Shown here piece by piece: positions 1 through 64,000 of a stretch of DNA of 64,000 bases. The DNA is from Pseudomonadota bacterium (GTDB taxonomy: Bacteria > Pseudomonadota > Alphaproteobacteria > UBA828), in contig JAQBTG010000003.1 of NCBI GenBank assembly GCA_027624955.1, positions 23,163-87,162 of the forward strand, written 5' to 3'. Made by a program: the position numbers and the translations under genes. Numbering within the stretch: position 1 is the first letter of the stretch; every line of letters starts with the position of its first letter. The notes below the pieces were generated by a model. That model was given only the letters and a program-made list of their open reading frames with translations, did not search any database and was not told the origin of the DNA.

Positions 1-543
1 TCCAACGCTGAAACGGCGCAGGTATCCGGCGCAGACGGGACGGTAGAAGGCAGCGCAGAGGGTGCGAATTCGGAACCAGAAGCAATTTTGGGCGAATCAA
101 GTAATTTGCCGACGGATAATCTTGCCGCATCGGAAGAAGCCGTTTCGGAAGAGGTTTCTGAGGGGCATACCACAGAGCCGGCCGAAAGCGAGATAAAGCC
201 AAAACGTGCGAGCCGTTCAAGATGGAAACGCGCTACTGAGAAACAGCCGGATAATGATGCTGCGTCAAGCGAAGAGGCAAGCGGCGATGAACCTCTGGTG
301 TCCGCCGATGTTGGCAATTCCAATGATGGTGGCGATCCGCAAGAAAAGGCGCCCTCACCCGCTCCCATAGCCGAAACTCCCGCAACGCCTGACAGTGACA
401 GCGGCGATACCGCCAGCGATAAATTGGTGGCCGTTTCCCTAGAGGACAAAGCAGAAAATAGTTCAAGCGATGGGGGTCCCGGCGAACAGGCGGCAGAGCC
501 GTCACAGCGCCGCGCCGGATGGTGGCAGCGCGATTTGTCCTAA
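1..543 (+). CDS. C-terminal part of an acidic Ser/Glu/Asp/Ala-rich low-complexity protein, 5' end outside the window
   Basis: The frame of ORF 88..543 stays open back to nt 1. The translation is low-complexity and acidic with a basic patch (KPKRASRSRWKRATEKQ). Third-position GC is consistent with coding. No recognisable catalytic domain. Confidence 0.3.
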   Translation, partial: SNAETAQVSGADGTVEGSAEGANSEPEAILGESSNLPTDNLAASEEAVSEEVSEGHTTEPAESEIKPKRASRSRWKRATEKQPDNDAASSEEASGDEPLVSADVGNSNDGGDPQEKAPSPAPIAETPATPDSDSGDTASDKLVAVSLEDKAENSSSDGGPGEQAAEPSQRRAGWWQRDLS

Positions 544-579
544 CGCCGGCTTGGCTTGTCTGACCGACCCGACGTCATC

Positions 580-1728
580 TCATTCACTTTTTAGCCAGCG
601 AATGAGGGCGTTGGTGGCGCGCAATACAGTTGCGCGGTCGCTCGCAAATGAAATGCGCACATAGCGGTTGCCGCGCGCGGTGTCGAAATCGATACCGGGT
701 GTGGCCGCCACGCCTGTCGCCTTTAGCATGTCCTGGCAAAATTGTTGCGAATCATTGGTGAGGCGAGAGACATCCGCATACACATAAAAAGCACCGTCTG
801 AGGGTGCGAGGTCACCGAAGCCCGCTTGCGGCAAGGCATGTTGTAATATTTTTCGATTTTCAGCGTAGCGCGCGACATTGGCGTCAAGCTCTTCGCGGCA
901 ATCGAACGCCGCGAGGGCGGCATGCTGAGACAGCGCGGGCGGCGATATAAATATGTTCTGTGCCAGCCGCTCGACTGGTCGCACCAAATCTGATGGAAAT
1001 ACCATCCAGCCGAGCCGCCATCCGGTCATCGCAAAATATTTGGAAAATCCGTTGGCGACGATGGCGCTGTCGCTGTATGCGAGTATCGTCTCGGCGCGCT
1101 CGTGATAGGTAATGCCATGATAGATCTCATCCGAAATGATGCGGATACCTTCGCTGTCACAGTATTTTGCTACGGCCTCGAATTCGGCGCGCGGAATCAT
1201 CGTGCCTGTTGGATTGGATGGGCTGGAGATGATGAGTCCTTGGATTGGTTTTTCCAGTGCCCGCAAAAGCCCGACCGTCGGCTGAAAACGGGTTTCAGGT
1301 CCGGCAGGCAAACCAACCGATTCTAACCCGAGGGCAGCGAGCGTGTTGCGGTAGGCGGGATAGCTTGGGTCGGCCATGGCAACTCGGTCGCCGACATCAA
1401 AAGCCGCGAGAAATGCGAGCAAAAGCCCGCCCGAAGCACCGATGGTGACGGCGACCCGCTCTGCCGCAACCTGTTGACCGTAATATTCCGCGTAATGTTG
1501 GGCGATGCGGGCGCGTAATTTTGGATCACCCTGCGCCTCGGTATAGCCCAGATGGGCGTGATCGAGCGCGGCATGCGCGGCTTCGATGACCTTCGACGGC
1601 GCGCCGCTGACCGGTTCGCCTGTTTCCATATGCATGATATCAGCGCCGCCATCCGCCATTTCATTCGCGGTCTTGAGAATCTCCATGGCGTAAAAAGGCG
1701 CGACATCGGCGCGTCTAGAAACTTTCAT
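580..1728 (-). CDS. Pyridoxal-phosphate-dependent aminotransferase, class I/II (aspartate/aromatic family)
   Basis: 382 aa with SSPSNPTG and NGFSKYFAMTGWRLGW (PLP-lysine region) motifs typical of fold-type I aminotransferases. ATG start with GGAG RBS. Confidence 0.85.
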   Translation of the reverse strand: MKVSRRADVAPFYAMEILKTANEMADGGADIMHMETGEPVSGAPSKVIEAAHAALDHAHLGYTEAQGDPKLRARIAQHYAEYYGQQVAAERVAVTIGASGGLLLAFLAAFDVGDRVAMADPSYPAYRNTLAALGLESVGLPAGPETRFQPTVGLLRALEKPIQGLIISSPSNPTGTMIPRAEFEAVAKYCDSEGIRIISDEIYHGITYHERAETILAYSDSAIVANGFSKYFAMTGWRLGWMVFPSDLVRPVERLAQNIFISPPALSQHAALAAFDCREELDANVARYAENRKILQHALPQAGFGDLAPSDGAFYVYADVSRLTNDSQQFCQDMLKATGVAATPGIDFDTARGNRYVRISFASDRATVLRATNALIRWLKSE

Positions 1729-1743
1729 CTGATCCGCTCCAGC

Positions 1744-3327
1744 CTACAGCACGCCGCCACTGGCAAGGCCAAAGCCGCGCCGGTCGGTGTCGAATACGCA
1801 GGTTTCAGGGCTGCGCGGCGCGCCCCCCGGACAATGGACGGCATTCACACGGCCGATTTCCGGAACTTCGGAAACCCGATGGCGGCGCCGGTCAAGACTG
1901 TCCCGTAGAGCTGTATCAAAATTAGGTTCGGTAACAACGATGTCAGGTATGCCGCCGTGATGGAGCCGAGGTGCATCCATCGCATCACGCAGCGGCAGAG
2001 CGTCGAGAAGCGCTCCACGCATTACACTGGCCAAAGCTGAGGGCGCGGCAGCGCCGCCTACCGAGCCAGCGGCAAAGAACAACTGACTGGTATTATGATT
2101 TACTAGGACAATCGGCGAGAGAGCCGTCGCGGCGTTTCCCGATGCTGCGGGAGAAGCAGCTAATAAGATGCCGGTGCCAGGTACAATACGTCCGGTTCCG
2201 AACAAATTATTCATCGTCACGGCGCAAGATACGGTGAGGCCGCGCCTGTCGATGGTAACAAAGCTGGTTGCGGCCGGGTTTTCTAGCCGGCGCTCCGGCA
2301 GCTGGCTCAATTTGTCCAGGGCGGTCGCTTGACTGGAGTTATAGGAATCCATGCTCGATCGCAGACGATTCAAATCGAGTGCCACTCCATTTTTGACGTC
2401 TAGCCAGGTCTCCCGATCCGCAAAGGCGCGTTTCGAGGCTTCAGCAAAAAGATGAGCACGCTCGTCAGCCGGGGCGTCAAGATAACGATCGTCTTCGGCC
2501 AAAAGGTGAAACATTGCGGCTGCCGTGAGGCCGCCGGCGGCGGGGGGTGGCGCAGTATGAAAGACTTGGTTTCCAAACGGCAATGTGATGCTTTCCCGCC
2601 AGACCGGTGCAAAGGCCCGCAATTCTTCAATTGTGAGCGCGCCCTCGGCCTCCGCGACTCGGGCGCTCAGGACTTTGGCGACGCTGCCGCCATAGAATTC
2701 GCCAACCCCCTTAAGTCGCAGTTGGGATATGACGGAGCCGAGTTCCAACTGATACACCCGTTGACCTTCGGAAATTGGCGAGCCGTCGCTGTGTAAAAAT
2801 ATTTTGCGCATTTCGGGGTCGGTAAATAAAGACAGGCCTGCCAACCGGATGTCGCGTGCCAGAGCCCGCGAAACTTGATGTCCGAGGCGCGCATATGTTT
2901 CTGCCGGTGCCAGCAAGCGCGACCATGGCAGGCGGCCGTAGCGTGCTTGTAGACCGTACATGCCCCGCACCGAGCCGGGAATCGCGTTGGGGCGGCGAGG
3001 CGCGGTGCCCCCGGTTGCCGCTGCGAGGGCATAAAATTCAATAACTTCGGTGGTGTCGCCGTCATCCTCATTCGGATTGTACACCAAGCATACGCCGCCG
3101 CCGCCAAGGCTCGCAGTCGAGGGATAGGTTACAGCCAATGTAAAATATAGCGCAACGGCGGCATCAGCCGCACTGCCGCCCGCCGCTAGTACGTCGCGAG
3201 CGACCAAGGCGGCGCGCGGCTCGTCGGACGTCGCGCCGCCGAAATAGCTGGTGGGTTCAAACATCGAGAAATCTGGTAAAGTCTGGGCAACTTCGCATCC
3301 GCTCAACAGAATCAGCGCGGCTACCAT
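1744..3327 (-). CDS. ggt: Gamma-glutamyltransferase
   Basis: Autoprocessing/catalytic Thr region TTSFVTIDRRGLTVS and an overall GGT-like sequence. Start placed at the internal ATG (MVAALILLSGC..., lipobox-like signal). The track ORF extends to 3525 but overlaps the divergent M48 gene. Confidence 0.8.
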   Translation of the reverse strand: MVAALILLSGCEVAQTLPDFSMFEPTSYFGGATSDEPRAALVARDVLAAGGSAADAAVALYFTLAVTYPSTASLGGGGVCLVYNPNEDDGDTTEVIEFYALAAATGGTAPRRPNAIPGSVRGMYGLQARYGRLPWSRLLAPAETYARLGHQVSRALARDIRLAGLSLFTDPEMRKIFLHSDGSPISEGQRVYQLELGSVISQLRLKGVGEFYGGSVAKVLSARVAEAEGALTIEELRAFAPVWRESITLPFGNQVFHTAPPPAAGGLTAAAMFHLLAEDDRYLDAPADERAHLFAEASKRAFADRETWLDVKNGVALDLNRLRSSMDSYNSSQATALDKLSQLPERRLENPAATSFVTIDRRGLTVSCAVTMNNLFGTGRIVPGTGILLAASPAASGNAATALSPIVLVNHNTSQLFFAAGSVGGAAAPSALASVMRGALLDALPLRDAMDAPRLHHGGIPDIVVTEPNFDTALRDSLDRRRHRVSEVPEIGRVNAVHCPGGAPRSPETCVFDTDRRGFGLASGGVL

Positions 3328-3391
3328 CGAGGTTGCGCGCAGGCGCAAACCGGAGAACAGGCTACATCGTAAAATAAAGAGCTTTAAGGAT

Positions 3392-4747
3392 ATGAATTTG
3401 AGCATTTTTCCTGTGCGCGCGGTCGGCTTCGTCCTCGCATGTGTTATTTTATTGTCAGTGATTGCCCCGACTATCAAGGCACAAGGGCTGTCGCTTATTC
3501 GTGATACCGAGATTGAAAATACCATTCGCGGCTATGCCGCGCCACTATTCGCGGTGGCCGGCCTCGATGCTGCAGCGGTAAATGTGCATATTGTCGATGA
3601 TTCACGCTTGAATGCGTTTGTCGCCGGCGGAATGAATTTGTTCGTCAATACTGGTCTACTCATGTCAAGCGACACCCCAGATGCCATTATTGGTGTATTT
3701 GCGCATGAAACCGGTCATATCGCCGGCGGCCATTTGGCGCGCACCCGCGAAGCGGTAGAAAACGCGACGACAGAGGCGATGCTTGCCTACATCCTCGGCG
3801 CCGCGGCGATTTTGGCCGGTGGCGGTCAAGCCGGAGGGGCGATAATGGGCACCGGAACGGCAATCGCCCAGCAATCGCTCTTTCGCTATAGCCAGTCGCA
3901 GGAACAGTCGGCGGATCAGGCCGGTGTCGGGTATCTCCGCGCCATCGGGCGCTCTGCCTCAGGGATGCTCGATGTTTTTTATAAACTGGAAGACCAGGAA
4001 TTATTGGTGGCCGAACGCCAAGACCCCTATTTGCGCTCGCACCCACTGACCCGCGATCGCATCAGTTTCGTACGCAACTTCGTAGAAACCTCGACTTATC
4101 CGACCATAATCTCGGATGAAGCCGAGTTATTGGCGCATCGCCGGATGGTGGCCAAGCTGTTTGCCTATCTGAATTCACCGGGCAAGACGTTGCGAATTTA
4201 CCGTGAGGATGACACTAGTCTCACCGCGCGTTACGCGCGGGCGATTGCTTATTATCGAATTCCGGACGTAGAACGGGCGATCGGCGAGCTCGATGGCTTA
4301 TTGCGCGAATTTCCAGATGATCCCTGGTTTCAGGAGCTAAAGGGACAAATACTTTTCGAAAATGGTCACATCGCGCTTTCCATTCCGCCCTATGAAAAGG
4401 CTGTCGCCTTGCGGCCTGATGAGCCGCTCCTGCGGTTGGGCCTAGCGCGTGCCCTAATCGAGATCAATGAATTGGGATTTAATAAGAAAGCGATAGATCA
4501 CTTGGTTGTCGCCACTCGAACGGAGCCCAACTACGCGCCGCACTGGCATTTCCTGGGAATCGCCTATGGGCGCGACGAACAACTCGCGCAATCGTCTCTC
4601 GCTTTGGCTGAAGCGTCGATGCTGCGCGGCGAGCTTGCTGAGGCAAAATATCATGCCGAAAGAGCGAAGCGCGGCTTGCCTGTCGGTGCGCCAGCTTATT
4701 TACGCGCAGAAGACATCATTTTGGTGGCGAACAAGGGCAAGCCCTGA
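3392..4747 (+). CDS. M48 family zinc metallopeptidase with C-terminal TPR repeats (BepA/YfgC-like)
   Basis: HETGH (HExxH) motif after an N-terminal signal/TM segment, and a TPR-like C-terminal half. Start taken at the internal ATG (MNLSIF...). The first 47 codons of the track ORF overlap ggt. Confidence 0.8.
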   Translation: MNLSIFPVRAVGFVLACVILLSVIAPTIKAQGLSLIRDTEIENTIRGYAAPLFAVAGLDAAAVNVHIVDDSRLNAFVAGGMNLFVNTGLLMSSDTPDAIIGVFAHETGHIAGGHLARTREAVENATTEAMLAYILGAAAILAGGGQAGGAIMGTGTAIAQQSLFRYSQSQEQSADQAGVGYLRAIGRSASGMLDVFYKLEDQELLVAERQDPYLRSHPLTRDRISFVRNFVETSTYPTIISDEAELLAHRRMVAKLFAYLNSPGKTLRIYREDDTSLTARYARAIAYYRIPDVERAIGELDGLLREFPDDPWFQELKGQILFENGHIALSIPPYEKAVALRPDEPLLRLGLARALIEINELGFNKKAIDHLVVATRTEPNYAPHWHFLGIAYGRDEQLAQSSLALAEASMLRGELAEAKYHAERAKRGLPVGAPAYLRAEDIILVANKGKP

Positions 4748-5144
4748 AATCTCTGGTCGGGAATGTTATTGCGCCGATTTCATGTTCTACCGGCGCTTAG
4801 GTTCTGGCGTTGAACAACTGCAATACCGGCGGGAGAACTAAGGTGCAACGAAAATGCCTCAAATCGGAGTGCTATTTTAAACCTGTGTTTGTGTAGAACA
4901 TGTATTATTTTCAAGATGTTATGGTCGAGAATTGTGTCATACATCGAGCATTGTATGACGAAACAGAGGCGAAAATTCCCGAACCGAAGATGGGTGCATT
5001 AACCATATTAGTTCACTGATCGTTCTGTACTACAGCAGAAAATCGATGTAATTAATTGGATAACATGGTTAACACAATGAGCTAACAAAGCATTACGCGA
5101 ATTAAGTTAGCTTGGGCGCGGCGAAATTTGGTGTGCGGACTGGA

Positions 5145-6188
5145 CTAAATCAGGCCACCAAGCGGCGATGACGGGTCGGCATAGAGCTTTTTTGGCATGC
5201 GCCCCGCAAGATAGGCCAATCTCCCCGCTTGCACCGCCAAGCGCATAGCATGGGCCATACTTATTGGGTCCTTGGCTTCGGCAATTGCGGTATTCATCAA
5301 CACGCCATCACAGCCAAGTTCCATGGCAATAGCCGCATCGGAAGCGGTGCCGACACCGGCATCGACTAGCACCGGAAGCCCACTATTTTCGATGATGATG
5401 CGCAGATTCACAGGGTTCTGAATTCCGAGGCCCGACCCGATAGGCGCCGCCAACGGCATGATCGCCACACAGCCAAGGTCTTCTAGCCTTTTGGCCATAA
5501 TCGGGTCATCGCTGCAATAAACCATGACGTCAAAACCCTCTTTCACGAGCATTTCAGTCGCCACCAGCGTTTCCACCATATTCGGATACAGCGTGGTTTG
5601 GTCGCCTAGAACCTCTAATTTGACCAGCTTCCAGCCACCTGCTTCGCGCGCCAAGCGCATGGTACGAACGGCGTCATCCGCCGTGTAGCAGCCGGCGGTA
5701 TTGGGCAGAAAAGTGTATTTCTTGGGGTCGAGAAAATCGATCAGCATCGGTGCGCCAGGGTTACCGATGTTGACTCGGCGCACCGCTACGGTGACGACCT
5801 CGGCACCGGAAGCCTCTACGGCCTGCGCCGTTTCGGCGAAATCGCGGTATTTTCCGGTGCCGACAATGAGACGCGAGGTAAATTTGCGACCGGCAACCTC
5901 CCAACCAAGATTCTCCACTGCTTGAGATTCCACCGTGTTGGCGCCACCACCGATGAAGTGGACGATCTCCAATTTGTCGCCTTCTGCGACCGGAGTGCCG
6001 CCGTAGGCGCCTTTCGGGACGATTTCCAAATTGCGTTCGACCGCGATCTTGCGCGGATCGAAACCGAGCCGTTGCAATACTGATTCGACCGTCAGCGGTC
6101 CGTCAAACTCGCGCGCTTCCCCATTTATTTGAACTTGCATGCTTTGCGGTAATTCCTTCGGCCGGCGGCGCAAGCCGCTAGCCATCAT
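5145..6188 (-). CDS. thiG: Fused sulfur-carrier protein ThiS / thiazole synthase ThiG
   Basis: The N-terminal 66 aa ([11 protein letters not shown]...VHFIGGG) is a ThiS ubiquitin-like fold ending in GG. It is followed without a stop by a ThiG TIM-barrel ([10 protein letters not shown]...). The likely true start is the ATG at 6140 (MQVQING). Confidence 0.8.
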
Positions 6189-6357
6189 GTTGCACGTCGC
6201 ACTGAATTAGAGTATGGCCACGTCGTTCTGCATTTCAACTGTTTGAGCCGCATCTGCAGGCGTGCGCCCGAAAATATATCTGGGCGCTGGCAATCGGAGG
6301 CCATCGCGCCTCTCTCTTGGTGCGAATGGCATGGATTTGGTTTAGTATGGTTTTCCG

Positions 6358-6801
6358 ATGACACACAAAATCTTGATATTGAATGGTCCAAACCTCAATA
6401 TGTTGGGACAGCGAGAGCCGGATATCTACGGTGGCGACTCTCTTGATACAATTGACTCAGCCTGCCAGCACAAGGGTCAAGCTTTGGGCATGGCCATCGA
6501 TTTTCGCCAATCAAACAGCGAAGGCGAGTTGGTCACCTGGATTCAGTCGGCAGTGGTAGATTTCTCCGGCATCGTAATAAATGGCGGCGCCTACAGCCAC
6601 ACATCAATAGCGATTCTGGATGCGTTGCGGGCGGCGGGCCTACCAACAATCGAGGTTCACTTGTCTAATATTTATCGTCGCGAATCCTTCCGCAAACATT
6701 CCTTCATCTCGCAGGCGGCGCTCGGAGTGATTTGCGGCCTGGGCGCGCAGGGCTATCTGTTGGCGCTCGACGCTTTAGCGCAAATAGTGGATAAGGATTA
6801 A
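6358..6801 (+). CDS. aroQ: 3-dehydroquinate dehydratase, type II
   Basis: MTHKILILNGPNLNMLGQREPDIYG is the canonical AroQ N-terminus. 147 aa. Conserved aroQ-accB-accC synteny. Confidence 0.9.
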   Translation: MTHKILILNGPNLNMLGQREPDIYGGDSLDTIDSACQHKGQALGMAIDFRQSNSEGELVTWIQSAVVDFSGIVINGGAYSHTSIAILDALRAAGLPTIEVHLSNIYRRESFRKHSFISQAALGVICGLGAQGYLLALDALAQIVDKD

Positions 6802-6805
6802 ACAA

Positions 6806-7291
6806 ATGGCGGTGGAATTGCCTTTGGACGAATCTGAGAAAAACCGACGTCGACCCGATTTCGATCTCATTCGTGATTTGGCGGCGCTTCTCGAAGAAAC
6901 CGGCTTGAGCGAGATCGAAATTGGCGGCGGGCCAGAACGGGTACGTGTGGCGCGCACCCTCCATGGCAACGCAATCACGGTGGCGCCGGCGGCTTCAGAT
7001 GCTCTGATAGCTGATATGGCCGATGTGCTGACGGCAGTAAGCGTGGATTCCAGCCATCCAGGCGCTGTTATTTCGCCCTTGGTTGGCGTCGCCTATAACG
7101 CTCCTGAGCCCGGCGCTGAGCCCTTCATCAGGGTTGGCGAGCAAGTGAGCGAAGGACAAACCCTCTTTATCGTCGAAGCAATGAAGACGATGAATCCGAT
7201 TCGCTCGCCGCGCAGCGGCCGGGTAGTTAGAATTTTTGCCGAAAACGGCACGCCAGTAGAATATGGCGAAGTCCTACTGTTGCTAGAATAG
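6806..7291 (+). CDS. accB: Acetyl-CoA carboxylase biotin carboxyl carrier protein
   Basis: C-terminal biotinyl domain with the EAMKTMN biotinylation motif. AAGGA RBS. Lies immediately upstream of accC. Confidence 0.9.
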   Translation: MAVELPLDESEKNRRRPDFDLIRDLAALLEETGLSEIEIGGGPERVRVARTLHGNAITVAPAASDALIADMADVLTAVSVDSSHPGAVISPLVGVAYNAPEPGAEPFIRVGEQVSEGQTLFIVEAMKTMNPIRSPRSGRVVRIFAENGTPVEYGEVLLLLE

Positions 7292-7327
7292 CACCGGCCC
7301 ACATGTCCGTTTAGGCTGCCCAACACA

Positions 7328-8668
7328 ATGTTCGAAAAAGTTCTCATAGCCAATCGCGGCGAGATCGCGGTGCGTATCCATCGCGCCTGCAAGGAATTGG
7401 GAATCAAAACTGTCTCGGTGCATTCGACCGCCGATACCGATGCCATGCATGCCCGCCTCTCTGACGAATCGGTCTGTATTGGACCGGCCTCAGTGCGCGA
7501 CAGCTATCTCAACATACCCTCTATCATTGCCGCCGCGGAAATCACCAATGCCGACGCCATTCATCCCGGCTATGGCTTTCTCTCGGAAAACGCCAATTTT
7601 GCCAGCATTGTTGAGGAGCACGGCTTTACGTTTATCGGACCGACGCCGGCACATATCGCCATGATGGGCGACAAAGTACGGGCCAAGGAGACCATGCAGA
7701 AATTGGGCGTCCCTGTCGTGCCGGGCTCGGCGGGCGCAATGCAAGATATCGCGGAATTCAGTGCCGTCGCCGAGACGATCGGCTATCCGGTTTTGGTAAA
7801 GGCGGTTTCTGGTGGTGGCGGCCGCGGCATGAAGCGGGTCGAGCGCCAGGAAGATATGGCGGCGGCCGTGGCGATGGCCCGCGCCGAGGCGAAATCGGCG
7901 TTCGGCGATGATTCGCTTTATCTGGAGAAATTGATCGACTCCCCGCGACATGTCGAAGTTCAAGTGTTAGCCGATCAGCACGGCACCGTTGTGCACCTCG
8001 GAGAGCGCGATTGCTCACTGCAGCGGCGCCATCAAAAAATGTTGGAAGAAGCTCCCTCCTCTGCGCTGAACACCGAAGAGCGCGAGAGTATCGGTGCCCG
8101 AGTGGTCAAAGCGGTTTCCGAAATCGGCTATCGCGGCGTCGGCACCATGGAGTTTCTATATCAGGCCGGTGAATTCTATTTCATCGAAATGAACACCCGT
8201 ATCCAGGTTGAGCATCCGGTGACCGAAATGATTACCGGTATTGATCTGGTACGCGAGCAAATCCGTGTCGCCGACGGCGCGCCTTTGGGCTACGAGCAAA
8301 AAGATATCGTCTTTAACGGGCACGCCATCGAGTGCCGGGTGAACGCTGAAGATCCGCTTACCTTTCGCCCCTCTCCCGGTTTGATCACCGGGTATCACCC
8401 GCCGGGTGGGCTTGGCGTCCGTGTAGATTCAGCGCTCTATCAGGATTATTCGGTGCCACCCTTTTACGATAGCCTGATCGCTAAGGTCATTGTGCATGGC
8501 TCGAATCGAAACGAATGCCTGATGCGCTTGCGCCGCGCGCTCGAAGAATATGTCATCACCGGCGTTGAAACGACGATTCCGTTTCATCTCAAATTGATCG
8601 CCAATGCCGATTTCGCCAATGGCGCTTATGATATTCATTGGCTGGAGAAATTCATAGCAGAAGCCTAG
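7328..8668 (+). CDS. accC: Acetyl-CoA carboxylase biotin carboxylase subunit
   Basis: 446 aa ATP-grasp biotin carboxylase ([17 protein letters not shown]..., GGGGRGM glycine-rich loop). Confidence 0.95.
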
Positions 8669-8693
8669 GCTTCGGGGGGCATGGGTTGAGCCG

Positions 8694-9341
8694 ATGATTG
8701 AATTGTCGCCAGAACTGATTCTCCGGGCCTATGCGTGTGGCGTATTTCCCATGGCGGAACGCCAGGACGATCCTTCCGTGTTTTGGGTGGACCCGGATTG
8801 GCGCGGCGTCATTCCGTTAGACGAATTTCATTTGCCGCGCCGCCTCGGCCGCACGGTGCGCTCGGGAAAATTCCAAATAACCGTGGATCAGGCGTTCGAC
8901 CAAGTCATCCGTACATGCGCGGAGCGTACCGCACAGCGTATGGAATCATGGATCAATGGTGATATCGTTAAGGTCTATGGCGAGTTGCACCGCCTCGGCA
9001 ACGCCCACAGCGTCGAATGCTGGAGCGGTACTGAATTGGTCGGCGGACTTTACGGCGTGTCGCTTGGCGCCGCCTTTTTTGGCGAAAGCATGTTTAGCCG
9101 CAAAACTGATGCAAGCAAGGTCGCTTTGGTGCATCTGGTTGAGCGCTTGCGCGCCGGTGGCTACACGCTATTGGATACCCAGTTTGTGACTGCGCATTTG
9201 ACCGGTTTCGGCGCTGTCGAGTTGCCGCGCGGAACATATCTTGAGCAATTACGGGCGGCACTAGAGCGCCAGGCGACCTTTTATCCGTTTGATTCGGAAT
9301 TCACTTCCAACATGGCGCAATCGAGCACCCAGACGTCATAG
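8694..9341 (+). CDS. aat: Leucyl/phenylalanyl-tRNA--protein transferase
   Basis: 215 aa starting [20 protein letters not shown]...[13 protein letters not shown], typical of L/F-transferase. Confidence 0.85.
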
Positions 9342-9727
9342 ACCGGATGTTGCAGCGCCGATAGGCCAGGGGTCGAAGCGAACATCCAGCCACTGAACAG
9401 CAATTCCACCGACGTTCCCTGTCGTTTCTCGCGAATTTCGAGAAAGGCCGCGCTTTCGGGAGGTTCCTCGGGCGGTTTTTTGTGACAGGCCCGGGCAGTG
9501 ATTTCGAGCGTGCCGAAGACAACGGGAGTGTCTAATTCGGCAGTGAATTTCGATATCCGCGCGGTTACTTTGTCGAGACCCTGGAGCACTACGGCTGAGC
9601 GTTCCGCTGCTTGCAGGTTGAACGGCAACAACAGGAGCAAAGCCGCGATTGTCGCGATAGAGAGAGCCGCTGCATGACGATATTTACCGCGGTGCCAGCT
9701 CCCCGAGGCGCGGCTAATTATCCGCAC
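9281..9727 (-). CDS. Secreted DUF2155-family protein
   Basis: Signal peptide followed by FSGWMF...[11 protein letters not shown], matching the DUF2155 family often found near aat in alphaproteobacteria. GTG start in the track. 3' end overlaps aat by 60 nt. Confidence 0.6.
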
Positions 9728-9964
9728 CGAACGAAAGTTCGTATCGATCTACGGCAGCGACGCTGGTGCGCGAATAAGCGAAGGCAACGAACGCGCCGGC
9801 GACCACCAACACAAGCGCGCCCAAGAATGTTCCTAAGATGCTTCTCGACATGAAACTCTTTTCCGCTCAATCCAACGTAATGCCGATATTGCAGGGAGCA
9901 TTGTCCCTATCGCGACGATTGACAAGTCCCGCAAAAGGGATGCGCCGGGTGATCGCCGCGCGGG

Positions 9965-11392
9965 TTATGCCGACGCTGCGGCGGTCGCGCCACCCGCGAC
10001 CAATGGCGGCCTTTTATCTGCCCAAGGATGTGCCTCTTCGAACGCCGCAGCGGCGCGGAAAATATCTATTTCCGAATTGATTCGCCCGACCATCTGCAAT
10101 CCGACCGGTAGGCCAGAATCGGTAAAACCAGCCGGAATGGAAGCCGCCGGCTGTCCGGTCGTATTGAACGGGTAGGTGTAATAGACCCAGGAAACCGGAT
10201 CGCGGTCCTCCCATCCGGGCGGCATGTCGAACCCGGTATCGAAAGCGGCAACTGGGAGCACCGGCGACAGCAGCAAATCGTAGTTGTCAAAGAATTCACG
10301 GACGGTTTCGCGAAATGCATAGCGCGCGAACAGCTTGATGAAATAATCTTCGATCGATTGGTCAAGCACACCCGACAGCATTTTGACGACAGCGGGGTCC
10401 AATTGCTCCGGCGAATCCGTCAACAATCCTTTCAATTTGGTGCCAACGCCGCCATAAAACTCGGCCCGCCAGATTTCCAGCGGCTCGTCGCCGAACGGTG
10501 CTTCCACCATCTCCAAATGACAACCCAGTTTTTCGAAGGATCGAGCGGCACGTTCCGTGATCTCGAGTATTTCCGGATCCGCCCGGGCGTAGCCGAAAGT
10601 CGGGCTCCAGGCGATTCGCATCCCCTTGATCGATTGTCCGCACGCGCCAAGATAATCCGGCACCGGTCCGGCGACGGCAAAGGGATCGCGAGGGTCGTGC
10701 CCCGAAATCGCGGTGAGCAGCAGTGCCGCGTCGCGCACGGTTCGCGCTAGTGGGCCGACATGGGCAAGCGTCGGCGTCGCGGGAATGGGAAATAACGGAA
10801 CGCGGGAGAATTGCGCCTTGATACCGAACAGGCCACACAGCGATGACGGTATGCGAATGGAGCCGCCGCCATCGGTGCCAAGAGCAAACGGCGTAAGTCC
10901 CGACGCGACGCTGGCCCCGGCGCCGGCGCTCGAACCACCCGGTGTTTTAGCTAAATTCCAAGGATTGCGCGTTACGCCGGTGAGCGGGCTATCGCCGGTG
11001 CCTTTACAGCCGAATTCGCTGGTGGTGGTTTTGCCGATGATGCAGGCGCCGGCGGCACGGGCGCGCGCCACTGCCGGTGCGTCGACCGCGCCTATGTTCC
11101 CTGCGAACGGCTTAGAGCCAAATGTCCAAGGCACCCCTTTCATTGAAATCAAGTCTTTGACGGAAAGCGGCAGGCCGTGCAGCAGGCCAAGCGCGTCACC
11201 CGCCATGACCGCTTGCTCCGCTCGCTTCGCCGCCGCGCGCGCGATGTCAGGCGTGCAAGTGACGAAGGCATTTATTTCCGGCTCAAGTGCGGCCTGGCGC
11301 TCGATGACATCTTCGGCCAGTTCGACCGGCGAGATTTCTTTCGCGGCGATCAGGCGCGTCAGGTCGAGGGCGGTATGATAGGCGAAACCCAT
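9965..11392 (-). CDS. Amidase (amidase-signature family)
   Basis: 475 aa with the GGSSAGAGASVASG amidase-signature motif and a Ser-cisSer-Lys-type core. Confidence 0.85.
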   Translation of the reverse strand: MGFAYHTALDLTRLIAAKEISPVELAEDVIERQAALEPEINAFVTCTPDIARAAAKRAEQAVMAGDALGLLHGLPLSVKDLISMKGVPWTFGSKPFAGNIGAVDAPAVARARAAGACIIGKTTTSEFGCKGTGDSPLTGVTRNPWNLAKTPGGSSAGAGASVASGLTPFALGTDGGGSIRIPSSLCGLFGIKAQFSRVPLFPIPATPTLAHVGPLARTVRDAALLLTAISGHDPRDPFAVAGPVPDYLGACGQSIKGMRIAWSPTFGYARADPEILEITERAARSFEKLGCHLEMVEAPFGDEPLEIWRAEFYGGVGTKLKGLLTDSPEQLDPAVVKMLSGVLDQSIEDYFIKLFARYAFRETVREFFDNYDLLLSPVLPVAAFDTGFDMPPGWEDRDPVSWVYYTYPFNTTGQPAASIPAGFTDSGLPVGLQMVGRINSEIDIFRAAAAFEEAHPWADKRPPLVAGGATAAASA

Positions 11393-11419
11393 GTCGTCAA
11401 ACTCCTCTTGGATGACCGC

Positions 11420-12481
11420 TTAGATGGCGCCGGAGCCACGGTCGAGGACCGTGTGCTGTTTCAATATGCAGGTGGCAAAGCGGGCTTCGAGGTCTGCCTT
11501 GTTGAGTCCCCTGCCGATGATAACCATACGGGTTTCGGGCTCGCCGCGCGGCCAGGTGTCGGCATAGGTTGGCGGGCTGAAAGTGCCTTGAACACCCTGT
11601 ATGATGACCGGCTTATCGACATTGTCGAATTGCACCAGCCCTTTGACACGATAGAGATCATCGCCAAGTTCTTGGGTTAGTTCGTAAAAAAATCGCAGCA
11701 CCAAATTCCAGTCCATGATACGGGAATCCTGCAAGCAAACCGCGCTGACGTTTGGGGTGTGGCGGTGAACGTCATCCGCCTCATTGTCCGTGCTGCCGAG
11801 CCATTCGCCTACCGCATCGTCGCGATTTTTCGGATCAAACAGATCCAGATCGACAATTTTATCGACCGCCAGCACACCAAAAGACGTGACTTCTTTACGT
11901 GAATAAGGATTAAGCGCGCCCACTACCGAAGCTGCGCGGGCGAACGCCGCGTCGTCCACCATGTCGCGTTTGTTAAAAATAATCTTGTCAGCGATGGCAA
12001 TCTGCTTTTGCGCCTCGACCGAGTTTTTGATCTCGGCTTCCACGTGCTTGAGATCGACAACCGTCAATACCGCATCGAGCTTAAACGTCAGATCGAGTTT
12101 CAAATCCGTGTAAAGCAGTTTGGCGAGGGGGGACGGATCCGCAATGCCAGTTGTTTCGATGACGATTTTATCAAAGTCAATCTTCGGCTCGGCCAAGCCC
12201 ACCTTGCGCATGAACAGTTTGTTGAGGCCATCCATCAAATCGCCCTGGGCGGCGCAACAGATGCAGCCGTTCGTCAGCTCCAACATATCCTCAGAGGCGC
12301 GCGATATCAGATCACCATCGATGCCTATTTCGCCGAATTCATTGACGATAACGGCAATTTTTCCGGCGTTCGGATCGCTCAACAAGTGGTTGATCATGGT
12401 CGTCTTGCCAGAGCCAAGAAAGCCGCTCAGCAACGTGATCGGTATGCGTTGGTCGTTGTCCCGTGAATCTACCCGAGACAT
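11420..12481 (-). CDS. COG0523 / CobW-family GTP-dependent metallochaperone
   Basis: GFLGSGKTT P-loop, CICC metal-binding motif (GCICCAAQ) and a CobW C-terminal domain. 26-27 nt gaps to both flanking genes. Confidence 0.85.
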   Translation of the reverse strand: MSRVDSRDNDQRIPITLLSGFLGSGKTTMINHLLSDPNAGKIAVIVNEFGEIGIDGDLISRASEDMLELTNGCICCAAQGDLMDGLNKLFMRKVGLAEPKIDFDKIVIETTGIADPSPLAKLLYTDLKLDLTFKLDAVLTVVDLKHVEAEIKNSVEAQKQIAIADKIIFNKRDMVDDAAFARAASVVGALNPYSRKEVTSFGVLAVDKIVDLDLFDPKNRDDAVGEWLGSTDNEADDVHRHTPNVSAVCLQDSRIMDWNLVLRFFYELTQELGDDLYRVKGLVQFDNVDKPVIIQGVQGTFSPPTYADTWPRGEPETRMVIIGRGLNKADLEARFATCILKQHTVLDRGSGAI

Positions 12482-12507
12482 CTCCGATCTCCCGAAAGCT
12501 ACTCTCT

Positions 12508-13212
12508 TTAGTCGTCCACCATGGCCCAGGCGCGAACCGGTGCGCCGCTGCCGTCACCGATCTTGATCGGCGGGCCGAAGAACTGAAATTCACCTTTTCC
12601 GATCAGCTGTTCAAGATTCACCAGCCATTCGTAATGGGTAATTCCGCGGTCCCGGCAGACGCGGTGATTGGGAAATAGATTGTCCGACGGTTTGTCCGTC
12701 GAGGGTCCTTCGACGCCATGCAGTTTGGAGCCCCGATCGGCTAGCCAATTGGTGGCGTCGGCGGTGATGCCGGCGTTGCTCCACACCACTTTCACATCTG
12801 GATAGTGGCGCTCGTGCAGGCCAGTGCACATGAGCACGATATGCCCATCCACCTTGACGCCGGTTTTTTCTTGGGCGGCTTCCATATCGGCGACATCGAT
12901 ATCGCCGAGGTCGGGAATGTGGCGCATGTCGAAGCACACGGATTTACCCATGAACATATCGAGCGGCATATTGTCGACCGTGGCGCCATTGGGGTTGGTG
13001 TGAAAGAAGGCGTCCACATGGGTGCCGATATGGTCGACCATGCCGAGGAACGTGGTGGCGAAGGAGAGCCGGTCGTTGGGCACGCCGAGCTCGAAATCTT
13101 TTATGGTTTTCTCGTGCGTGTAATGCGGAACGATAACGGGGCGCTGGAATAATTTATGCGCCGGCATATTGTCGGTCAGCTTTAACGTCAAATCGATCAT
13201 TTGTTGGCCCAT
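12508..13212 (-). CDS. Cyclase-family protein (kynurenine-formamidase-like metal-dependent hydrolase)
   Basis: HxGTHxDxxxH motif (DHIGTHVDAFFH). Start set at the internal ATG preceded by a GGGGAGAG RBS. The track ORF starts further upstream at a non-ATG codon. Confidence 0.75.
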   Translation of the reverse strand: MGQQMIDLTLKLTDNMPAHKLFQRPVIVPHYTHEKTIKDFELGVPNDRLSFATTFLGMVDHIGTHVDAFFHTNPNGATVDNMPLDMFMGKSVCFDMRHIPDLGDIDVADMEAAQEKTGVKVDGHIVLMCTGLHERHYPDVKVVWSNAGITADATNWLADRGSKLHGVEGPSTDKPSDNLFPNHRVCRDRGITHYEWLVNLEQLIGKGEFQFFGPPIKIGDGSGAPVRAWAMVDD

Positions 13213-13437
13213 TTTACTCTCCCCATAATTGCCGATCCCGTGTTGGACCCTTGTAGTCCAAAACAATAGCAGTGCGCCGATGGCGGCGCCAGTAGAAGAG
13301 CACTATCGGCGCACGTCCCGATACAACCCCATTGCCGGCGCACATTTGTCACACATCGGCAGTGCTCAACCTATTGTATGGGTGCCCGGTGAAGCATAGA
13401 ATCATGCAGTCGAAAAAATGGCAGAGGATGCATAATC

Positions 13438-14349
13438 ATGACGCCCGAAAAGGTGTTGACCCACGCGCCTAAAATTCTGGACCAATCGGAGCGCGAATAT
13501 TTTTTCGAAACCGGATATCTGCTCAAGGAACGCTTTGTAAGCGAAGACTGGTTGGCGCGACTGTGGGAAGTGACCGAGCGCATGGTCGACGAAAGCCGAG
13601 GGTTGAGCACATCAAACGATAAGTTCGACCTAGAGCCGGCGCACACGGCGGATGCCCCCAAATTGCGCCGCCTTACCCAACCAGTCGACCATGACCCGGT
13701 ATATTGGGAGTTCGCGTCGAATTCGATGATTACCGATCTAGCCGAGGATTTACTCGGCCCGAACATCAAATTTCATCATTCGAAGCTCAATTTCAAATGG
13801 TTTGGCGGCGGCGAAGAGGTGAAATGGCACCAGGACATTCAATTTTGGCCGCACACCAATTTCAGCGTTCTGACGATTGGCGTCTATCTCGATGATGTCG
13901 ACGATGTGACGGGGCCGATGGGTGTCCTTCCCGGAAGCCACAAAGGCGAGCTATTTGATCAATATAATGGCGACAATCAGTGGGTTGGCTGCCTGAGCAA
14001 TCAAGATCTGAAAAAGGTCGAGTTGGACAAGGCGGTCTACATGAAAGGTCCGGCCGGCTCCGTCACCGTTCACCATTGCCGGGCGCTGCACGGCTCCATG
14101 GCCAACAATCATCCGAGCAAAGCGCGCCCGCTCCTGTTGAACGCTTTTTCCTCAGCCGATGCCTTGCCGATCACGCCCAATCCCACGCCGTCGCGCCATA
14201 ACGGCAGAATCGTACGCGGTGAGGCCGCGCGCTATGCCGAGTTCGACCCCTTCCCGGCCCGCCTGCCGCCGGATTGGTCCGGCGGCTACTCCTCCATTTT
14301 TGCACTCCAACAGGAAGATGACAAAAAAGCGGCCGGTATTAAGGGGTAA
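13438..14349 (+). CDS. Phytanoyl-CoA dioxygenase (PhyH) family Fe(II)/2-oxoglutarate dioxygenase
   Basis: 303 aa with a PhyH-like HxD...H region (HQDIQFWPHTNF...HHCRALHGS). GAGG RBS. Confidence 0.75.
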   Translation: MTPEKVLTHAPKILDQSEREYFFETGYLLKERFVSEDWLARLWEVTERMVDESRGLSTSNDKFDLEPAHTADAPKLRRLTQPVDHDPVYWEFASNSMITDLAEDLLGPNIKFHHSKLNFKWFGGGEEVKWHQDIQFWPHTNFSVLTIGVYLDDVDDVTGPMGVLPGSHKGELFDQYNGDNQWVGCLSNQDLKKVELDKAVYMKGPAGSVTVHHCRALHGSMANNHPSKARPLLLNAFSSADALPITPNPTPSRHNGRIVRGEAARYAEFDPFPARLPPDWSGGYSSIFALQQEDDKKAAGIKG

Positions 14350-14359
14350 GCAGTTCTGG

Positions 14360-14767
14360 TCAGCCGATAATTTCGCCGTCGACGAACGCCATCGCCTCTA
14401 TTTCGATCTCTAGTTCCGGCAGCGCGAGGCCGGTAATTTCGACGATGGTGTCTGCCGGATAAGGCGGTGTGAAATATTTTTTGCGCAGTGCGATTATTTT
14501 GCTGAAATTACCCATGTCTTTCAAAAATATAGTTACCTTGATGACCTTGGATAAATCTGATCCGCCAGCTTGCAGAACGGTCTGTAAATTCTCAAAAACC
14601 TGCACCGCCTGGGCATCGAAATCTCCGGCGCCGACGACCTTTCCTTCCAAGCTGAAGGCTGCTTGGCCAGAGACGTAAATCATATTGTCGACCCGGTAAG
14701 CCTGAGCGAGGCAAAACGCCTCATATGGGTCCGGGTCGGTCTTTATGCGGATCGCTTGTTGCACCAT
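14360..14767 (-). CDS. RidA/YjgF family reactive-intermediate deaminase
   Basis: 135 aa with the typical YjgF/chorismate-mutase-like fold sequence (...VIKVTIFLKDMGNF...). Confidence 0.85.
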   Translation of the reverse strand: MVQQAIRIKTDPDPYEAFCLAQAYRVDNMIYVSGQAAFSLEGKVVGAGDFDAQAVQVFENLQTVLQAGGSDLSKVIKVTIFLKDMGNFSKIIALRKKYFTPPYPADTIVEITGLALPELEIEIEAMAFVDGEIIG

Positions 14768-14994
14768 TTCCTATATCTTTCCTGAGTTATGTTTGTCCGC
14801 TCGAGACTATTCGTCCTTGCGTCCCGCAACAACATGTCAAAATTGGCAGGCATTGTGAGCCATTAGAGAAGACTCTCCGCAATGGCGCGACTTATCTGCC
14901 AGTGCGGGTTATCTTGGACCCTAAGCTTTGACCCAACTCAAACGGTGCGTTGCCGGATGCAGACGGTCAAATAAACGACGAAACGGGAATAAAA

Positions 14995-15798
14995 ATGACG
15001 AAGGCGAAAGCAATTCTCACGCAAAGATCAAAGAGCGTTCTCACGCTGACACTCAACCGGCCGGAAGTGCTGAACGCGGTGAATGGGCCGCTCACCGAAC
15101 AGTTGTTCGATGAACTAGCCGCGGTAGAGAATGATTCCCGCATACGCTGCGTCGTGATCCGTGGTGCGGGAGGGCATTTCATGGCCGGCGGCGATCTCAA
15201 ATTGTTTCACGGCGAACTCAACCGTGAATCGGATGAACGCCGCCGTTTCTTTGAAAAATTCGTCTATCAGGTGCATCCCTTGATCCAAGTGATCAAGCGC
15301 CTGCCTAAGCCGGTCGTTGCTAGCGTTGAGGGTGCGGCGGGCGGTTTCGGCGTGAGCCTGATGCTGGCTTGCGATCTGGTGATCGCTGCAGATACCAGCT
15401 TCTACACAATGGCCTATTGCAGCATCGGCACCAGTCCGGACGGCTCGTCGACATATTTTTTGCCGCGCTCCGTAGGGCTAAAAAAGGCGATGGAGCTGGC
15501 CCTGCTGTGCGAGCGTTTCGATGCTGAAACCGCAAAGGATCTCGGCATGGTCAATTGGGTGGTCCCGCATAAAGACTTGGTGAGCGAGACGGCAAAACTT
15601 TCGCAGCGTCTGGCAAGCGGGCCGACCCGTGCCTATGGCAATACGAAAAAATTGCTAAATGCCTCGCTGCACTCCACCCTTGACGACCAATTGCAGGCGG
15701 AAGCCGAAAGCTTCGCGGCTTGCGCTGGTACTTCCGATTTTGTCGAAGGCATCAGCGCGTTTGTCGAGAAACGTAAGGCCAAATTCAAAGGAAAATAG
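14995..15798 (+). CDS. Enoyl-CoA hydratase/isomerase (crotonase) family protein
   Basis: Crotonase fold (LTLNRPEVLNAV...GGHFMAGGDL). Start taken at the internal ATG (MTKAKAIL). The track start at 14950 is TTG. Confidence 0.8.
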   Translation: MTKAKAILTQRSKSVLTLTLNRPEVLNAVNGPLTEQLFDELAAVENDSRIRCVVIRGAGGHFMAGGDLKLFHGELNRESDERRRFFEKFVYQVHPLIQVIKRLPKPVVASVEGAAGGFGVSLMLACDLVIAADTSFYTMAYCSIGTSPDGSSTYFLPRSVGLKKAMELALLCERFDAETAKDLGMVNWVVPHKDLVSETAKLSQRLASGPTRAYGNTKKLLNASLHSTLDDQLQAEAESFAACAGTSDFVEGISAFVEKRKAKFKGK

Positions 15799-15838
15799 CG
15801 CGCGGTTTTCGCGGGTCTGAGGAGAGGAGAATTTCGGT

Positions 15839-16306
15839 ATGGGCAGCCATTCACACGAACATTACGTCAAACTTGTCGAACAAGAATATTTCGGCAATGT
15901 CGCCCGTCAGAATATTGCTGGCATCCTCGACTGTTTTACCGAGGATGCGCGGGTTACGATCTATCACGGTGACAATGAGCCACGCCGGTTTAGTGGTGCG
16001 GCCGATGCCGGCGCGTCGCCGCTCCGCAGTTTTTTCGATCATTTGCTCGCTAATTACGATCCTCATTTCGAGGACTTCACCCATTTCGTGGATGCGGAAA
16101 ACGATCGATGCGCCGCGTATTTTAAGGTGCGCCTCATGCCAAAGGCGGTTTCACCCTATGTGGCGTCCGGTGTTCTAAATCTGCACAACTGCAATTTCTT
16201 CCTGTGCCGCGCAGGTAAGATCCACGACATGACTGTCTATTATTCCAATCCAGACGCGGCCAAGATCGCTGGACCGGCACCGACCGGTTTTCCCAAAGCA
16301 AGCTAA
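15839..16306 (+). CDS. NTF2-like / SnoaL-like small protein
   Basis: 155 aa whose composition and length fit the nuclear-transport-factor-2-like superfamily. Good GGAGAGGAG RBS. Function unknown. Confidence 0.5.
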   Translation: MGSHSHEHYVKLVEQEYFGNVARQNIAGILDCFTEDARVTIYHGDNEPRRFSGAADAGASPLRSFFDHLLANYDPHFEDFTHFVDAENDRCAAYFKVRLMPKAVSPYVASGVLNLHNCNFFLCRAGKIHDMTVYYSNPDAAKIAGPAPTGFPKAS

Positions 16307-16472
16307 CGTCAATTGCGGAACCGCCCTTGCGGTCCAACCGAGGACACATGATCGGCACATTACAATCTGGATTCTTCGCGTCCATCCAATGCTGCTGGCT
16401 GTTGCCGGGCTGATGACGAAGTGGACCTGCCGGCGATCGCCGCGCCAATTGGGACCGCTTTAGTCAATATGT

Positions 16473-17636
16473 TTGAGGCGATCCAAATGGTTCAACATTG
16501 ATATGCCGAAACCTGGGCCGCCCAAGACGGAAATGGAAATCAGCCAAATTTTGGCGGCCGCAGCGCATGACATGCGCCAACCTATTTATTCCCTCAATCT
16601 ATTATTGGCCGCTCTTGCCGGCCGCGCCGAGGACGCTGACACGGCAGCACTTGTAAATGGCGCACAAATATCCGCCGACGGGGTATCAGGCGCGATCGAA
16701 GCAATTCTCGACATTTCCGCTATGCGCGCCGCCGATGCGGAGCCGGATATGGTGGAGTTCGATATCGCCGGATTGTTCAACCATTGCCGCGACCAATTTG
16801 CCGGCCAAGCGGCCACCAAGGGCTTGGAGCTTCGCGTCGTTCCCTGCGCACTCCGTGTGCGGAGCGATCCCCTTCTGTTGCAGCGCCTATTGGATAATTT
16901 GATCTCAAATGCGATACGCCATACTGAGTCGGGCCGGGTGCTGGTCGAATGCCGCCGAGACAAAGATATATTGCTGATCGGCGTCCTCAATAGCGGGCCG
17001 GACTTAGATGAACAGACACTTGCGCTATTTTCTGGGTCGAGAAGGAGTAGCGATTCGGTATCGCGCTCGGCCTGGCGTGGCTTTGCCTTGGGACTATCGA
17101 TCGCGCGCGAGTTCGGCACAATGCTCGGTCACGCCATGTCGATATCTTCCGAGCCGGGACGTGGCACTGCCGTTTGGCTAGAGGTTGGCGTCGCGACGGC
17201 GCGCGGCGAACCGAAAGTATCTTCCGCAGGAATCGCCGCACCCTTGCCTGAGGTCGACGCCATGATCGCGCTCGTGGAAGACGACCCCGAGGTATATTTT
17301 GCGACCTCGGAATTATTGGCCGGTTGGGGATATCAGGTGTTTGGCGGCGCATCGGCCAAGGAGGCGATTGACGACTGTGCGGCAAACGCCGGCGGCAGGT
17401 GCCCTGACCTGCTGCTCTCGGATTTCAAATTGCGGAATGCGCAAACGGCGGTCGATGTGATTATGGGATTTAACCGGCACTTCGATAGCAAGATTCCGGC
17501 AATCATCGTGTCTGGCGATCCTTCGGCGGTGCTCGATGTCGTGGTCGATGGCCTGGAATTTGAGATTTTACAGAAGCCGATCCGCGCAGAAAAACTCCGC
17601 GCGCTCGTGCGCTATGCGCTGGAGAATAGCCGTTAG
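16473..17636 (+). CDS. Hybrid histidine kinase / response-regulator receiver with no sensor or transmembrane domain
   Basis: HisKA H-box (AAAHDMRQPI), HATPase_c (GRGTAVWLEV), then a receiver domain (MIALVEDDPEVYF...LLLSDFKL). No hydrophobic segments. Confidence 0.75.
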   Translation: MRRSKWFNIDMPKPGPPKTEMEISQILAAAAHDMRQPIYSLNLLLAALAGRAEDADTAALVNGAQISADGVSGAIEAILDISAMRAADAEPDMVEFDIAGLFNHCRDQFAGQAATKGLELRVVPCALRVRSDPLLLQRLLDNLISNAIRHTESGRVLVECRRDKDILLIGVLNSGPDLDEQTLALFSGSRRSSDSVSRSAWRGFALGLSIAREFGTMLGHAMSISSEPGRGTAVWLEVGVATARGEPKVSSAGIAAPLPEVDAMIALVEDDPEVYFATSELLAGWGYQVFGGASAKEAIDDCAANAGGRCPDLLLSDFKLRNAQTAVDVIMGFNRHFDSKIPAIIVSGDPSAVLDVVVDGLEFEILQKPIRAEKLRALVRYALENSR

Positions 17637-17656
17637 CGCCTGTGCCTGCGCTTTGC

Positions 17657-18559
17657 CTAAATCCAGGCAGCACCGCGCACGCCGCTATCCGGCCCATATT
17701 TAGCCTCCACTATGCGCGTCACCGGGGCGCCGGAGGAGGCATAGCGTGACCAAAGCCGCGGCACCTCGGTATAAAGGCTGGGGATCGCAGAAAGCCCGCC
17801 GCCCAGCACAATGACATCGGGGTCGAGAAAATTAATGGCGGCGGCGAGCGCTCGCGCCAACCGCCTCTCATAAAGCGATACAGCATGCCGCGCATGGTCC
17901 TGGCCGCTGCTGGCGAGGCGGGATATTTCCTCGGGCTTTGCTGCTCGCCCGGCCACCGAAAAATAATCGCGCGACAAGGCCGCGCCGTTCAGCCAGGTTT
18001 CGATGCACCCGGTTTGACCGCAGCCGCAGGTGATCTCGTCGCCGTCCGAAGGTTCGCGCCACGGCAGGGGGTTGTGGCCCCATTCGCCCGCCGTCGCGTT
18101 GGCGCCGGCAACGATCCGGCCATTGACGACCAGGCCGCCACCGACCCCGGTGCCGAGAATCACCCCGAACACCACAGCGGCGCCTGCCGCCGCGCCGTCG
18201 GTCGCTTCCGATAAGGCAAAGCAGTTCGCGTCATTTCCGATATGCACGGGGCGTTCAAACAGACGCTCCAGGTCACTGCGAAAAGGCCTGCCTTGCAACC
18301 ACGGCAAATTAGCCACCAACATCGGTTCGCCGGCGCCGTTGACAACTCCCGGCATGCTGATGCCGATCCGCGCCGCCGGCCGTACCTGGCTTTCCAATTG
18401 GGCCACTGTCTTGGAGATAATGTCGATCGTGCCGTTATAATCGCGTGAGATATCAGCACGGCAGCGGGCCTGCTCCCTGCCCTCTTCGTCCAGTATCACG
18501 GCGGCAATCTTGGTGCCGCCGATATCGATGCCGATGCGCATGTTGGTTTGCTCAACCAT
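17657..18559 (-). CDS. nagK: ROK-family N-acetylglucosamine kinase
   Basis: RIGIDIGGTKIAAV ATP-binding motif and the ROK Cys-rich region (CGCGQTGCIE). 8-nt overlap with upstream nagA. Confidence 0.75.
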   Translation of the reverse strand: MVEQTNMRIGIDIGGTKIAAVILDEEGREQARCRADISRDYNGTIDIISKTVAQLESQVRPAARIGISMPGVVNGAGEPMLVANLPWLQGRPFRSDLERLFERPVHIGNDANCFALSEATDGAAAGAAVVFGVILGTGVGGGLVVNGRIVAGANATAGEWGHNPLPWREPSDGDEITCGCGQTGCIETWLNGAALSRDYFSVAGRAAKPEEISRLASSGQDHARHAVSLYERRLARALAAAINFLDPDVIVLGGGLSAIPSLYTEVPRLWSRYASSGAPVTRIVEAKYGPDSGVRGAAWI

Positions 18560-19739
18560 GATATTCGTAATGCCCTTTCACCCAGGTCGCTTTGACCATG
18601 AGGTCATCATCCAGCCAGACTAGACTGGCGTCATAGCCGGTCGCGATTTTTCCGAGAGAATCTCCAAGCCCAAGAAACTCAGCGGGATGTGTCGAAGCCA
18701 TGCGAAGCGCAGCTTCGAGCGGAATCAAAACGTTTCGCACGCAATTTCGCACGGCGCTGGCCATATCGAGGGTCGAGCCCGCAAGGCAGCCATTCGCCAG
18801 GAAACATGATCCGTCGCGCACCGTAACTTTCTCTCCCCGATATTCGAAGGCGGCCATTTCGGTGCCGACCGGCGCCATTGCATCGGTGACGAGAAAAAGC
18901 TTGTCTTGCTTTGCCCGCCAGGCCGCGAGAATCGACGTCTCATGGACATGCACGCCGTCGGCAATGATGCCGCACCAAAGATCGGCATTGGCGAGCGCTG
19001 CGCCGACGGCGCCAGGCGCACGGCCGGTGAATTGGGTCATTGCATTGAACAAATGCGTTACACCCAATAAGCCCGCTTGTTGCGCTGCTGTAACTTGCTC
19101 CGCCGTGGCCTGTGTATGTCCGGCCGAAACGCGGATGCCGGCCGCTGTCAATTGAGCGATTAACCCGGGCGGCGCGCATTCCGGCGCCAGCGTGACGACC
19201 CGGGCCCCCGGCACAGCGCCAAGCCCGTCGATAATCTCCGCGTCGAGCGCACCTATATGGCCGGCATCATGCATTCCTTTGCGCTCCGGATTTATGATCG
19301 GGCCTTCGAGATGAATGCCGAGCACGCCAGGCGTTGCCGCCGCCAAGGCCTCGCATACCGCGTCAATCGCCTGCCTGATATGTCCGCGTTCGTCCGTGAT
19401 CAGGGTCGGCAGAAATCCGACGGTGCCGAAGCGCCGGTGAGTCTTAGCCATGCGCGCGATGGTTTCTACCGTCGGCGCCGTATTGAACATGACGCCGCCA
19501 CCGCCATTGACCTGAACATCAATAAACCCGGGTGCCAAATGGCCGCCGTCCAAGTTGTGCTGGGGGATATCGGCCGGGATGTCCGACATTTCCACAATGT
19601 CCGAAATATGCCGGCCTTCGATAAGAACAGCAGGCGCTTCCAGGCGCTTGGAAGCGATATGGATGCGACAGTTCGTCAAGGCGTACAAGCAAACATCTCC
19701 GAATCGTTCGGGCCGTTGCAGCCTATCAGGCCACCACAC
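18552..19739 (-). CDS. nagA: N-acetylglucosamine-6-phosphate deacetylase
   Basis: ALTNCRI N-terminus, GFIDVQVNGGGG, HLEGPIINP and amidohydrolase metal ligands. Start codon uncertain. Confidence 0.85.
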   Translation of the reverse strand: MWWPDRLQRPERFGDVCLYALTNCRIHIASKRLEAPAVLIEGRHISDIVEMSDIPADIPQHNLDGGHLAPGFIDVQVNGGGGVMFNTAPTVETIARMAKTHRRFGTVGFLPTLITDERGHIRQAIDAVCEALAAATPGVLGIHLEGPIINPERKGMHDAGHIGALDAEIIDGLGAVPGARVVTLAPECAPPGLIAQLTAAGIRVSAGHTQATAEQVTAAQQAGLLGVTHLFNAMTQFTGRAPGAVGAALANADLWCGIIADGVHVHETSILAAWRAKQDKLFLVTDAMAPVGTEMAAFEYRGEKVTVRDGSCFLANGCLAGSTLDMASAVRNCVRNVLIPLEAALRMASTHPAEFLGLGDSLGKIATGYDASLVWLDDDLMVKATWVKGHYEYHG

Positions 19740-19804
19740 CTAGGCGGATTAATTTCTAGCGTTTCGGCGCTTGTTTTGCCCCGGCGCTCTAGGTAGCGTG
19801 GCGC

Positions 19805-21091
19805 ATGCTTTTAACCCTCCTCGGCACCGGCTGCCCGCAAGTCGATACCCGTCGGTTCGGCCCGTCGCAAATCGTGCGCCATCATGGCGGCACCTATTTG
19901 GTCGATTGCGGCTCGGGCACGACTCAGCGCCTCTATGGCGCGGGCAGCAACGGCGCCGCAGTGGACGCCGTCTTTCTCACCCATCTACATTCGGACCACA
20001 TTGTCGACCTCTTTCAGCTCTTCATTTCGAGTTGGCATCAGGGACGCGACCGGCCGCAATATATCTACGGCCCCAAGGGCACCAAGCGCTATGTCGAAGG
20101 CTTGCTGAAGCTGTGGAAACCGGAATTCAGTCAACGCATCGCGCATGAGATGCGCTCCACCACTGCGGCGCTCGGAGCGGAAGTGGTGGAAATAGAGTCA
20201 GGTGAAGTTTTCCGCTCCGGCGATATGGTTGTGACCGCGGTCGAAGTCGATCACTACCCGGTCAGTCCGGCTTTTGGATTCCTCTTCGAAACCTCGACGG
20301 CTCGCCTGGCCATCAGCGGCGATACCACCTATTGCCCGGCCTTGATCAAGGCCGCCAAGGGTGTCGATGTATTGGTGCATGAAGTCTATATCCATGACGG
20401 CACGCCACAGCGGATGTTGATGCGCGAAAATCAAGGCAGCATCAATGTGATGAGCTATCACACCAGCTCCGACGTAGTCGGCAAAGTGGCACGCGAAATG
20501 GAAGCTGGCGTTCTCGTGCTCAGCCATTTTGTGCCCACTCGATTCGACGAAGAGGAGTTGTTGCAGCAGGTGAGTGCTGATTTTGACGGCCCCATCTTGG
20601 TCGGCGAGGATTTGATGAACGTCGATGTGGAGCAACGCCGGGTATTGAGTTTTGGCATGTCGGTGGCGCTGGGCAAACAGCAAGCGCCAAAGAACAAAAA
20701 ATACAAACCCTTGGATCATCCAACTGCCGCGGCGCAGCAACAGGCGGCAGCCGATGCACAGGCGGCGGTCAGATTGGAGGCAGTTTCCTGGTTAGAAGCC
20801 GCGACTAAGGCGAACGTTCCGACCAAGTTGAAAACTCCGTCCAAGTCGAAAGCTTCGGCCAAGCCGACAACTCCGCCCAAGCCGAAAACTTCAGCCAAGT
20901 CGAAAACTTCAGCCAAGTCGAAGGCTTCAGCCAAGTCGCAAGCTTCAACCAAGTCAAAAACCTCAGCCAAGTCGAGAGTTACGGCCAAGTCAGCAGTTAA
21001 GTCGGCGGCCAAATCTAAAACCAAATCAGGGGCCAAGCCTCGGACCAAGTCTGTTGCCAAGAAGAAAACCAATCGCTCAAAACCATCCTAA
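19805..21091 (+). CDS. MBL-fold metallo-hydrolase (RNase Z/ElaC-like HxHxDH) fused to a Lys/Ser/Ala-rich histone-H1-like repeat tail
   Basis: N-terminal ~300 aa with LTLLGTGCP...THLHSDHI (HxHxDH). The C-terminal ~110 aa are repeats of KSKTSA/KSKASA encoded by 18-bp tandem DNA repeats. Confidence 0.7.
   Translation: MLLTLLGTGCPQVDTRRFGPSQIVRHHGGTYLVDCGSGTTQRLYGAGSNGAAVDAVFLTHLHSDHIVDLFQLFISSWHQGRDRPQYIYGPKGTKRYVEGLLKLWKPEFSQRIAHEMRSTTAALGAEVVEIESGEVFRSGDMVVTAVEVDHYPVSPAFGFLFETSTARLAISGDTTYCPALIKAAKGVDVLVHEVYIHDGTPQRMLMRENQGSINVMSYHTSSDVVGKVAREMEAGVLVLSHFVPTRFDEEELLQQVSADFDGPILVGEDLMNVDVEQRRVLSFGMSVALGKQQAPKNKKYKPLDHPTAAAQQQAAADAQAAVRLEAVSWLEAATKANVPTKLKTPSKSKASAKPTTPPKPKTSAKSKTSAKSKASAKSQASTKSKTSAKSRVTAKSAVKSAAKSKTKSGAKPRTKSVAKKKTNRSKPS
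20842..21003. repeat. About nine imperfect tandem copies of an 18-bp unit (CCAAGTCGAAAACTTCAG) inside the MBL-hydrolase gene
   Basis: Read directly from sequence. Consecutive 18-nt units each encode one KSKxSA hexapeptide. Coordinates may be off by about 1 nt. Confidence 0.7.
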
Positions 21092-21148
21092 TCCCCATCG
21101 CGCCGCCGGAAGCTGAATTCAGCGGAGTTCACACGCGGAGATCACACA

Positions 21149-21922
21149 ATGACGAAAAGAAGAGTCTTGGTCTTGGTTCCGGTGGTGCTGGATGAAAGCG
21201 GTCTTGCCAAACGACGGGCGCAGCAAAATTCGGTCGAACTTGGCCCCGACATTGAGTTTGATTATCGCCCGGTTAAGGCCGGCCCCGCGCTCTACGACAG
21301 CTATCACGATTTTGCCCTGGCCGATGTCGCGATGTTCGAGGCCGGTCTCAGCGCCGAGCAAGACGGCTATGACGCAGTGTGCATCGATACCATGAGCGAT
21401 TCCGGCGTCAACGCGTTGCGCTCGGTATTGGACATTCCTGTCATCGCGCCCGCCAAAGCGTCCTACCTGATGTGTCTTCTTCTCGCCACCCGCTTCGGCG
21501 TCCTGACCCAGTGGGACCGCTGGGACATCATCTATCGCAAAACCTTGCAAGAATACGGCCTCGCCGACAAATGCGTCGGCTTCCGTTCGCCAGGCCTCGC
21601 GCCTGATCCCGTAAACCTGCTCGGCGGCAAGGAAGACGTGGTATTCCCGCAATTCCTCAAATGCGGCCAGGAATTGGTTGAGATGGGCGCAGAGGCAATT
21701 TGTCTTGGCTCCACCACCATGCATGAAGCGCATGAATTCCTAGCGCGCGAGCTGCCAGTACCGGTGATTAATCCAGGACCGTTAACCTACAAACTTGCTG
21801 AAACAGTGCTCGGCATGGGCCTCAGCCACAGCCGCAAAGCCTACCCGCCGCCAAGCTATCTCAAACTCAATCTGGCCCACGCCATGATGGATGGTGCCGC
21901 AGCTTTTGACGGTGAGGATTGA
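21149..21922 (+). CDS. Asp/Glu/hydantoin racemase family protein
   Basis: 257 aa whose two-subdomain pattern (VLVLVPV...CIDTMSDSG...VIAP...LGST) resembles hydantoin/arylmalonate racemase-type enzymes. Family call only. Confidence 0.5.
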   Translation: MTKRRVLVLVPVVLDESGLAKRRAQQNSVELGPDIEFDYRPVKAGPALYDSYHDFALADVAMFEAGLSAEQDGYDAVCIDTMSDSGVNALRSVLDIPVIAPAKASYLMCLLLATRFGVLTQWDRWDIIYRKTLQEYGLADKCVGFRSPGLAPDPVNLLGGKEDVVFPQFLKCGQELVEMGAEAICLGSTTMHEAHEFLARELPVPVINPGPLTYKLAETVLGMGLSHSRKAYPPPSYLKLNLAHAMMDGAAAFDGED

Positions 21923-21926
21923 CGCG

Positions 21927-23306
21927 TTAATTCTTGACGAACTTGTCGTCGATAATATCGAGCGCCTGATCTAGAGAATCGATTGCCAGGTCAATCTCGT
22001 CCTGGGTGATCGTAAACGGCGGCCCGAGCTTGATAGTGTTAGGCGTGAATCCACCGAGGAAGATGCCGCGCTTGGCGTTTTCGCCGGCGATGATGTTATT
22101 GGGCATCTGCGTGAGATCACCGGTAAATGCCGAATACCGGTCTTCCGGCACGATCGGTGTGCCCTCGCCGTTTATCAGATCGACCGTATAGAAAAGGCCG
22201 CGCCCCGACACACGGCCGATGGACGGGTGTTTCTCATCAAGGGCGTCGAGGCGCTCTTTGAGGTAGGCGCCGCGCTGACGCACCTGTTGCAGCATGTTGT
22301 TGGCCAGCATGTATTCGAGATTGCCGACGATGGTGGCACAGACCAGCGGATGGCCATCCCAGGTACTGCCGCTCCACCAGCGCGCAGCTTCAAAATGCTC
22401 AGAAATTTCCTTACTGGCGATGACCGCGCCGACCGGCAATGCCGAGCCGTTCAACCCTTTGCCGGCGGCGATCAGATCAGGTTCGACTCCCGGCCAATGC
22501 ATATAGCCGAACCATTCGCCAAGGCGGCCGACGCCGCAGATCACTTCGTCATCGATCCACAGGAAGCCGTGGCGCTTGGAAATATCCCTGAGGCCGGCGG
22601 TGTAGTCACGGTGCGGAAACGTGCCGCCAGCGCCCAGCATGGGTTCGGTAATCACCGCCGCAATATTCTCACCGCCAATGGCACGGACGATCTGCTCGGT
22701 GGCTTCCAGCGATGGAAGACGACCCGTACCCTGCCAATCCTCAAACTCGGGCGCGGGAATGGGAATATAGCCCTGCGCCGGAAATCCGGGGACGTCCTGA
22801 ACTTGATTAAAATTTCCGGCCGGCGAGATATTCGCGCGGTACCCACGCGCCATTGTTGAGCCCATGACCATGCCATGGAACGAATGCGCCTGGGTGAGGA
22901 TGACGGATTTCCCGGTATAGAGCCGTGCCATGGTGATGCAGCTTTCCACCGCATCGGTGCCGGAAGAGAAAATCCTTGCCCGGCCAGCCCAGCCCGCCTC
23001 GCCGAGCAAATCCTCAATGATCAGTTTGGCCGCCCTGGCGCGATACTCATTGGCCATACCAAAATAGACATGGCCGTAGCGCTCCATAGCGCGTGTTAAT
23101 TCGGCATGGATAGCGGGATGACGGTGGCCCATGCTGTCCGATATAAGCTGACTCATAAAATCGAGCATGCGGGTGCCGTCCGCTAACGTAAACCAATTGC
23201 CGTCCATGCTATCGACCGGGGCATAGGTATGTTCAGACGCCGCTTGCAAACCGTGCAGGTAGTAGGAACGGTCCCATTTTTCTAATTGATCCCAATCACG
23301 CGACAT
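21927..23306 (-). CDS. Class III (omega) aminotransferase
   Basis: 459 aa with the class-III PLP motif DEVICGVGRLGEWFGY and an upstream TGxxxA... region. Confidence 0.85.
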   Translation of the reverse strand: MSRDWDQLEKWDRSYYLHGLQAASEHTYAPVDSMDGNWFTLADGTRMLDFMSQLISDSMGHRHPAIHAELTRAMERYGHVYFGMANEYRARAAKLIIEDLLGEAGWAGRARIFSSGTDAVESCITMARLYTGKSVILTQAHSFHGMVMGSTMARGYRANISPAGNFNQVQDVPGFPAQGYIPIPAPEFEDWQGTGRLPSLEATEQIVRAIGGENIAAVITEPMLGAGGTFPHRDYTAGLRDISKRHGFLWIDDEVICGVGRLGEWFGYMHWPGVEPDLIAAGKGLNGSALPVGAVIASKEISEHFEAARWWSGSTWDGHPLVCATIVGNLEYMLANNMLQQVRQRGAYLKERLDALDEKHPSIGRVSGRGLFYTVDLINGEGTPIVPEDRYSAFTGDLTQMPNNIIAGENAKRGIFLGGFTPNTIKLGPPFTITQDEIDLAIDSLDQALDIIDDKFVKN

Positions 23307-23376
23307 TATTTCGAACTCCCTGGTCCATAATTTCTCGACAGTGGTTCAATAAATTCATGCAAAGCAACGCTGGCAC

Positions 23377-24876
23377 ATGATAGCGCCCGGACTTAAGTTG
23401 AGAAACGCGATTCGATACACCGTAAGCAAAAGCAGTTTGGCGATAAGGTCAGTGGTGTCGATACAAGGTAAACGGGACGACTCAAAATCCCCAGTTGGCC
23501 AACCCACTTCTCGGCCGATCGGATTGTTGCGTGCATTGGACCGTTTGGCGTCGTGCTGGGTCAAGGATCAGGATTACCCAGACCTCGATGACAGATTGCG
23601 GGCAAAAGTTTTTGTTGTCGCGCATTTCCTGTCGCCCAACCTGGCGCTTGCCATCGCGGCCATGCTCTATTTTGGCGCCGATGTTGCGACACCGAGCCTC
23701 TATTGGTTGGTCCTCGGGTTCGCCCTCTTTTTCGTTTATCCCTTTGTTATCAAATGGGGACTATCTTACCGCGCCGCCAGCGTACCTTCTCTGGTGCAGT
23801 TTTCGCTGCTGATTTTTTCAGCGCTTTACTATTTCAACGGCATCCAATCGTTCGTAATCCCCTGGATTGCCTCGATTCCGGTGATCGGCATGTTGTTTCT
23901 TGGCGTGCGCGGCGCAATTTTGACCTGCCTCCTGGCAACGGCCGGACTCTTGACCATGCTCCTGCTCTATCTATCCGGGCACGAGTTTCCGCAGACGGTG
24001 GTCGGAGAGTGGCGCTCGCTGGCGTTTATCTTTTCGGCCGCGCTGTGCGTCATATTCATATCGGGCGCCGTGCTTTCTCATTTGAGCCTGTATGATTTGT
24101 CGCAGCGCCGTTTGAAACTCGAGTTGATGCGGCACCAACAAACGACGGCTCGGTATCGTCAGGCAAGAGACGCGGCGAATCAGGCCAGCCTCGCAAAATC
24201 GCGATTTTTGGCCACCGCTTCGCACGAATTTCGTACGCCTCTCACGACGATTCAGGCCGGTGTCGACCTACTGTTGCGATACCGCGATAAGATTGACGAA
24301 GCTCAAGGGGCGGAGTACCTCCGCGATGTCACGCGGCAGGTAAAAACGATCACACGGCTCCTGGATAATCTTTTGCTGGTCGGCGAAGAAGACGCGACCG
24401 ATATCGTTTTTCAGCCTGAGGCGATCAAGCTCGCCGATGTCTGCGAGGACATGCTGCGACAAATGCGCCTTGGCGCCCAGGAAAGCCAGGGATTGAAAAT
24501 CAATTTTTCCGGAGATTGTAAAACCGCATTTATGGACGAAGGGATCGTTAGACGAATCCTCTCGAACCTGCTGTCGAACGCGATTAAATATTCGCCGCGC
24601 GAGTCCGAAGTCTTGCTTACAGTGACGCGCCGCGACGACAGTGTCGAGATTCGCGTTGACGATCAGGGTGAAGGCATTGCCGAGGACGAAGTCGAACGTA
24701 TCTTCGAACGCTATTACCGCGTGAGCAGCACGTCACGGGTGGGCGGCACCGGCCTGGGATTATCGATCGTCAGGGCGGCCGTGGAAGCGCATCACGGGAC
24801 GATCCGGGTGGAAAGCCAGAGCGGCGAGGGAAGCAGCTTTATTGTGACCTTGCCGGCTTCTCCCGTTGAGATATGA
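23377..24876 (+). CDS. Membrane-bound sensor histidine kinase
   Basis: About 6 predicted TM helices in the first ~240 aa, then HisKA (ATASHEFRTPLTTIQ) and HATPase_c (GGTGLGLSIV). The true start may be downstream of the track start. Confidence 0.75.
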   Translation: MIAPGLKLRNAIRYTVSKSSLAIRSVVSIQGKRDDSKSPVGQPTSRPIGLLRALDRLASCWVKDQDYPDLDDRLRAKVFVVAHFLSPNLALAIAAMLYFGADVATPSLYWLVLGFALFFVYPFVIKWGLSYRAASVPSLVQFSLLIFSALYYFNGIQSFVIPWIASIPVIGMLFLGVRGAILTCLLATAGLLTMLLLYLSGHEFPQTVVGEWRSLAFIFSAALCVIFISGAVLSHLSLYDLSQRRLKLELMRHQQTTARYRQARDAANQASLAKSRFLATASHEFRTPLTTIQAGVDLLLRYRDKIDEAQGAEYLRDVTRQVKTITRLLDNLLLVGEEDATDIVFQPEAIKLADVCEDMLRQMRLGAQESQGLKINFSGDCKTAFMDEGIVRRILSNLLSNAIKYSPRESEVLLTVTRRDDSVEIRVDDQGEGIAEDEVERIFERYYRVSSTSRVGGTGLGLSIVRAAVEAHHGTIRVESQSGEGSSFIVTLPASPVEI

Positions 24877-24920
24877 GTCGCGTTCCACTCCACTAGCGCC
24901 CCTCCAGCCTGCCTGCGCCG

Positions 24921-25538
24921 TTATGGGCGCACTTCGACATAGTTGACGATCACGCCGACGCCCTCCGTTTCTGCAGAGACTTGGACCGCCTTGCGAAATT
25001 CTTCCTCGGAACGCGCCCGGCCGATAAGATAGACATTGGAAAATGCATCGACCGCGACGCGATAATTAACGTCGGCGATTCCGGCCGTTTCGATTAGGCT
25101 GATGCCGACACGTGCATCGAGTTCCAGGGCATCCACCCAATCGAGCATTTCCTCTTTGCGCGCTTCCTGCTCGTCTTCGCTCATATATTGGACATGCCAA
25201 TAGAGTTCCTTGATCCCATTGATAGCCTCCACTCGGGCGAGGAATTTTTCATAAAGCTGTGTGTCGTCGAACAGCCCCGTTATCAGCAGGCGCTGTTCGT
25301 AAATCTCGGTCGACGCCTTGATCGTGCCCAGATCCGCCATCACCGCGTTAACCTTCACGACGATCTCATTGTCCTTGTAAATATCTGAACTACTGCGTGC
25401 TTCAATGGCCCGGTCGATCAGGGTTTTGGGCGCCACCAAAATGTCGTCGAGAATTCCCGCCGAGGCTGGAGGCGCGGCTGACGACGCAATAAACGAGATG
25501 ATCGCGGCAAGGAGTGCGGTACTGAGGTGGATGCGCAT
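24921..25538 (-). CDS. Secreted BON-domain (OsmY-like) protein
   Basis: Signal peptide followed by two BON-like repeats (...VKVNAVMADL... and ...YRVAVDAFSNVYLIGRA...). Confidence 0.6.
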   Translation of the reverse strand: MRIHLSTALLAAIISFIASSAAPPASAGILDDILVAPKTLIDRAIEARSSSDIYKDNEIVVKVNAVMADLGTIKASTEIYEQRLLITGLFDDTQLYEKFLARVEAINGIKELYWHVQYMSEDEQEARKEEMLDWVDALELDARVGISLIETAGIADVNYRVAVDAFSNVYLIGRARSEEEFRKAVQVSAETEGVGVIVNYVEVRP

Positions 25539-25676
25539 GAATACTCTCTTTTCCGAAGGGTTGACGTCTGGACGACCTGTTAAGTCACTTGGTTCGGTGG
25601 CTAAACTGAGATGTATGAAGTGATTTGGCTATGCATTATCGACATTTCAAATGTTGGTTTTGCTTAATACTTCTAT

Positions 25677-25705
25677 TTGCATATTGACGCTCTCGGGCAT
25701 ATATA
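25677..25705 (+). promoter_or_regulatory. Putative sigma70 promoter of cspA (TTGCAT-N17-TATATA)
   Basis: Near-consensus -35/-10 hexamers with 17-nt spacing about 140 nt upstream of the cspA ATG, in an AT-rich leader. A long 5' UTR is typical of cspA-family genes. Confidence 0.45.
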
Positions 25706-25847
25706 GGCTACATCAGCCTTCGACCAATCGAAGTATCCAGCCTGGCGACTATGCTAAGCTACAATACTTCGTGCGAATTGGCGTGCTGTAAACCGTTCGC
25801 AAAAGCATTTTGCGGATGATCGCAATGATAAAGAGAGCAAGAGTAAT

Positions 25848-26057
25848 ATGAGTGTAGGAACCGTGAAGTGGTTCAATTCCGTCAAGGGGTATGGCTTTAT
25901 TAGCCCGGACGATGGTTCGAAGGACGCATTCGTCCATATTTCCGCTGTTGAGAGCGCCGGTCTGCCGGGCCTCGCAGAGGGACAACGGGTCGAGTTCGAA
26001 CTGCAACCGGGTAAGAACGGCAAAAGTTCGGCTGAAAATTTGGTTCTCGCCGACTAG
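25848..26057 (+). CDS. cspA: Cold-shock protein, CspA family
   Basis: 69 aa, [20 protein letters not shown]...DAFVHISA with RNP1/RNP2 motifs. Confidence 0.9.
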
Positions 26058-26662
26058 CAGGCGTTTTCGGGGTGGCAAATCCCTTTTGAAATACTGAGGG
26101 ACTTTGCCGCCTCACCGACCTCTAATTAATGTTCCGGCGAGACTATGTTATTCGCCGGGAAGCACCGCAGTCCACCTCAACTAGAGCGGTGCGTATGGCG
26201 TTCGTATTGGCATTTTTTGCCAGTCGAAATACAGTCGAACGCTGGACGGCGGGATGCGGCCTAAAAAAGCAAATATTGGGCCGTGTGTATGAGGTTCTTA
26301 CCTTTTCCAGGCGCCCCTGCATTCAATTTCCTCGCCATCAATCAAACCGCTTTTTGGCTAGCCAAGCAGGCTCGCAATTCGTACTGAATGTGACGCCACG
26401 CACCAGCTAATTATGTAGCACCTGGTCACCAACACCAGGCAGATGAGATAAATTCTCTATTGCCGCCGGCAATCCCGAACTGCACACCCACGCCGCCGAC
26501 CAGGTTACAGAAGGCGGCACGTCCCCATGCGGCCGCACTGATCAGGCACCGCCCGTGATATGTTTAGGGCCTGGCTCGTTGAGTGATAAATGTTATGCCC
26601 TTGGCGGGGCTACTCCGCACGCCAAGTTCGGGCAACCGGGTGCCACTCCCCTCCGGTGAATA

Positions 26663-27490
26663 TTATACTTTCAGTGCGAGGGCCGCGTTGTCCTGGTCCT
26701 GCTCAGGCGCAGTACGTCGAGCGGCAGTTACACCCGCGAAGGTCTCAAGGTAGTCCGGATTCTCGGTGCCGCAGATACGGTCCCACCAAGTGAAATACAG
26801 GCCGTAATTACCTGCTTTAGCGCTGTGGTGCAGGTCGTGATGCGTAGTGGTAGTCAAAATGCCGAACACCCGATGCGTCGCGATGCCACGCGGAAACAAT
26901 TCGAAGCCGCTATGACCGACAACATTGCGCAGGATCATGTGAACCATGAACAGGTATATGACGCTGACATGAAGCGGCAGGACAAAGATTAGGAATGTTA
27001 GAAACATGGTTTGAACAACGGCTTCCAGCGGCGCAAAGGCGTAGGCCGCCCAAGGAGACGGGCTGTGCGATTCGTGATGCAGCCGATGAAACAGATGGAA
27101 GAGGCGCCGATGGTGCATCAAGCGGTGCGTCCAATAAAAATATGCATCATGCAGGACGATGGCAGCGATCAAACTGAAGATACCGTAGAGCCAGCCCAAT
27201 TCGGATGATTGAGCGTAAACCTGTGTCCAGCCTCGAGACATCAGCAAATAGATGCAAAATCCGTTCAGCGCGAAGACCATCGCAGTCAGGATCGAATAAC
27301 GCACCTCCCGCCGAATTGTCGCCGAGCGCGCAGAACCAAGTTGAATTTTACGCCCCCGGAAGGGATTGCCCGGCCACCGATAAAGAAAAAGGAATGCCGC
27401 GCCGGCTGGAATGGCAATCAGTAAAAGTTGGCCGCTAAGTATCATTAGCCAGACCGGTAGCGTTACGATGATATCTCCGAAACCAGCCAT
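26663..27490 (-). CDS. Sterol desaturase / fatty-acid hydroxylase superfamily membrane protein
   Basis: Histidine boxes HRLMHH and HRLHHESH in a polytopic membrane protein. Confidence 0.8.
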   Translation of the reverse strand: MAGFGDIIVTLPVWLMILSGQLLLIAIPAGAAFLFLYRWPGNPFRGRKIQLGSARSATIRREVRYSILTAMVFALNGFCIYLLMSRGWTQVYAQSSELGWLYGIFSLIAAIVLHDAYFYWTHRLMHHRRLFHLFHRLHHESHSPSPWAAYAFAPLEAVVQTMFLTFLIFVLPLHVSVIYLFMVHMILRNVVGHSGFELFPRGIATHRVFGILTTTTHHDLHHSAKAGNYGLYFTWWDRICGTENPDYLETFAGVTAARRTAPEQDQDNAALALKV

Positions 27491-27560
27491 GCCTGCCCTT
27501 CTTCCTACCTCGGAATATCCGCCGCAGGCACACCGCTCGGCCTATCTGAGGTGAAAATAT

Positions 27561-27635
27561 TGGCGACCCCTACGAGAATTGAACTCGTGTCTCCACTGTG
27601 AAAGAGTGGTGTCCTAACCTCTAGACGAAGGGGTC
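27561..27635 (-). tRNA. tRNA-Glu (anticodon UUC)
   Basis: 75-nt cloverleaf folded by hand: 7-bp acceptor stem (GACCCCT/AGGGGTC), D arm GTCT/GGAC, anticodon stem CCACT/AGTGG with loop CTTTCAC, T arm ACGAG-TTCAATT-CTCGT, discriminator G and encoded CCA. 5' half nearly identical to E. coli tRNA-Glu. Confidence 0.8.
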
Positions 27636-27734
27636 GAAGGCTAAGGGGGCTATCTAGTCGGGTGGCGACGTAAAATCAAGGCAGCAAATGCGTTGCGAAG
27701 GATATTTGCTGAAATTCATGCCGTTCAAGCCCCG

Positions 27735-29540
27735 TCAGGTCCAGTCCGCGCCGCTCGCATGCGCCGCATCCTGAATGATTAGTTGCACGTCGTCACGTTC
27801 TCGCCAGCGGTTTATGCGCAGATTCCCGGCCACGTGGAGCGGTCCTTCCGACGGCGAAAGCAACATATGTCCCAATTCCTCGCCCGCCGCGCGGAACGCG
27901 ATGCCGGTCAGCCGTTTGCCCGTGGCGCCGGCCAATATACAGCGGACATGGCCGTTACCGACCACTTTTGCACTGGCGATGCGCGACGCGGTGATGACCA
28001 TGCGCGGCTCGGAATTGCCGGAGCCGAACGGGCCCACCTGGGCAAGTTCTTCGACTAGTTCGAGCGTCGCCCCCTCGACCGTCAGCGCGCCGTCGATGCC
28101 AAGGCTCACCGATTGACGCGCTGCCGTCACAAATGGCGCGAGCCGGTCCATTAGAAAGCTGCCAAGCGCCTCCAACTGGTCTTCGGCCACTGTAAAACCG
28201 GCCGCCATCGCATGTCCGCCGCCGTTGAGCAACAGTCCGGCCTGGCGCGCCGCCGTGATCGCCGCCCCGATATCCACCCCGGTGATCGAGCGGCACGACG
28301 CTTTGCCGATTCCTTCCGCCACCGCAATGACGATGGCCGGGCGCGAAAAACGCTCCTTCAGCCGGCTTGCGACAATGCCGACCACTCCGGCATGCCAGCC
28401 AGCGCCGGCGGCGATGATAATCGGCGCCGGTGTTTCGCCGCGTGCCTCGATCTGGGCCGTCGCCGCGTCAAGAACATCCGCCTCGATGGCTTGGCGTTCC
28501 TTGTTGAGTTCACCCAAATGTAGCGCGATGGCCTTTGCGGCTTCGCCGTCCGAGGTCGTGAGCAGACGAATGCCGAGGCTCGATTCACCCACCCGACCGC
28601 CTGCGTTTACGCGCGGGCCAAGCACATAGCCGGCATGATAGGCGGTTGGCGCCTCGTCGAGACCGGCGCTATCGGACAGCGCCGCCAAACCAATATTGCC
28701 GCGCTTCGCCATGACCTTCAAACCTTGCATCGTTAGGGCGCGGTTAAGCCCGGTGAGCGGCACGACATCGCAGACCGTGCCCAGTGCCACCAGGTCGAGC
28801 AAGCCGAGCAAGTCCGGTTCTGGGCAGTCGGCTTTGTAATGTCCGGCCCGACGCAGGGTCCTGTTGAGCGCCACCAGCAGGAGAAAAGTCACACCAACCG
28901 CCGCCAGCTGGCCAAGACCGCTATCGTCGTCGAGGCGGTTGGGATTGACGATTGCCGTGGCGATCGGCAGGCGCGGCTCGGCGATATGGTGATCAACGAC
29001 GATGACTGAGAGACCGGCCGTCGCGGCCGCGTCCAAGGCGTCGAAAGCGGAGATACCACAATCCACGGTGACGACAAGCGCCACACCCTGTTCAGCCAGG
29101 GATTTGAGTGCTGGCGCGTTGGGGCCATACCCTTCGCGCATGCGGTCGGGAATGTAATAAGTTCCGGTGCTGCCGACTGCATTTAGGAAGCGTAGGATGA
29201 GCGCGCCGGAGGTGGCGCCATCGACATCGTAATCGCCGAACACGGCAATCTTTTCGCCGGATTGAATCGCCGCCGCCAAGAGATCGGCCGCCTTGTCCAT
29301 ATCGCGCAGCACGGATGGGTCGGGCAGCGTGTCTCGCAACGCCGGGTTTAAGAACCTTTCAGCGTCATCCGCGGTAATGCCGCGCGCGGCAAGAACCCGC
29401 GCTAGGATCTCGGATATTTCCAACTGCTGGGCCAGCGCCAGTGCAGCCCGGTCGTCTTCCAGGCGGGCTCGCCAGAACTTGCCGGAAACCGAACGCTCGA
29501 CGCTAAGAAAAGCACCCGACCCTGTTTGAGCGGCTGACAT
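27735..29540 (-). CDS. recJ: Single-stranded-DNA-specific exonuclease RecJ
   Basis: DHH motif (VVDHHIAEP) and a DHHA1 region. Start set at the ATG (MSAAQTG) with a G-rich RBS. The track start is TTG. Confidence 0.9.
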   Translation of the reverse strand: MSAAQTGSGAFLSVERSVSGKFWRARLEDDRAALALAQQLEISEILARVLAARGITADDAERFLNPALRDTLPDPSVLRDMDKAADLLAAAIQSGEKIAVFGDYDVDGATSGALILRFLNAVGSTGTYYIPDRMREGYGPNAPALKSLAEQGVALVVTVDCGISAFDALDAAATAGLSVIVVDHHIAEPRLPIATAIVNPNRLDDDSGLGQLAAVGVTFLLLVALNRTLRRAGHYKADCPEPDLLGLLDLVALGTVCDVVPLTGLNRALTMQGLKVMAKRGNIGLAALSDSAGLDEAPTAYHAGYVLGPRVNAGGRVGESSLGIRLLTTSDGEAAKAIALHLGELNKERQAIEADVLDAATAQIEARGETPAPIIIAAGAGWHAGVVGIVASRLKERFSRPAIVIAVAEGIGKASCRSITGVDIGAAITAARQAGLLLNGGGHAMAAGFTVAEDQLEALGSFLMDRLAPFVTAARQSVSLGIDGALTVEGATLELVEELAQVGPFGSGNSEPRMVITASRIASAKVVGNGHVRCILAGATGKRLTGIAFRAAGEELGHMLLSPSEGPLHVAGNLRINRWRERDDVQLIIQDAAHASGADWT

Positions 29541-29557
29541 GTCACCGCCCCCAGAAT

Positions 29558-30535
29558 TCAATCGAGCGGCGGGCGACGGGTGAAATCGTGCTCGGCCTCA
29601 ATCAATCGCAATGTCCCGGTGCGCGAGCGCATGACCACCGAGTATGTGTGCGCGCCGCCGGGGAAACGATGAACCCCTTTCAGCATGGCGCCATCTGTCA
29701 CGCCTGTGGCGGCAAACATGACATCCCCGCCCGCCAACTCGTGTAGCGAATATTTGCGGTTCAGGTCGGTCACGCCCATAGCGCGCGCACGTTTCTTTTC
29801 GTCATTGTTGCGAAACACCAGGCGGGCCATCATTTGCCCGCCGATGCAGCGCAGCGCCGCCGCCGCGAGTACGCCCTCCGGCGCCCCCCCAATGCCGATA
29901 TACATATCGACCGAGCTGTTGAGCCGGGTCGTGGCGATGACGCCGGCGACATCGCCGTCGTGAATAAGTTGAATGCGGGCCCGCGTTTCACGCAACTTGG
30001 CGATCAATTCGCTGTGGCGCGGGCGGTCGAGCACCAGCACCATGAGATCAGAAATTTCGCACTTCTTGGCGTGCGCTAGGCGCGTGAGGTTCTGCACCGG
30101 CGTGTCGTCGATATCGATCAAATCCTCGGGCAGGCCGTCGCCGACAGCGATCTTATCCATGTACACGTCCGGCGCATTGAGAAAGCCGCCTTCTTCGGCC
30201 ATGGCGAGGACGGCCAAAGAATTGGGTCCGCCGGTAGCGCAAATGGTGGTGCCCTCCAGCGGGTCGAGCGCGACATCGACCTTGGGACCGTTCCCCGTGC
30301 CGACCTTCTCGCCGATAAAAAGCATCGGCGCCTCGTCCCGCTCGCCCTCACCAATGACCACCGTGCCGTCGATATCGAGGGCATTGAGGGCGCGTCGCAT
30401 GGCGTCCACAGCCGCCTGATCCGCTGCGACTTCGTCGCCGAGACCGGTCATGTGCGAAGCCGCACGCGCCGCTGATTCGGTGACGCGGACGGCATCCAGC
30501 GCCAAGTTACGGTCTAGAGAAACAGCTTCGGCCAT
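29558..30535 (-). CDS. glpX: Fructose-1,6-bisphosphatase class II
   Basis: 325 aa, GlpX-type sequence throughout. Conserved hom-glpX-recJ order. Confidence 0.9.
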   Translation of the reverse strand: MAEAVSLDRNLALDAVRVTESAARAASHMTGLGDEVAADQAAVDAMRRALNALDIDGTVVIGEGERDEAPMLFIGEKVGTGNGPKVDVALDPLEGTTICATGGPNSLAVLAMAEEGGFLNAPDVYMDKIAVGDGLPEDLIDIDDTPVQNLTRLAHAKKCEISDLMVLVLDRPRHSELIAKLRETRARIQLIHDGDVAGVIATTRLNSSVDMYIGIGGAPEGVLAAAALRCIGGQMMARLVFRNNDEKKRARAMGVTDLNRKYSLHELAGGDVMFAATGVTDGAMLKGVHRFPGGAHTYSVVMRSRTGTLRLIEAEHDFTRRPPLD

Positions 30536-30562
30536 GATTTCCTCTCGGCGCCGGGGTGGCGC

Positions 30563-31873
30563 TTATGATAAATTGACGATACGAATCATGCGCGGCGTCT
30601 CCAACACCGTGTGCAACTCGTCCATGGCGGCGAGAGCGCGCACGAGCGCACCTTCTTCCGCCACATGGGTGGTAAGCACGACCGGAACGGCCTCATCGGG
30701 CCGGCGGCCGTGTTGCAGCAGCGATTCAACTGAAACCTCTTGGTCGCGCAGGCAAGCCGCAATATCGGCGATCACACCGGGCCGGTCCACCACCATGAGA
30801 CGGATATAGTAGCTGCCGACATGGCTCCCGGGCGGCGCCTTCGGCCGCGCCACAAGCGCTGACACCGGAACGCCGAATACCGGCACCACCAAGCCACGCG
30901 AAATATCGGCGAGGTCTGAAATAACGGCGGACGCGGTTGGCCCGGCGCCTGCGCCTGGACCTTCGAACGTTGTTGTGCCAACAAAATCGCCCTCGGTGAC
31001 GACCGCGTTCAACACGCCGTCGACATGCGCGATGGCGGTGTTCTCGGGCACCATGCAGGGATGTACGCTTTGCTCGATACCAGCGTCGCTGGCCCGTGAG
31101 ACCCCTAGCAGCTTGACGCGATAGCCGAGTTCTTCGGCAAAGCGGATGTCGATCGGGTTAATGTGGCGAATGCCCTCGATCTGGACGGCCTCGAAATCCA
31201 CCGGACAGCCGAAAACCAAGCTGGTGAGAAGCGCGAGCTTATGCGCCGCATCGATGCCGTCGACATCCGTTGACGGATCCGCCTCGGCATAGCCCAATTC
31301 CTGTGCTTCCTTGAGGACGGCATCAAAATCGCGTGGCACGCCGGCGCGCACGCCGTCGCGCATTTCAGTTAAAATGTAATTGCAGGTTCCGTTCAAAATG
31401 CCGTAAACGCCGGAAAATTTGTTGGCGATAAGACCTTCCCGAAGCGCTTTGATGATAGGAATGCCGCCTGCAACGGCCGCTTCATAGCCCAAATTCACAG
31501 CGTTCTCCTCGGCCATACCGGCGAGAGAATTACCATGATATGCGAGCAGGGCCTTGTTGGCCGTGACCAGATGTTTGCCGTTCCGTAAGGCCGCCTGTGA
31601 AAGCTCAAGAGCAATGCCGTCGCCCCCGCCCATCAACTCGCACACGACATCGATATCTGGATCGGCCGCAAGATCGAGCGGATTGTCGTACCATTTGAGA
31701 GACGAGATATCGACGGTTCGGTTCTTTTCGCGCTCGCGAGCGCTCACAGCGACTACGTCGAGCCGTCGGCCGAGCCGGCTTTGCAGGAGAGTGTTTTGCT
31801 GGTCGAGCAATTTTAGCACGCCGCCGCCGACAACGCCCAGCCCGGCCAAACCGATACGCACGGCGTCGCTCAT
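30563..31873 (-). CDS. hom: Homoserine dehydrogenase
   Basis: N-terminal Rossmann fold (RIGLAGLGVVGGGV) and a C-terminal ACT domain. 436 aa. Confidence 0.9.
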   Translation of the reverse strand: MSDAVRIGLAGLGVVGGGVLKLLDQQNTLLQSRLGRRLDVVAVSAREREKNRTVDISSLKWYDNPLDLAADPDIDVVCELMGGGDGIALELSQAALRNGKHLVTANKALLAYHGNSLAGMAEENAVNLGYEAAVAGGIPIIKALREGLIANKFSGVYGILNGTCNYILTEMRDGVRAGVPRDFDAVLKEAQELGYAEADPSTDVDGIDAAHKLALLTSLVFGCPVDFEAVQIEGIRHINPIDIRFAEELGYRVKLLGVSRASDAGIEQSVHPCMVPENTAIAHVDGVLNAVVTEGDFVGTTTFEGPGAGAGPTASAVISDLADISRGLVVPVFGVPVSALVARPKAPPGSHVGSYYIRLMVVDRPGVIADIAACLRDQEVSVESLLQHGRRPDEAVPVVLTTHVAEEGALVRALAAMDELHTVLETPRMIRIVNLS

Positions 31874-31958
31874 CGCTGTCCCCGGCGCTCGTTTTTTACA
31901 TTAATTTGATTGTGTAGTTTGTTGATAAATAACAATTAAATATAAGCTCTCTGGGGCG

Positions 31959-33164
31959 CTAAAACTCGATATATATGTCGGCGCGGCGATTTTCCGCTTC
32001 ACCAGCGGGCATGTATTCATAGCTCAGAGGCTCATTGTCGGAGCGCGCGTCGACCATCACCGCTTCGGTCGGCACGCCGAGGCGTGTTAATTCCATCGAT
32101 ACGGCGGTCGCGCGATCCAGTGATATTTGAAAATTCACCAAGCGATGGCTGTCTGAATCCATGTCACGCGTGCGCTGGCTGGAATGGCCGATAACCCGCA
32201 CATGGCCGCCAAATTTCTGGTGTAGCTTGACGACCTGCTTGAGCGCTGCGCGGTCCGCCGAATTGAGAGCGGTGGAACCGGTGGAAAACGGAATACTAGC
32301 AGCCTGAAAAGATATGGAGCCGGCGGAGGTGCCAGCAATTTGGTCGCTGAACGGCGTCTCTGACGACAGTGACGCCGGCATGTTATCTGCACCATCGCTA
32401 GAAAGCGGCCGGTCTGACAATAGGCTGCCTTGGCGAACCTGAGCCGAGACCTGCTGGACATTGGCTTGGCGATAAGGCGAGCTGCCCGAAGAATCAAAGC
32501 GTTCATTGAACAGCGCGCGGAACTGGTTTATCGCCATTACGCCGCTCTCGGTCACCTTAGCGACGCGGGTTTCGCTTGCATCCACGCGGCGCGCCGCTTG
32601 CACGGGTTCAATTTGCCTGACTGTGCTTTCGCTGCTCGTTGCCGTCACGGCGACGTTCTGTTCCGCTGCCTGACGTTCGCGGAAAACCGATTCCGATGCC
32701 GGTTCGATGTCGCTAACCGGCTGCCGCTCGATGAATTCGCCGGGATCCGTTTCCGGTATCGGCAGAGGGTCAGGTTGGCGAACTGGCTCGACCGCGGTGG
32801 CTACTGAGGCGACCTGCGGCTCATCGACATCAGGGCCATCGTCCGCGTAGCGGCTGCGCAATGTTTCGTTGGTGTAGCGCGCCTCATCTCGATCGGCCAC
32901 CAGGCCTTCGCTGAGTTGGTCCAAATCCTCTGGACTTGATGCCGGTCTTGGCGTATCAGGCACTTCGCTCAACTTCGGAAAGTCTTGATCTCCGCCGTCT
33001 TGCGACAAGGCGCGGTCGTTTACTTCGTCATCTTCGAAAAATCCGCCGGCATCATCTAAGATGGCCGAACAGGCCACTGCGCCCGTCAACACGAGCGCGA
33101 GCACCGCAGGGGCTAGGTAGCGGGCGGAAATACGATGTTTGATCCAGCTACTCGACATTTGCAC
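31959..33164 (-). CDS. OmpA-family (peptidoglycan-binding) protein with an acidic low-complexity N-terminal region
   Basis: C-terminal OmpA-like domain (...NRRADIYIEF). Signal/TM at the N-terminus, then a long Asp/Glu/Ser-rich linker. Confidence 0.65.
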   Translation of the reverse strand: MQMSSSWIKHRISARYLAPAVLALVLTGAVACSAILDDAGGFFEDDEVNDRALSQDGGDQDFPKLSEVPDTPRPASSPEDLDQLSEGLVADRDEARYTNETLRSRYADDGPDVDEPQVASVATAVEPVRQPDPLPIPETDPGEFIERQPVSDIEPASESVFRERQAAEQNVAVTATSSESTVRQIEPVQAARRVDASETRVAKVTESGVMAINQFRALFNERFDSSGSSPYRQANVQQVSAQVRQGSLLSDRPLSSDGADNMPASLSSETPFSDQIAGTSAGSISFQAASIPFSTGSTALNSADRAALKQVVKLHQKFGGHVRVIGHSSQRTRDMDSDSHRLVNFQISLDRATAVSMELTRLGVPTEAVMVDARSDNEPLSYEYMPAGEAENRRADIYIEF

Positions 33165-33294
33165 TCGCGATTTTTCGGCGCCTCGATTTGGCTGTATTAT
33201 TGAGCGGAAGAAACATTGTTACTAGCATAGATCAACCACATATCAACGCTTTTTGGCCCCCTTGCGGGGACTACAATTGGCTGCGGAGAGATTA

Positions 33295-35097
33295 ATGATG
33301 GACCAAAATGAGACGATGAGCGGCGCTGAGGAGACTTTGGCCAAGGCCAATGAATTCGCGCGTATGGCGGCGCAAAGCCAGCGTATCGTGGCTAATTTCA
33401 TCGCGCGCCAACAATCTGTAGGCGTTCTCAAGTCTCAGGGTCCGTTCGATGTCGGGCAGGCTTTCACCGACATGACGCAACAGATGCTGTCCGATCCAGC
33501 CCGTCTGGTGCAGGCACAATTGGGCCTGTTTGAAGGCTATATGAAGCTCTGGCAGCATACTGCGACCCGCATGATGGGTGGCGAAGTGGGCGAACCCGTC
33601 GTCGTGCCCGCATCCGACGATCGCCGCTTCCGCGCCGCCGACTGGAGCGAAAACCCCTTTTACGACTTCATCAAGCAATCTTATTTGCTGACGTCGAACT
33701 GGTTCCTGTCGACGGTACAAGAAAACTCCGGCGATTTGGATGAGAAGAGCGCGCAAAAACTGGCTTTCTACACGCGCCAATTCGTCGACGCCGTGTCTCC
33801 GACCAATTTCGCTATGAGCAATCCGACGGTGCTTCGCGAGACGCTCGATAGTGGCGGCGAGAATTTGGTCCGTGGTCTCGCCAACATGCTCGACGATCTC
33901 GAGCGCGGCGGCGGCAATCTCGCGATCCGCATGACCGACGAAGACGCATACGAAGTTGGCGGAAACCTCGCGTTGACGCCGGGAAAGGTCGTCTTTCAAA
34001 ACGATCTCATGCAATTGATCCAGTATGCCCCGGCCGGCGATAGCGTATATGCCCGCCCGCTTCTCGTCATCGCGCCCTGGATCAACAAATTCTACATCCT
34101 CGACTTGAAACCGGAGAACTCCTTCATCGGCTGGGCCGTGGCGCAGGGCTACACCGTGTTCGTTATATCTTGGGTCAACCCGGACGAACGCCTGTCGCAC
34201 AAGGGCTTCGAGGATTATATGCGGGAGGGCCCGCTGGCAGCGCTCGACGCCATCGAACAGGCTTGCGGCGAAAAACAGGTGGCGGCGGTCGGCTATTGCC
34301 TCGGCGGGACTCTCTTGTCGGCGACGCTCGCCTATATGGCGGCGCAGGATGACAAGCGGATTACCAGCGCGACTTTCTTCGCCACCCTGGTAGATTTCGA
34401 GGAGCCCGGCGAACTCGGCGTCTTCATCGACGAGGAGCAGCTCGCCAGCCTGGAAAAGATGATGAGCGAAAAGGGCTATCTAGATGGCCGTGAGATGGCG
34501 ACCACTTTTAACTTGTTGCGCGCCAACGACCTCATCTGGTCGTTCGTGATCAACAATTACTTGATGGGCAAGGAGCCCTTCCCCTTCGACCTGCTCTTTT
34601 GGAACTCAGATTCCACCCGCATGCCGGCGGAGATGCACAGTTTCTATCTACGCAAAATGTATCAGGAAAACGCCCTAGCCCGGCCAGGCGGCATCGAACT
34701 CGGCGGCGTGCCGATTGATCTCGGCAAGATCGACCTGCCGGTCTATGTTCTGGCCGCGCATGAGGACCATATAGCGCCGTGGCAGTCTTGCTTTAAGGCG
34801 ACCGGCCTGTACTCGGGAAAAACTCGTTTTGTGCTCGGCCAGTCGGGCCATATCGCCGGCGTTGTTAATCCGCCTGACGCTGGAAAGTACGGTTTCTGGA
34901 CGGGAGAGTTGAATGCCGGAGAAAGCGCCGAGGATTGGCTCACCGGCGCGGCGCGGCAAGAAGGTTCGTGGTGGCGCGATTGGCACGCTTGGCAGTCCCG
35001 GCGAGCCGGCAAGAAAGTTGCGGCGCGCGAACCGGGCGCCGGCAAGCTTGAGATCATCGAGGACGCGCCCGGCAGCTACGTCAAGGTAAGGACTTAA
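33295..35097 (+). CDS. phaC: Class I poly(3-hydroxyalkanoate) synthase
   Basis: Lipase-box G-Y-C-L-G-G and an alpha/beta-hydrolase core. Start at the ATG with a GGAGAG RBS (MMDQNE...). Confidence 0.9.
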   Translation: MMDQNETMSGAEETLAKANEFARMAAQSQRIVANFIARQQSVGVLKSQGPFDVGQAFTDMTQQMLSDPARLVQAQLGLFEGYMKLWQHTATRMMGGEVGEPVVVPASDDRRFRAADWSENPFYDFIKQSYLLTSNWFLSTVQENSGDLDEKSAQKLAFYTRQFVDAVSPTNFAMSNPTVLRETLDSGGENLVRGLANMLDDLERGGGNLAIRMTDEDAYEVGGNLALTPGKVVFQNDLMQLIQYAPAGDSVYARPLLVIAPWINKFYILDLKPENSFIGWAVAQGYTVFVISWVNPDERLSHKGFEDYMREGPLAALDAIEQACGEKQVAAVGYCLGGTLLSATLAYMAAQDDKRITSATFFATLVDFEEPGELGVFIDEEQLASLEKMMSEKGYLDGREMATTFNLLRANDLIWSFVINNYLMGKEPFPFDLLFWNSDSTRMPAEMHSFYLRKMYQENALARPGGIELGGVPIDLGKIDLPVYVLAAHEDHIAPWQSCFKATGLYSGKTRFVLGQSGHIAGVVNPPDAGKYGFWTGELNAGESAEDWLTGAARQEGSWWRDWHAWQSRRAGKKVAAREPGAGKLEIIEDAPGSYVKVRT

Positions 35098-35629
35098 TCT
35101 CCGGCATCTCGCTATATTCCCTGGCGCGGGCGGCATAGGCGGCGGCAACGCGTTCGATCTCTTCGCGCTCTGCGTTGCTCACCGGGCGCACGAATCTGGC
35201 CGGACTGCCCATCCACAATTCTCCGCTCTTGACCCGCTTGTTGGGCGGCACCAACGCGCCCGCCGCGACCCAGGCGCCGGTTTCGACTACCGAATAATCC
35301 ATCACCACCGCGCCCATGCCGACCATGCAGGCGTCTTCCAAAATGCAGGCATGCAGTAGGCAGTGATGGCCGACAACGACGTCCTCGCCGATCAGTGTCG
35401 GGCCATCGCGCGTCGCAGTGTGAATGACCGTGCCGTCTTGAATGTTCGAGCGCGCGCCGATGCGGACATAATTGACGTCGCCGCGAATCACCCCACCGAA
35501 CCACAGGCTAGAATCCTGCGCCATCTCAACATCACCGATGACGCTTGCGCCCGGCGCCACGAACGCCCCGGGCGCAAGGCGCGGCAGGACATTGCGGAAC
35601 GGCAGGATATAAGCGCCTTGGATGCCCAT
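35081..35629 (-). CDS. Gamma-carbonic-anhydrase-family hexapeptide-repeat protein
   Basis: Left-handed beta-helix repeats with gamma-CA-like His ligands. Start at the internal ATG 5 nt after the argC stop. The longer track ORF runs through argC's 3' end. Confidence 0.8.
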   Translation of the reverse strand: MGIQGAYILPFRNVLPRLAPGAFVAPGASVIGDVEMAQDSSLWFGGVIRGDVNYVRIGARSNIQDGTVIHTATRDGPTLIGEDVVVGHHCLLHACILEDACMVGMGAVVMDYSVVETGAWVAAGALVPPNKRVKSGELWMGSPARFVRPVSNAEREEIERVAAAYAARAREYSEMPEIKSLP

Positions 35630-35634
35630 GGTGC

Positions 35635-36699
35635 CTAAGGGAACAACGACAATTGTTTGAGCCCTGTCGTCTCCGGCAGGCCGCACATCAAATTCATGTT
35701 TTGCAGCGCTTGGCCCGAGGCACCTTTCACCAGATTGTCGATCGCCGTCACGATGATGATGCGGCCCGCCAAGCGGTCGGCAAAGACACCAATCAAGCAA
35801 TGGTTGGAGCCGCGCACATGACGCGTTGCCGGCGACACCCCTTCCGGCACCAGATGGACGAATGGCTCATCCGCGTAACGCTCCGCCAGGATGGCGCGGA
35901 CCTCATCGAGTGTCGCGCCGGCGGCGAGCCGGACGTAGATGGTGGCCAAAATTCCGCGATTCATCGGCATCAGGTGCGGCGTGAAGCTGACGCTAACTGG
36001 CGCCCCGGCGGCTTCCGATAATCCTTGCTCTATTTCCGGTGCGTGGCGGTGCTTGGCCACGCTGTAGGCGTGCACCCCCTCGCCCACTTCGGAATAAAGT
36101 GTGTCCTGCCTGGGTTCGCGGCCGGCGCCGCTGACACCCGATTTGGCATCGATGATAATGTCCTCGACCGCGATCCGTCCGGCCATCAGCAGCGGTGCCA
36201 GGGCGAGCTGCGGGCCGGTCGGATAGCAGCCCGGATTGGCGACCAGCCGGGCGCTGGAAACAGCATCTCGTTTCAATTCCGTGAGTCCGTAGACCGCTTC
36301 TTGCTGTAACTCGATAGCGCGATGTTCATGGCCGTACCACGCGGCATAAAGCGCCGGATCGGCCAGCCGGAAATCCGCCGACAGATCCACGATTTTCAAA
36401 TGCTGCGGCAGCCCAGCAATGACTTCCTGCGTGGTGCCGTGCGGCAGACAGCAAAATACCGCATCGAGAGCGGAGTAATCGAAGGCATCAATAGTGATCA
36501 AATCTGGCGCCCGCATTGCAGCTAGATGCGGGAACACTTCCGCGAGACTTCGTCCAGCGCGGCGCTCGGCGGAAAGCATTGCCACGTCCATGCCATCATG
36601 CCCAGCCAACAGGCGCAGCAACTCACCGCCGGTGTAACCGCTGGCGCCAAGAATTCCGATGCGTATTTTTTTATCGCCGTTTGTGTTCATACCCGTCAC
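35635..36699 (-). CDS. argC: N-acetyl-gamma-glutamyl-phosphate reductase
   Basis: 354 aa, KIRIGILGASGYTGGELLRLL N-terminus and catalytic Cys region (GCYPTG). Confidence 0.9.
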   Translation of the reverse strand: MTGMNTNGDKKIRIGILGASGYTGGELLRLLAGHDGMDVAMLSAERRAGRSLAEVFPHLAAMRAPDLITIDAFDYSALDAVFCCLPHGTTQEVIAGLPQHLKIVDLSADFRLADPALYAAWYGHEHRAIELQQEAVYGLTELKRDAVSSARLVANPGCYPTGPQLALAPLLMAGRIAVEDIIIDAKSGVSGAGREPRQDTLYSEVGEGVHAYSVAKHRHAPEIEQGLSEAAGAPVSVSFTPHLMPMNRGILATIYVRLAAGATLDEVRAILAERYADEPFVHLVPEGVSPATRHVRGSNHCLIGVFADRLAGRIIIVTAIDNLVKGASGQALQNMNLMCGLPETTGLKQLSLFP

Positions 36700-36707
36700 G
36701 TTGAATC

Positions 36708-36974
36708 TTACCGACGTTTGACGATATCGCCCTTTTCGTTGACCCGTCCAGCGATACGCGCCGCGCTGCCGTCGCCTAGGCGATATTCCGGTAGTTCACC
36801 CGTAACCGCACAGCCCGCGCCGACCATTGCGGAGCGCCCAACGCCGATGCCGCAAACGATGGGCGCGTTGGCGGTGATCGTAGCGCCGATGCCGCCGCTG
36901 ATCTGAACATCATTCGCGATGAAGAAATTAACATCGAGATTTTCGGATCGGGTGTCTGATAGGGGATAAATCAA
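36708..36974 (-). pseudogene. Isolated C-terminal fragment of a hexapeptide-repeat acyl/acetyltransferase, probably a gene remnant
   Basis: 88 aa carrying only the last LbH turns and a C-terminal tail (GAGCAVTGELPEYRLGDGSAARIAGRV). Too short for a functional trimeric LbH enzyme. Sits between rpsI and argC. Confidence 0.35.
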
Positions 36975-37049
36975 GCTGGCCTCCCCGCCAAAAGTCTCCC
37001 GCCCCGCTAATGCGTGGCCGTCACCGGGCAGCAGCTATCCCCAAATTCC

Positions 37050-37538
37050 CTAGCGCTTGGAGAACTGGAAGCTTCGTCGTGCTTTGGCTCTGCCGTATTT
37101 CTTTCGCTCGACCACGCGGCTGTCGCGGGTGAGAAAGCCGCCCGATTTCAACACTTTTCTGAGATCCGGCTCACGCGCTACGAGGCAGCGTGACAGGCCG
37201 TGGCGCACTGCACCGGCTTGCCCGGAAAGGCCGCCGCCGCCCACTGTACAGATAATATCGTACTGATCGCGCCGGTTGGTGGCATCAAACGGCTGATTGA
37301 TAATCATGCGCAGCGCCGGGCGGGCAAAATAGACCTCTACTTGGCGTTTGTTGACGGTGATCTGGCCGGTGCCTGGTTTGATCCATACCCGGGCCACGGC
37401 ATTTTTGCGCTTGCCGGTGGAGTAAGTGCGGCCTTGCGGGTCGATTGACGGTTCCGGCGCGCTGACGTCCACAATCGCTTCCGCGACTTGGCTCAGTTCG
37501 GCCAAGCTGTCGAGTGTGCGGGTTTCTTCCTCAGCCAC
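37050..37538 (-). CDS. rpsI: 30S ribosomal protein S9
   Basis: 162 aa ending ...RRSFQFSKR. Overlaps rplM by 8 nt. Confidence 0.95.
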
Positions 37539-38004
37539 GGATCGCGCTCCTCTTATTTTTCGGGTTCATGGCGCCGACATCGATAATTTCAGGTTGCTGC
37601 GCCTCATGGGGATGCTCAGAACCGGCATAGACCTTAAGATTGCTGATCTGCTTGCGGCCAAGTGGTCCCTTCGGAACCATGCGCTGAATCGCCAGCGACA
37701 CCACGGCTTCCGGGTTTGGTCCGGCAAAAATGCTAGCCGGCGTGCGGCTGCGAATACCGCCGGGATAGCCAGTATGGCGGTAATAGATCTTGTCCTGGAG
37801 CTTGTTCCCAGTGAGCTTAACTTTTTCCGCATTGATCACGATGACATTGTCGCCGCAATCCATGTTCGGGGTATAGGTCGGCTTATGTTTGCCCCTGAGA
37901 CGCGTGGCGGCGATGACCGCGAGACGCCCGAGGACAACGTCCTCGGCATCAATCAACAGCCATTTCTTGACGATATCCTTGGGAGTGGCCGAGTATGTTT
38001 TCAT
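37531..38004 (-). CDS. rplM: 50S ribosomal protein L13
   Basis: [29 protein letters not shown] is the canonical L13 N-terminus. Confidence 0.95.
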
Positions 38005-38242
38005 GACATGCATTGCCTGTGTAAACGAATTGTCACTGTCGCTACGACGATTGAAAGAAGCTAGCTAGACGCTTCAAACAGGCGGCAGTATGCCATGGAA
38101 AATCAGGTGGTCAACTTGAAAGAGCGTTTTATTTCATTTATTTAAGTAGTGGTATCAGAGTAGTGCGTTGATATATCTCAGGTGGCTGGCGACTTACCTG
38201 CCGTGCGTTATATATTGCGATAACAATCCGGGAAAATAGGCC

Positions 38243-39070
38243 ATGTCGATAAGCGCTCAGAAGCAACAACAGGAAGATATGCCTCTTCTACGCAGCGATG
38301 CCGACGGTGTGGTCAAGCTAACCCTCAACCGGCCTCAGGCGCGCAACAGCTTGTCGACCGGCTTGATGGCGGCGCTGCAGGCGGAATTGGATGAAATCCG
38401 CGTGGACGCTGATGTGCGTGTCGTCGTCATCGCCGCTGCGGGCGATATATTTTGCGCTGGGCATGATCTTAAAGAAATCCGCGCCAATCCCGACCGTGAG
38501 GCCTATCAGGCGCTGTTCAACCAATGCGCAATATTGATGACCAGTATCGTCAAGCTGCCACAGCCGGTGATCGCGCGAGTTCAGGGCATGGCGACAGCGG
38601 CGGGCTGCCAGCTGGTGGCGAGTTGCGACTTGGCGGTCGCTGGCATGAGCGCACACTTTTGTACGCCGGGCGTCCATATAGGCCTGTTCTGTTCGACTCC
38701 GATGGTGGCGCTGAGCCGCAATGTCTCACGCAAAGCCGCGATGGAAATGTTGCTGACCGGCGAAGCTATCGATTCCCAAGCGGCGGAAAAATGGGGTTTG
38801 ATAAATCATGCGGTTGCCGATGCGGAGCTCGACCAGGTGGTCGATGATTTGTGCGCTAAGGTCGCCGGTATGTCCCCCCTCACTGTCTCGACCGGTAAAC
38901 AAGCGTTTTACCGCCAGCTCGAAATGGAGCTGGAGGAAGCCTACGACTATGCCAGCCAGGTGATGACGGAAAATATGATGGCCAAGGATGCCGAAGAAGG
39001 CATTGATGCGTTTCTGCAAAAGCGCGCGCCGATCTGGAGCGGCAAACGCGATATGGATCGGCGTGGTTAG
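38243..39070 (+). CDS. Enoyl-CoA hydratase/isomerase (crotonase) family protein
   Basis: 275 aa with crotonase motifs (LTLNRPQARNSL...IFCAGHDLKE). Confidence 0.8.
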   Translation: MSISAQKQQQEDMPLLRSDADGVVKLTLNRPQARNSLSTGLMAALQAELDEIRVDADVRVVVIAAAGDIFCAGHDLKEIRANPDREAYQALFNQCAILMTSIVKLPQPVIARVQGMATAAGCQLVASCDLAVAGMSAHFCTPGVHIGLFCSTPMVALSRNVSRKAAMEMLLTGEAIDSQAAEKWGLINHAVADAELDQVVDDLCAKVAGMSPLTVSTGKQAFYRQLEMELEEAYDYASQVMTENMMAKDAEEGIDAFLQKRAPIWSGKRDMDRRG

Positions 39071-39151
39071 TTGGTTCAGAATAAACGCCGCCCCGGTTGC
39101 AGCTTTCCCACTCATTCCCGACAATAAATCTTAAGTTCGAAGGGTCCGCAA

Positions 39152-39703
39152 ATGGTAGATGTTGCCATTAAATCGTCCGATGGGCATCCGCTCGCCTATC
39201 TGCCGCACCACGATTACTATTCCGATGAACTGCTGCGCGGCATTCTCAGCAAAATCCGCACATTTGCGATGGTCGGCGCCAGCGGCGACTGGAAGCGACC
39301 CAGTTTTTACGCCATGAAATATTTGTTGAAAAAAGGCTACCGGGTCATACCGGTTAACCCAACACGCGCCGGCGATGAGATCCTCGGCGAGAAAGTTTAT
39401 CGCAGCCTTGCGGAGATTCCCGGCAATCTCGATATGGTCGATATCTTCCGCGCCTCGGAGGATGCTTATGACATTGCCAAGGAGGTCATCGCGAGCAGAG
39501 AAGATAAGAGTATTAGCGTGCTGTGGATGCAGCTCACGGTCCGCAACGACAAGGCGGCTGAACTGGCGGAGGCCGCTGGTTTGACCGTAATCATGAACCG
39601 CTGTCCGAAGATTGAATTTGCTCGTCTCTCCGGCGAATTGGGCTGGAGCGGCATCAATACCAAAATTATAACATCCAAGAGCTTGAGGCCGCCAAGAGCA
39701 TGA
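39152..39703 (+). CDS. CoA-binding domain protein (YccU-like)
   Basis: 183 aa with a Rossmann-like CoA-binding region (IRTFAMVGASGDWKRPSFY...VIPVNP). 4-nt overlap with metY. Confidence 0.7.
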   Translation: MVDVAIKSSDGHPLAYLPHHDYYSDELLRGILSKIRTFAMVGASGDWKRPSFYAMKYLLKKGYRVIPVNPTRAGDEILGEKVYRSLAEIPGNLDMVDIFRASEDAYDIAKEVIASREDKSISVLWMQLTVRNDKAAELAEAAGLTVIMNRCPKIEFARLSGELGWSGINTKIITSKSLRPPRA

Positions 39704-41055
39704 CAAAGGCAAAGAAGCCCTCAGCAGCTACTGTTTCCGCAGCTACTGTTTCCAACGTTCCCGGCGGAGCGGAAACGCCGCATGAATACGGCATAGAAAC
39801 GCTGGCACTTCATGCCGGCGCGCGGCCCGACCCCGTGACTGGCGCCCGCTCGACGCCAATTTTCCAAACCACTGCCTTCGTTTTCGACGATGCCGAGCAT
39901 GCGGCTGAACTCTTCAATCTTCAGACCTTCGGCTTTATCTATTCGCGCCTGACCAATCCGACGGTGGCGGTGCTCGAGGAAAGAATCGCGGCGCTTGAAG
40001 GCGGGCGCGGCGCACTGGCTGCGGCGTCCGGACATGCCGCACAGTTTCTCATCGGTGTGACCCTGTTGGAAAGTGGCGACGAGTTCCTCGCTTCGCGCAA
40101 TCTCTACGGCGGATCGGTAACGCAATTCGGTAGCAGCTTTCCAAAGCTCGGCTGGAAATGCCACTTCGTCGATCCACGCGATCCTGAGAATTTCGCGCAG
40201 GCGATGACCGACAAAGTGAAATTTATCTTTTGTGAGGCTCTCGCCAATCCTGGTGGCATTGTGCTCGACATCGAAAAAATTGCCGAAGTCGCACACCGCC
40301 ATGGCGTGCCCCTGGTGGTCGACAACACCCTGGCGTCACCGTATTTGCTGAAGCCATTCGAATGGGGCGCCGATATCATCGTCCATTCGACCACTAAATT
40401 CATTGGTGGCCATGGCAATACGATGGGCGGAATGATCGTGGAATCGGGCAAGTTCGACTGGTTCCAGAACGACAAGTTCCCTGCCCTCACCGAGCCTGAT
40501 GCGGCCTATCACGGCCTGACCTTCGCCGAGACGTTCGGCGATTTCGCCTTCACGATGAAGACTCGCGCTGTGGCGCTTCGGGATTATGGCCCGACGCTGG
40601 CGCCGATGGCGGCGTGGAATCTACTACAGGGCGTGGAGACCCTGCCGCTCCGGATGGAACGACATTGCAGCAATGCGCAAACCGTGGCCGAGTATCTCGA
40701 AGCACATCCAAAAGTGGCTTGGGTATCCTATGCCGGGCTGAAGTCCAGTCCGTATCATGAACTGGCGAAAAAATACCTGCCTAAGGGATGCGGCGCCGTG
40801 TTCACCTTTGGCGTCAAAGGCGGCTACGAGGCCGGCATTCAAGTAGTCGATAAGGTCAATATGTTTTCGCATCTCGCCAATATCGGCGATACGCGGAGCC
40901 TCATCATTCATCCCGCTTCGACCACCCATCGCCAACTCTCTGAAGAACAACAAATTGGCGCGGGCGCCGGGCCGGACGTGGTGCGTCTCTCTATCGGTAT
41001 CGAAACAGTCGAGGATATTATCGCCGATCTGGATCAGGCCCTGGCTTCTATTTAG
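39700..41055 (+). CDS. metY: O-acetylhomoserine aminocarboxypropyltransferase (O-acetylhomoserine sulfhydrylase)
   Basis: 451 aa of the Cys/Met-metabolism PLP-enzyme family (...HSTTKFIGGHG..., THRQLSEEQQ...LSIGIE). Confidence 0.85.
   Translation: MTKAKKPSAATVSAATVSNVPGGAETPHEYGIETLALHAGARPDPVTGARSTPIFQTTAFVFDDAEHAAELFNLQTFGFIYSRLTNPTVAVLEERIAALEGGRGALAAASGHAAQFLIGVTLLESGDEFLASRNLYGGSVTQFGSSFPKLGWKCHFVDPRDPENFAQAMTDKVKFIFCEALANPGGIVLDIEKIAEVAHRHGVPLVVDNTLASPYLLKPFEWGADIIVHSTTKFIGGHGNTMGGMIVESGKFDWFQNDKFPALTEPDAAYHGLTFAETFGDFAFTMKTRAVALRDYGPTLAPMAAWNLLQGVETLPLRMERHCSNAQTVAEYLEAHPKVAWVSYAGLKSSPYHELAKKYLPKGCGAVFTFGVKGGYEAGIQVVDKVNMFSHLANIGDTRSLIIHPASTTHRQLSEEQQIGAGAGPDVVRLSIGIETVEDIIADLDQALASI
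39724..39753. repeat. Perfect 15-bp tandem duplication (GCAGCTACTGTTTCC x2) in the metY 5' region
   Basis: Direct read. Encodes AATVS-AATVS in the N-terminal extension. Confidence 0.6.
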
Positions 41056-41543
41056 GGGTGCATGAGGTCGCGGGCGTAGCACACCGCTTCAGCCACGGTG
41101 ACGCCGGCATAGGGCGAAATCAGCTCGAATTCCAATTCGCCGTAGAGCGCCCGTGCCGCCCGCCACCCCGGCAGGGTGTGCAGCACCATGCGCTGATGAC
41201 CGGCCGCTGCCGCTTCTGCTAGAGCGCGAGATATCAGAGCGCGGGCGATGCCGCGGCCGCGATAGTCCGGGCGCACAAATAGCCGCGACATTTCCGCCAC
41301 AGTATCATCGAGACGCGCAAACCCCACGCCGCCGGCAATCGATTCGCCGTATTCAGCAAGAAAAAAGTTGTTTCCGGGAAAATCATAGGACGCCGGCAGG
41401 ACGCGCAAGCCCGCCTCAACTTCGTCGCGGCAGGCGTTTTCGTCGATGGTGGCAATATATTCCCGAATGAGGTCGCGAATAGCGGAGGTATCCGGGGAAA
41501 ACCGAGCGCAACGAATGGTTAATGCGGGCATTCCGGCAGCCAA
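41052..41543 (-). CDS. GNAT family N-acetyltransferase
   Basis: 163 aa with an acetyl-CoA-binding motif (RGRGIARALI). 4-nt convergent overlap with metY. Confidence 0.7.
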   Translation of the reverse strand: MAAGMPALTIRCARFSPDTSAIRDLIREYIATIDENACRDEVEAGLRVLPASYDFPGNNFFLAEYGESIAGGVGFARLDDTVAEMSRLFVRPDYRGRGIARALISRALAEAAAAGHQRMVLHTLPGWRAARALYGELEFELISPYAGVTVAEAVCYARDLMHP

Positions 41544-41719
41544 TCCTGGAGACGATTTGTTATTATTTCACCGCCCGCCGGAAAAATCCCTATGAAAATG
41601 GTGGCTGTTCGCCGATTGCCGCCACGAATTGAAGCCGCTAAATTCATCGATGAGCTTGTCACCATCATCGGGCTTGGCTACAAGTGCCGGTAGGAATCGC
41701 CAAATATTGGGGCCAGTCG

Positions 41720-42691
41720 ATGCAGGTTATATTAGCGGAACCGAGGGGCTTTTGCGCCGGAGTAGAGCGCGCCATCGAAATCGTTGAGCGCGCAATCGAA
41801 GTTTATGGCGCACCGGTCTATGTGCGACATGAAATCGTCCACAACAAACGCGTCGTAGCTGAGCTTCGCGAAAAAGGCGCGATCTTCGTTGAGGAAGTGA
41901 GTGAGGTACCCGACGGCGCGGTGACGATCTTTAGTGCGCATGGCGTTGCCGAAAGCGTCGAAATCGAGGCGCGCAAACGCGGCCTGCCGGTGATAGATGC
42001 GACCTGCCCGCTCGTTGCCAAAGTCCATGTCGAGGCGCAGCGCTATGAATCTGATGGCGACGAAGTCATCCTGATCGGACATGAAGGCCACCCCGAAGTT
42101 GAAGGCACCAGCGGCCGGTTGCGCAAAGGACCACAGATTGTCGCGACGGCCGAAGATGTGCAGTCGGTCAGCGTGTCCAACCCCGACAAAGTGGCCTATG
42201 TCACCCAAACCACCCTTAGCGTCGATGATACACGCGAGGTTATCGAGGCGTTGAAAAAGCGCTTTCCGAAAATATCCGGCCCAGACGTCAAAGACATTTG
42301 CTACGCAACGCAAAACCGCCAGGCAGCCGTGCGAGCCCTTGCGGAAGACGTTCAACTCATCTTGGTGGTCGGAGCGCGCAACAGTTCCAACTCGAACCGC
42401 CTGCGCGAGATCGGCGAGGAAATGGGCGTGCCGACCTACCTCGTGGAAGATGCCAGCGATTTGAATCACGGCTGGTTTGCCGGCGTGGACCGGGTCGGCA
42501 TTACCGCCGGCGCCTCTTCGCCCGAGCAATTGGTGCGCGAATTATATGAGAAGCTGGGTGAATTTTCCGACGTCGAACTCAAATTCCAGGATGGCATCAA
42601 AGAGCGTGTGCGCTTTAAGTTGCCGGAAGAACTTGTCCGCGCGGGTGAAGATGGCCGCACGCCCGGCCATGAACAAATCACCGCACCCTAG
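41720..42691 (+). CDS. ispH: 4-hydroxy-3-methylbut-2-enyl diphosphate reductase
   Basis: [23 protein letters not shown] and the three conserved Cys of LytB. Start at the internal ATG. Confidence 0.9.
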
Positions 42692-42731
42692 CCAGAACGC
42701 GACAGCAGAGCCCGGAAAGGCCGTATAGAAA

Positions 42732-43907
42732 ATGTCGGTACCTCTCATACAACAAATTCGCGTCGGCGCTTATGTGCTTTCGAAGCGCATCCGGCGGACC
42801 AAGCGCTATCCGTTAGTGCTCATGCTGGAACCGTTGTTCCGTTGCAACCTCGCCTGCCCCGGTTGCGGCAAGATCGATTACCCGGCGGCGATCCTCGATC
42901 AGCGCCTCAGCCTGGAAGACTGCCTGGCGGCGGTCGATGAATGCGGCGCGCCAATTGTTTCCATTCCGGGCGGCGAGCCACTGATTCATCCTGAGATGAA
43001 GCAGATCGTTGAAGGCATCGTGGCGCGCAAGAAATTCGTCTATCTCTGCACCAATGCCTTGTTGCTGGCCAAGAAACTCGATCAATACACGCCTAGCCCC
43101 TATTTGACTTTTTCGATCCATCTCGACGGCCTGGAAGAGGCACATGATAAGGCGGTCGCGCAAAAGGGAACTTTCAAACGCGCGGTTGCCGCGATCAAAG
43201 AGGCGCAAGCACGCGGCTTTCGTGTCAATGTGAATTCCACCCTATTCGACGGCCACGCGCCGGAGGAAGTGGCGGAGTTTTTCGATTTCGTTACCCATGA
43301 CCTAAAGATTGACGCCATCACCGTGTCGCCCGGCTACTCCTATGAGCGCGCGCCGGACCAAGAACATTTCTTAAACCGTTCAAAGACCAAGACTCTGTTT
43401 CGCGAGATATTTCGTCTCGGCCAAAATAAGAAATGGCGCTTCAGCCAATCCAGCCTGTTCCTCAATTTCCTCGCCGGCAACGAAACCTATGAATGCATGC
43501 CGTGGGGCAATCCGACCCGCAACATCTTCGGCTGGCAGAAGCCCTGTTATTTGTTGGGAGAGGGTTATACGGCGACCTTCCAAGAGCTCATGGAAGATAC
43601 GGAATGGGAAAAATACGGCACCGGAAAATATGATAAATGTGCCGATTGCATGGTTCATTGTGGTTATGAGGCGACCGCCGTCGAGGATACCTTGTCGAAC
43701 CCGTTGAAGGCACTTTGGGTGAATTTGCGCGGCGTCAAGACGACCGGGCCGCTCGCGCCCGAGATCGATTTGAAGAACGCTCGGCCGGCGGAGTATCTGT
43801 TTGAGACTCATGTCGAGACCATGCTCGAGGAAATCGAAGGTGGCGAAAATTCGCCGTCACCCGACGGAGCCAAAAAGCGGAGTGCTCAGGCGAGCCACGC
43901 GGCGTAA
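42732..43907 (+). CDS. hpnH: Hopanoid-biosynthesis radical-SAM protein HpnH (adenosylhopane synthase)
   Basis: CNLACPGCGK radical-SAM cluster motif within an HpnH-like 391-aa protein. Adjacent to ispH, hpnG and shc. Confidence 0.85.
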   Translation: MSVPLIQQIRVGAYVLSKRIRRTKRYPLVLMLEPLFRCNLACPGCGKIDYPAAILDQRLSLEDCLAAVDECGAPIVSIPGGEPLIHPEMKQIVEGIVARKKFVYLCTNALLLAKKLDQYTPSPYLTFSIHLDGLEEAHDKAVAQKGTFKRAVAAIKEAQARGFRVNVNSTLFDGHAPEEVAEFFDFVTHDLKIDAITVSPGYSYERAPDQEHFLNRSKTKTLFREIFRLGQNKKWRFSQSSLFLNFLAGNETYECMPWGNPTRNIFGWQKPCYLLGEGYTATFQELMEDTEWEKYGTGKYDKCADCMVHCGYEATAVEDTLSNPLKALWVNLRGVKTTGPLAPEIDLKNARPAEYLFETHVETMLEEIEGGENSPSPDGAKKRSAQASHAA

Positions 43908-44606
43908 CGCTAAGAAGGCGGTCCGCGCGTCCGGCGCCAACGACAACAGTCCGATGATCTCCCACGGTCGCACGACCAAACTTGCCAAAACAGCGCCAAT
44001 CGATATGGCGCCTTCTGGCGTTACCCCGGCCAAGGCCGATTTGGGAATATTTCTGCTGAACGGGTCGGAAATAACCCTTAGCACCACGAATGGTACGCCA
44101 GCGTCGCGCGCCACCGCGGCCACAGCATGGCTTTCCATATCGCAGGCCAGCGCCCCTGTATGCGTGAAAAGGCCAAGCTTCTCGGCCCGCGCCCGTACCG
44201 CCTGATTGACCCCGACAATCGCCCCACGCCAGCTGTCGTCACCGAGCACGCCAAGCAATTGGCCGGTCAGCTCCGGATCGGCCTGGAGACCGCCATCGTC
44301 GGCCGCCATCTCACGCAAAATGGAACTGTCATGTCCGTTTGGCAGCGGCTGATGCCAGGCAAACACGCGATCGGCAACGATGACCGATCCAGGGCCGAGG
44401 CGCGGATCGTGCCCGCCGGCAAGACCGAAGCTGACTAGAGATTCGGCGCCAGCGGAGAGCAGCTTTTGCGCCATTTCAACCGCGCGTGCCGTTCTAGCGC
44501 CTGAAATTTCAATGCGTTGTTCGATGCCGGAAGCCCTCAGGCAGCGCGCCTCATCTTGCAAACCGCAAATGAAGCCGGCGTTGCGAAAACCATCGGGCGC
44601 CGCCAT
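43857..44606 (-). CDS. hpnG: Hopanoid-associated phosphorylase/nucleosidase HpnG
   Basis: PNP/MTA-nucleosidase-like fold (ISGARTARAVE...LVSFGLAGG) 5 nt downstream of shc. 51-nt convergent overlap with hpnH. Confidence 0.8.
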   Translation of the reverse strand: MAAPDGFRNAGFICGLQDEARCLRASGIEQRIEISGARTARAVEMAQKLLSAGAESLVSFGLAGGHDPRLGPGSVIVADRVFAWHQPLPNGHDSSILREMAADDGGLQADPELTGQLLGVLGDDSWRGAIVGVNQAVRARAEKLGLFTHTGALACDMESHAVAAVARDAGVPFVVLRVISDPFSRNIPKSALAGVTPEGAISIGAVLASLVVRPWEIIGLLSLAPDARTAFLALRRVARLSTPLFGSVG

Positions 44607-44610
44607 GAAG

Positions 44611-46605
44611 CTACATTCCGTAAGGGGTTCGCGGGTCGTTGAGGTCCTTCAAGGAGCGGTAACGCGCTAGCGCCCAAAGCGGAAAATAGGCGCTATAGCC
44701 GTGGTAGCGAAGATAGAACACGCGCGGAAATCCGACGGCGGTAAATTCCGTTTCATCCCATTTTGGCCCGCTACGCTCGGCGCTAAGTAGAAAATTAACG
44801 CCACGTCGCACCGGCTCGCTGTTGGCTTTACCTGCGGCCAGAAGGGTGAGCACGGCCCAGGCGGTTTGCGACGGCGTGCTCAGTTTGGCGAAGGATTTCT
44901 CCGTCCGCTCAGGATAATAACTGTCCCCCGTTTCACCCCAACCACCATCACCGCGTTGTTTCGATTCAAGCCAGGCTACTGCCTTACGGACCGGCGCTGA
45001 GTCCGTATCTACTCCGGCGGCGGCAAGGGCGCATAAGACGGACCAGGTGCCATAAATATAATTTGTTCCCCAGCGGCCAAACCAGGAGCCATTCTCTTCC
45101 TGTTCGCGCAGCAAAAAATCGAGGCCCTTTTTCATCACGGGATGGTCTTCGGGATAACCGAGCTGCGCCAAAAAACTGATACAGCGTGCGCTCACATCGA
45201 CTGTTGGCGCATCAAGCAAGGCGCCGTGATCGGCAAACGGTATATGATTTAGGTAATATTTTTCGTTTTCTGCGTCGAACGAGCCCCAGCCGCCGTTCGA
45301 GCTTTGCATGGCTTCGATCCAGGCGGCGGCGCGGCGCACCGGCTTGCTGTATTTTTCCCGATCGGCGCGGTCGAGAGCCATGGCGACGACCGCCGTGTCA
45401 TCGACATCGGGATAGTAATCATTGTTATATTGAAAGGCCCATCCACCTGCTATCGCGTCGGGCCGCGTTTCAGCCCAATCCCCCTTAACGTCGGTAATCT
45501 GGCGCGCCACCATCCATTCGTTGGTCGTTCGCATGCTCTCGCCGTCCGGTTCTTCGCCGGCTTCCATCATCGCGAGCGCGGCGAGGCAAGTGTCCCAAAT
45601 GGGAGACACACAGGGCTGACAATATTGGCTACCGTCGGTGGGTTTGGTCAGCAGCAGGTCAAGCGAGCGCCGAACGGTCTTGCGGGTTTCATGCTCTTGC
45701 GGATAGCCGAGGCTGTCCAGAACCATCAGTAAATTAGCCATCGGCGGAAATATCGCGCCCAGTCCGTCCTCGCCATTCATGCGTGTCATGCACCACGCCA
45801 GCGCTCGGTCGATCCCGCGCCGGCGAAACGCCATCGGCATGATTTTTTCATAGCCCTTCAACAATCGGTCGATGCCGAGGAAGACCCGCCCTATGCCTCG
45901 CTGGCCCTGAAAATAGTGGCGCTCCTGGAATGCCGGGGTGACGAACAATTCGCGGATATCGATGTTGCGTGGATTCTTCGCCTGCGGACGAAGCGTCATG
46001 AGCGCAAGAAGCGGCACCAAGGTGGTGCGCGACCAATAAGAAATCTTGCTGAGGCTAAAGGGAAACCAGCGCGGAAAATACATGATCTCGATCGGCATCG
46101 ACGGGACCGCACGCCAGGGCACTTGGCCAAACAAGGCGAGCGTTGTGCGCGTAAACACATTGCAGCGCGCCGCGCCGCCATGCGCCAGAACGGCCTCGCG
46201 CGCCCTTTTCATATGTGGCGCTTCGGGGTCGTCGCCGACTAGCTTCAATGCCAAATAGGCTTTGACCGTGCAGCTGATATCGAATTCGCCGCCATGAAAG
46301 AGCGGCCACCCACCATGTGCGCCTTGGCGCGAGCGAATATATACTGCGAGCCGCGTTTCCACGACGTCGTCGATTTCATCGACAAAATGATTGAGCAGTA
46401 CATATTCGGAGGGGATCGTCGCATCGGCTTCGAGTTCGAACAGCCAATGCCCATCTTCGCGCCGCGCTCCACGCAATTCACGGGTGGCATCCTCTATGAC
46501 TCGTTGCAGGTCCTCATCGGACACGGAAACAAGTTTACTATGGTCAGCGGCCGCAACTGTTGCAGGGTTTTCGGCGCTCCGATGAAATTGCGAGACTTGG
46601 GTCAC
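44611..46605 (-). CDS. shc: Squalene-hopene cyclase
   Basis: 664 aa with the DVDDTAVV catalytic motif and multiple QW repeats. Confidence 0.95.
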   Translation of the reverse strand: MTQVSQFHRSAENPATVAAADHSKLVSVSDEDLQRVIEDATRELRGARREDGHWLFELEADATIPSEYVLLNHFVDEIDDVVETRLAVYIRSRQGAHGGWPLFHGGEFDISCTVKAYLALKLVGDDPEAPHMKRAREAVLAHGGAARCNVFTRTTLALFGQVPWRAVPSMPIEIMYFPRWFPFSLSKISYWSRTTLVPLLALMTLRPQAKNPRNIDIRELFVTPAFQERHYFQGQRGIGRVFLGIDRLLKGYEKIMPMAFRRRGIDRALAWCMTRMNGEDGLGAIFPPMANLLMVLDSLGYPQEHETRKTVRRSLDLLLTKPTDGSQYCQPCVSPIWDTCLAALAMMEAGEEPDGESMRTTNEWMVARQITDVKGDWAETRPDAIAGGWAFQYNNDYYPDVDDTAVVAMALDRADREKYSKPVRRAAAWIEAMQSSNGGWGSFDAENEKYYLNHIPFADHGALLDAPTVDVSARCISFLAQLGYPEDHPVMKKGLDFLLREQEENGSWFGRWGTNYIYGTWSVLCALAAAGVDTDSAPVRKAVAWLESKQRGDGGWGETGDSYYPERTEKSFAKLSTPSQTAWAVLTLLAAGKANSEPVRRGVNFLLSAERSGPKWDETEFTAVGFPRVFYLRYHGYSAYFPLWALARYRSLKDLNDPRTPYGM

Positions 46606-46635
46606 GATACCGTTTGGGCCCGGACCTTCCCGGGC

Positions 46636-48549
46636 TTAGGCCCTCAAATCGGCCATCGCCGAATTGCTGCCCAGCGTCGCCAACGCTGTGTTGACGATAT
46701 CAATCGTCGTCAGGCCGGCATCCGCATACATGCCATCTGGCGTGCCGTGGGCGATGAAGCGGTCCGGCAAAGTCATCGGGCGAATTTTGAGGCCGTGGTC
46801 GAGCAAGCCGTCCTTGGCCAGGAATTGCAGGACATGCGCCGCGAATCCGCCAATAGCTCCTTCTTCAATGGTTATCATGACCTCATGCTCGCGCGCCAGA
46901 CGGCGAATCATGTCCTCATCCAAAGGCTTGGCGAAGCGGGCATCGGCGACGGTGCAAGAGAGACCATGCGCCTGCAATTCATCTGCCGCTTCGAGGCTCT
47001 CTTTCAAATGCGCACCGAACGAAAGGATCGCGATCGACGTTCCTTCGCGCAAAATGCGCCCCTTGCCGATTTCGAGCGCTGCGGGCATCTCGGGAATTTC
47101 AACGCCGGTTCCTTCGCCGCGCGGGTAGCGGAAGGCACAGGGGCGGTCATTGATCTCCACGGCGGTGCGCACCATGCGCGTCAATTCAGCCTCATCCGAC
47201 GCCGCCATAACGACGAATCCCGGTAAGGTGGAAAGATAGGTGATGTCGTAACTGCCGGCATGGGTCGGGCCATCCGCGCCGACCAGCCCTGCCCGATCGA
47301 TCGCAAAGCGCACCGGTAGGGATTGGATCGCGACGTCATGCACGATCTGATCGTAGGCGCGCTGCAGGAAAGTCGAATAGATCGTGACAAACGGCTTGAG
47401 CCCTTCAGTCGCCATACCGGCGGCAAAGGTAACTGCATGCTGCTCGGCAATGCCGACATCGAAAGCCCGGTCCGGAAATGCCTCGGTGAATTTATCGATG
47501 CCCGTGCCGCTCGGCATGGCGGCCGTAATGGCGACGATGCTTTCGTCGCGCTCGGCCTCCTTGATCAGCGCATTGGCGAAGACGTTGGTATAGCTCGGTG
47601 GTCCCGAGGCGCCCTTTTTTTGTTCGCCGGTGACGACATTGAATTTCGCCACGCCGTGATATTTATCGCTTGAACTTTCCGCCGGCTCGTAGCCCTTGCC
47701 CTTTTGCGTCACAACATGGATCAGCACCGGCCCGGGCGTTTCGTCGTCCTTGACGTTGTTGAGAATCGGAATCAGATGATCGATATTGTGACCGTCTACC
47801 GGGCCGATATAGTAAAAGCCCAACTCCTCGAACAAGGTGCCGCCGGTGACCATGCCGCGGCCATATTCCTCGACCTTGCGCGCCGCCTCGCCGACCGGCC
47901 GCGGCAGCTTCTTCGAAAAGTGCTTGGCGATCTCACGCAGGCTGCGATAGGAGTGGCTGGATAACAGGCGCGATAGATAGGCGTTGAGCGCACCCACAGC
48001 CGGCGCGATCGACATTTTATTGTCATTCAGGATGACGATCAGTCGGGCGTCCATGGCGCCGGCATTATTCATCGCTTCATAGGCCATGCCGCCGGTCATG
48101 GCGCCATCGCCGATGACGGAAATCACATTGCGTTTTTCACCCTTTAATTCGCGCGCCACTGACATCCCGAGGCCGGCAGAAATAGAAGTCGAGGAATGTG
48201 CCGCGCCAAACGGATCGAACTCGCTTTCGCTGCGCTTGGTGAACCCGTACAGCCCGCCTGGCTGACGAAGGGTGCGGATATTTTCGCGCCGTCCGGTCAG
48301 GATTTTATGTGGATAGGCCTGATGGCCAACATCCCAAATAAGGCGATCGTGCGGTGTATTGAATACATAATGGAGCGCGACGGTCAGCTCGACCACGCCG
48401 AGACCCGCGCCGAGATGGCCGCCGGTTACGGAAACCGCGTCGATCGTTTCCGTACGCAATTCGTCGCATACCTGCTTTATCTCTTTGATCGAGAATTGTT
48501 TAAGATCCTGCGGCGTATTCACACGATCCAGCAATGGCGTATCCGGCAT
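46636..48549 (-). CDS. dxs: 1-deoxy-D-xylulose-5-phosphate synthase
   Basis: 637 aa with a ThDP-binding GDG...N motif and a transketolase-like C-terminus. Typical Dxs N-terminus ([17 protein letters not shown]). Confidence 0.95.
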
Positions 48550-48701
48550 GCTCAGTACCCCTCTTCGTGGCGCGCGGGACTTTCTCGATTTTCGATTTTT
48601 TTCGATTCCACGCCTGTTATAAATTACACCAACTCATGAAACGAGCAAGCGCCTTTTGTTTAAATTTGCGGAGTGGTTCGTGGTTAAACCGTTGATATTG
48701 T

Positions 48702-49631
48702 TTAAATACGGTAGGTGTATCTGAGGCCAAACGTATCCAGACCCTCATTATTTTCGTCAATGCCGGCGTTCGAAATATGATCGAGATGAAACGATAGGCC
48801 GTGATGCTCGTCGAACCGATAGCCGAACTCCAATGATTCGCGAAACAGCACCGGCAGGCCCAATTCCTTACGATCCAGTAAATCGGTATCGGTTTCACCG
48901 TCATGCAGCGCAAATCCCAGGCTGCCGCCGGCAAAAAGCCCCCAGCCCAGATCAAACATCCAGGTTCCGCCTACATAAAGCTGATTGGTGTTGCCGTCGG
49001 TGTTGTAGTGGCCGCCAATATGCGGCTCGGGGGACAATATGAAATCCCACAACCAGCCGCCAAATGGCGTGAATCGCAGTTCCATATTGACGTCTTTTCC
49101 GGATTCTTTGCGGTTTCCGAACACCCCGACATCATGTCCGCCGCCACCGATAACAATGGCGCTCAAGCCAAATCCCTCGTGCGATCGCTCTGGCTCACCA
49201 TAGGCCTCAGATGCGTCGGAATCGCCCGTTTGGGCCGATGTGCGCACCAAGAGTGAAGCGGATTGCGGGTTATTGGCTTCACGAAAGGCGAGATCTCTAT
49301 ATCCGGGAAAGGCTGCCACGACGGTAGTGGCGATATATTTTCTGTGGCGCGGCGCCGATGCCATCGCAGTTCGCAATATGGCGGTGGCGTGCTGAGGATG
49401 GTTGGCCAATGCCGATATGACCGCAGCGCTGAAACGCGCCGCCGACGCGCGGCGCTCAGAGGAAGACGTGGCCGCGCGCGTGTCGGCGAAGTCAGCGGCG
49501 CTGCCCGCCGCGGCTATTTCATGCAAGATACTGCCCTGCGCACCGGAGTCCTGTGCCGCCACCCCCCCGCTCAACATTGCGCCCAGGAATAGTGCGCCTG
49601 CCAGTACCATAATTCGCCGAATCATCGCCAT
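48702..49631 (-). CDS. Outer-membrane acyloxyacyl hydrolase (PagL-like lipid A deacylase) family protein with a long Ala/Ser-rich N-terminal extension
   Basis: Signal peptide, then about 110 aa of low complexity, then a beta-barrel-like domain ending HLDHISNAG...FGLRYTYRI (PagL-type H-x-S motif). Family assignment is from memory of the motif. Confidence 0.45.
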   Translation of the reverse strand: MAMIRRIMVLAGALFLGAMLSGGVAAQDSGAQGSILHEIAAAGSAADFADTRAATSSSERRASAARFSAAVISALANHPQHATAILRTAMASAPRHRKYIATTVVAAFPGYRDLAFREANNPQSASLLVRTSAQTGDSDASEAYGEPERSHEGFGLSAIVIGGGGHDVGVFGNRKESGKDVNMELRFTPFGGWLWDFILSPEPHIGGHYNTDGNTNQLYVGGTWMFDLGWGLFAGGSLGFALHDGETDTDLLDRKELGLPVLFRESLEFGYRFDEHHGLSFHLDHISNAGIDENNEGLDTFGLRYTYRI

Positions 49632-49737
49632 ACAAAACCCGCTTCCAACCCCAGTTTCACTGCGCTTGTAGTGTTTCGGCGTCTGCTTGGCAATTCAACG
49701 GAAAATTTCGAAAATATTTTGAATGATCCGTTCAGAA

Positions 49738-50166
49738 TCAAAACGGCAGCCGATCACGGCGCTTGTTGCGGTGGTAGGTCAGCGCCAACTCGATGCAATG
49801 GCGCAACGCTTCTTCAGGCGGATCTTTTTCGACGTCAAATTCAATGCATCTCTTACCGTCAAAGCGCAAAACATCCGAGTAGAATTCCCGGTAAGTCGCC
49901 AGTAGAGATGTCTGGCAGTGAACCATCATGCAATATCGCCCCGGTTTCGATTTGATTTGATCGACGCGGATTGTCGTGCCGCTTTTACTTTCGGTGGTGA
50001 GATAGCTTGGCTGACCCCACTTCACCGTTTCCTCTAGGGGGCCGACATCTTCGAGTTCCGCGGCCGTCGCAAATATGAGATGGCGCAATCGCATCAGTTT
50101 CGCTCTGAGCTTGCCGGGATAGGCGCCAAATATGTCTTTGACCTCTGAATTCTGAAAGGGTTCCAT
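49738..50166 (-). CDS. DUF1801-like small protein
   Basis: 142 aa resembling the YdhG/DUF1801 family. No catalytic motif recognised. Confidence 0.4.
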   Translation of the reverse strand: MEPFQNSEVKDIFGAYPGKLRAKLMRLRHLIFATAAELEDVGPLEETVKWGQPSYLTTESKSGTTIRVDQIKSKPGRYCMMVHCQTSLLATYREFYSDVLRFDGKRCIEFDVEKDPPEEALRHCIELALTYHRNKRRDRLPF

Positions 50167-50254
50167 AACCAGCCAATTCCAAGCACCATTTGTAGGCCGC
50201 GCGAATGTATCATGACCGGTGTCCGGGTAAAATCGGCAAAAGAATCATGCGATT

Positions 50255-50530
50255 TTGAAACCTGTCCTCCGTTGCATCACCACTGCGAAGCAGGCGGAAG
50301 CAAAAGAGATCACGCAGTCGCTATTGGAAGCGCGCCTGATCGCATCGGCGAACATCATCCCTGGCGTCGTTTCTCTCTACCGTTGGCACGGCAAAATTGA
50401 AGAGGCGGCAGTGCAGCAGACCGAGGCAATGCATAGCTACGAATGCCCAAGAATCCTTGTTCTACCGGTGGCGTCTGGCAGCCGGTGTTATTTCGATCGG
50501 ATTGCCGACGAGACTTGCGATTTGAAATAG
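50255..50530 (+). CDS. cutA: CutA-family divalent-cation tolerance protein, apparently with an internal deletion
   Basis: N-terminal (LRCITTAKQAEAKEITQSLLEARLIASANIIPGVVSLYRWHGKIEE) and C-terminal (HSYECPRILVLPVASGSRCYFDRIADE) CutA blocks are present. About 20 aa between them seem to be missing. Confidence 0.55.
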   Translation: MKPVLRCITTAKQAEAKEITQSLLEARLIASANIIPGVVSLYRWHGKIEEAAVQQTEAMHSYECPRILVLPVASGSRCYFDRIADETCDLK

Positions 50531-51507
50531 CCGTTTTGGCCGAACCAATGGATCGCCTCCGTCAGCGCTTGTTCGGCCGAGCGCGACGAAAACCCTAATT
50601 CCTGAGCAGCCTTTTGAGACGAGAAGAACATGTGCTTTCGCGCCATTTTCAGAGAATCCACGGTCAATCGGGTTTCGGTGCCGGTTACACGGCACCACCC
50701 TTCGGCGACATAGGCTAGCGGCATGAGAAGACGGTTCGGTAGGCGCAAACCCGGCGCCGGGCGGCCGGTGATGCGCCCGAGGGCGAGCAGAATATCGCGC
50801 AAAGTCAGGTTCTCACCGCCGAGAATATAGCGTTCTCCCGATTTTCCGCGTTCGAACGCAAGCAGGTGGCCGCGCGCGCAATCGTCGACATGCACCAGAT
50901 TGAGACCGGTATCGACATAGGCCGGCATGCGGCCATTGACGAAATCAACAATGATCCGCCCGGTTGGCGTCGGTTTGATATCGCGTGCACCGATCGGCGC
51001 GGTGGGATTGACGATCACTGCCGGCAGGCCGTCACGAACGACCATCTCGCGCACCGCTTGCTCGGCGAGATATTTCGAGCGCTTGTAATGGCCGGTCATA
51101 TCGCCGACGCCGACCGGCAGGTCTTCGTCGGCGGGTGTCCCGTCCTTGGTGAGGCCGAGCACGGCAACGCTGGAGGTATAGACGATGCGGGCCACACCAG
51201 CCTCTCCCGCCGCGCGCATTAAATTTCGCGTGCCTTCCACGTTGATGTCATAAATTTCCTTCGGCTTCGGGATCCACAGGCGGTAATCCGCAGCGACGTG
51301 ATAGAGGGCATCGCAACCTTTCGCCGCCGCCTTGAGCGAAGCGCTATCGGTGAGATCGCCGGTCACGCGCTCGATGTCGAGACCTTCGATATTGCGGCTG
51401 TCGCTTGCGCCGCGGACAAGCGCGCGGACTTCTCGGCCCTCGGCCACAAGCAAACGCACCACGGCGGAGCCGAGAAATCCGGTTGCGCCGGTGATCAGCG
51501 TGGTCAT
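50488..51507 (-). CDS. hpnA: Hopanoid-associated NAD-dependent sugar epimerase/dehydratase HpnA
   Basis: MTTLITGATGFLGSAVVRLL Rossmann motif and YxxxK (YKRSKY) SDR catalytic motif, 339 aa. The 655-aa track ORF is an upstream run-on. Start ATG overlaps the stop of the upstream CDP-alcohol transferase (ATGA). Confidence 0.8.
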   Translation of the reverse strand: MTTLITGATGFLGSAVVRLLVAEGREVRALVRGASDSRNIEGLDIERVTGDLTDSASLKAAAKGCDALYHVAADYRLWIPKPKEIYDINVEGTRNLMRAAGEAGVARIVYTSSVAVLGLTKDGTPADEDLPVGVGDMTGHYKRSKYLAEQAVREMVVRDGLPAVIVNPTAPIGARDIKPTPTGRIIVDFVNGRMPAYVDTGLNLVHVDDCARGHLLAFERGKSGERYILGGENLTLRDILLALGRITGRPAPGLRLPNRLLMPLAYVAEGWCRVTGTETRLTVDSLKMARKHMFFSSQKAAQELGFSSRSAEQALTEAIHWFGQNGYFKSQVSSAIRSK

Positions 51508-52163
51508 TCGGGCGCGGTTCTTTGTGGCCAGAATATTTCGCGGCGGTAGCGGATAAGCGCCCATACCCCGAACAACGGCGCGCCGATCGTGGCCAGAATA
51601 AGTATCGGTATGAGGCCGCCACCCCAGATCGCCGGGCCGATCAGATACAGCACATCTTCGACCTCGAAGCCGGCATAGCGCGGCAGGCCGGCTTGCTTCT
51701 GTCCCATGCGGGTTTCGAGATATTGGAACAGGGCGAACAGGCCGCTGACCGAAATACCGGCGATGATTCCCATGATCCAGGCGGCGTCGCCAAGCCAGGA
51801 ATCGGACAAGCCGATACCGATCGACACGAACAGAAAGATATGGACCACCACATCGGAAGCGAGATCGTAGAGATGGCCGATGCGGCTGCTTTTGCCGCTC
51901 AGGCGTGCCAACTCGCCATCCATGTGGTCGACAAAATTGGAGAGCGCGAACAGCCCTGCCCCCCAATGGATCAGCGGTGTCTCGCCATAGGCCAGGCAAC
52001 CGCAAGCGCCCAGCCCCGATAACAGGCGCAAAGTGGTGATGTGATTGGGCGTGACCCGTGTACGCACCAAGGGGCGCACCAAAAAGCGCGCGATGCGCTG
52101 GTCCCACGGTCCCTTGCGCTGCGCCTTCTCCGGGCTCTGTTCTAGTTGCGGTCGATCGGTCAT
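51504..52163 (-). CDS. CDP-alcohol phosphatidyltransferase family membrane protein
   Basis: Signature D-x2-D-G-x2-A-R-x8-G-x3-G-x3-D present as DHMDGELARLSGKSSRIGHLYDLASD. Several TM helices. Translationally coupled to hpnA. Confidence 0.8.
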   Translation of the reverse strand: MTDRPQLEQSPEKAQRKGPWDQRIARFLVRPLVRTRVTPNHITTLRLLSGLGACGCLAYGETPLIHWGAGLFALSNFVDHMDGELARLSGKSSRIGHLYDLASDVVVHIFLFVSIGIGLSDSWLGDAAWIMGIIAGISVSGLFALFQYLETRMGQKQAGLPRYAGFEVEDVLYLIGPAIWGGGLIPILILATIGAPLFGVWALIRYRREIFWPQRTAPE

Positions 52164-52278
52164 GCGGGTAAGGGCGATGCGGTTGCGCCGAATAAGCGGG
52201 TGAGCTAAGAGCGTGGCATATGATTATCCGCGACGAAGTGCATGCGCTGCAACAGCTTCCTGCCGGGAGGCGAGTGCC

Positions 52279-53025
52279 ATGCGGGCCGTGATATTCGCCG
52301 CCGGCCTTGGTAGCCGGCTCGGCGGTGCGGCGGAAGATATGCCCAAGGTCTTGCTGCGCTTCGCCAACAGAAGCCTGCTGGAACGGCATCTCACCCAACT
52401 CGGCGCTCTGGGCATCGAGGAAATCACCCTCGGCGTCGGACATGGCGCGGCCCATATCGCGGCCGAGCTAGCGCGCCTGAATGCCGGAAAAGTGGAACTG
52501 GTGCACAACCCGGATTACCGCGAAGGCAGTGTCGTCACCATGGCGGTACTTGAGCGTGCGATGACACGCGGCGGCGATGTTCTTCTCATGGACGGCGACG
52601 TGCTCTACGACCGACGCATGTTGGAACGGTTGCTCGCCAGCCCACACCGAAACCTCTTTCTGTTGGACCGCGACGTCGAACCTGGCGAGGAGCCAATGAA
52701 ACTCGCAATTGCCGCTGGCCATCCGGTAGATTTTCGAAAAATCTTGGAACGGGCGCATGAATATTACGGTGAGTCGGTCGGTTTCTTCCGCTTCGATGAA
52801 TCCGCGGCGCGAGACCTCTCGGCGGCGGCCCGACAAATCATCTCCAAGGGCGGACGCAGTGATTACATGGAGGAAGCCATCCGCGACGTGCTCCTCGTCT
52901 CACCCAAAGGCCGTTTCGGCTTCGAGGACATCACCGGCCTGCCCTGGATCGAAATCGATTTCGCCGCGGATCTGGCGCGGGCGGAGAACGAAATCCTGCC
53001 GCGACTGATTGCGGTAGACCGCTAA
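52279..53025 (+). CDS. Nucleotidyltransferase (GxGxR NTP-transferase fold; putative phospho-alcohol cytidylyltransferase)
   Basis: MRAVIFAAGLGSRLG N-terminal motif typical of LicC/IPCT/RmlA-like NTP transferases. Start at the ATG with a GGGAGG RBS. The track start is GTG at 52213. Divergent from the CDP-alcohol transferase. Confidence 0.75.
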   Translation: MRAVIFAAGLGSRLGGAAEDMPKVLLRFANRSLLERHLTQLGALGIEEITLGVGHGAAHIAAELARLNAGKVELVHNPDYREGSVVTMAVLERAMTRGGDVLLMDGDVLYDRRMLERLLASPHRNLFLLDRDVEPGEEPMKLAIAAGHPVDFRKILERAHEYYGESVGFFRFDESAARDLSAAARQIISKGGRSDYMEEAIRDVLLVSPKGRFGFEDITGLPWIEIDFAADLARAENEILPRLIAVDR

Positions 53026-53043
53026 CTCTCTGGACCGTTAACT

Positions 53044-53949
53044 CTAAAGTGTGCGCAGCAGGGCCGAAAAGACCATCGATAATTTCTGCAGCTTGCCGAA
53101 TTTGATGCGCGGGCCGTCGACTCGAAACCCGCCGGCTTCGATCCGGTCGAGATAGGGTTCGTAAACGCCGCGCATCAGCAGTGCCGGGCGCATACGGCGG
53201 CGCTCTGAAGTCGGCATGGCGCGAGCGGCCTCAAGAAAACGCCGGCGCGCCATCGCACCGACCTCGGCGCAAACTTTCTCTACGCCGGGTGCATGGATGA
53301 TCTCATCCGGCGTGACGTTCTCCAGCCCGTGTTTGGCGAGCAGTTCGGCCGGTAGATAGATGCGCCCGCGCTCGGCATCCTCGGCCACATCGCGCAGGAT
53401 ATTAGTGAGCTGAAAGGCATGCCCGAGATGGAGGGCGAAGTCCGGGATAGCGGGTGAGCGATAGCCGAATATCTCTACCGAGAGCAAGCCGACGCAGCAC
53501 GCGACGCAATAACAGTAGCGCTCCAATTCGGCCAGAGTGGGACGCAGCATGGCGCCCGAACGATCCATCTCGAAGCCTTCGAGAATGTCGAGAAATAGAC
53601 CCTTCGATAATCCGTAGCGCTCTATCGGTGTGACCAGTGCGTGGCTCACCGGATGGTTGGGATGCCCGGCGAACAGCGCTTCGATCTCCTCCGCCCAGGC
53701 CTTGATTAGCGCGCTGGAAAGGGCGGAATCCTCGATCTCGTCGGCGACATCGTCGGTTTCTCGGCAGAACGCGTACAGCGCCAGCATGGCTTCGCGCCTG
53801 GGCCGCGGCAGTAGCATCATGGGCAAAAAGAAAGACGAGCCTGACGCGCGCGTCACTTCGGCGACATATTGTTTGGGATCGTCGGTCGCCGGTATCGGCA
53901 GGCCGTCAAAATCCGTCGGCAGATTTCCCGCCTGATCGGCGCTTACCAT
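53044..53949 (-). CDS. hpnD: Presqualene diphosphate synthase HpnD (squalene/phytoene synthase family)
   Basis: Trans-isoprenyl diphosphate synthase head-to-head fold with Asp-rich motifs (FCRETDDVADE...). Second of two tandem SQS-like genes. C/D assignment by gene order only. Confidence 0.7.
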   Translation of the reverse strand: MVSADQAGNLPTDFDGLPIPATDDPKQYVAEVTRASGSSFFLPMMLLPRPRREAMLALYAFCRETDDVADEIEDSALSSALIKAWAEEIEALFAGHPNHPVSHALVTPIERYGLSKGLFLDILEGFEMDRSGAMLRPTLAELERYCYCVACCVGLLSVEIFGYRSPAIPDFALHLGHAFQLTNILRDVAEDAERGRIYLPAELLAKHGLENVTPDEIIHAPGVEKVCAEVGAMARRRFLEAARAMPTSERRRMRPALLMRGVYEPYLDRIEAGGFRVDGPRIKFGKLQKLSMVFSALLRTL

Positions 53950-53956
53950 GGCCGCC

Positions 53957-54811
53957 TCACCATGCGCCGAGAATGCCGCGCAGGCCACAGGCCAGCCAGC
54001 CAGCTTTGCTCACCTCGACGCGCCCGGCAATCGGATCTTCCCGCCTTAGCCGACCCGCCAATGCCCAAGCGAGCTTGAGGATAAATGCGCTCTCCCAGCG
54101 CAGGCCACGGCGGCGCACGCTGCGCGGCATCGCGTCGGCGCGCCGCAACAATGTTTCAGTCTCGTCCAGGCAACGGTCGATCACCCGGCGCACCGCCGGT
54201 GTCGCGCTGTCCAGCCTCAGATCTTCAACGCTGCCGCCAGCCTCCTTGAGCCACGGCTCAGGCAAATATACGCGGTCGAGCGCCAGATAGTCCTTTTTGC
54301 AATCTTGCAAATGATTGAGCATCTGCAAGGCGCAACAAAGCGCGTCCGAGCCCTCGATATCCGCGTCTCGCTCCCCGTGAATGTCCAACATCACTCGGCC
54401 GACGGACGCCGCGGAGCGCATGCAATAATCGATCAAATCAGCCCAGTCGTGATAGCGCAGCTTAGTTGCGTCCTGGATGAAGGCGGAAAGCAGATCGCGC
54501 CCATTGGCCGGCGTTTTGCCGCTCGCCAGCAAGCTTTGATGATAGGGCAGCGCCCAGTCCGGCAGGGACGTCTCATCGACACCAAGGGCGCGTTGCACCG
54601 CCTTGAGCCGCGTCACTTTCTCCGGCGCCGTGATATCCGGTGAATCGGCAATATCGTCGGCTTGGCGGGCGAATATATAGAAGGCATGAACGTGCGGGCG
54701 AAACTCGCGCGGGATAAGAAATGATCCGACAGGAAAATTTTCCGTATTGGCGTCGATCAATTGCCGCGCATTTTCGCCGGGTTCGATTTGATCCGCCATC
54801 CGCCTGGTCAT
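53957..54811 (-). CDS. hpnC: Hydroxysqualene synthase HpnC (squalene/phytoene synthase family)
   Basis: ENFPVGSFLIP...YIFARQADDIADSPD motifs. First of the tandem pair. Start at the ATG with a GGTGG RBS. Confidence 0.7.
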   Translation of the reverse strand: MTRRMADQIEPGENARQLIDANTENFPVGSFLIPREFRPHVHAFYIFARQADDIADSPDITAPEKVTRLKAVQRALGVDETSLPDWALPYHQSLLASGKTPANGRDLLSAFIQDATKLRYHDWADLIDYCMRSAASVGRVMLDIHGERDADIEGSDALCCALQMLNHLQDCKKDYLALDRVYLPEPWLKEAGGSVEDLRLDSATPAVRRVIDRCLDETETLLRRADAMPRSVRRRGLRWESAFILKLAWALAGRLRREDPIAGRVEVSKAGWLACGLRGILGAW

Positions 54812-54879
54812 TTTGCCACCAGCCACATTAACTGCCATCAATATCAATAATAAAAAATCGTCGGAAACATTTGATAATT

Positions 54880-56097
54880 TTAAAGTTTTGAGATTTTCTC
54901 TGCGGCGGAAATACGCGTTTGAGCGTCAATCTGTTTGACCACATCGATCGATGTCACAGGGCCCGCTTCATGGCTCTCAAGACATGATTCGACGACGCGC
55001 GGGATATCCATAAAGCCGATATTTCTGTCGAGGAAGCCGCGCACCGCGACTTCGTTGGCAGCATTGAGAACAATCGCCGCCGACGCGCCATCATTCAACG
55101 CCTCTTGCGCCAGCCGCAAACAGGGAAAGCGTTGCAAATCAGGCTTTTCGAAGGTCAATGTTGCCATCTCGGCTAGGTCAAGCTTGGCGCTCGGCGTGCT
55201 GATGCGCTCCGGCCACGCCAGTGAATAGGCGATTGGCGTTCGCATATCAGGCGTCCCTAGTTGGGCCAGGACGGAGCCGTCGATATATTCAACCATGCTG
55301 TGAATCACTGACTGCGGGTGCACCAACACGTCGATCTGGGCCACGGACACCGGAAACAGATGAAAGGCCTCTATCATCTCCAGGCCCTTGTTCATCATGG
55401 TCGCCGAATCGACGCTGATTTTCGCCCCCATATCCCAATTGGGATGGGCAACCGCCTGCTCCGGCGAAGCGTTGACCATATGCTCCATATCAGCTTTGCG
55501 GAACGGCCCGCCAGAAGCCGTCAGGATAATGCGCGCAACGCTAGCCTCGCGCTTGAAATCAAACACCTGGAAGATGGCGTTATGCTCGGAATCGACCGGC
55601 AGCAGTGTCGCGCCGGCGCGCGTTACTTCGCGTAACATCAATTCGCCGGCGCAAACCAGGCATTCTTTGTTGGCCAGGCCGACGATGGCGCCGCGCTTGA
55701 CTGCCGCCATGGTCGGGCCAAGACCGGCGGCGCCGACAATCCCGGCCATCACGAAGTCAGCCGACGCGGCAGCGGCATCTTCCACCGCCTCGGGCCCCGC
55801 CGCGACACTGATATTCGTTCCTGAGAGCGCGTCCTTCAGGTCCTGATAGCGGCTAGAGTCTGCGGTGACGGCCATTTTTGCGCCGGTCAGCCGGGCTTGC
55901 TCAGCCAACAGCTCGATATTGCTGTGCGCCGTCAATGCCTCAACCGTAAAGGAGCCCTTATGCCGCTGCAGGAGGTCGATGGTACTTCTGCCGATCGAGC
56001 CGGTTGAGCCCAATATCGTGACGCTGCGCGGCTCCGTGTCGCGAAGAGGCAGGTTGACGCTCGCCGTATCGCTGGCAATTTTCGCCGCCGCATCCAT
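54880..56097 (-). CDS. dxr: 1-deoxy-D-xylulose 5-phosphate reductoisomerase
   Basis: VTILGSTGSIGRSTIDLL NADPH-binding N-terminus. 405 aa from the internal ATG. The track ORF begins further upstream. Confidence 0.9.
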   Translation of the reverse strand: MDAAAKIASDTASVNLPLRDTEPRSVTILGSTGSIGRSTIDLLQRHKGSFTVEALTAHSNIELLAEQARLTGAKMAVTADSSRYQDLKDALSGTNISVAAGPEAVEDAAAASADFVMAGIVGAAGLGPTMAAVKRGAIVGLANKECLVCAGELMLREVTRAGATLLPVDSEHNAIFQVFDFKREASVARIILTASGGPFRKADMEHMVNASPEQAVAHPNWDMGAKISVDSATMMNKGLEMIEAFHLFPVSVAQIDVLVHPQSVIHSMVEYIDGSVLAQLGTPDMRTPIAYSLAWPERISTPSAKLDLAEMATLTFEKPDLQRFPCLRLAQEALNDGASAAIVLNAANEVAVRGFLDRNIGFMDIPRVVESCLESHEAGPVTSIDVVKQIDAQTRISAAEKISKL

Positions 56098-56219
56098 TAT
56101 GTAACCACCACAGACCACACCCCTTCCGGCGTTGGAGTGACCGGTTGCCGCGATTCTCTCAACAGCTTGCACGTGACGCAACATAAAATGGCTTATATGA
56201 GGTTCTAGGAGAAGAGATC

Positions 56220-56558
56220 ATGGATTTGACGCAACATAACTGCATCCCCTGCCGCAGTGGAGCAGCGCCTCTGGAGCCCTCCTCAGCGCGACAATTACTT
56301 GCCAGCGCGCCGGGCTGGGAATTGCTCGACGATGCCACCAAAATTAGGCGCAAATTCAAACTTAGCGATTTCGCCGCCACTTTGGCGTTCGTCAACAAAA
56401 TCGGCGCGCTTGCCGAAGCCGAAAGCCACCACCCAGATATCAGCTTCGGATGGGGCTATTGCAGCGTTTTGTTCTACACCCACAAGATCAAGGGTCTACA
56501 CCAGAATGATTTCATCATGGCTGCCAAGGTCAATGAATTGGTGGGCGATGGGGCCTAG
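56220..56558 (+). CDS. phhB: Pterin-4-alpha-carbinolamine dehydratase
   Basis: 112 aa with the [EDKH]-x3-H-[HN]-P motif (AESHHPDISF). GGAG RBS. Confidence 0.85.
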   Translation: MDLTQHNCIPCRSGAAPLEPSSARQLLASAPGWELLDDATKIRRKFKLSDFAATLAFVNKIGALAEAESHHPDISFGWGYCSVLFYTHKIKGLHQNDFIMAAKVNELVGDGA

Positions 56559-56621
56559 TAAGGCGGCTATTCCGCTGCCAATAGAGCGAGGTTAGGGGTG
56601 CTCCGCTCTGGTGAATCACGT

Positions 56622-59600
56622 CTATGCGGCCATTCCGCCTAAGGTCGAAAGCACACGCTGTACGCCTTCGAGGCGCTGCCCTGCCACCGGCCAGTTGCGC
56701 GTGACGACGAGCTTGTTGTCGGGGCGGAGCCTGAGGCCGTGCGAGGGGTTGGCGATATGGGCGATCAGCTGTTCAGGATTGACCGCGGTATCGGGCCGGA
56801 AGGTCAGCACCGCGCCTTTGGGTCCGGCATCAATTCGCCCAACGCCGGCGGCGCGGCACAGCCGTTTGATGGCGACGATATCAAGTAGATAGCGCACCTC
56901 TTCCGGCACCGGGCCAAACCGGTCGGCCAGTTCATCGATAAATTCCTCAGTTTCGGAGCTGTCTTCAAGGCGTGACACGCGGCGGTATAGCGTCAGGCGC
57001 ACATCCAAATCCTCAACATAGCTCTCCGGGATTAGCACAGCCGTGCCAAGGCTTACTTGCGGCGACCACTCGGCGACCAACGTATCGGACGTACCGTCGG
57101 CTTCAGCTCGCGCCTGGGCGACGGCTTCTTCCAACATATGCTGGTAGAGCTCGATGCCGACTTCACGGACATGGCCCGACTGTTCGCCGCCCAGTAAGTT
57201 TCCGGCGCCGCGAATGTCCATGTCGTGGCTGGCCAGGCTAAACCCAGCACCCAGACTGTCGAGGCGGTGAATCACTTCAAGCCGCTTGCGCGCCGTCGGC
57301 GTCACCTTATGCGCCGGCGGCAAGGTAAAATAGGCGTAGCCGCGCAATTTCGAGCGCCCGATACGACCGCGCAACTGATAGAGCTGTGAGAGGCCGAACA
57401 TATCAGCACGGTGCACGATCATCGTATTGACGCGCGGCAGATCGAGGCCTGATTCAATAATCGCGGTAGAGACAAGCACGTCGAAATTGCCGTCGTAGAA
57501 ATCCTCCATGGCCGCTTCCAGTTCGGCTACCGGCATGCCGCCATGCGCGATCCTCACTCTAACTTCCGGCGCCAGCGATCTAATCCGCGCGGCGACACCG
57601 TCAAGATCGGCGATACGCGGGCAAACGTAAAAACTTTGACCGCCGCGAAAATGCTCCCGCATCAAGGCTTCGCGCGTGACCACCGGATCGAACGGCATGA
57701 TAAACGTCCGCACCGCCAGACGGTCGACCGGCGGCGTGGCGATGATGGTCATATCGCGCACACCGGTCAGCGCCATTTGAAGCGTGCGCGGAATCGGCGT
57801 GGCGCTCAGAGTCAGCACATGTACTTCGGCGCGCATCTTCTTGAGCCGCTCCTTATGCGCCACGCCGAAATGCTGCTCTTCATCGACGATCAACAGACCG
57901 AGATCGGCGAATTCGATGGCCTTACTGAGAAGCGCATGGGTACCGATTACGATGTCGACCGTGCCGGCTTTCATGCCCTCGCGGATTTCGCCGGCCATGC
58001 TGGGTTTGACCAGCCGCGACAATTGTTCGATCCGCACCGGCAAATTATTGAACCGTTCCTTAAAATTTTTGAAATGCTGACGGCTCAGCAGCGTGGTTGG
58101 CACCAGGACCGCGACCTGCTTGCCGCTCATTGCGCAGTAGAACGCAGCGCGCAGGGCGACTTCGGTTTTGCCGAACCCCACGTCGCCACAGATGAGGCGG
58201 TCCATCGGCCGCCCGCTCGCCATATCGCCGAGGGTTTCATCGATTGCGTTGGCCTGATCGTCCGTTTCGGTAAACGGAAAGCGCGCGCAGAATTCTTCGA
58301 AAACCCCTTGATCCGCCTGCAATACAGGGGCTGTACGCAACGCCCGCTGGGCGGCCATCTTCATCAATTCACCGGCCATCTCCTTGACGCGCTTTTTGAG
58401 GCGTGACTTGCGCGCCTGCCACGCGGCGCTGCCGAGACGGTCGAGCGAAACCGGTTGGTCGGCGGAGCCAAAGCGCGACAGAAGCTCAATATTCTCCGCC
58501 GGCAGAAGCAGGCGGTCGTCGCCGCCATAGAGGATACGCAGGCAATCATGCGGCGCGTTGTCGACGTCGAGCGTCACCAGCCCGTCATAGCGCCCGATGC
58601 CATGATCGGCATGAACCACCAAATCGCCTTGTGATAGCTCGGAAGCATCGGCGAGAAAGTCCGCCGCCTTTACGCGCCGGCGGCGTTGGCGGCGGTTCAG
58701 CCGATCACCGAGAATATCCTGCTCGGCGATAACGGTAAGCGTCGGCGAGGTAAAGCCATGCTCCATCGGCAGCACGGCCAACGCGCCACTGCTGACGGCA
58801 AGATTTTCGACGGCGCGCCACGTATCGACCGCGGTAAGGGATTGAACGCCGTGTTCCGCCAACAGGCGGCCGATACGCTCCCGTGTCCCCACGCTCCAGC
58901 CGGCGAGCAAAACACGCCTTCCGGCCCGAGCCTCAGCGCCAAGATGGCCACGCACCGCATCGAATAGATCGCCGGTGAGCTTGCTGCGTTCGGCGACAAA
59001 CACCCTGCCCTGCCGTCCTCCAAGGTCGAATATCTGCCGATCTGGCGCGGCATCCGCAGTAAACGGCGAAAGCACCGCGAACGGATGTTTGTCGAGGCGT
59101 GAATCGCGCTCTTCGCGGGTCAGGTACAACATCTCCGGCGGCAGTGGCTTGTAATTCTCAATCGCCATACCCGCTACGGCGCCCGGTCCCTCCGTGCGCG
59201 CCCGGTAATAATCGTCAATAGCTTCCCAGCGGTCGTCGCAGGCATTTTCTGCGAGCTGATCAAAAAAGACCGGCGCTCCCGGCAAATAGTCGAAAATGGT
59301 TTCAAGCTTGTTGTGAAACAGCGGCAGCCAATGCTCCATGCCGGGATAGCGCCGCCCAGTATTTACCGCTTCGAACAGCGGGTCGGCATCGGTGACGGCG
59401 CCGAATTGGCTCCGGTAACCAGCGCAAAATCGAGCGATCGAGGCCTCGTTAAGTACCACTTCGCTAACCGGTACGAGTTGCACGCTAGCCAAAACGCCTT
59501 CGCTGCGCTGGGTCACTGGATCGAAAGTCTTGATCGCCTCAAGCGTCTCGCCGAATAGGTCGAGACGCACCGGTATTTCCGAACCGGGAGGAAAAATATC

Positions 59601-60125
59601 GACGATACCGCCGCGCACCGCATAGTCACCTGCCTCCATCACCGTGCCACCGCGGGTGAAGCCATTGCTTTCTAGATAGGCGAACAAGTCGTCGAGATTG
59701 AGCTCGGTACCTTTCTTCAGCGTAAATGTGGCGCGCGCCAATGCGTCTCTGGGCGGCACGCGCTGAAGCAACGAATTGACGGTCGCCAGCACCACGCGCG
59801 GGCCGTTTCCCTTCGTCGCTAACTTCACCAGCGAGGAAATCCGCTCACTCACCAGATCGTTGCGCGGTGAGATACGGTCATAGGGCAGACAATCCCAAGC
59901 TGGAATGAGCAGGCATTCGACTTCGGGGGCGAAAAAACCGAGACAATCGCGCGTGTTGGCGAGGCGGACGTCATTGGGCGCGATGAACAGGAGCGTCGTC
60001 TGTGCGGCCTGGGCGGCCAACCGGCCCAATATAAGTGCATCATAGCCCTCCGGCATACCGCCGATAGCTACGCGCCCAGGGCGGTCGAGCGCGAGGGATC
60101 GCAAACTGGAGGCCACCGGATTCAA
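56622..60125 (-). CDS. mfd: Transcription-repair coupling factor
   Basis: 1167 aa with UvrB-homology, RNAP-interaction, superfamily-2 helicase motifs (DEEQHFG, Walker A GKT) and TRCF domains. Start codon (TTG in the track) uncertain. Confidence 0.95.
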   Translation of the reverse strand: MNPVASSLRSLALDRPGRVAIGGMPEGYDALILGRLAAQAAQTTLLFIAPNDVRLANTRDCLGFFAPEVECLLIPAWDCLPYDRISPRNDLVSERISSLVKLATKGNGPRVVLATVNSLLQRVPPRDALARATFTLKKGTELNLDDLFAYLESNGFTRGGTVMEAGDYAVRGGIVDIFPPGSEIPVRLDLFGETLEAIKTFDPVTQRSEGVLASVQLVPVSEVVLNEASIARFCAGYRSQFGAVTDADPLFEAVNTGRRYPGMEHWLPLFHNKLETIFDYLPGAPVFFDQLAENACDDRWEAIDDYYRARTEGPGAVAGMAIENYKPLPPEMLYLTREERDSRLDKHPFAVLSPFTADAAPDRQIFDLGGRQGRVFVAERSKLTGDLFDAVRGHLGAEARAGRRVLLAGWSVGTRERIGRLLAEHGVQSLTAVDTWRAVENLAVSSGALAVLPMEHGFTSPTLTVIAEQDILGDRLNRRQRRRRVKAADFLADASELSQGDLVVHADHGIGRYDGLVTLDVDNAPHDCLRILYGGDDRLLLPAENIELLSRFGSADQPVSLDRLGSAAWQARKSRLKKRVKEMAGELMKMAAQRALRTAPVLQADQGVFEEFCARFPFTETDDQANAIDETLGDMASGRPMDRLICGDVGFGKTEVALRAAFYCAMSGKQVAVLVPTTLLSRQHFKNFKERFNNLPVRIEQLSRLVKPSMAGEIREGMKAGTVDIVIGTHALLSKAIEFADLGLLIVDEEQHFGVAHKERLKKMRAEVHVLTLSATPIPRTLQMALTGVRDMTIIATPPVDRLAVRTFIMPFDPVVTREALMREHFRGGQSFYVCPRIADLDGVAARIRSLAPEVRVRIAHGGMPVAELEAAMEDFYDGNFDVLVSTAIIESGLDLPRVNTMIVHRADMFGLSQLYQLRGRIGRSKLRGYAYFTLPPAHKVTPTARKRLEVIHRLDSLGAGFSLASHDMDIRGAGNLLGGEQSGHVREVGIELYQHMLEEAVAQARAEADGTSDTLVAEWSPQVSLGTAVLIPESYVEDLDVRLTLYRRVSRLEDSSETEEFIDELADRFGPVPEEVRYLLDIVAIKRLCRAAGVGRIDAGPKGAVLTFRPDTAVNPEQLIAHIANPSHGLRLRPDNKLVVTRNWPVAGQRLEGVQRVLSTLGGMAA

Positions 60126-60397
60126 GAGCTGTGCCGCTCTTTGATAAATTCTAGAAGCCGGTCCATGGTGCTCGTCTGGAAGCGCTGCGGAATCGGTTGG
60201 CGGCCAGTAATCCAGTCGAGAATTTCTGGATCATGGGCGCCGTCCAACAGATCTTCGAGGGCGCCCGTCGCTTCGGTATCAAAGCAATCGCCATACTCCG
60301 CCACGAAGCCACCTAACAGGACATCCGTCTCCCGGGTGCCGGTGTGGTTGGTGCGGTAGCGCAGACGTTTTCTGCGGGTCTCTAAACTATGTTCCAT
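60122..60397 (-). CDS. sdhE: Succinate dehydrogenase flavinylation factor SdhE (SdhAF2/DUF339)
   Basis: 91 aa MEHSLETRRKRLRYRTNHTGTRETDVLLGGF... with the R-x-x-Y-R-S/T-x-R-G-x-x-E-x-D motif. Conserved mfd-sdhE-recG neighbourhood. Start coordinate is within about 1 nt. Confidence 0.75.
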   Translation of the reverse strand: MEHSLETRRKRLRYRTNHTGTRETDVLLGGFVAEYGDCFDTEATGALEDLLDGAHDPEILDWITGRQPIPQRFQTSTMDRLLEFIKERHSS

Positions 60398-60494
60398 GGG
60401 GTATTCCGGCGCTGTTCGCGCGGGATAATAGGAGAGCTCTGCGGCGTTGTCAGCCATTGCCGCTTTGCCGGTGCGGAGGTAGCCTCTGAGTACC

Positions 60495-62576
60495 ATGCGT
60501 CCGGAAATTTTGAACCCACTTTTCGCCCCAGTGAGCACTCTTCCCGGGGTGGGTCCGCGCATCGCTGCGGCCATCGAGCAGTGCGCCGGGCCGCTGGTCG
60601 TCGACCTGTTGTGGCATCTGCCAAGCGGTCTCATTGACCGGCGGTTCTCACCGACAATCGCTGAGGCCCCGGCCGGCGTCATCGTCACCTTGAAAGTGCG
60701 CGTCGAGTCCCACCACAAACCCGCAATGCGCCGGTTGCCTTACAAAGTGCGCTGTTCCGATGAAAGCGGCGAACTCTCCCTGGTGTTTTTCCATGCGCGT
60801 GAAAAATATCTGCTCCAAAACCTGCCAATTGGCGAAATTCGCGTAGTCAGCGGGCGGACGGAGCGCTATGGCGACGAAATTCAGCTGGTGCATCCGGATC
60901 ACATTGCGCGCGAGGATGAGATCGAAAACCTGCTGAGCGTCGAGCCGATCTATCCTTTGACGGCGGGTTTGAACTTGAAGCCGCTGTCGAAAGCGATACA
61001 GGCGGCACTCGATCGCGCGCCTGAACTGCCGGAATGGTGTGACCCGGCCTATCTTGCGCGCCAGAAATGGCCGGCGTGGAAAACCGCTTTGATGGCCGCG
61101 CACCAACCGCAAGGCGAAGCAGATTTGGACGCTAATTCGAGCACGCGCGAGCGCCTCGCCTATGACGAATTGCTGGCCAATCAAATGGCTCTAGCGCTGT
61201 TACGGGCTTCTCTCCAGCGTGCTAAAGGACGCGAAACCAAGGGCGATGGGCGACTTCGCGAGACTGTCGGCGCCCAGTTGCCGTTTTCGCTCACCGCCGG
61301 GCAAATATCGGCAGTTCAAGAAATTGAGGCCGATCTTGGGCAACCGCACCGAATGCTGCGCCTGCTGCAGGGAGATGTCGGCAGCGGCAAGACGGTGGTC
61401 GCGCTATTCACCATGTTGATCGCTGTCGAGGCCGGCGCCCAAGCGGCATTGATGGCGCCGACCGAACTCCTGGCGCGCCAGCATTTTGCGACGCTTGAAA
61501 AACTGTTAGCGGAGAGTGGTGTGACCGTGGCGCTGCTGACCGGGCGCGCCAAGAAGAGTGAACGTGTGACCGTATTGGCGCGCCTTGCTGCAGGCGAAGT
61601 GGATATTGCCGTAGGCACCCATGCGCTTTTCCAAAGCGGCGTAGAATTTTCCGATCTGGCGGTAGCAGTCGTCGACGAGCAACACCGGTTTGGCGTGCAT
61701 CAACGCATGACCCTGGCGGCCAAGGGCAAAGGGGTGGATGTGCTTGTGATGACGGCAACGCCCATTCCGCGCACCCTCATGCTGACCGCCTATGGCGATT
61801 TGCAGAGCTCGCGCTTGCTTGAGAAGCCCGCCGGCCGGGCCGCGATCAAAACCCGTGTGCTGCCGATCGAGCGATTGGAAGAGGTTGTCGCCGGTATCAG
61901 GAGAGCCGTGGAATCAGGCGCACGAGTCTATTGGATTTGTCCCTTGGTCGAGGAATCGGAAGCCCTCGACCTGGCGGCAGTAGAAGAGCGCCATGGGCAA
62001 CTCAAGAGCATATTCGGCGCCCGTGTCGGTCTTGTGCATGGCCGCCTAAAAAGCGACGAAAAAGACGCCGCCATGTCTGCTTTCGCCAGCGGCGCGCTTG
62101 ACGTTCTCGTAGCAACCACGGTGATCGAAGTCGGCATAGATGTGCCTGATGCCACAATCATTGTGATCGAACATGCGGAGCGCTTTGGTCTCGCCCAATT
62201 ACATCAATTGCGCGGCCGCGTGGGGCGTTCGGACAAGCCCGGCAACTGCCTGCTGTTGTATGCGCCACCACTCGGCGAGACCGCGCGCGCACGCCTCGAA
62301 ATCTTGCGCGAAACCGATGACGGCTTTCGTATCGCCGAAGAGGATCTCAAACTGCGTGGCGCCGGAGAATTGCTGGGTACGCGCCAGAGCGGATTGCCGG
62401 AGCTTCGCCTCGCCGACCTCGCCCGGCACGGCGAATTGTTGGCAACGGCACGCGACGATGCCCGCCTGATTATGGAGCGCGATCCGGAATTGAAGTCTGA
62501 GCGCAGCAACGCCCTGCGTGTTCTGCTATATCTCTTTGAGCGCGACGCCGCGGCGCGTTATTTGCGCTCGGCCTAA
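60495..62576 (+). CDS. recG: ATP-dependent DNA helicase RecG
   Basis: 693 aa with wedge domain, Walker A (GDVGSGKT), DEQH box and TRG motif. Confidence 0.95.
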   Translation: MRPEILNPLFAPVSTLPGVGPRIAAAIEQCAGPLVVDLLWHLPSGLIDRRFSPTIAEAPAGVIVTLKVRVESHHKPAMRRLPYKVRCSDESGELSLVFFHAREKYLLQNLPIGEIRVVSGRTERYGDEIQLVHPDHIAREDEIENLLSVEPIYPLTAGLNLKPLSKAIQAALDRAPELPEWCDPAYLARQKWPAWKTALMAAHQPQGEADLDANSSTRERLAYDELLANQMALALLRASLQRAKGRETKGDGRLRETVGAQLPFSLTAGQISAVQEIEADLGQPHRMLRLLQGDVGSGKTVVALFTMLIAVEAGAQAALMAPTELLARQHFATLEKLLAESGVTVALLTGRAKKSERVTVLARLAAGEVDIAVGTHALFQSGVEFSDLAVAVVDEQHRFGVHQRMTLAAKGKGVDVLVMTATPIPRTLMLTAYGDLQSSRLLEKPAGRAAIKTRVLPIERLEEVVAGIRRAVESGARVYWICPLVEESEALDLAAVEERHGQLKSIFGARVGLVHGRLKSDEKDAAMSAFASGALDVLVATTVIEVGIDVPDATIIVIEHAERFGLAQLHQLRGRVGRSDKPGNCLLLYAPPLGETARARLEILRETDDGFRIAEEDLKLRGAGELLGTRQSGLPELRLADLARHGELLATARDDARLIMERDPELKSERSNALRVLLYLFERDAAARYLRSA

Positions 62577-63328
62577 GTTTGGCTCGATTGGTCGACCGTA
62601 CCGTCCCCATCCCCGGGCGCTGGCGGGCTCTTTGAATCAGGCGGCGACACAATGCCGCCTGAGATGACCAACTTTACCCCCTCTTCTACCGTCATGTTCA
62701 TGGTGATGCAGTCCTTACGCGGGACGAACAGAAGGAATCCAGATGTGGGGTTTGGCGTCGTTGGCAGGAAAACATTGACCATCTCATCTGCCGTCACGCG
62801 CTGAACTTCGCCCTGGGTGTTGCTGGTCACAAATCCGAGCACCCAAATGCCCTTGCGCGGATATTCGATCAAAACGACTTCGCGGAAGGCGCCTTCCGAT
62901 TGCGCCAATACGGCATCGAATATTTGCTTCAAGACGCCATATATCGTGCGTACCACGGGGACGCGCGAAACCATGTTCTCGCCCAATTTGACCATGAAAC
63001 GGCCAAATAAATTGGTCACCAGGAAGCCGATGATGGTGACCACAAATAGCACCACGATTACGCCGATGCCGGGCACGCTCACGCCGAGCACATTGGACGG
63101 GTTGTAGGCGTCCGGAATGAGCGGCACCACTGTGTCGTCGACAAAGGCGACGAACAGCCAAATCAGCCAGATCGTAATGCCGACCGGCGCAGAGACAACG
63201 ATACCGGTGAGAAAATAACGGCGCAGCCGGGCCAGCAAGCCGCGCTTGGGCGCCGGCTTGATCAGGACCGGGCGTTCCTTGCTGCCGGCCTCCGATGTCG
63301 GACTATTTTTGGTCTTTTTCGCGTTCAT
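62573..63328 (-). CDS. DUF502-family membrane protein
   Basis: 251 aa with two TM helices followed by a conserved DUF502 core (VPVVRTIYGVLKQI...). Confidence 0.7.
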   Translation of the reverse strand: MNAKKTKNSPTSEAGSKERPVLIKPAPKRGLLARLRRYFLTGIVVSAPVGITIWLIWLFVAFVDDTVVPLIPDAYNPSNVLGVSVPGIGVIVVLFVVTIIGFLVTNLFGRFMVKLGENMVSRVPVVRTIYGVLKQIFDAVLAQSEGAFREVVLIEYPRKGIWVLGFVTSNTQGEVQRVTADEMVNVFLPTTPNPTSGFLLFVPRKDCITMNMTVEEGVKLVISGGIVSPPDSKSPPAPGDGDGTVDQSSQT

Positions 63329-63516
63329 ACGTACCTATCGAGCGTACCTAATGGGCCGATAACATCAACGACCGCGGCGATTACAGCATTTTTTTGCAAG
63401 CGACATGCACGCAAAAGAGCGCAGTGACGGCGGGCACAGAAGCCTTCGCCGTGATAATTCATAAATGGTATAAGCATATATAATGCGCATAACGCGCGCC
63501 TGGCAGGAATATAACT

Positions 63517-64000
63517 ATGGCATCGACCGCAACAGCAGCGAACGCGCGCCTCGGCGGGCTGGCAACAGCCGTTCCAGATCATGTGTTGAATCAGGAAGAC
63601 GTCATGCGCGGCGCGGCAAAACTATTTCAGGGCTCCTTTCATGATTTCGAGCGGTTGATTCCGGTATTCAAGAATGCCGCCATCGGCACGCGCCATTCCT
63701 GCGTCCCGATCGAATGGTATTTGGAAGAGCATAGCTTTGCCGAGCGCAATGCATTGTTCATAGAGAACGCCGTGAACCTCCTTGAGCAGGCAGTTTTGCG
63801 TTGTTTGGAACGCGCCGGCCTCGCCATCGAAGACGTCGACGCCCTGGTGGTTGCCTCAACCTCGGGTATTGCTGCGCCCAGCCTGGATGCGCTGTTACTC
63901 GAACGTCTTGAGATGCGGCGTAATGTGCAGCGACTGCCGATCTTCGGCCTCGGCTGCGCCGGCGGCGTGATCGGCTTGGCACGGGCGGGCGCCCTGGCGC
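63517..64000 (+). CDS. Type III polyketide synthase (chalcone-synthase-like), 3' end outside the window
   Basis: N-terminal GLATAVPDHVLNQEDVM..., then the active-site Cys context IFGLGCAGGVIGL characteristic of type III PKS. AGGAAT RBS. ORF runs off the window end. Confidence 0.6.
   Translation, partial: MASTATAANARLGGLATAVPDHVLNQEDVMRGAAKLFQGSFHDFERLIPVFKNAAIGTRHSCVPIEWYLEEHSFAERNALFIENAVNLLEQAVLRCLERAGLAIEDVDALVVASTSGIAAPSLDALLLERLEMRRNVQRLPIFGLGCAGGVIGLARAGALA

Follow-up and report, generated by a model that had tools for sequence, protein, structure and literature searches.

An RNase Z-like hydrolase with a strongly basic, repeat-built C-terminal tail in an uncultured marine alphaproteobacterium

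The 64-kb stretch of DNA analysed here, referred to as the window, carries on its forward strand an ATG-initiated ORF of 428 aa plus stop (19805..21091) encoding an MBL-fold hydrolase with a C-terminal polycationic extension. The gene is real: in this uncultured marine alphaproteobacterium, an RNase Z-like hydrolase continues into a disordered, strongly positive Lys/Ser tail. Family, PDB and fold matches place the catalytic MBL domain, of the ElaC/RNase Z-like branch, at aa 1-290 (19805..20674), and an alignment of 43 sequences places the HxHxDH metal-binding motif (motif II, THLHSDHI) at aa 59-66 (19979..20002). The region 3' of the domain is heterogeneous, consisting of a basic patch (KQQAPKNKKYKP), a helix, a repeat array and a non-periodic basic end. 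In alignments, the first basic patch with its Pro-containing connector (GKQQAPKNKKYKPLDHP, aa 291-307, 20675..20725) forms a basic start that is common to all members of the tail-bearing clade described below. An Ala/Gln-rich predicted alpha-helix follows (TAAAQQQAAADAQAAVRLEAVSWLEAATKA, aa 308-336, 20726..20812, AF2 block pLDDT 63-81), which only the closest orthologues (L005, L092 and L010) share. Approximately ten 18-bp units, delimited by TRF and a codon-register table (20813..20992), then encode hexapeptides such as KTSAKS, KASAKS and TTPPKP, and the protein closes with ~32 aa of non-periodic basic sequence (AVKSAAKSKTKSGAKPRTKSVAKKKTNRSKPS, 20993..21088), where alignments of close orthologues show the strongest conservation within the tail (…AKPR.KPVAKKK…R.KPS). 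An Asp/Glu/hydantoin-racemase-family gene (21149..21922, PF01177, 6.9e-30) follows on the same strand after a gap of 57 bp, and no terminator-like site was found between the two genes; the only such site lies upstream of the hydrolase gene (19758-19771). No promoter-like site was found at the gene, and an Rfam search of the gene region matched no RNA family.

The source is a metagenome-assembled genome and short tandem arrays can mis-assemble from short reads, so the repeat tract or its reading frame might have been an artefact of assembly. This explanation is effectively refuted. The 1287-bp gene was 100% identical in four other assemblies (GCA_027592445.1, an NCBI MAG; two ENA assemblies of different samples; and the Logan assembly of SRR2027830), which in all represent at least three samples or runs and different pipelines, and we therefore conclude that the tract is no assembly artefact. 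The same 428-aa gene was called on five contigs from independent assemblies, orthologous tails are in frame in other lineages, and the imperfect 174-bp array is short enough for read pairs to span.

The catalytic domain matched two MBL-fold metallo-hydrolase profiles above their gathering thresholds (PF12706 at aa 31-242, 7.6 × 10−20, 71.8 bits against a cut-off of 27; PF00753, 1.4 × 10−10, 41.9 bits against 22.7). The residues H60, H62, D64, H65, H150, D173, H192-E193, H219 and H241 were invariant in 43 homologues, as was the whole stretch T59-H60-L61-H62-S63-D64-H65 (43/43), so that the metal ligands of the superfamily, HxHxDH with H150, D173 and H241 downstream, are all present. These results bear out the sequence-only reading, which had recognised an N-terminal MBL-fold enzyme with the motif THLHSDHI. 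AF2 modelled an alpha-beta/beta-alpha sandwich with pLDDT mostly 84-97 over aa 21-190 and 221-290, and lower values at aa 11-20 and 191-220, where segment 199-207 fell below 50. The domain is acidic (net −11, pI 5.5) and carries no signal peptide. The N-terminal LLGTGC was considered as a lipobox and ruled out, because it forms strand 1 of the MBL core, with the conservation seen in RNase Z, and no signal sequence accompanies it. By full-length alignment at 53-64% identity, the domain fits an uncharacterised alphaproteobacterial MBL family of ~292 aa with the signatures LLGTGCP, DCGSG, THLHSDH, SSWHQ.R.R, GDT and YHT; among 8000 candidates scored, 3231 matched at E ≤ 10−5 and the best 120 all belonged to this family, whose members NCBI labels only "MBL fold metallo-hydrolase". 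The models for anti-Pycsar Apyc1 and cyclic-nucleotide phosphodiesterase MBLs fell short of their cut-offs (PF23023, 19.7 against 50; NF041851, 77.3 against 400).

The best NCBIfam, PDB-sequence and Foldseek matches of the domain were RNase Z, PNGM-1 and an MBL arylsulfatase, and the assignment of the N-terminal ~290 aa to the RNase Z/ElaC-like branch thus held. RNase Z/ElaC enzymes (tRNase Z short form; E. coli ZiPD, 2cbn, and B. subtilis, 1y44) lie in the same MBL branch and share with the present protein HxHxDH, His150, Asp173, His241, HE (192-193) and YHT (218-220), at ~25% identity (Foldseek E 10−20 to 10−21, TM 0.7-0.8 on target). Unlike them, it scored below every curated equivalog cut-off (TIGR02651, 122.2 against 292.95; NF000806, 179.3 against 363; NF000801, 124.1 against 252) and has no protruding tRNA arm: residues 158-205 of the E. 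coli RNase Z chain were unmatched, the alignment splitting in two, and the arm site in the AF2 model is a 9-residue loop between strands 141-147 and 157-162. In true RNase Z, this flexible arm, or exosite, binds the T-arm and acceptor stem of the tRNA (PMC7479834). In the alignment with E. coli RNase Z, the invariant VHEV (H192-E193) and YHT (Y218-H219-T220) fall opposite the VHEAT and GHSST segments, and we take these residues to correspond to the RNase Z "HEAT" and "HST" motifs; they also occur in the arm-less, non-RNase relative 8gyg, and are therefore not discriminating for RNase Z.

By the family's own criteria of score and flexible arm, then, the protein is not an RNase Z. That it nonetheless serves the organism as its genuine tRNA 3'-trailer endonuclease, binding tRNA through the basic tail in place of the missing arm, seems to us very unlikely. 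The top NCBIfam matches are indeed RNase Z models, NF000806 aligning over its full length (3-278 to 4-279 of 280), the catalytic residues are invariant, including the HE and YHT equivalents, JGI pipelines name homologues "ribonuclease Z", and the gene sits directly 3' of rpoD in 18 distant loci. PNGM-1, a relative in the same branch, has tRNase Z activity (PMC6882493). Set against this are the distance of the scores from their cut-offs, the NCBI naming, the lack of an arm, and the finding that more than 95% of family members are tail-less, which rules the tail out as a means of RNA binding common to the family. In addition, the sole tRNA gene in the window, a sample of one, encodes its own CCA. 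A tRNA gene with an encoded CCA does not require RNase Z for 3' maturation.

The best structural matches came from arm-less RNase Z-like MBLs, namely the Pseudoalteromonas atlantica arylsulfatase 8gyg (Foldseek E 1.5 × 10−23, TM 0.81, 26% identity), PNGM-1 (6j4n), the B. anthracis ElaC homologue 1zkp and B. subtilis YhfI (6kns). These share the compact domain without a tRNA arm, differ in that identity is only 19-26%, and none has a basic tail; nor was a polycationic tail present in any RNase Z match found by PDB-sequence or Foldseek search. As PNGM-1 illustrates, RNase activity can be joined with other hydrolase activities in this branch (PMC6882493). Of the relatives at 33-40% identity, many carry N-terminal extensions of 30-60 aa, which may point to export; the present protein has none.

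The tail itself (aa 341-428, 88 aa) is 30% Lys and 23% Ser, with Ser and Thr together making up 35%, and contains 26 Lys, 3 Arg and no Asp or Glu (29/88 K+R), giving a net charge of +29 and a pI of ~12. Across all six frames of the 64-kb window, no other segment reaches 10 Lys in 40 residues, so that the lysine density exceeds what chance would give. It is predicted to be disordered, with AF2 pLDDT below 50 over aa 365-422. TRF detected a period of 18 bp at 20818-20991 (9.7 copies, 79% matches, no indels, score 138) together with super-periods of 36 and 54 bp (scores 173-184), and a repeat search extended the 18-bp register from 20802 to 20999. The hexapeptide pattern K-[ST]-K-x-S-A is encoded by ~ten units (20813-20992), only two of which are identical (20885 and 20903), the others differing at 2-6 of 18 positions. 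A polycationic, low-complexity tail built from tandem 18-bp units, as first proposed from the letters, is thus upheld by TRF and composition, while several details of that proposal needed correction: at 79% matches and two identical units the repeats are not near-perfect; the periodic part comprises ~10 hexapeptides or ~60 aa, rather than a repeat tail of ~110 aa; and the units, put at about nine in 20842-21003, number ~10 and start ~25-30 bp upstream of 20842.

The tail thus has the polycationic, disordered, short-period (6 aa) repeat composition of nucleoid-type proteins, and its description as histone-H1-like stands for composition and fails for homology. Searched alone against 5.8 billion proteins, the tail gave 794 word-sharing candidates, none at E ≤ 10−3; with or without the linker, it gave only two noise matches against Pfam at E ≤ 10 (E 6-9), and no linker-histone, Hc1 or Hc2 profile was among them. 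Consequently, no homology-based assignment to H1, Hc1, AlgP or PhaF can be made. The tails of H1, AlgP and PhaF are Ala/Pro-rich in composition, and Ser/Thr is much higher in the present tail. AlgP (PMC9239181) and Chlamydia Hc2 (PMC2848022) resemble it in their polycationic short-peptide tandem repeats encoded by short DNA repeats, and the variation of Hc2 repeat number between strains (PMC2848022) resembles the variation of the present array between lineages. They differ in being stand-alone structural proteins, with no enzyme fusion and no detectable homology to the tail, which is 35% Ser+Thr and showed no within-population length variation in five assemblies.

Basic tails of 28-138 aa were confined to one small marine clade. 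Six loci with at least 71% identity carry basic tails or a syntenic tail, while ~70 loci at 53-64% identity end at ~292 aa without one. Among 1.84 billion representatives, no match reached past query aa ~301, and the four longest C-terminal extensions inspected (P0176, P0209, P0246 and P0264) were globular or unrelated and not polycationic. Seemingly longer matches, to query 1-413 or 1-428 in L023, L027, L053, L060 and L075 and also in L101 and L122, proved to be tblastn joins across a stop, the proteins being 292-304 aa. Within the clade, the tails of P0004 and L014 are unlike the present one in sequence and of the same basic character (21-26 K+R; L014 with zero D/E). Array copies at the same site varied across lineages (9.7, 6.7, 5.7, 2.4 and 0), and the present genome has six more units than its two closest intact orthologues (L005 and L092), a clean in-frame 108 bp. 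The array had been proposed as a hotspot of slipped-strand length variation, and the comparison between lineages, with 0 to ~10 units, agrees with this; within the population it does not, since array length was equal in all five assemblies. In L010, an in-frame TAA within an 18-bp insertion and a later frameshift remove the tail and leave the enzyme, which is 94% identical over an aligned region covering 72% of the query, with neighbouring genes intact.

These data bear on whether the tail does anything at all. It could be a low-complexity expansion of essentially no selective consequence, which began in the clade as a short basic appendix and was inflated by 18-bp slippage; such a tail would be tolerated and do nothing specific, and the enzyme would act on a soluble, possibly small-molecule substrate. 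The absence of the tail from ~70 homologous loci and all distant relatives, its range of lengths inside one clade, the broken L010 allele beside intact adjoining genes and the metabolic local context all fit this account, as does non-synonymous evolution ~3-5 times faster in the tail than in the domain. On the other hand, dN/dS for linker and tail was 0.27 (98 codons) against 0.095 for the domain when the window was compared with L005, and 0.23-0.28 for the tail, well under 1, in four comparisons, values subject to the bias of low-complexity alignments and to the small number of codons. Moreover, intact tails are without exception strongly basic and contain few acidic residues or none, even where the sequences are unrelated; indels between intact orthologues always preserve the frame, and the terminal motif AKPR.KPVAKKK…R.KPS is conserved. 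The substitution pattern points to purifying selection on the tail that is weaker than on the domain but real, and we regard a neutral origin and persistence as a minority possibility, rather unlikely though the strongest of the alternatives considered here.

Local gene content offered little guidance to function. In the clade, NagA and a ROK kinase lie divergently, the racemase-family gene downstream and a class-III aminotransferase convergently; this synteny, including that with the racemase-family gene, occurred in 6/80 loci, all in the tail-bearing clade. Distant homologues lie after rpoD (18 loci), after trpD-trpC-moaC-moeA (13) or near an acyl-CoA synthetase (9). Assigning function by neighbours was abandoned, as no consistent partner emerged across tail-bearing and distant loci, and the sugar and amino-acid metabolism genes of the local context lend no support to nucleoid or RNA tethering.

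Our preferred explanation, to which we give a probability of roughly 0.5 as a whole, is that a clade-specific basic tail on an RNase Z-like enzyme was lengthened by slippage and serves as an accessory tether to a polyanion. Its descriptive part, comprising anatomy, clade restriction, repeat dynamics, predicted disorder and selection on the tail, we hold with high confidence. The enzyme is cytoplasmic and retains the metal-binding and catalytic residues that are conserved in the ElaC/RNase Z-like MBL branch; the analogy with this branch makes it a probable binuclear-zinc phosphodiesterase. One small marine lineage gained a basic, intrinsically disordered C-terminal extension on this normally ~292-aa enzyme, and in the present genome replication-slippage-type amplification of the 18-bp unit lengthened it by six units beyond the nearest intact orthologues, yielding an 88-aa tail of net +29 on an acidic domain of net −11. 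The tail would be dispensable for catalysis itself and would act as a sequence-nonspecific tether raising the local concentration or residence time of the enzyme on a polyanion. RNA would be the most plausible target, because the domain is RNase Z-like but lacks the RNA-binding arm of RNase Z. The electrostatic tether taken separately we hold tentatively, at somewhat less than even odds. A stronger version, in which the repeat-built tail would take over the role of the absent RNA-binding arm or direct the enzyme to the nucleoid, ribosomes, RNA condensates, polyP granules or another such polyanionic compartment, with repeat number tuning affinity, appears unlikely; it would represent a recent natural case in which a metabolic-looking hydrolase acquired a disordered electrostatic tether that slippage then adjusted.

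The best functional analogy lies in the lysine-repeat tails of actinobacterial topoisomerase I and mycobacterial Ku, which such a tether would parallel. For Streptomyces TopA (PMC5714199) and the PAKKA repeats of M. smegmatis Ku (PMC3553676), experiments have shown that the tail stabilises the enzyme-DNA complex or modulates DNA binding. In common with these, the present tail is a lineage-specific, variable-length, low-complexity, Lys-rich C-terminal extension on a conserved enzyme core; TopA and Ku differ in having unrelated catalytic domains, Lys/Ala/Pro-rich tails, where the present one is Lys/Ser/Thr/Ala-rich, and a known nucleic-acid substrate.

PhaF and PhaM target PHA granules, and the tail could likewise place the hydrolase at a polyanion other than nucleic acid or at a surface, such as polyP granules, PHA granules or the anionic leaflet of the inner membrane. 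The polycationic, predicted-disordered composition would suit such a target, and AlgP, a protein of Lys/Ala/Pro repeats, is found at polyP granules and sets their spacing (PMC9239181). We consider this a distinctly improbable option, given that no homology to AlgP, PhaF or Hc1 was found and the neighbourhood examined contains no ppk, ppx or pha genes; no observation discriminates polyP from RNA or DNA.

Four observations count against the preferred explanation: the clade neighbours are metabolic, none being RNA-related; the top fold match is to an arylsulfatase rather than a nuclease; L010 keeps the enzyme without the tail; and tail length varies five-fold, which fits weak constraint. The hydrolase-tail fusion is a modest, lineage-specific curiosity. 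Should the tail tether the enzyme to RNA or another polyanion, the clade would form a natural series of tail lengths, 0 (the truncated allele), ~30, 60, 100 and 138 aa, on near-identical catalytic domains, which could test how polycationic extensions affect substrate access and how fast slippage can tune them, and the tail would offer a first functional handle on a widespread, uncharacterised alphaproteobacterial MBL family of thousands of members, some beside rpoD. Should the tail be neutral, it would be an ordinary low-complexity expansion at a protein terminus.

Charge compensation between tail and domain was also considered and proved uninformative, since domains with a tail carry only a little more negative charge than those without (−10.7 against −7.7, sd 2.9). 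An antisense ORF at 20716-21072 (118 aa, Asp/Leu/Ala-rich) is a mirror image of the repeats and unsupported as a gene.

In one marine lineage, an MBL-fold enzyme of the ElaC/RNase Z-like branch has gained a polycationic C-terminal extension, predicted to be disordered, and amplification of an 18-bp unit has lengthened this extension in the window genome. The 428-aa protein is encoded by one uninterrupted ORF (window 19805-21091, +), with its THLHSDHI motif at aa 59-66 (nt 19979-20002, +). Tandem Repeats Finder placed the 18-bp array at 20818-20991 (9.7 copies, 79% matches, no indels); in codon register, the units span 20813-20992 and encode the hexapeptides KTSAKS, KASAKS, QASTKS, TTPPKP and similar. 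Lys makes up 30% of the final 88 residues, Ser 23%, Ala 16% and Thr 12%; 29 of the 88 are basic and none is acidic. The tail has a pI of ~12 compared with 5.5 for the domain, and no equally Lys-rich segment occurs elsewhere in a six-frame translation of the 64-kb window. The domain is separated from the array by a basic patch (KQQAPKNKKYKP) and an Ala/Gln-rich stretch (aa 308-336) that AlphaFold2 predicts as a single helix (block pLDDT 63-81). Block pLDDT of the model is mostly 84-97 over the domain, lower at aa 11-20 and 191-220, and below 50 over aa 365-422. The sequence-only reading of this gene was right in substance, but the repeats it called near-perfect include only two identical units, and they extend over ~60 aa rather than ~110 aa.

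The repeat tract recurs with the same length across assemblies. The same 428-aa product was called on five contigs, among them those of the NCBI MAG GCA_027592445.1, two ENA assemblies from different samples and the Logan assembly of SRR2027830, and the 1287-bp gene is identical base for base in the four assemblies compared; the identical product in separate assemblies excludes an artefact.

RNase Z models were the top NCBIfam matches for the domain, yet all scored far under their curated cut-offs (NF000806: 179 against 363; TIGR02651: 122 against 293), and in the Pfam/NCBIfam search the GntH, cyclic-nucleotide phosphodiesterase, PhnP and Apyc1 models likewise gave scores far under cut-off. 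The nearest solved structures by sequence were E. coli RNase Z, the Pseudoalteromonas MBL-type arylsulfatase (8gyg) and PNGM-1. By fold, the best match was 8gyg (E 1.5e-23, TM 0.81 on target, 26% identity), followed by B. subtilis and E. coli RNase Z, PNGM-1, the B. anthracis ElaC homologue and YhfI. The metal ligands are invariant across 43 homologues, as are the HE and YHT residues, which correspond to the 'HEAT' and 'HST' motifs of RNase Z. Alignment with the E. coli enzyme is split in two and leaves chain residues 158-205 unmatched; in the model this stretch is no more than a short loop. In true RNase Z, a protruding flexible arm at this position binds tRNA (PMC7479834), whereas the window protein has no counterpart. 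Given the sub-cut-off scores and the missing arm, the domain is, judged by sequence and predicted fold, a member of the ElaC/RNase Z-like branch that fails two defining tests of RNase Z proper; the assignment to the fold branch holds, and 'RNase Z' as a statement of membership does not. NCBI labels homologues no more specifically than 'MBL fold metallo-hydrolase', and JGI pipelines label them 'ribonuclease Z'. That the protein is a genuine tRNA-processing RNase Z is a lesser alternative, against which stands tRNA-Glu(UUC) (27561-27635, -), the sole tRNA gene in the window and hence a sample of one: its 3' CCA is genomically encoded, and a tRNA of that kind can mature at its 3' end without RNase Z.

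We next consider where tails occur. A search of 5.8 billion proteins gave 3231 matches at E<=1e-5 among 8000 candidates scored, and the best 120 all belong to one family, mostly 288-305 aa long. Among 80 loci in named genomes, about 70 (Kiloniellaceae, Ferrovibrio, Pelagibius, Reyranellales, Stellaceae and others; 53-64% identity) encode proteins that run no more than a few residues past the domain. Extensions, and basic ones, were found only among the nearest relatives, a clade of marine MAGs (e.g. MarineAlpha10_Bin2) with at least 71% identity, where they measure 28-32 aa at loci L012, L013, L015 and L016, 63-70 aa at L014 (KPKATAKAK…, 26 K+R, no D/E) and in protein P0004, 98 aa in the close orthologue P0001/L005, ~106 aa in the close orthologue L092 and 138 aa in the window protein. 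When 1.84 billion representative proteins were scanned in full with HMMER, 9957 relatives came up at E<=1e-3; none of them aligned past query residue ~301, and the four other long C-terminal extensions inspected lacked polycationic character. The tail alone had no detectable homologues among 5.8 billion proteins and no Pfam match even at E<=10, and the earlier term 'histone-H1-like' thus fails as a membership.

Array length differs between orthologues. At the same site, the window carries 9.7 copies, L014 6.7, the close orthologue L010 5.7 (90% matches) and L005 2.4, and no array was detectable at this position in L011. The window exceeds both L005 and L092 by 108 bp, exactly six units, with additional in-frame 12-bp differences, and L010 has separately amplified a 12-bp unit encoding RPRT (5.2 perfect copies). 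These differences support the anticipated slipped-strand length variation over evolutionary time (0-9.7 copies), whereas length is fixed in the population sampled. The earlier interpretation is supported in part: its basic tail built from repeats holds, as does the length variation over evolution.

We infer that the tail may be an accessory electrostatic tether that binds a polyanion non-specifically. Of the candidate polyanions RNA would be the likeliest, since the catalytic core resembles RNase Z but its RNA-binding arm was lost or never present. In function, the nearest precedents are actinobacterial topoisomerase I, whose lysine repeats stabilise its complex with DNA (PMC5714199), and M. 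smegmatis Ku with its PAKKA repeats (PMC3553676). AlgP, found at polyphosphate granules (PMC9239181), and Hc2, whose repeat number is variable (PMC2848022), resemble the tail in composition only; polyP, PHA or membrane as its target is a lesser alternative. No RNase Z/MBL enzyme bearing a lysine-rich tail was described in the literature searched; that enzymes can carry an added basic low-complexity tail is already well known in principle.

The main rival to a tether holds the tail to be a low-complexity expansion that is tolerated and close to neutral. Nei-Gojobori dN/dS between window and L005 was 0.27 for linker plus tail (98 alignable codons) against 0.095 in the domain, and comparisons with L010, L011 and L014 gave 0.23-0.28 for linker plus tail, figures biased by low-complexity alignment. 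On these estimates the tail evolves several-fold faster than the domain, yet not neutrally; all intact tails are also strongly basic with scarce acidic residues, even where their sequences are unrelated, and both observations argue against neutral expansion. In its favor, L010 (94% identity across an aligned region covering 72% of the query) carries at 6950-7300, orthologous to window 20750-21100, a TAA-bearing 18-bp insertion just past the domain, so that the enzyme stops at 323 aa, and then a frameshift, while the neighbouring genes are all intact. Tail DNA, including its own arrays, remains 3' of the premature stop. These lesions reflect either recent tail loss or assembly error and count against strong constraint; if they are real, the tail is dispensable.

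The clade's genes are flanked by a divergent nagA and a ROK kinase gene. The next gene downstream is of the Asp/Glu/hydantoin-racemase family and starts after a 57-bp gap in which no terminator-like site was found; a convergent class-III aminotransferase gene follows. This layout is limited to the tail clade (6/80 loci). Tail-less family members recur in housekeeping placements: distant homologues lie directly 3' of rpoD at 18 loci among L018-L091 (e.g. L049 1856-3916, 85-bp gap) and after trpD-trpC-moaC-moeA at 13 (e.g. L077 2785-3996, 5-bp gap). No consistent partner gene indicating substrate emerged across the compared loci. Two sensor histidine kinase genes (16473-17636, +; 23377-24876, +), one hybrid with a receiver domain and the other with a multi-pass membrane N-terminus, bracket the nagA/ROK-MBL-racemase-aminotransferase block and are syntenic in the clade. 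The aminotransferase gene is intact in the window (21927-23306, -; 459 aa) and called as two fragments in L003 (8123-9522; same population, ~20-bp shift) and L011 (8159-9538), which may reflect frameshift or assembly error. In L010, an additional ORF (8318-9112; 264 aa, no Pfam matches) separates the racemase and aminotransferase genes, and the locus edge carries an IS66-family transposase (12972 onward). An antisense ORF mirroring the repeat array (20716-21072, -; 118 aa, Asp/Leu/Ala-rich) was rejected as a gene: it has no independent support and arises from a repeat unit that is free of stops. Immediately 5' of the racemase ATG (21149), a 13-bp unit, GCGGAG(T/A)TCACAC, is tandemly duplicated at 21122-21147, with two copies in L005, one in L010 and one diverged copy in L011; both window copies contain a GGAG Shine-Dalgarno-like core, and the duplication could form a doubled ribosome-binding site or an operator.

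Follow-up and report, generated by a model that had tools for sequence, protein, structure and literature searches.

A CDP-alcohol phosphotransferase gene and a cytidylyltransferase gene located within a hopanoid cluster, between hpnA and hpnD/hpnC, point to a phosphorus-bearing lipid of the hopanoid type that is chemically undescribed. We estimate at about 0.5 the probability that this pair is the head-group module of the hopanoid gene set, which would use CTP to activate a head group for transfer to an extended hopanoid; the head group that we infer is most likely similar to 2-aminoethylphosphonate (AEP) or phosphoethanolamine, and the acceptor that we infer is the extended hopanoid.

Organization of the locus

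Hopanoids are the bacterial "sterols". The pair and its neighbors in the window (the whole 64-kb stretch of DNA that was analyzed) are arranged as follows:

41684-48549, both strands: ispH (+), hpnH (+), hpnG-like (-), shc (-) and dxs (-), the remaining hopanoid/MEP cluster
48702-49631, minus strand: PagL-like outer-membrane protein, between hpnA and dxs (Pfam PagL, 63 bits)
50488-51507, minus strand: hpnA, extended SDR, hopanoid-associated 'sugar epimerase', 339 aa (TIGR03466)
51504-51507, minus strand: ATGA overlap, transferase TGA within hpnA ATG (sequence)
51504-52163, minus strand: CDP-alcohol phosphotransferase, 219 aa, predicted 6 TM (PF01066 and catalytic motif)
52164-52278: divergent intergenic region, 115 nt, presumably with both promoters
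52279-53025, plus strand: PntC/LicC-type cytidylyltransferase, 248 aa, transcribed away from the transferase gene (NTP_transf_3)
53044-54847, minus strand: hpnD and hpnC, squalene synthesis, starts approximate (TIGR03465, TIGR03464)
54880-56184, minus strand: dxr, MEP pathway, edge of the cluster (Pfam DXP_reductoisom domains, identical contig)

HpnH (556 bits; cut-off 225), IspH (475; cut-off 420), SHC (771; cut-off 431) and HpnD (53044-53988; 294 bits against 278.6, TIGR03465) score above the cut-offs of their models; HpnC (53957-54847; 245.5 bits against 250.45, TIGR03464) and the HpnG-like protein (169; cut-off 187) fall slightly under, and dxs was assigned from Pfam domains. The PagL-like gene is retained in clade-A loci (48-86% identity) and, in locus L085, abuts the transferase gene. 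Pfam domains in ten further open reading frames (1-21 kb of the window) indicate ordinary metabolism, with no phosphonate-related domain among them, and tblastn searches of the 64-kb window for pepM, ppd, aept, the 2OG oxygenase, hpnL, hpnN and hpnM found none; nor was an inositol-phosphate synthase seen near the pair. An Rfam scan of positions 49500-56500, including the 52164-52278 spacer, gave no match at E <= 0.1, the sigma-70 consensus was not matched in a promoter scan that included the same 115 nt, and terminator-like matches were at background level only.

The hpnA product (50488-51507) matches the TIGR03466 HpnA model with 503 bits (cut-off 367.65) and, more weakly, the SdmB, OleD and thioester-reductase models; its Pfam domains are Epimerase, 3Beta_HSD and NAD_binding_4. 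As the original prediction held, the transferase gene ends in an ATGA overlap with the hpnA start: on the minus strand, which reads ...GCGCCCGAATGACCACG... at the junction, the transferase TGA occupies 51506-51504 and the hpnA ATG 51507-51505, with 4 nt shared. Of 22 distinct loci, 18 retain the overlap (4 nt in 16, 1 nt in 2), across classes, in Alphaproteobacteria as well as Gammaproteobacteria (locus L076), and it is found in L086 and L087 too. This conservation makes translational coupling of the two genes plausible, short of the "almost certain" co-translation proposed originally. However, hpnA is also present in most hopanoid producers that lack the pair, so that coupling is no proof of a common substrate. 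The 655-aa open reading frame at 50488-52455 was rejected as a gene, being the hpnA frame left open upstream in GC-rich DNA.

The CDP-alcohol phosphotransferase

The transferase encoded at 51504-52163 on the minus strand, which includes DHMDGELARLSGKSSRIGHLYDLASD, is a predicted CMP-releasing member of the CDP-alcohol phosphotransferase superfamily. The complete family signature claimed for it is indeed present: the score against Pfam CDP-OH_P_transf (PF01066) is 51.6 bits (gathering cut-off 22), and the motif D79-x2-D82-G-x2-A-R-x8-G96-x3-D100-x3-D104 is intact, invariant in 14 diverse homologs (alignment A1), and kept both in the clade of the window and in the pepM-linked clade. An AlphaFold2 model (pLDDT 82.5, pTM 0.77) predicts a six-TM fold with an N-terminal interfacial helix, for which the best Foldseek match is AF2299 (4o6n; TMq 0.72, rmsd 3.0), followed by IPCT-DIPPS (0.66). 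Some homologs carry the names 'phosphatidylglycerophosphate synthase' or 'archaetidylinositol phosphate synthase', assigned automatically by JGI.

Automatic JGI names would also agree with a housekeeping phospholipid synthase (PgsA, PssA, Pcs or PIP synthase) that came to lie by chance beside an unrelated nucleotidyltransferase. All specific NCBIfam equivalog scores, however, are far below their cut-offs: 27.3 bits against 109.1 for pgsA, 19.3 against 107 for pssA, 21.8 against 240 for ClsA, 32.6 against 170 for PIP synthase, and 52.5 against 180 for AIP synthase. Furthermore, the pairing with the nucleotidyltransferase is conserved, to the point of fusion in P0252, and no relative has a phospholipid-gene context, which makes a chance placement of this kind highly improbable.

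The cytidylyltransferase

The divergent gene, which includes MRAVIFAAGLGSRLG, encodes a soluble protein without a membrane segment that belongs to the NTP-transferases, as anticipated (Pfam NTP_transf_3, 50.6 bits; cut-off 27), with the GxGxR CTP loop in the form AAGLGSRLG and the metal-binding Asp in MDGDVLYD. We place its start at the ATG at 52279 (248 aa) and reject a GTG at 52213: a GGGAGG Shine-Dalgarno sequence lies 8 nt before the ATG, the homologs start at MRA[VI]I, and gene callers also took this codon. With this start, the spacer to the transferase gene is 115 nt, the longer of the values in the 50-115 nt originally given; the shorter one falls with the GTG.

The proposed LicC/IPCT type holds at the level of the NTP_transf_3 family, but among solved structures the PntC domain of Tde1415 is closest (6PD1; E 2.4e-13, residues 2-244, a match that takes in the head-group half), ahead of LicC (E 9.6e-4) and IPCT (E 5.7e-3), so the analogy with IPCT/DIPPS or inositol synthases is weaker. 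PntC is a biochemically characterized AEP cytidylyltransferase (Rice et al. 2019). As judged by sequence, the enzyme is closest to this AEP activator and not to IPCT. In pepM clusters, the stand-alone PntC has the motifs MD[GA]DVLYD, GESVGFFR, EEA[IV]RD and PWIEIDF as well; where Tde-PntC has the AEP-contacting Glu104, every member of the window clade and of the pepM-linked clade has Asp, and the region of the second AEP-contacting residue, Glu196, aligns ambiguously to the conserved EE motif. The PGAP name is 'phosphocholine cytidylyltransferase family protein'.

The extent of these matches bears on a different route, in which phosphorolysis of adenosylhopane by HpnG would give hopanyl-ribose-1-phosphate, which the nucleotidyltransferase would turn into a CDP-linked sugar lipid, comparable to CDP-diacylglycerol, that HpnA would modify and from which the transferase would pass phospho-ribosylhopane to a polar alcohol. 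Such a scheme would draw on the phosphorylase family membership of HpnG, the NDP-sugar epimerase/dehydratase fold of HpnA, the use of a lipid-linked CDP donor by several members of the CDP-alcohol family, and the two nucleotidyltransferase domains of the Group 1 clusters discussed below, of which the stand-alone one could serve a second role. We nevertheless consider it quite unlikely: PntC matches the protein over its full length whereas sugar-1-phosphate transferases match only the N-terminal NTP-binding region of about 110 residues, a soluble enzyme would be unusual for a lipid-linked substrate, and the pairs of Burkholderiales and Nostoc are far from hpnG.

Conservation, neighborhoods and fusions of the relatives

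Both proteins have hundreds of homologs, with 45-95% identity, in several phyla; together with the retained hpnA overlap, this indicates that the pair is not there by chance. Transferase and cytidylyltransferase co-occur in 82 of the 104 loci, and in P0252, which lies in a cluster with PepM::PntC, Ppd, AEPT and HpnM, the two are fused, in support of the predicted two-step logic of activation and transfer. The pair is part of a pepM/ppd/aept cluster in 36 loci. HpnA adjoins it in 40, and at least one Hpn-family neighbor (HpnA, HpnL, HpnN, HpnM, HpnH or SHC) is present in 68 of the 104, including all non-cyanobacterial loci of useful length; the other 36 consist of 33 cyanobacterial loci and 3 short contigs. 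The neighborhood comparison suggested with the original prediction thus shows that nearly all relatives outside the cyanobacteria adjoin Hpn-family genes, and no pgsA-, pcs- or pssA-type gene lies beside a relative among the loci compared; the pattern is not one of mainly non-hopanoid loci in a pgsA or pcs context. The Nostocales branch (33 loci) has no Hpn neighbor except in L023, and so action on hopanoids may not extend to the whole family. A B12 radical-SAM gene upstream of the transferase gene in Nostoc was considered as a candidate HpnP or HpnR, which would have supplied a hopanoid neighbor in cyanobacteria, and rejected (HpnR, 42.5 bits against 650); its best, weak match is to the PhpK family (75.9 bits against 600).

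The arrangements vary. In L014-type loci, the trio of transferase, cytidylyltransferase and hpnA stays together amid unrelated genes. In Salinisphaera (L079), one strand encodes sqs::shc, HpnG, HpnN, the transferase, HpnA, 2OG oxygenase, HpnL, the cytidylyltransferase, PepM::NT, Ppd, AEPT and HpnH; L086 encodes Ppd, PepM::NT, HpnM, HpnN, the cytidylyltransferase, the transferase, HpnA, HpnL, a second transferase, IspH, HpnH, HpnG and SHC, and L087 resembles it but lacks HpnN, HpnL, PepM and Ppd in the 8-kb flanks read. In L079, L085 and L086, the scores of HpnL, HpnN, HpnM and HpnA exceed the model cut-offs; for L087, the comparison covered HpnM alone. Fusions of the transferase with HpnL occur in either order (HpnL, 334 and 260 bits; cut-off 195.65), and a single 3.6-kb contig has one with HpnN (805.6 bits; cut-off 751.85).

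Within 10 kb of the pair, none of pepM, ppd, aept, the 2OG oxygenase, hpnL, hpnN and hpnM was found in about 35 loci of the window clade. Among the 120 PepM matches listed, of at least 8000, none is on a contig equal in size to a window-clade contig; in distant relatives, PepM and the cytidylyltransferase are on contigs of equal size (P0218/P0422, 33,845 nt; P0189/P0433, 9,650 nt; P0225/P0391, 343,906 nt).

Clusters of the latter kind have been predicted before, as 'Group 1 phosphonolipid' clusters (Yu et al. 2013, as relayed by Li and Horsman 2022, PMC8942020) or, under another name, 'Burkholderiales_CDP-OH' gene cluster families (Li and Horsman 2022, PMC8942020), with a Nostoc version (PMC5987646). 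The predicted "phosphonolipid" cluster accounts for 318 of 882 ppm neighborhoods, including that of Burkholderia pseudomallei; Group 1 comes from genome mining only, and its product was never isolated. By sequence comparison, the window pair is a branch of the Group 1 core pair that has no pepM nearby. Hybrid shc-pepM clusters, with product unknown, have already been flagged by others in Roseomonas and Nitrosococcus.

A proposed pathway to a phosphorus-bearing hopanoid

The 2025 hopanoid surveys list HpnA, HpnB, HpnL and HpnM as being without known function and name no other candidates in the vicinity of hpn clusters; neither family of the pair appears as a named hpn gene in these surveys, as had been claimed. 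The literature searched yielded no phosphorus-bearing hopanoid, nor these genes in work on hopanoids, and no lipid product has been isolated from any member of the family. The proposed modification would in this respect be undescribed, as predicted, but the pair itself is related to the predicted Group 1 clusters.

In the favored scheme, the soluble PntC/LicC-type enzyme would activate a small phosphorus-containing amine with CTP to CMP-AEP or CDP-X. The substrate would be AEP or its 1-hydroxy form in the relatives and, in the branch of the window, either AEP that is synthesized or imported elsewhere, or else a phosphate ester, for instance phosphoethanolamine. At the cytoplasmic face, a lipid hydroxyl would then attack the activated phosphorus in the 6-TM transferase, with release of CMP; the favored acceptor would be an extended hopanoid polyol, for example, at the C-35 hydroxyl of bacteriohopanetetrol. 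The role of HpnA may be to make or modify this acceptor, as in an NAD(P)H-dependent reduction of ribosylhopane. In the relatives alone, the product could be flipped by HpnL, a protein similar to the flippase domain of MprF, and carried outward by HpnN and HpnM. For the Group 1 relatives, a phosphonate is the probable head group, and the product would be a phosphonate ester and not the phosphodiester originally predicted. In full, we tentatively propose, at somewhat short of even odds, that the product is bacteriohopanetetrol or a related extended hopanoid whose terminal hydroxyl bears AEP or, in the pepM-less marine clade, perhaps phosphoethanolamine, with HpnA supplying the acceptor alcohol, HpnL flipping and HpnN/HpnM exporting the lipid.

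The gene neighborhood fits hopanoid and diacylglycerol acceptors alike. In the main alternative, a Kennedy-type glycerolipid pathway, the same enzymes would move AEP, phosphoethanolamine or phosphocholine to diacylglycerol, the position in hopanoid clusters would reflect co-regulated envelope remodeling, and HpnL, HpnN and HpnM would handle the glycerolipid too. The Treponema LicCA/CPT route to phosphatidylcholine is of the Kennedy type, and eukaryotic ethanolamine phosphotransferases use CMP-AEP. Diacylglycerol is the acceptor named in published predictions for the homologous phosphonolipid cluster and the one used by the solved relatives CEPT1 and CHPT1, and the lack of Hpn neighbors in Nostocales clusters fits as well. 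What a glycerolipid leaves unexplained is the coupling to HpnA kept across classes, the stand-alone trio, the fusions to HpnL and HpnN, and the several independent arrangements in which the genes are inserted between HpnN and HpnH/SHC; moreover, no such lipid has been found in Burkholderia despite abundant clusters and detected ppm expression. On balance, we regard this alternative as less likely than the hopanoid scheme.

Conserved operons, translational coupling and gene fusions in the locus and its relatives connect the hopanoid and phosphonate literatures, with the prediction of a hopanoid bearing a phosphorus head group. If true, this would add a class of bacteriohopanepolyols relevant for biomarker work, identify a lipid as a sink for phosphonate or phosphorus in the sea, give HpnA and HpnL a function, and imply that the never-isolated Group 1 product of Burkholderia, Cupriavidus and their relatives is a hopanoid and not a glycerolipid.

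Comparison with known systems

MprF, the lysyl-phosphatidylglycerol synthase and flippase, has a TM flippase region (PF03706) to which HpnL is homologous, and the transferase::HpnL fusions of the relatives resemble it in combining a head-group synthase with a flippase for an amine-bearing lipid; however, synthesis by MprF uses aminoacyl-tRNA whereas that in the relatives would be CDP-alcohol transfer, and the window has no hpnL. CEPT1 (8GYW) and CHPT1 (8ERO) have the same catalytic motif and pass a CDP/CMP-activated small amine to a lipid hydroxyl, but they are far larger proteins, of about 10 TM, whose acceptor is diacylglycerol, whereas the partners in the window are hopanoid-family proteins.

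IPCT/DIPPS of Archaeoglobus (4MND) and AF2299 (4O6M/N) are the best sequence and fold matches of the transferase. The two-enzyme logic is the same, with a soluble CDP-alcohol donor provided by a partner or fused cytidylyltransferase (compare the P0252 fusion), but the IPCT/DIPPS acceptor is a soluble inositol phosphate, the window transferase has no cytosolic domain, and the scores against the IPCT/DIPPS model NF041135 are 31 bits for the transferase and 52.9 bits for the cytidylyltransferase (cut-off 580). The cytidylyltransferase shares its fold family with PntC (Treponema denticola Tde1415, 6PD1/6PD2) and LicC (1JYK), together with the GxGxR(L) CTP loop, the metal Asp in MDGDVLYD and an acidic EE motif in the head-group half. 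The similarity to PntC is full-length but of low identity, with Glu104 replaced by Asp as in LicC, and, unlike Tde1415, the protein has no AEPT fusion and no pepM beside it.

The Group 1 clusters are, like the window pair, known from genomics alone. Their transferases belong to the same subfamily (45-55% identity, identical catalytic motif), their stand-alone PntC-like cytidylyltransferase is 47-50% identical to that of the window and has the same motifs, and in a single tree the proteins of the two sets form sister clades. The seven-gene Group 1 core, however, also includes Ppm::PntC, Ppd, AEPT, the 2OG oxygenase and HpnL, all of which are missing from the 64-kb window, and its cytidylyltransferase gene is co-directional whereas that of the window is divergent. 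Unlike in Group 1, the transferase in the window is apparently coupled in translation to hpnA, and the pair has hpnA on one side and hpnD/hpnC on the other.

Gene neighborhood of the pair

The CDP-alcohol phosphotransferase and the nucleotidyltransferase are surrounded in the window by a hopanoid and MEP-pathway gene cluster.

Genes around the transferase-nucleotidyltransferase pair (coordinates, strand, gene; scores are given against curated profile cut-offs)
41684-42691, +, ispH (MEP pathway)
42732-43907, +, hpnH
43857-44606, -, hpnG-like phosphorylase (169.1 bits, slightly under the cut-off of 187.1; position as expected)
44611-46605, -, shc
46636-48549, -, dxs (MEP pathway)
48702-49631, -, PagL-like outer-membrane protein
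49738-50166, -, DUF1801 protein
50255-50530, +, cutA (CutA1-family ORF)
50488-51507, -, hpnA
51504-52163, -, CDP-alcohol phosphotransferase
52279-53025, +, nucleotidyltransferase, divergent
53044-53988, -, hpnD
53957-54847, -, hpnC (245.5 bits, slightly under the cut-off of 250.45; position as expected)
54880-56184, -, dxr (MEP pathway)

The original prediction is confirmed with respect to the genes, their positions and the divergent nucleotidyltransferase between hpnA and hpnD/hpnC; the sequence also bears out the ATGA in which the transferase stop overlaps the start of hpnA, and the peptide motifs quoted for both proteins are found in the window. The window is identical to part of a 141-kb marine-metagenome scaffold, and its closest relatives are alphaproteobacterial metagenome-assembled genomes. 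The three MEP-pathway genes are interspersed among the hopanoid genes, a layout maintained across the window's clade (defined below). The cutA and hpnA genes are convergent, with 43 nt of overlap at the 3' end of hpnA. A PhyH-family 2-oxoglutarate (2OG) dioxygenase gene (13438-14349, +) lies 38 kb away from the pair and is probably unrelated to it; in one related locus (L107, 7213-7980), a PhyH gene is located immediately upstream of a transferase::nucleotidyltransferase fusion, in the place that a HalD-like 2OG oxygenase takes in other clusters.

Sequence and structural features of the two proteins

Judged by sequence, each of the two enzymes is an intact member of its family. The transferase is a genuine PF01066 protein (51.6 bits against a cut-off of 22), with the complete motif D79-x2-DG-x2-AR-x8-G-x3-D-x3-D104, which is invariant in 14 of 14 diverse homologs. 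The AlphaFold2 model (pLDDT 82.5) has a six-transmembrane fold that is nearest to AF2299 and IPCT-DIPPS, followed by PIP synthases and CEPT1/CHPT1. The models for PgsA, PssA, ClsA, PIP synthase, archaetidylinositol-phosphate synthase and IPCT/DIPPS all score far under their curated cut-offs. A housekeeping phospholipid synthase, excluded by these equivalog scores together with the gene contexts, is thus extremely improbable.

The nucleotidyltransferase, which starts at the ATG at 52279 preceded by a GGGAGG ribosome-binding site, is an NTP_transf_3 protein. Among proteins of solved structure, it is most similar to the PntC domain of Treponema denticola Tde1415, with a match along its entire length (E 2.4e-13); this enzyme cytidylylates 2-aminoethylphosphonate (AEP) (Rice et al.). 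The matches to LicC and IPCT are weaker than that to PntC by about ten orders of magnitude, and sugar-1-phosphate transferases align in the N-terminal NTP-binding part only.

Distribution of the pair across genomes

A scan at one genome per species yielded at least 550 loci with a relative of the pair, of which 80 were analyzed along with 18 metagenome loci and several reached via homologs. A neighbor-joining tree combined with gene context delineates three groups.

The window's clade comprises, besides the window itself, about 35 loci from Alphaproteobacteria and one from an uncultured bacterium (L051). The nucleotidyltransferase is divergent in all of these loci except L051, where it is co-directional; hpnA directly follows the transferase, and these genes are usually flanked by dxr-hpnC-hpnD and, at the opposite end, by PagL-dxs-shc-hpnG-hpnH-ispH. 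Within 10 kb of the pair, the clade lacks genes for PepM, Ppd, AEPT, the 2OG oxygenase and HpnL. The PagL-like gene between hpnA and dxs is present in all loci of the clade that reach that far, and an unrelated-looking PagL gene adjoins the transferase gene in L085 (9390-9902, -), a locus of the third group; the PagL-like protein may be an additional member of the module.

In many lineages, the pair is also located beside AEP biosynthesis genes. This pepM-linked clade is represented in Burkholderiales, Nostocales, Gemmatimonadota, Nevskia, Salinisphaera and Chromatiales, with an operon encoding the transferase, a 2OG oxygenase, in some cases HpnL, the nucleotidyltransferase, a PepM::nucleotidyltransferase fusion, Ppd and AEP transaminase. 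This operon has been published under the names "Group 1 phosphonolipid" and "Burkholderiales_CDP-OH" cluster (Li & Horsman 2022, PMC8942020); it accounts for 318 of 882 ppm neighborhoods and has a predicted product, a 1-hydroxy-AEP lipid, with no chemical characterization to date. The conspicuous motifs of the nucleotidyltransferase are all common to the window's and the pepM-linked clades, and the two sets of enzymes probably act on the same or very similar substrates. Most Nostocales loci (for example, L035, 6201-7868) contain a conserved B12-binding radical-SAM/DUF4070 gene upstream of the transferase; it is neither HpnP nor HpnR, its best, weak match being the PhpK P-methyltransferase family (75.9 against 600 bits).

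The third, more distant group (L085-L087) encodes the nucleotidyltransferase, transferase, HpnA, HpnL in some loci, and a second transferase. In such two-transferase arrangements, found in L051, L086 (8755-9405 and 11574-12269) and L087 (8790-9416 and 10420-11022), the fourth Asp of the catalytic motif is replaced by Ala or Gly in both paralogs, raising the question whether these proteins are active or form a heterodimer.

Among 104 loci, which are not phylogenetically independent, the nucleotidyltransferase is present in 82, at least one Hpn-family gene in 68 and pepM in 36; the 36 Hpn-free loci are 33 cyanobacterial ones and 3 short contigs. Comparative sequence analysis shows the two enzymes to be functionally paired.

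Links to hopanoid-family proteins

Several independent lines of evidence, all from sequence and gene context, tie the pair to hopanoid-family proteins. The transferase stop overlaps the hpnA start in 18 of 22 distinct loci (ATGA in 16, a one-base overlap in 2), including the gammaproteobacterial L076 from the pepM-linked clade, and the overlap is seen in L086 and L087 as well. Genomes that lack the pair commonly have hpnA too. In genomes of the L014 type, the pair and hpnA stand alone among unrelated genes, so this trio moves as a unit.

Salinisphaera aquimarina (L079) encodes on a single strand squalene synthase::SHC, HpnG, HpnN, transferase, HpnA, a 168-aa ORF, 2OG oxygenase, HpnL, nucleotidyltransferase, PepM::nucleotidyltransferase, Ppd, AEPT and HpnH. 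The first of these (3561-6566, +) is a single 1001-aa ORF that combines a squalene/phytoene-synthase domain with a full squalene-hopene cyclase (TIGR01507, 789 bits). L086, from an abundant marine population, has overlapping frames in the order Ppd, PepM::nucleotidyltransferase, HpnM, HpnN, nucleotidyltransferase, transferase, HpnA, HpnL, second transferase, IspH, HpnH, HpnG, SHC; HpnM, HpnN, HpnA and HpnL, those tested, all exceed the curated cut-offs. The order in L087 is HpnM, nucleotidyltransferase, transferase, HpnA, second transferase, IspH, HpnH, HpnG, SHC; its 8-kb flanks, as far as covered, lack HpnN, HpnL, PepM and Ppd. L085 encodes PepM::nucleotidyltransferase, Ppd, HpnN, HpnL, nucleotidyltransferase, transferase and a PagL protein, and HpnA, HpnH and SHC are absent from the stretch in view. 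Scored with the curated model, the LPG_synthase_TM gene in the Burkholderiales clusters encodes HpnL (354 against 195.65 bits).

A profile search over 1.84 billion representative proteins identified fusions of the transferase with the nucleotidyltransferase (P0252), with the 2OG oxygenase (P0254), with HpnL in both orders (P0258 and P0353 exceed the HpnL cut-off) and, on one 3.6-kb contig only, with HpnN (P0288; 805.6 against 751.85 bits). Other architectures are a transferase with a SCO1/SenC domain (P0289, 427 aa) and two transferases in tandem (P0241, 407 aa). The pair shares its neighborhood and, in some lineages, a polypeptide with hopanoid-family proteins. Diacylglycerol, the acceptor assumed in the phosphonate literature, would suit the cyanobacterial branch, where the relatives lack Hpn neighbors, but leaves the HpnA coupling and the HpnL and HpnN fusions unexplained; we regard it as a possible, rather doubtful acceptor.

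Proposed pathway

The nucleotidyltransferase would make CMP-AEP or, in the pepM-less clade of the window, a CDP-amino-alcohol; the transferase would then move the phosphonyl or phosphoryl head group onto a lipid hydroxyl, releasing CMP. In this general form, transfer of a CTP-activated small head group to a membrane lipid appears quite likely from the comparative evidence. For the specific version, in which the acceptor would be an extended hopanoid, we estimate a probability of about 0.5.

HpnA would supply or modify the acceptor. It is an extended SDR protein with profile matches to aldehyde and thioester reductases, and, according to a 2025 hopanoid survey, no enzyme has yet been assigned to the reduction of ribosylhopane to bacteriohopanetetrol; that HpnA is this reductase is a conjecture. 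A route via CDP-ribosylhopane would account for the NDP-sugar fold of HpnA and for the second nucleotidyltransferase domain in the Group 1 clusters but clashes with the full-length PntC similarity of the nucleotidyltransferase and seems very unlikely. Under the hopanoid-acceptor pathway, in the relatives only, HpnL would act as the flippase for the product, in analogy to MprF, and its export would fall to HpnN/HpnM.

Relationship to known systems

In the literature searched, we found no pepM-less clade inside hopanoid clusters, no conserved translational coupling of the transferase to HpnA, no transferase fusions with HpnL or HpnN and no phosphorus-bearing hopanoid. HpnA and HpnL still appear without a known function in two surveys from 2025, one of which reports no further candidate genes near hpn clusters. 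The linkage of shc and pepM in Roseomonas and Nitrosococcus has been mentioned in passing. Already known are both enzyme superfamilies, the biochemistry of PntC and, from bioinformatic analysis, the Group 1 phosphonolipid cluster, including its hpnL-like gene.
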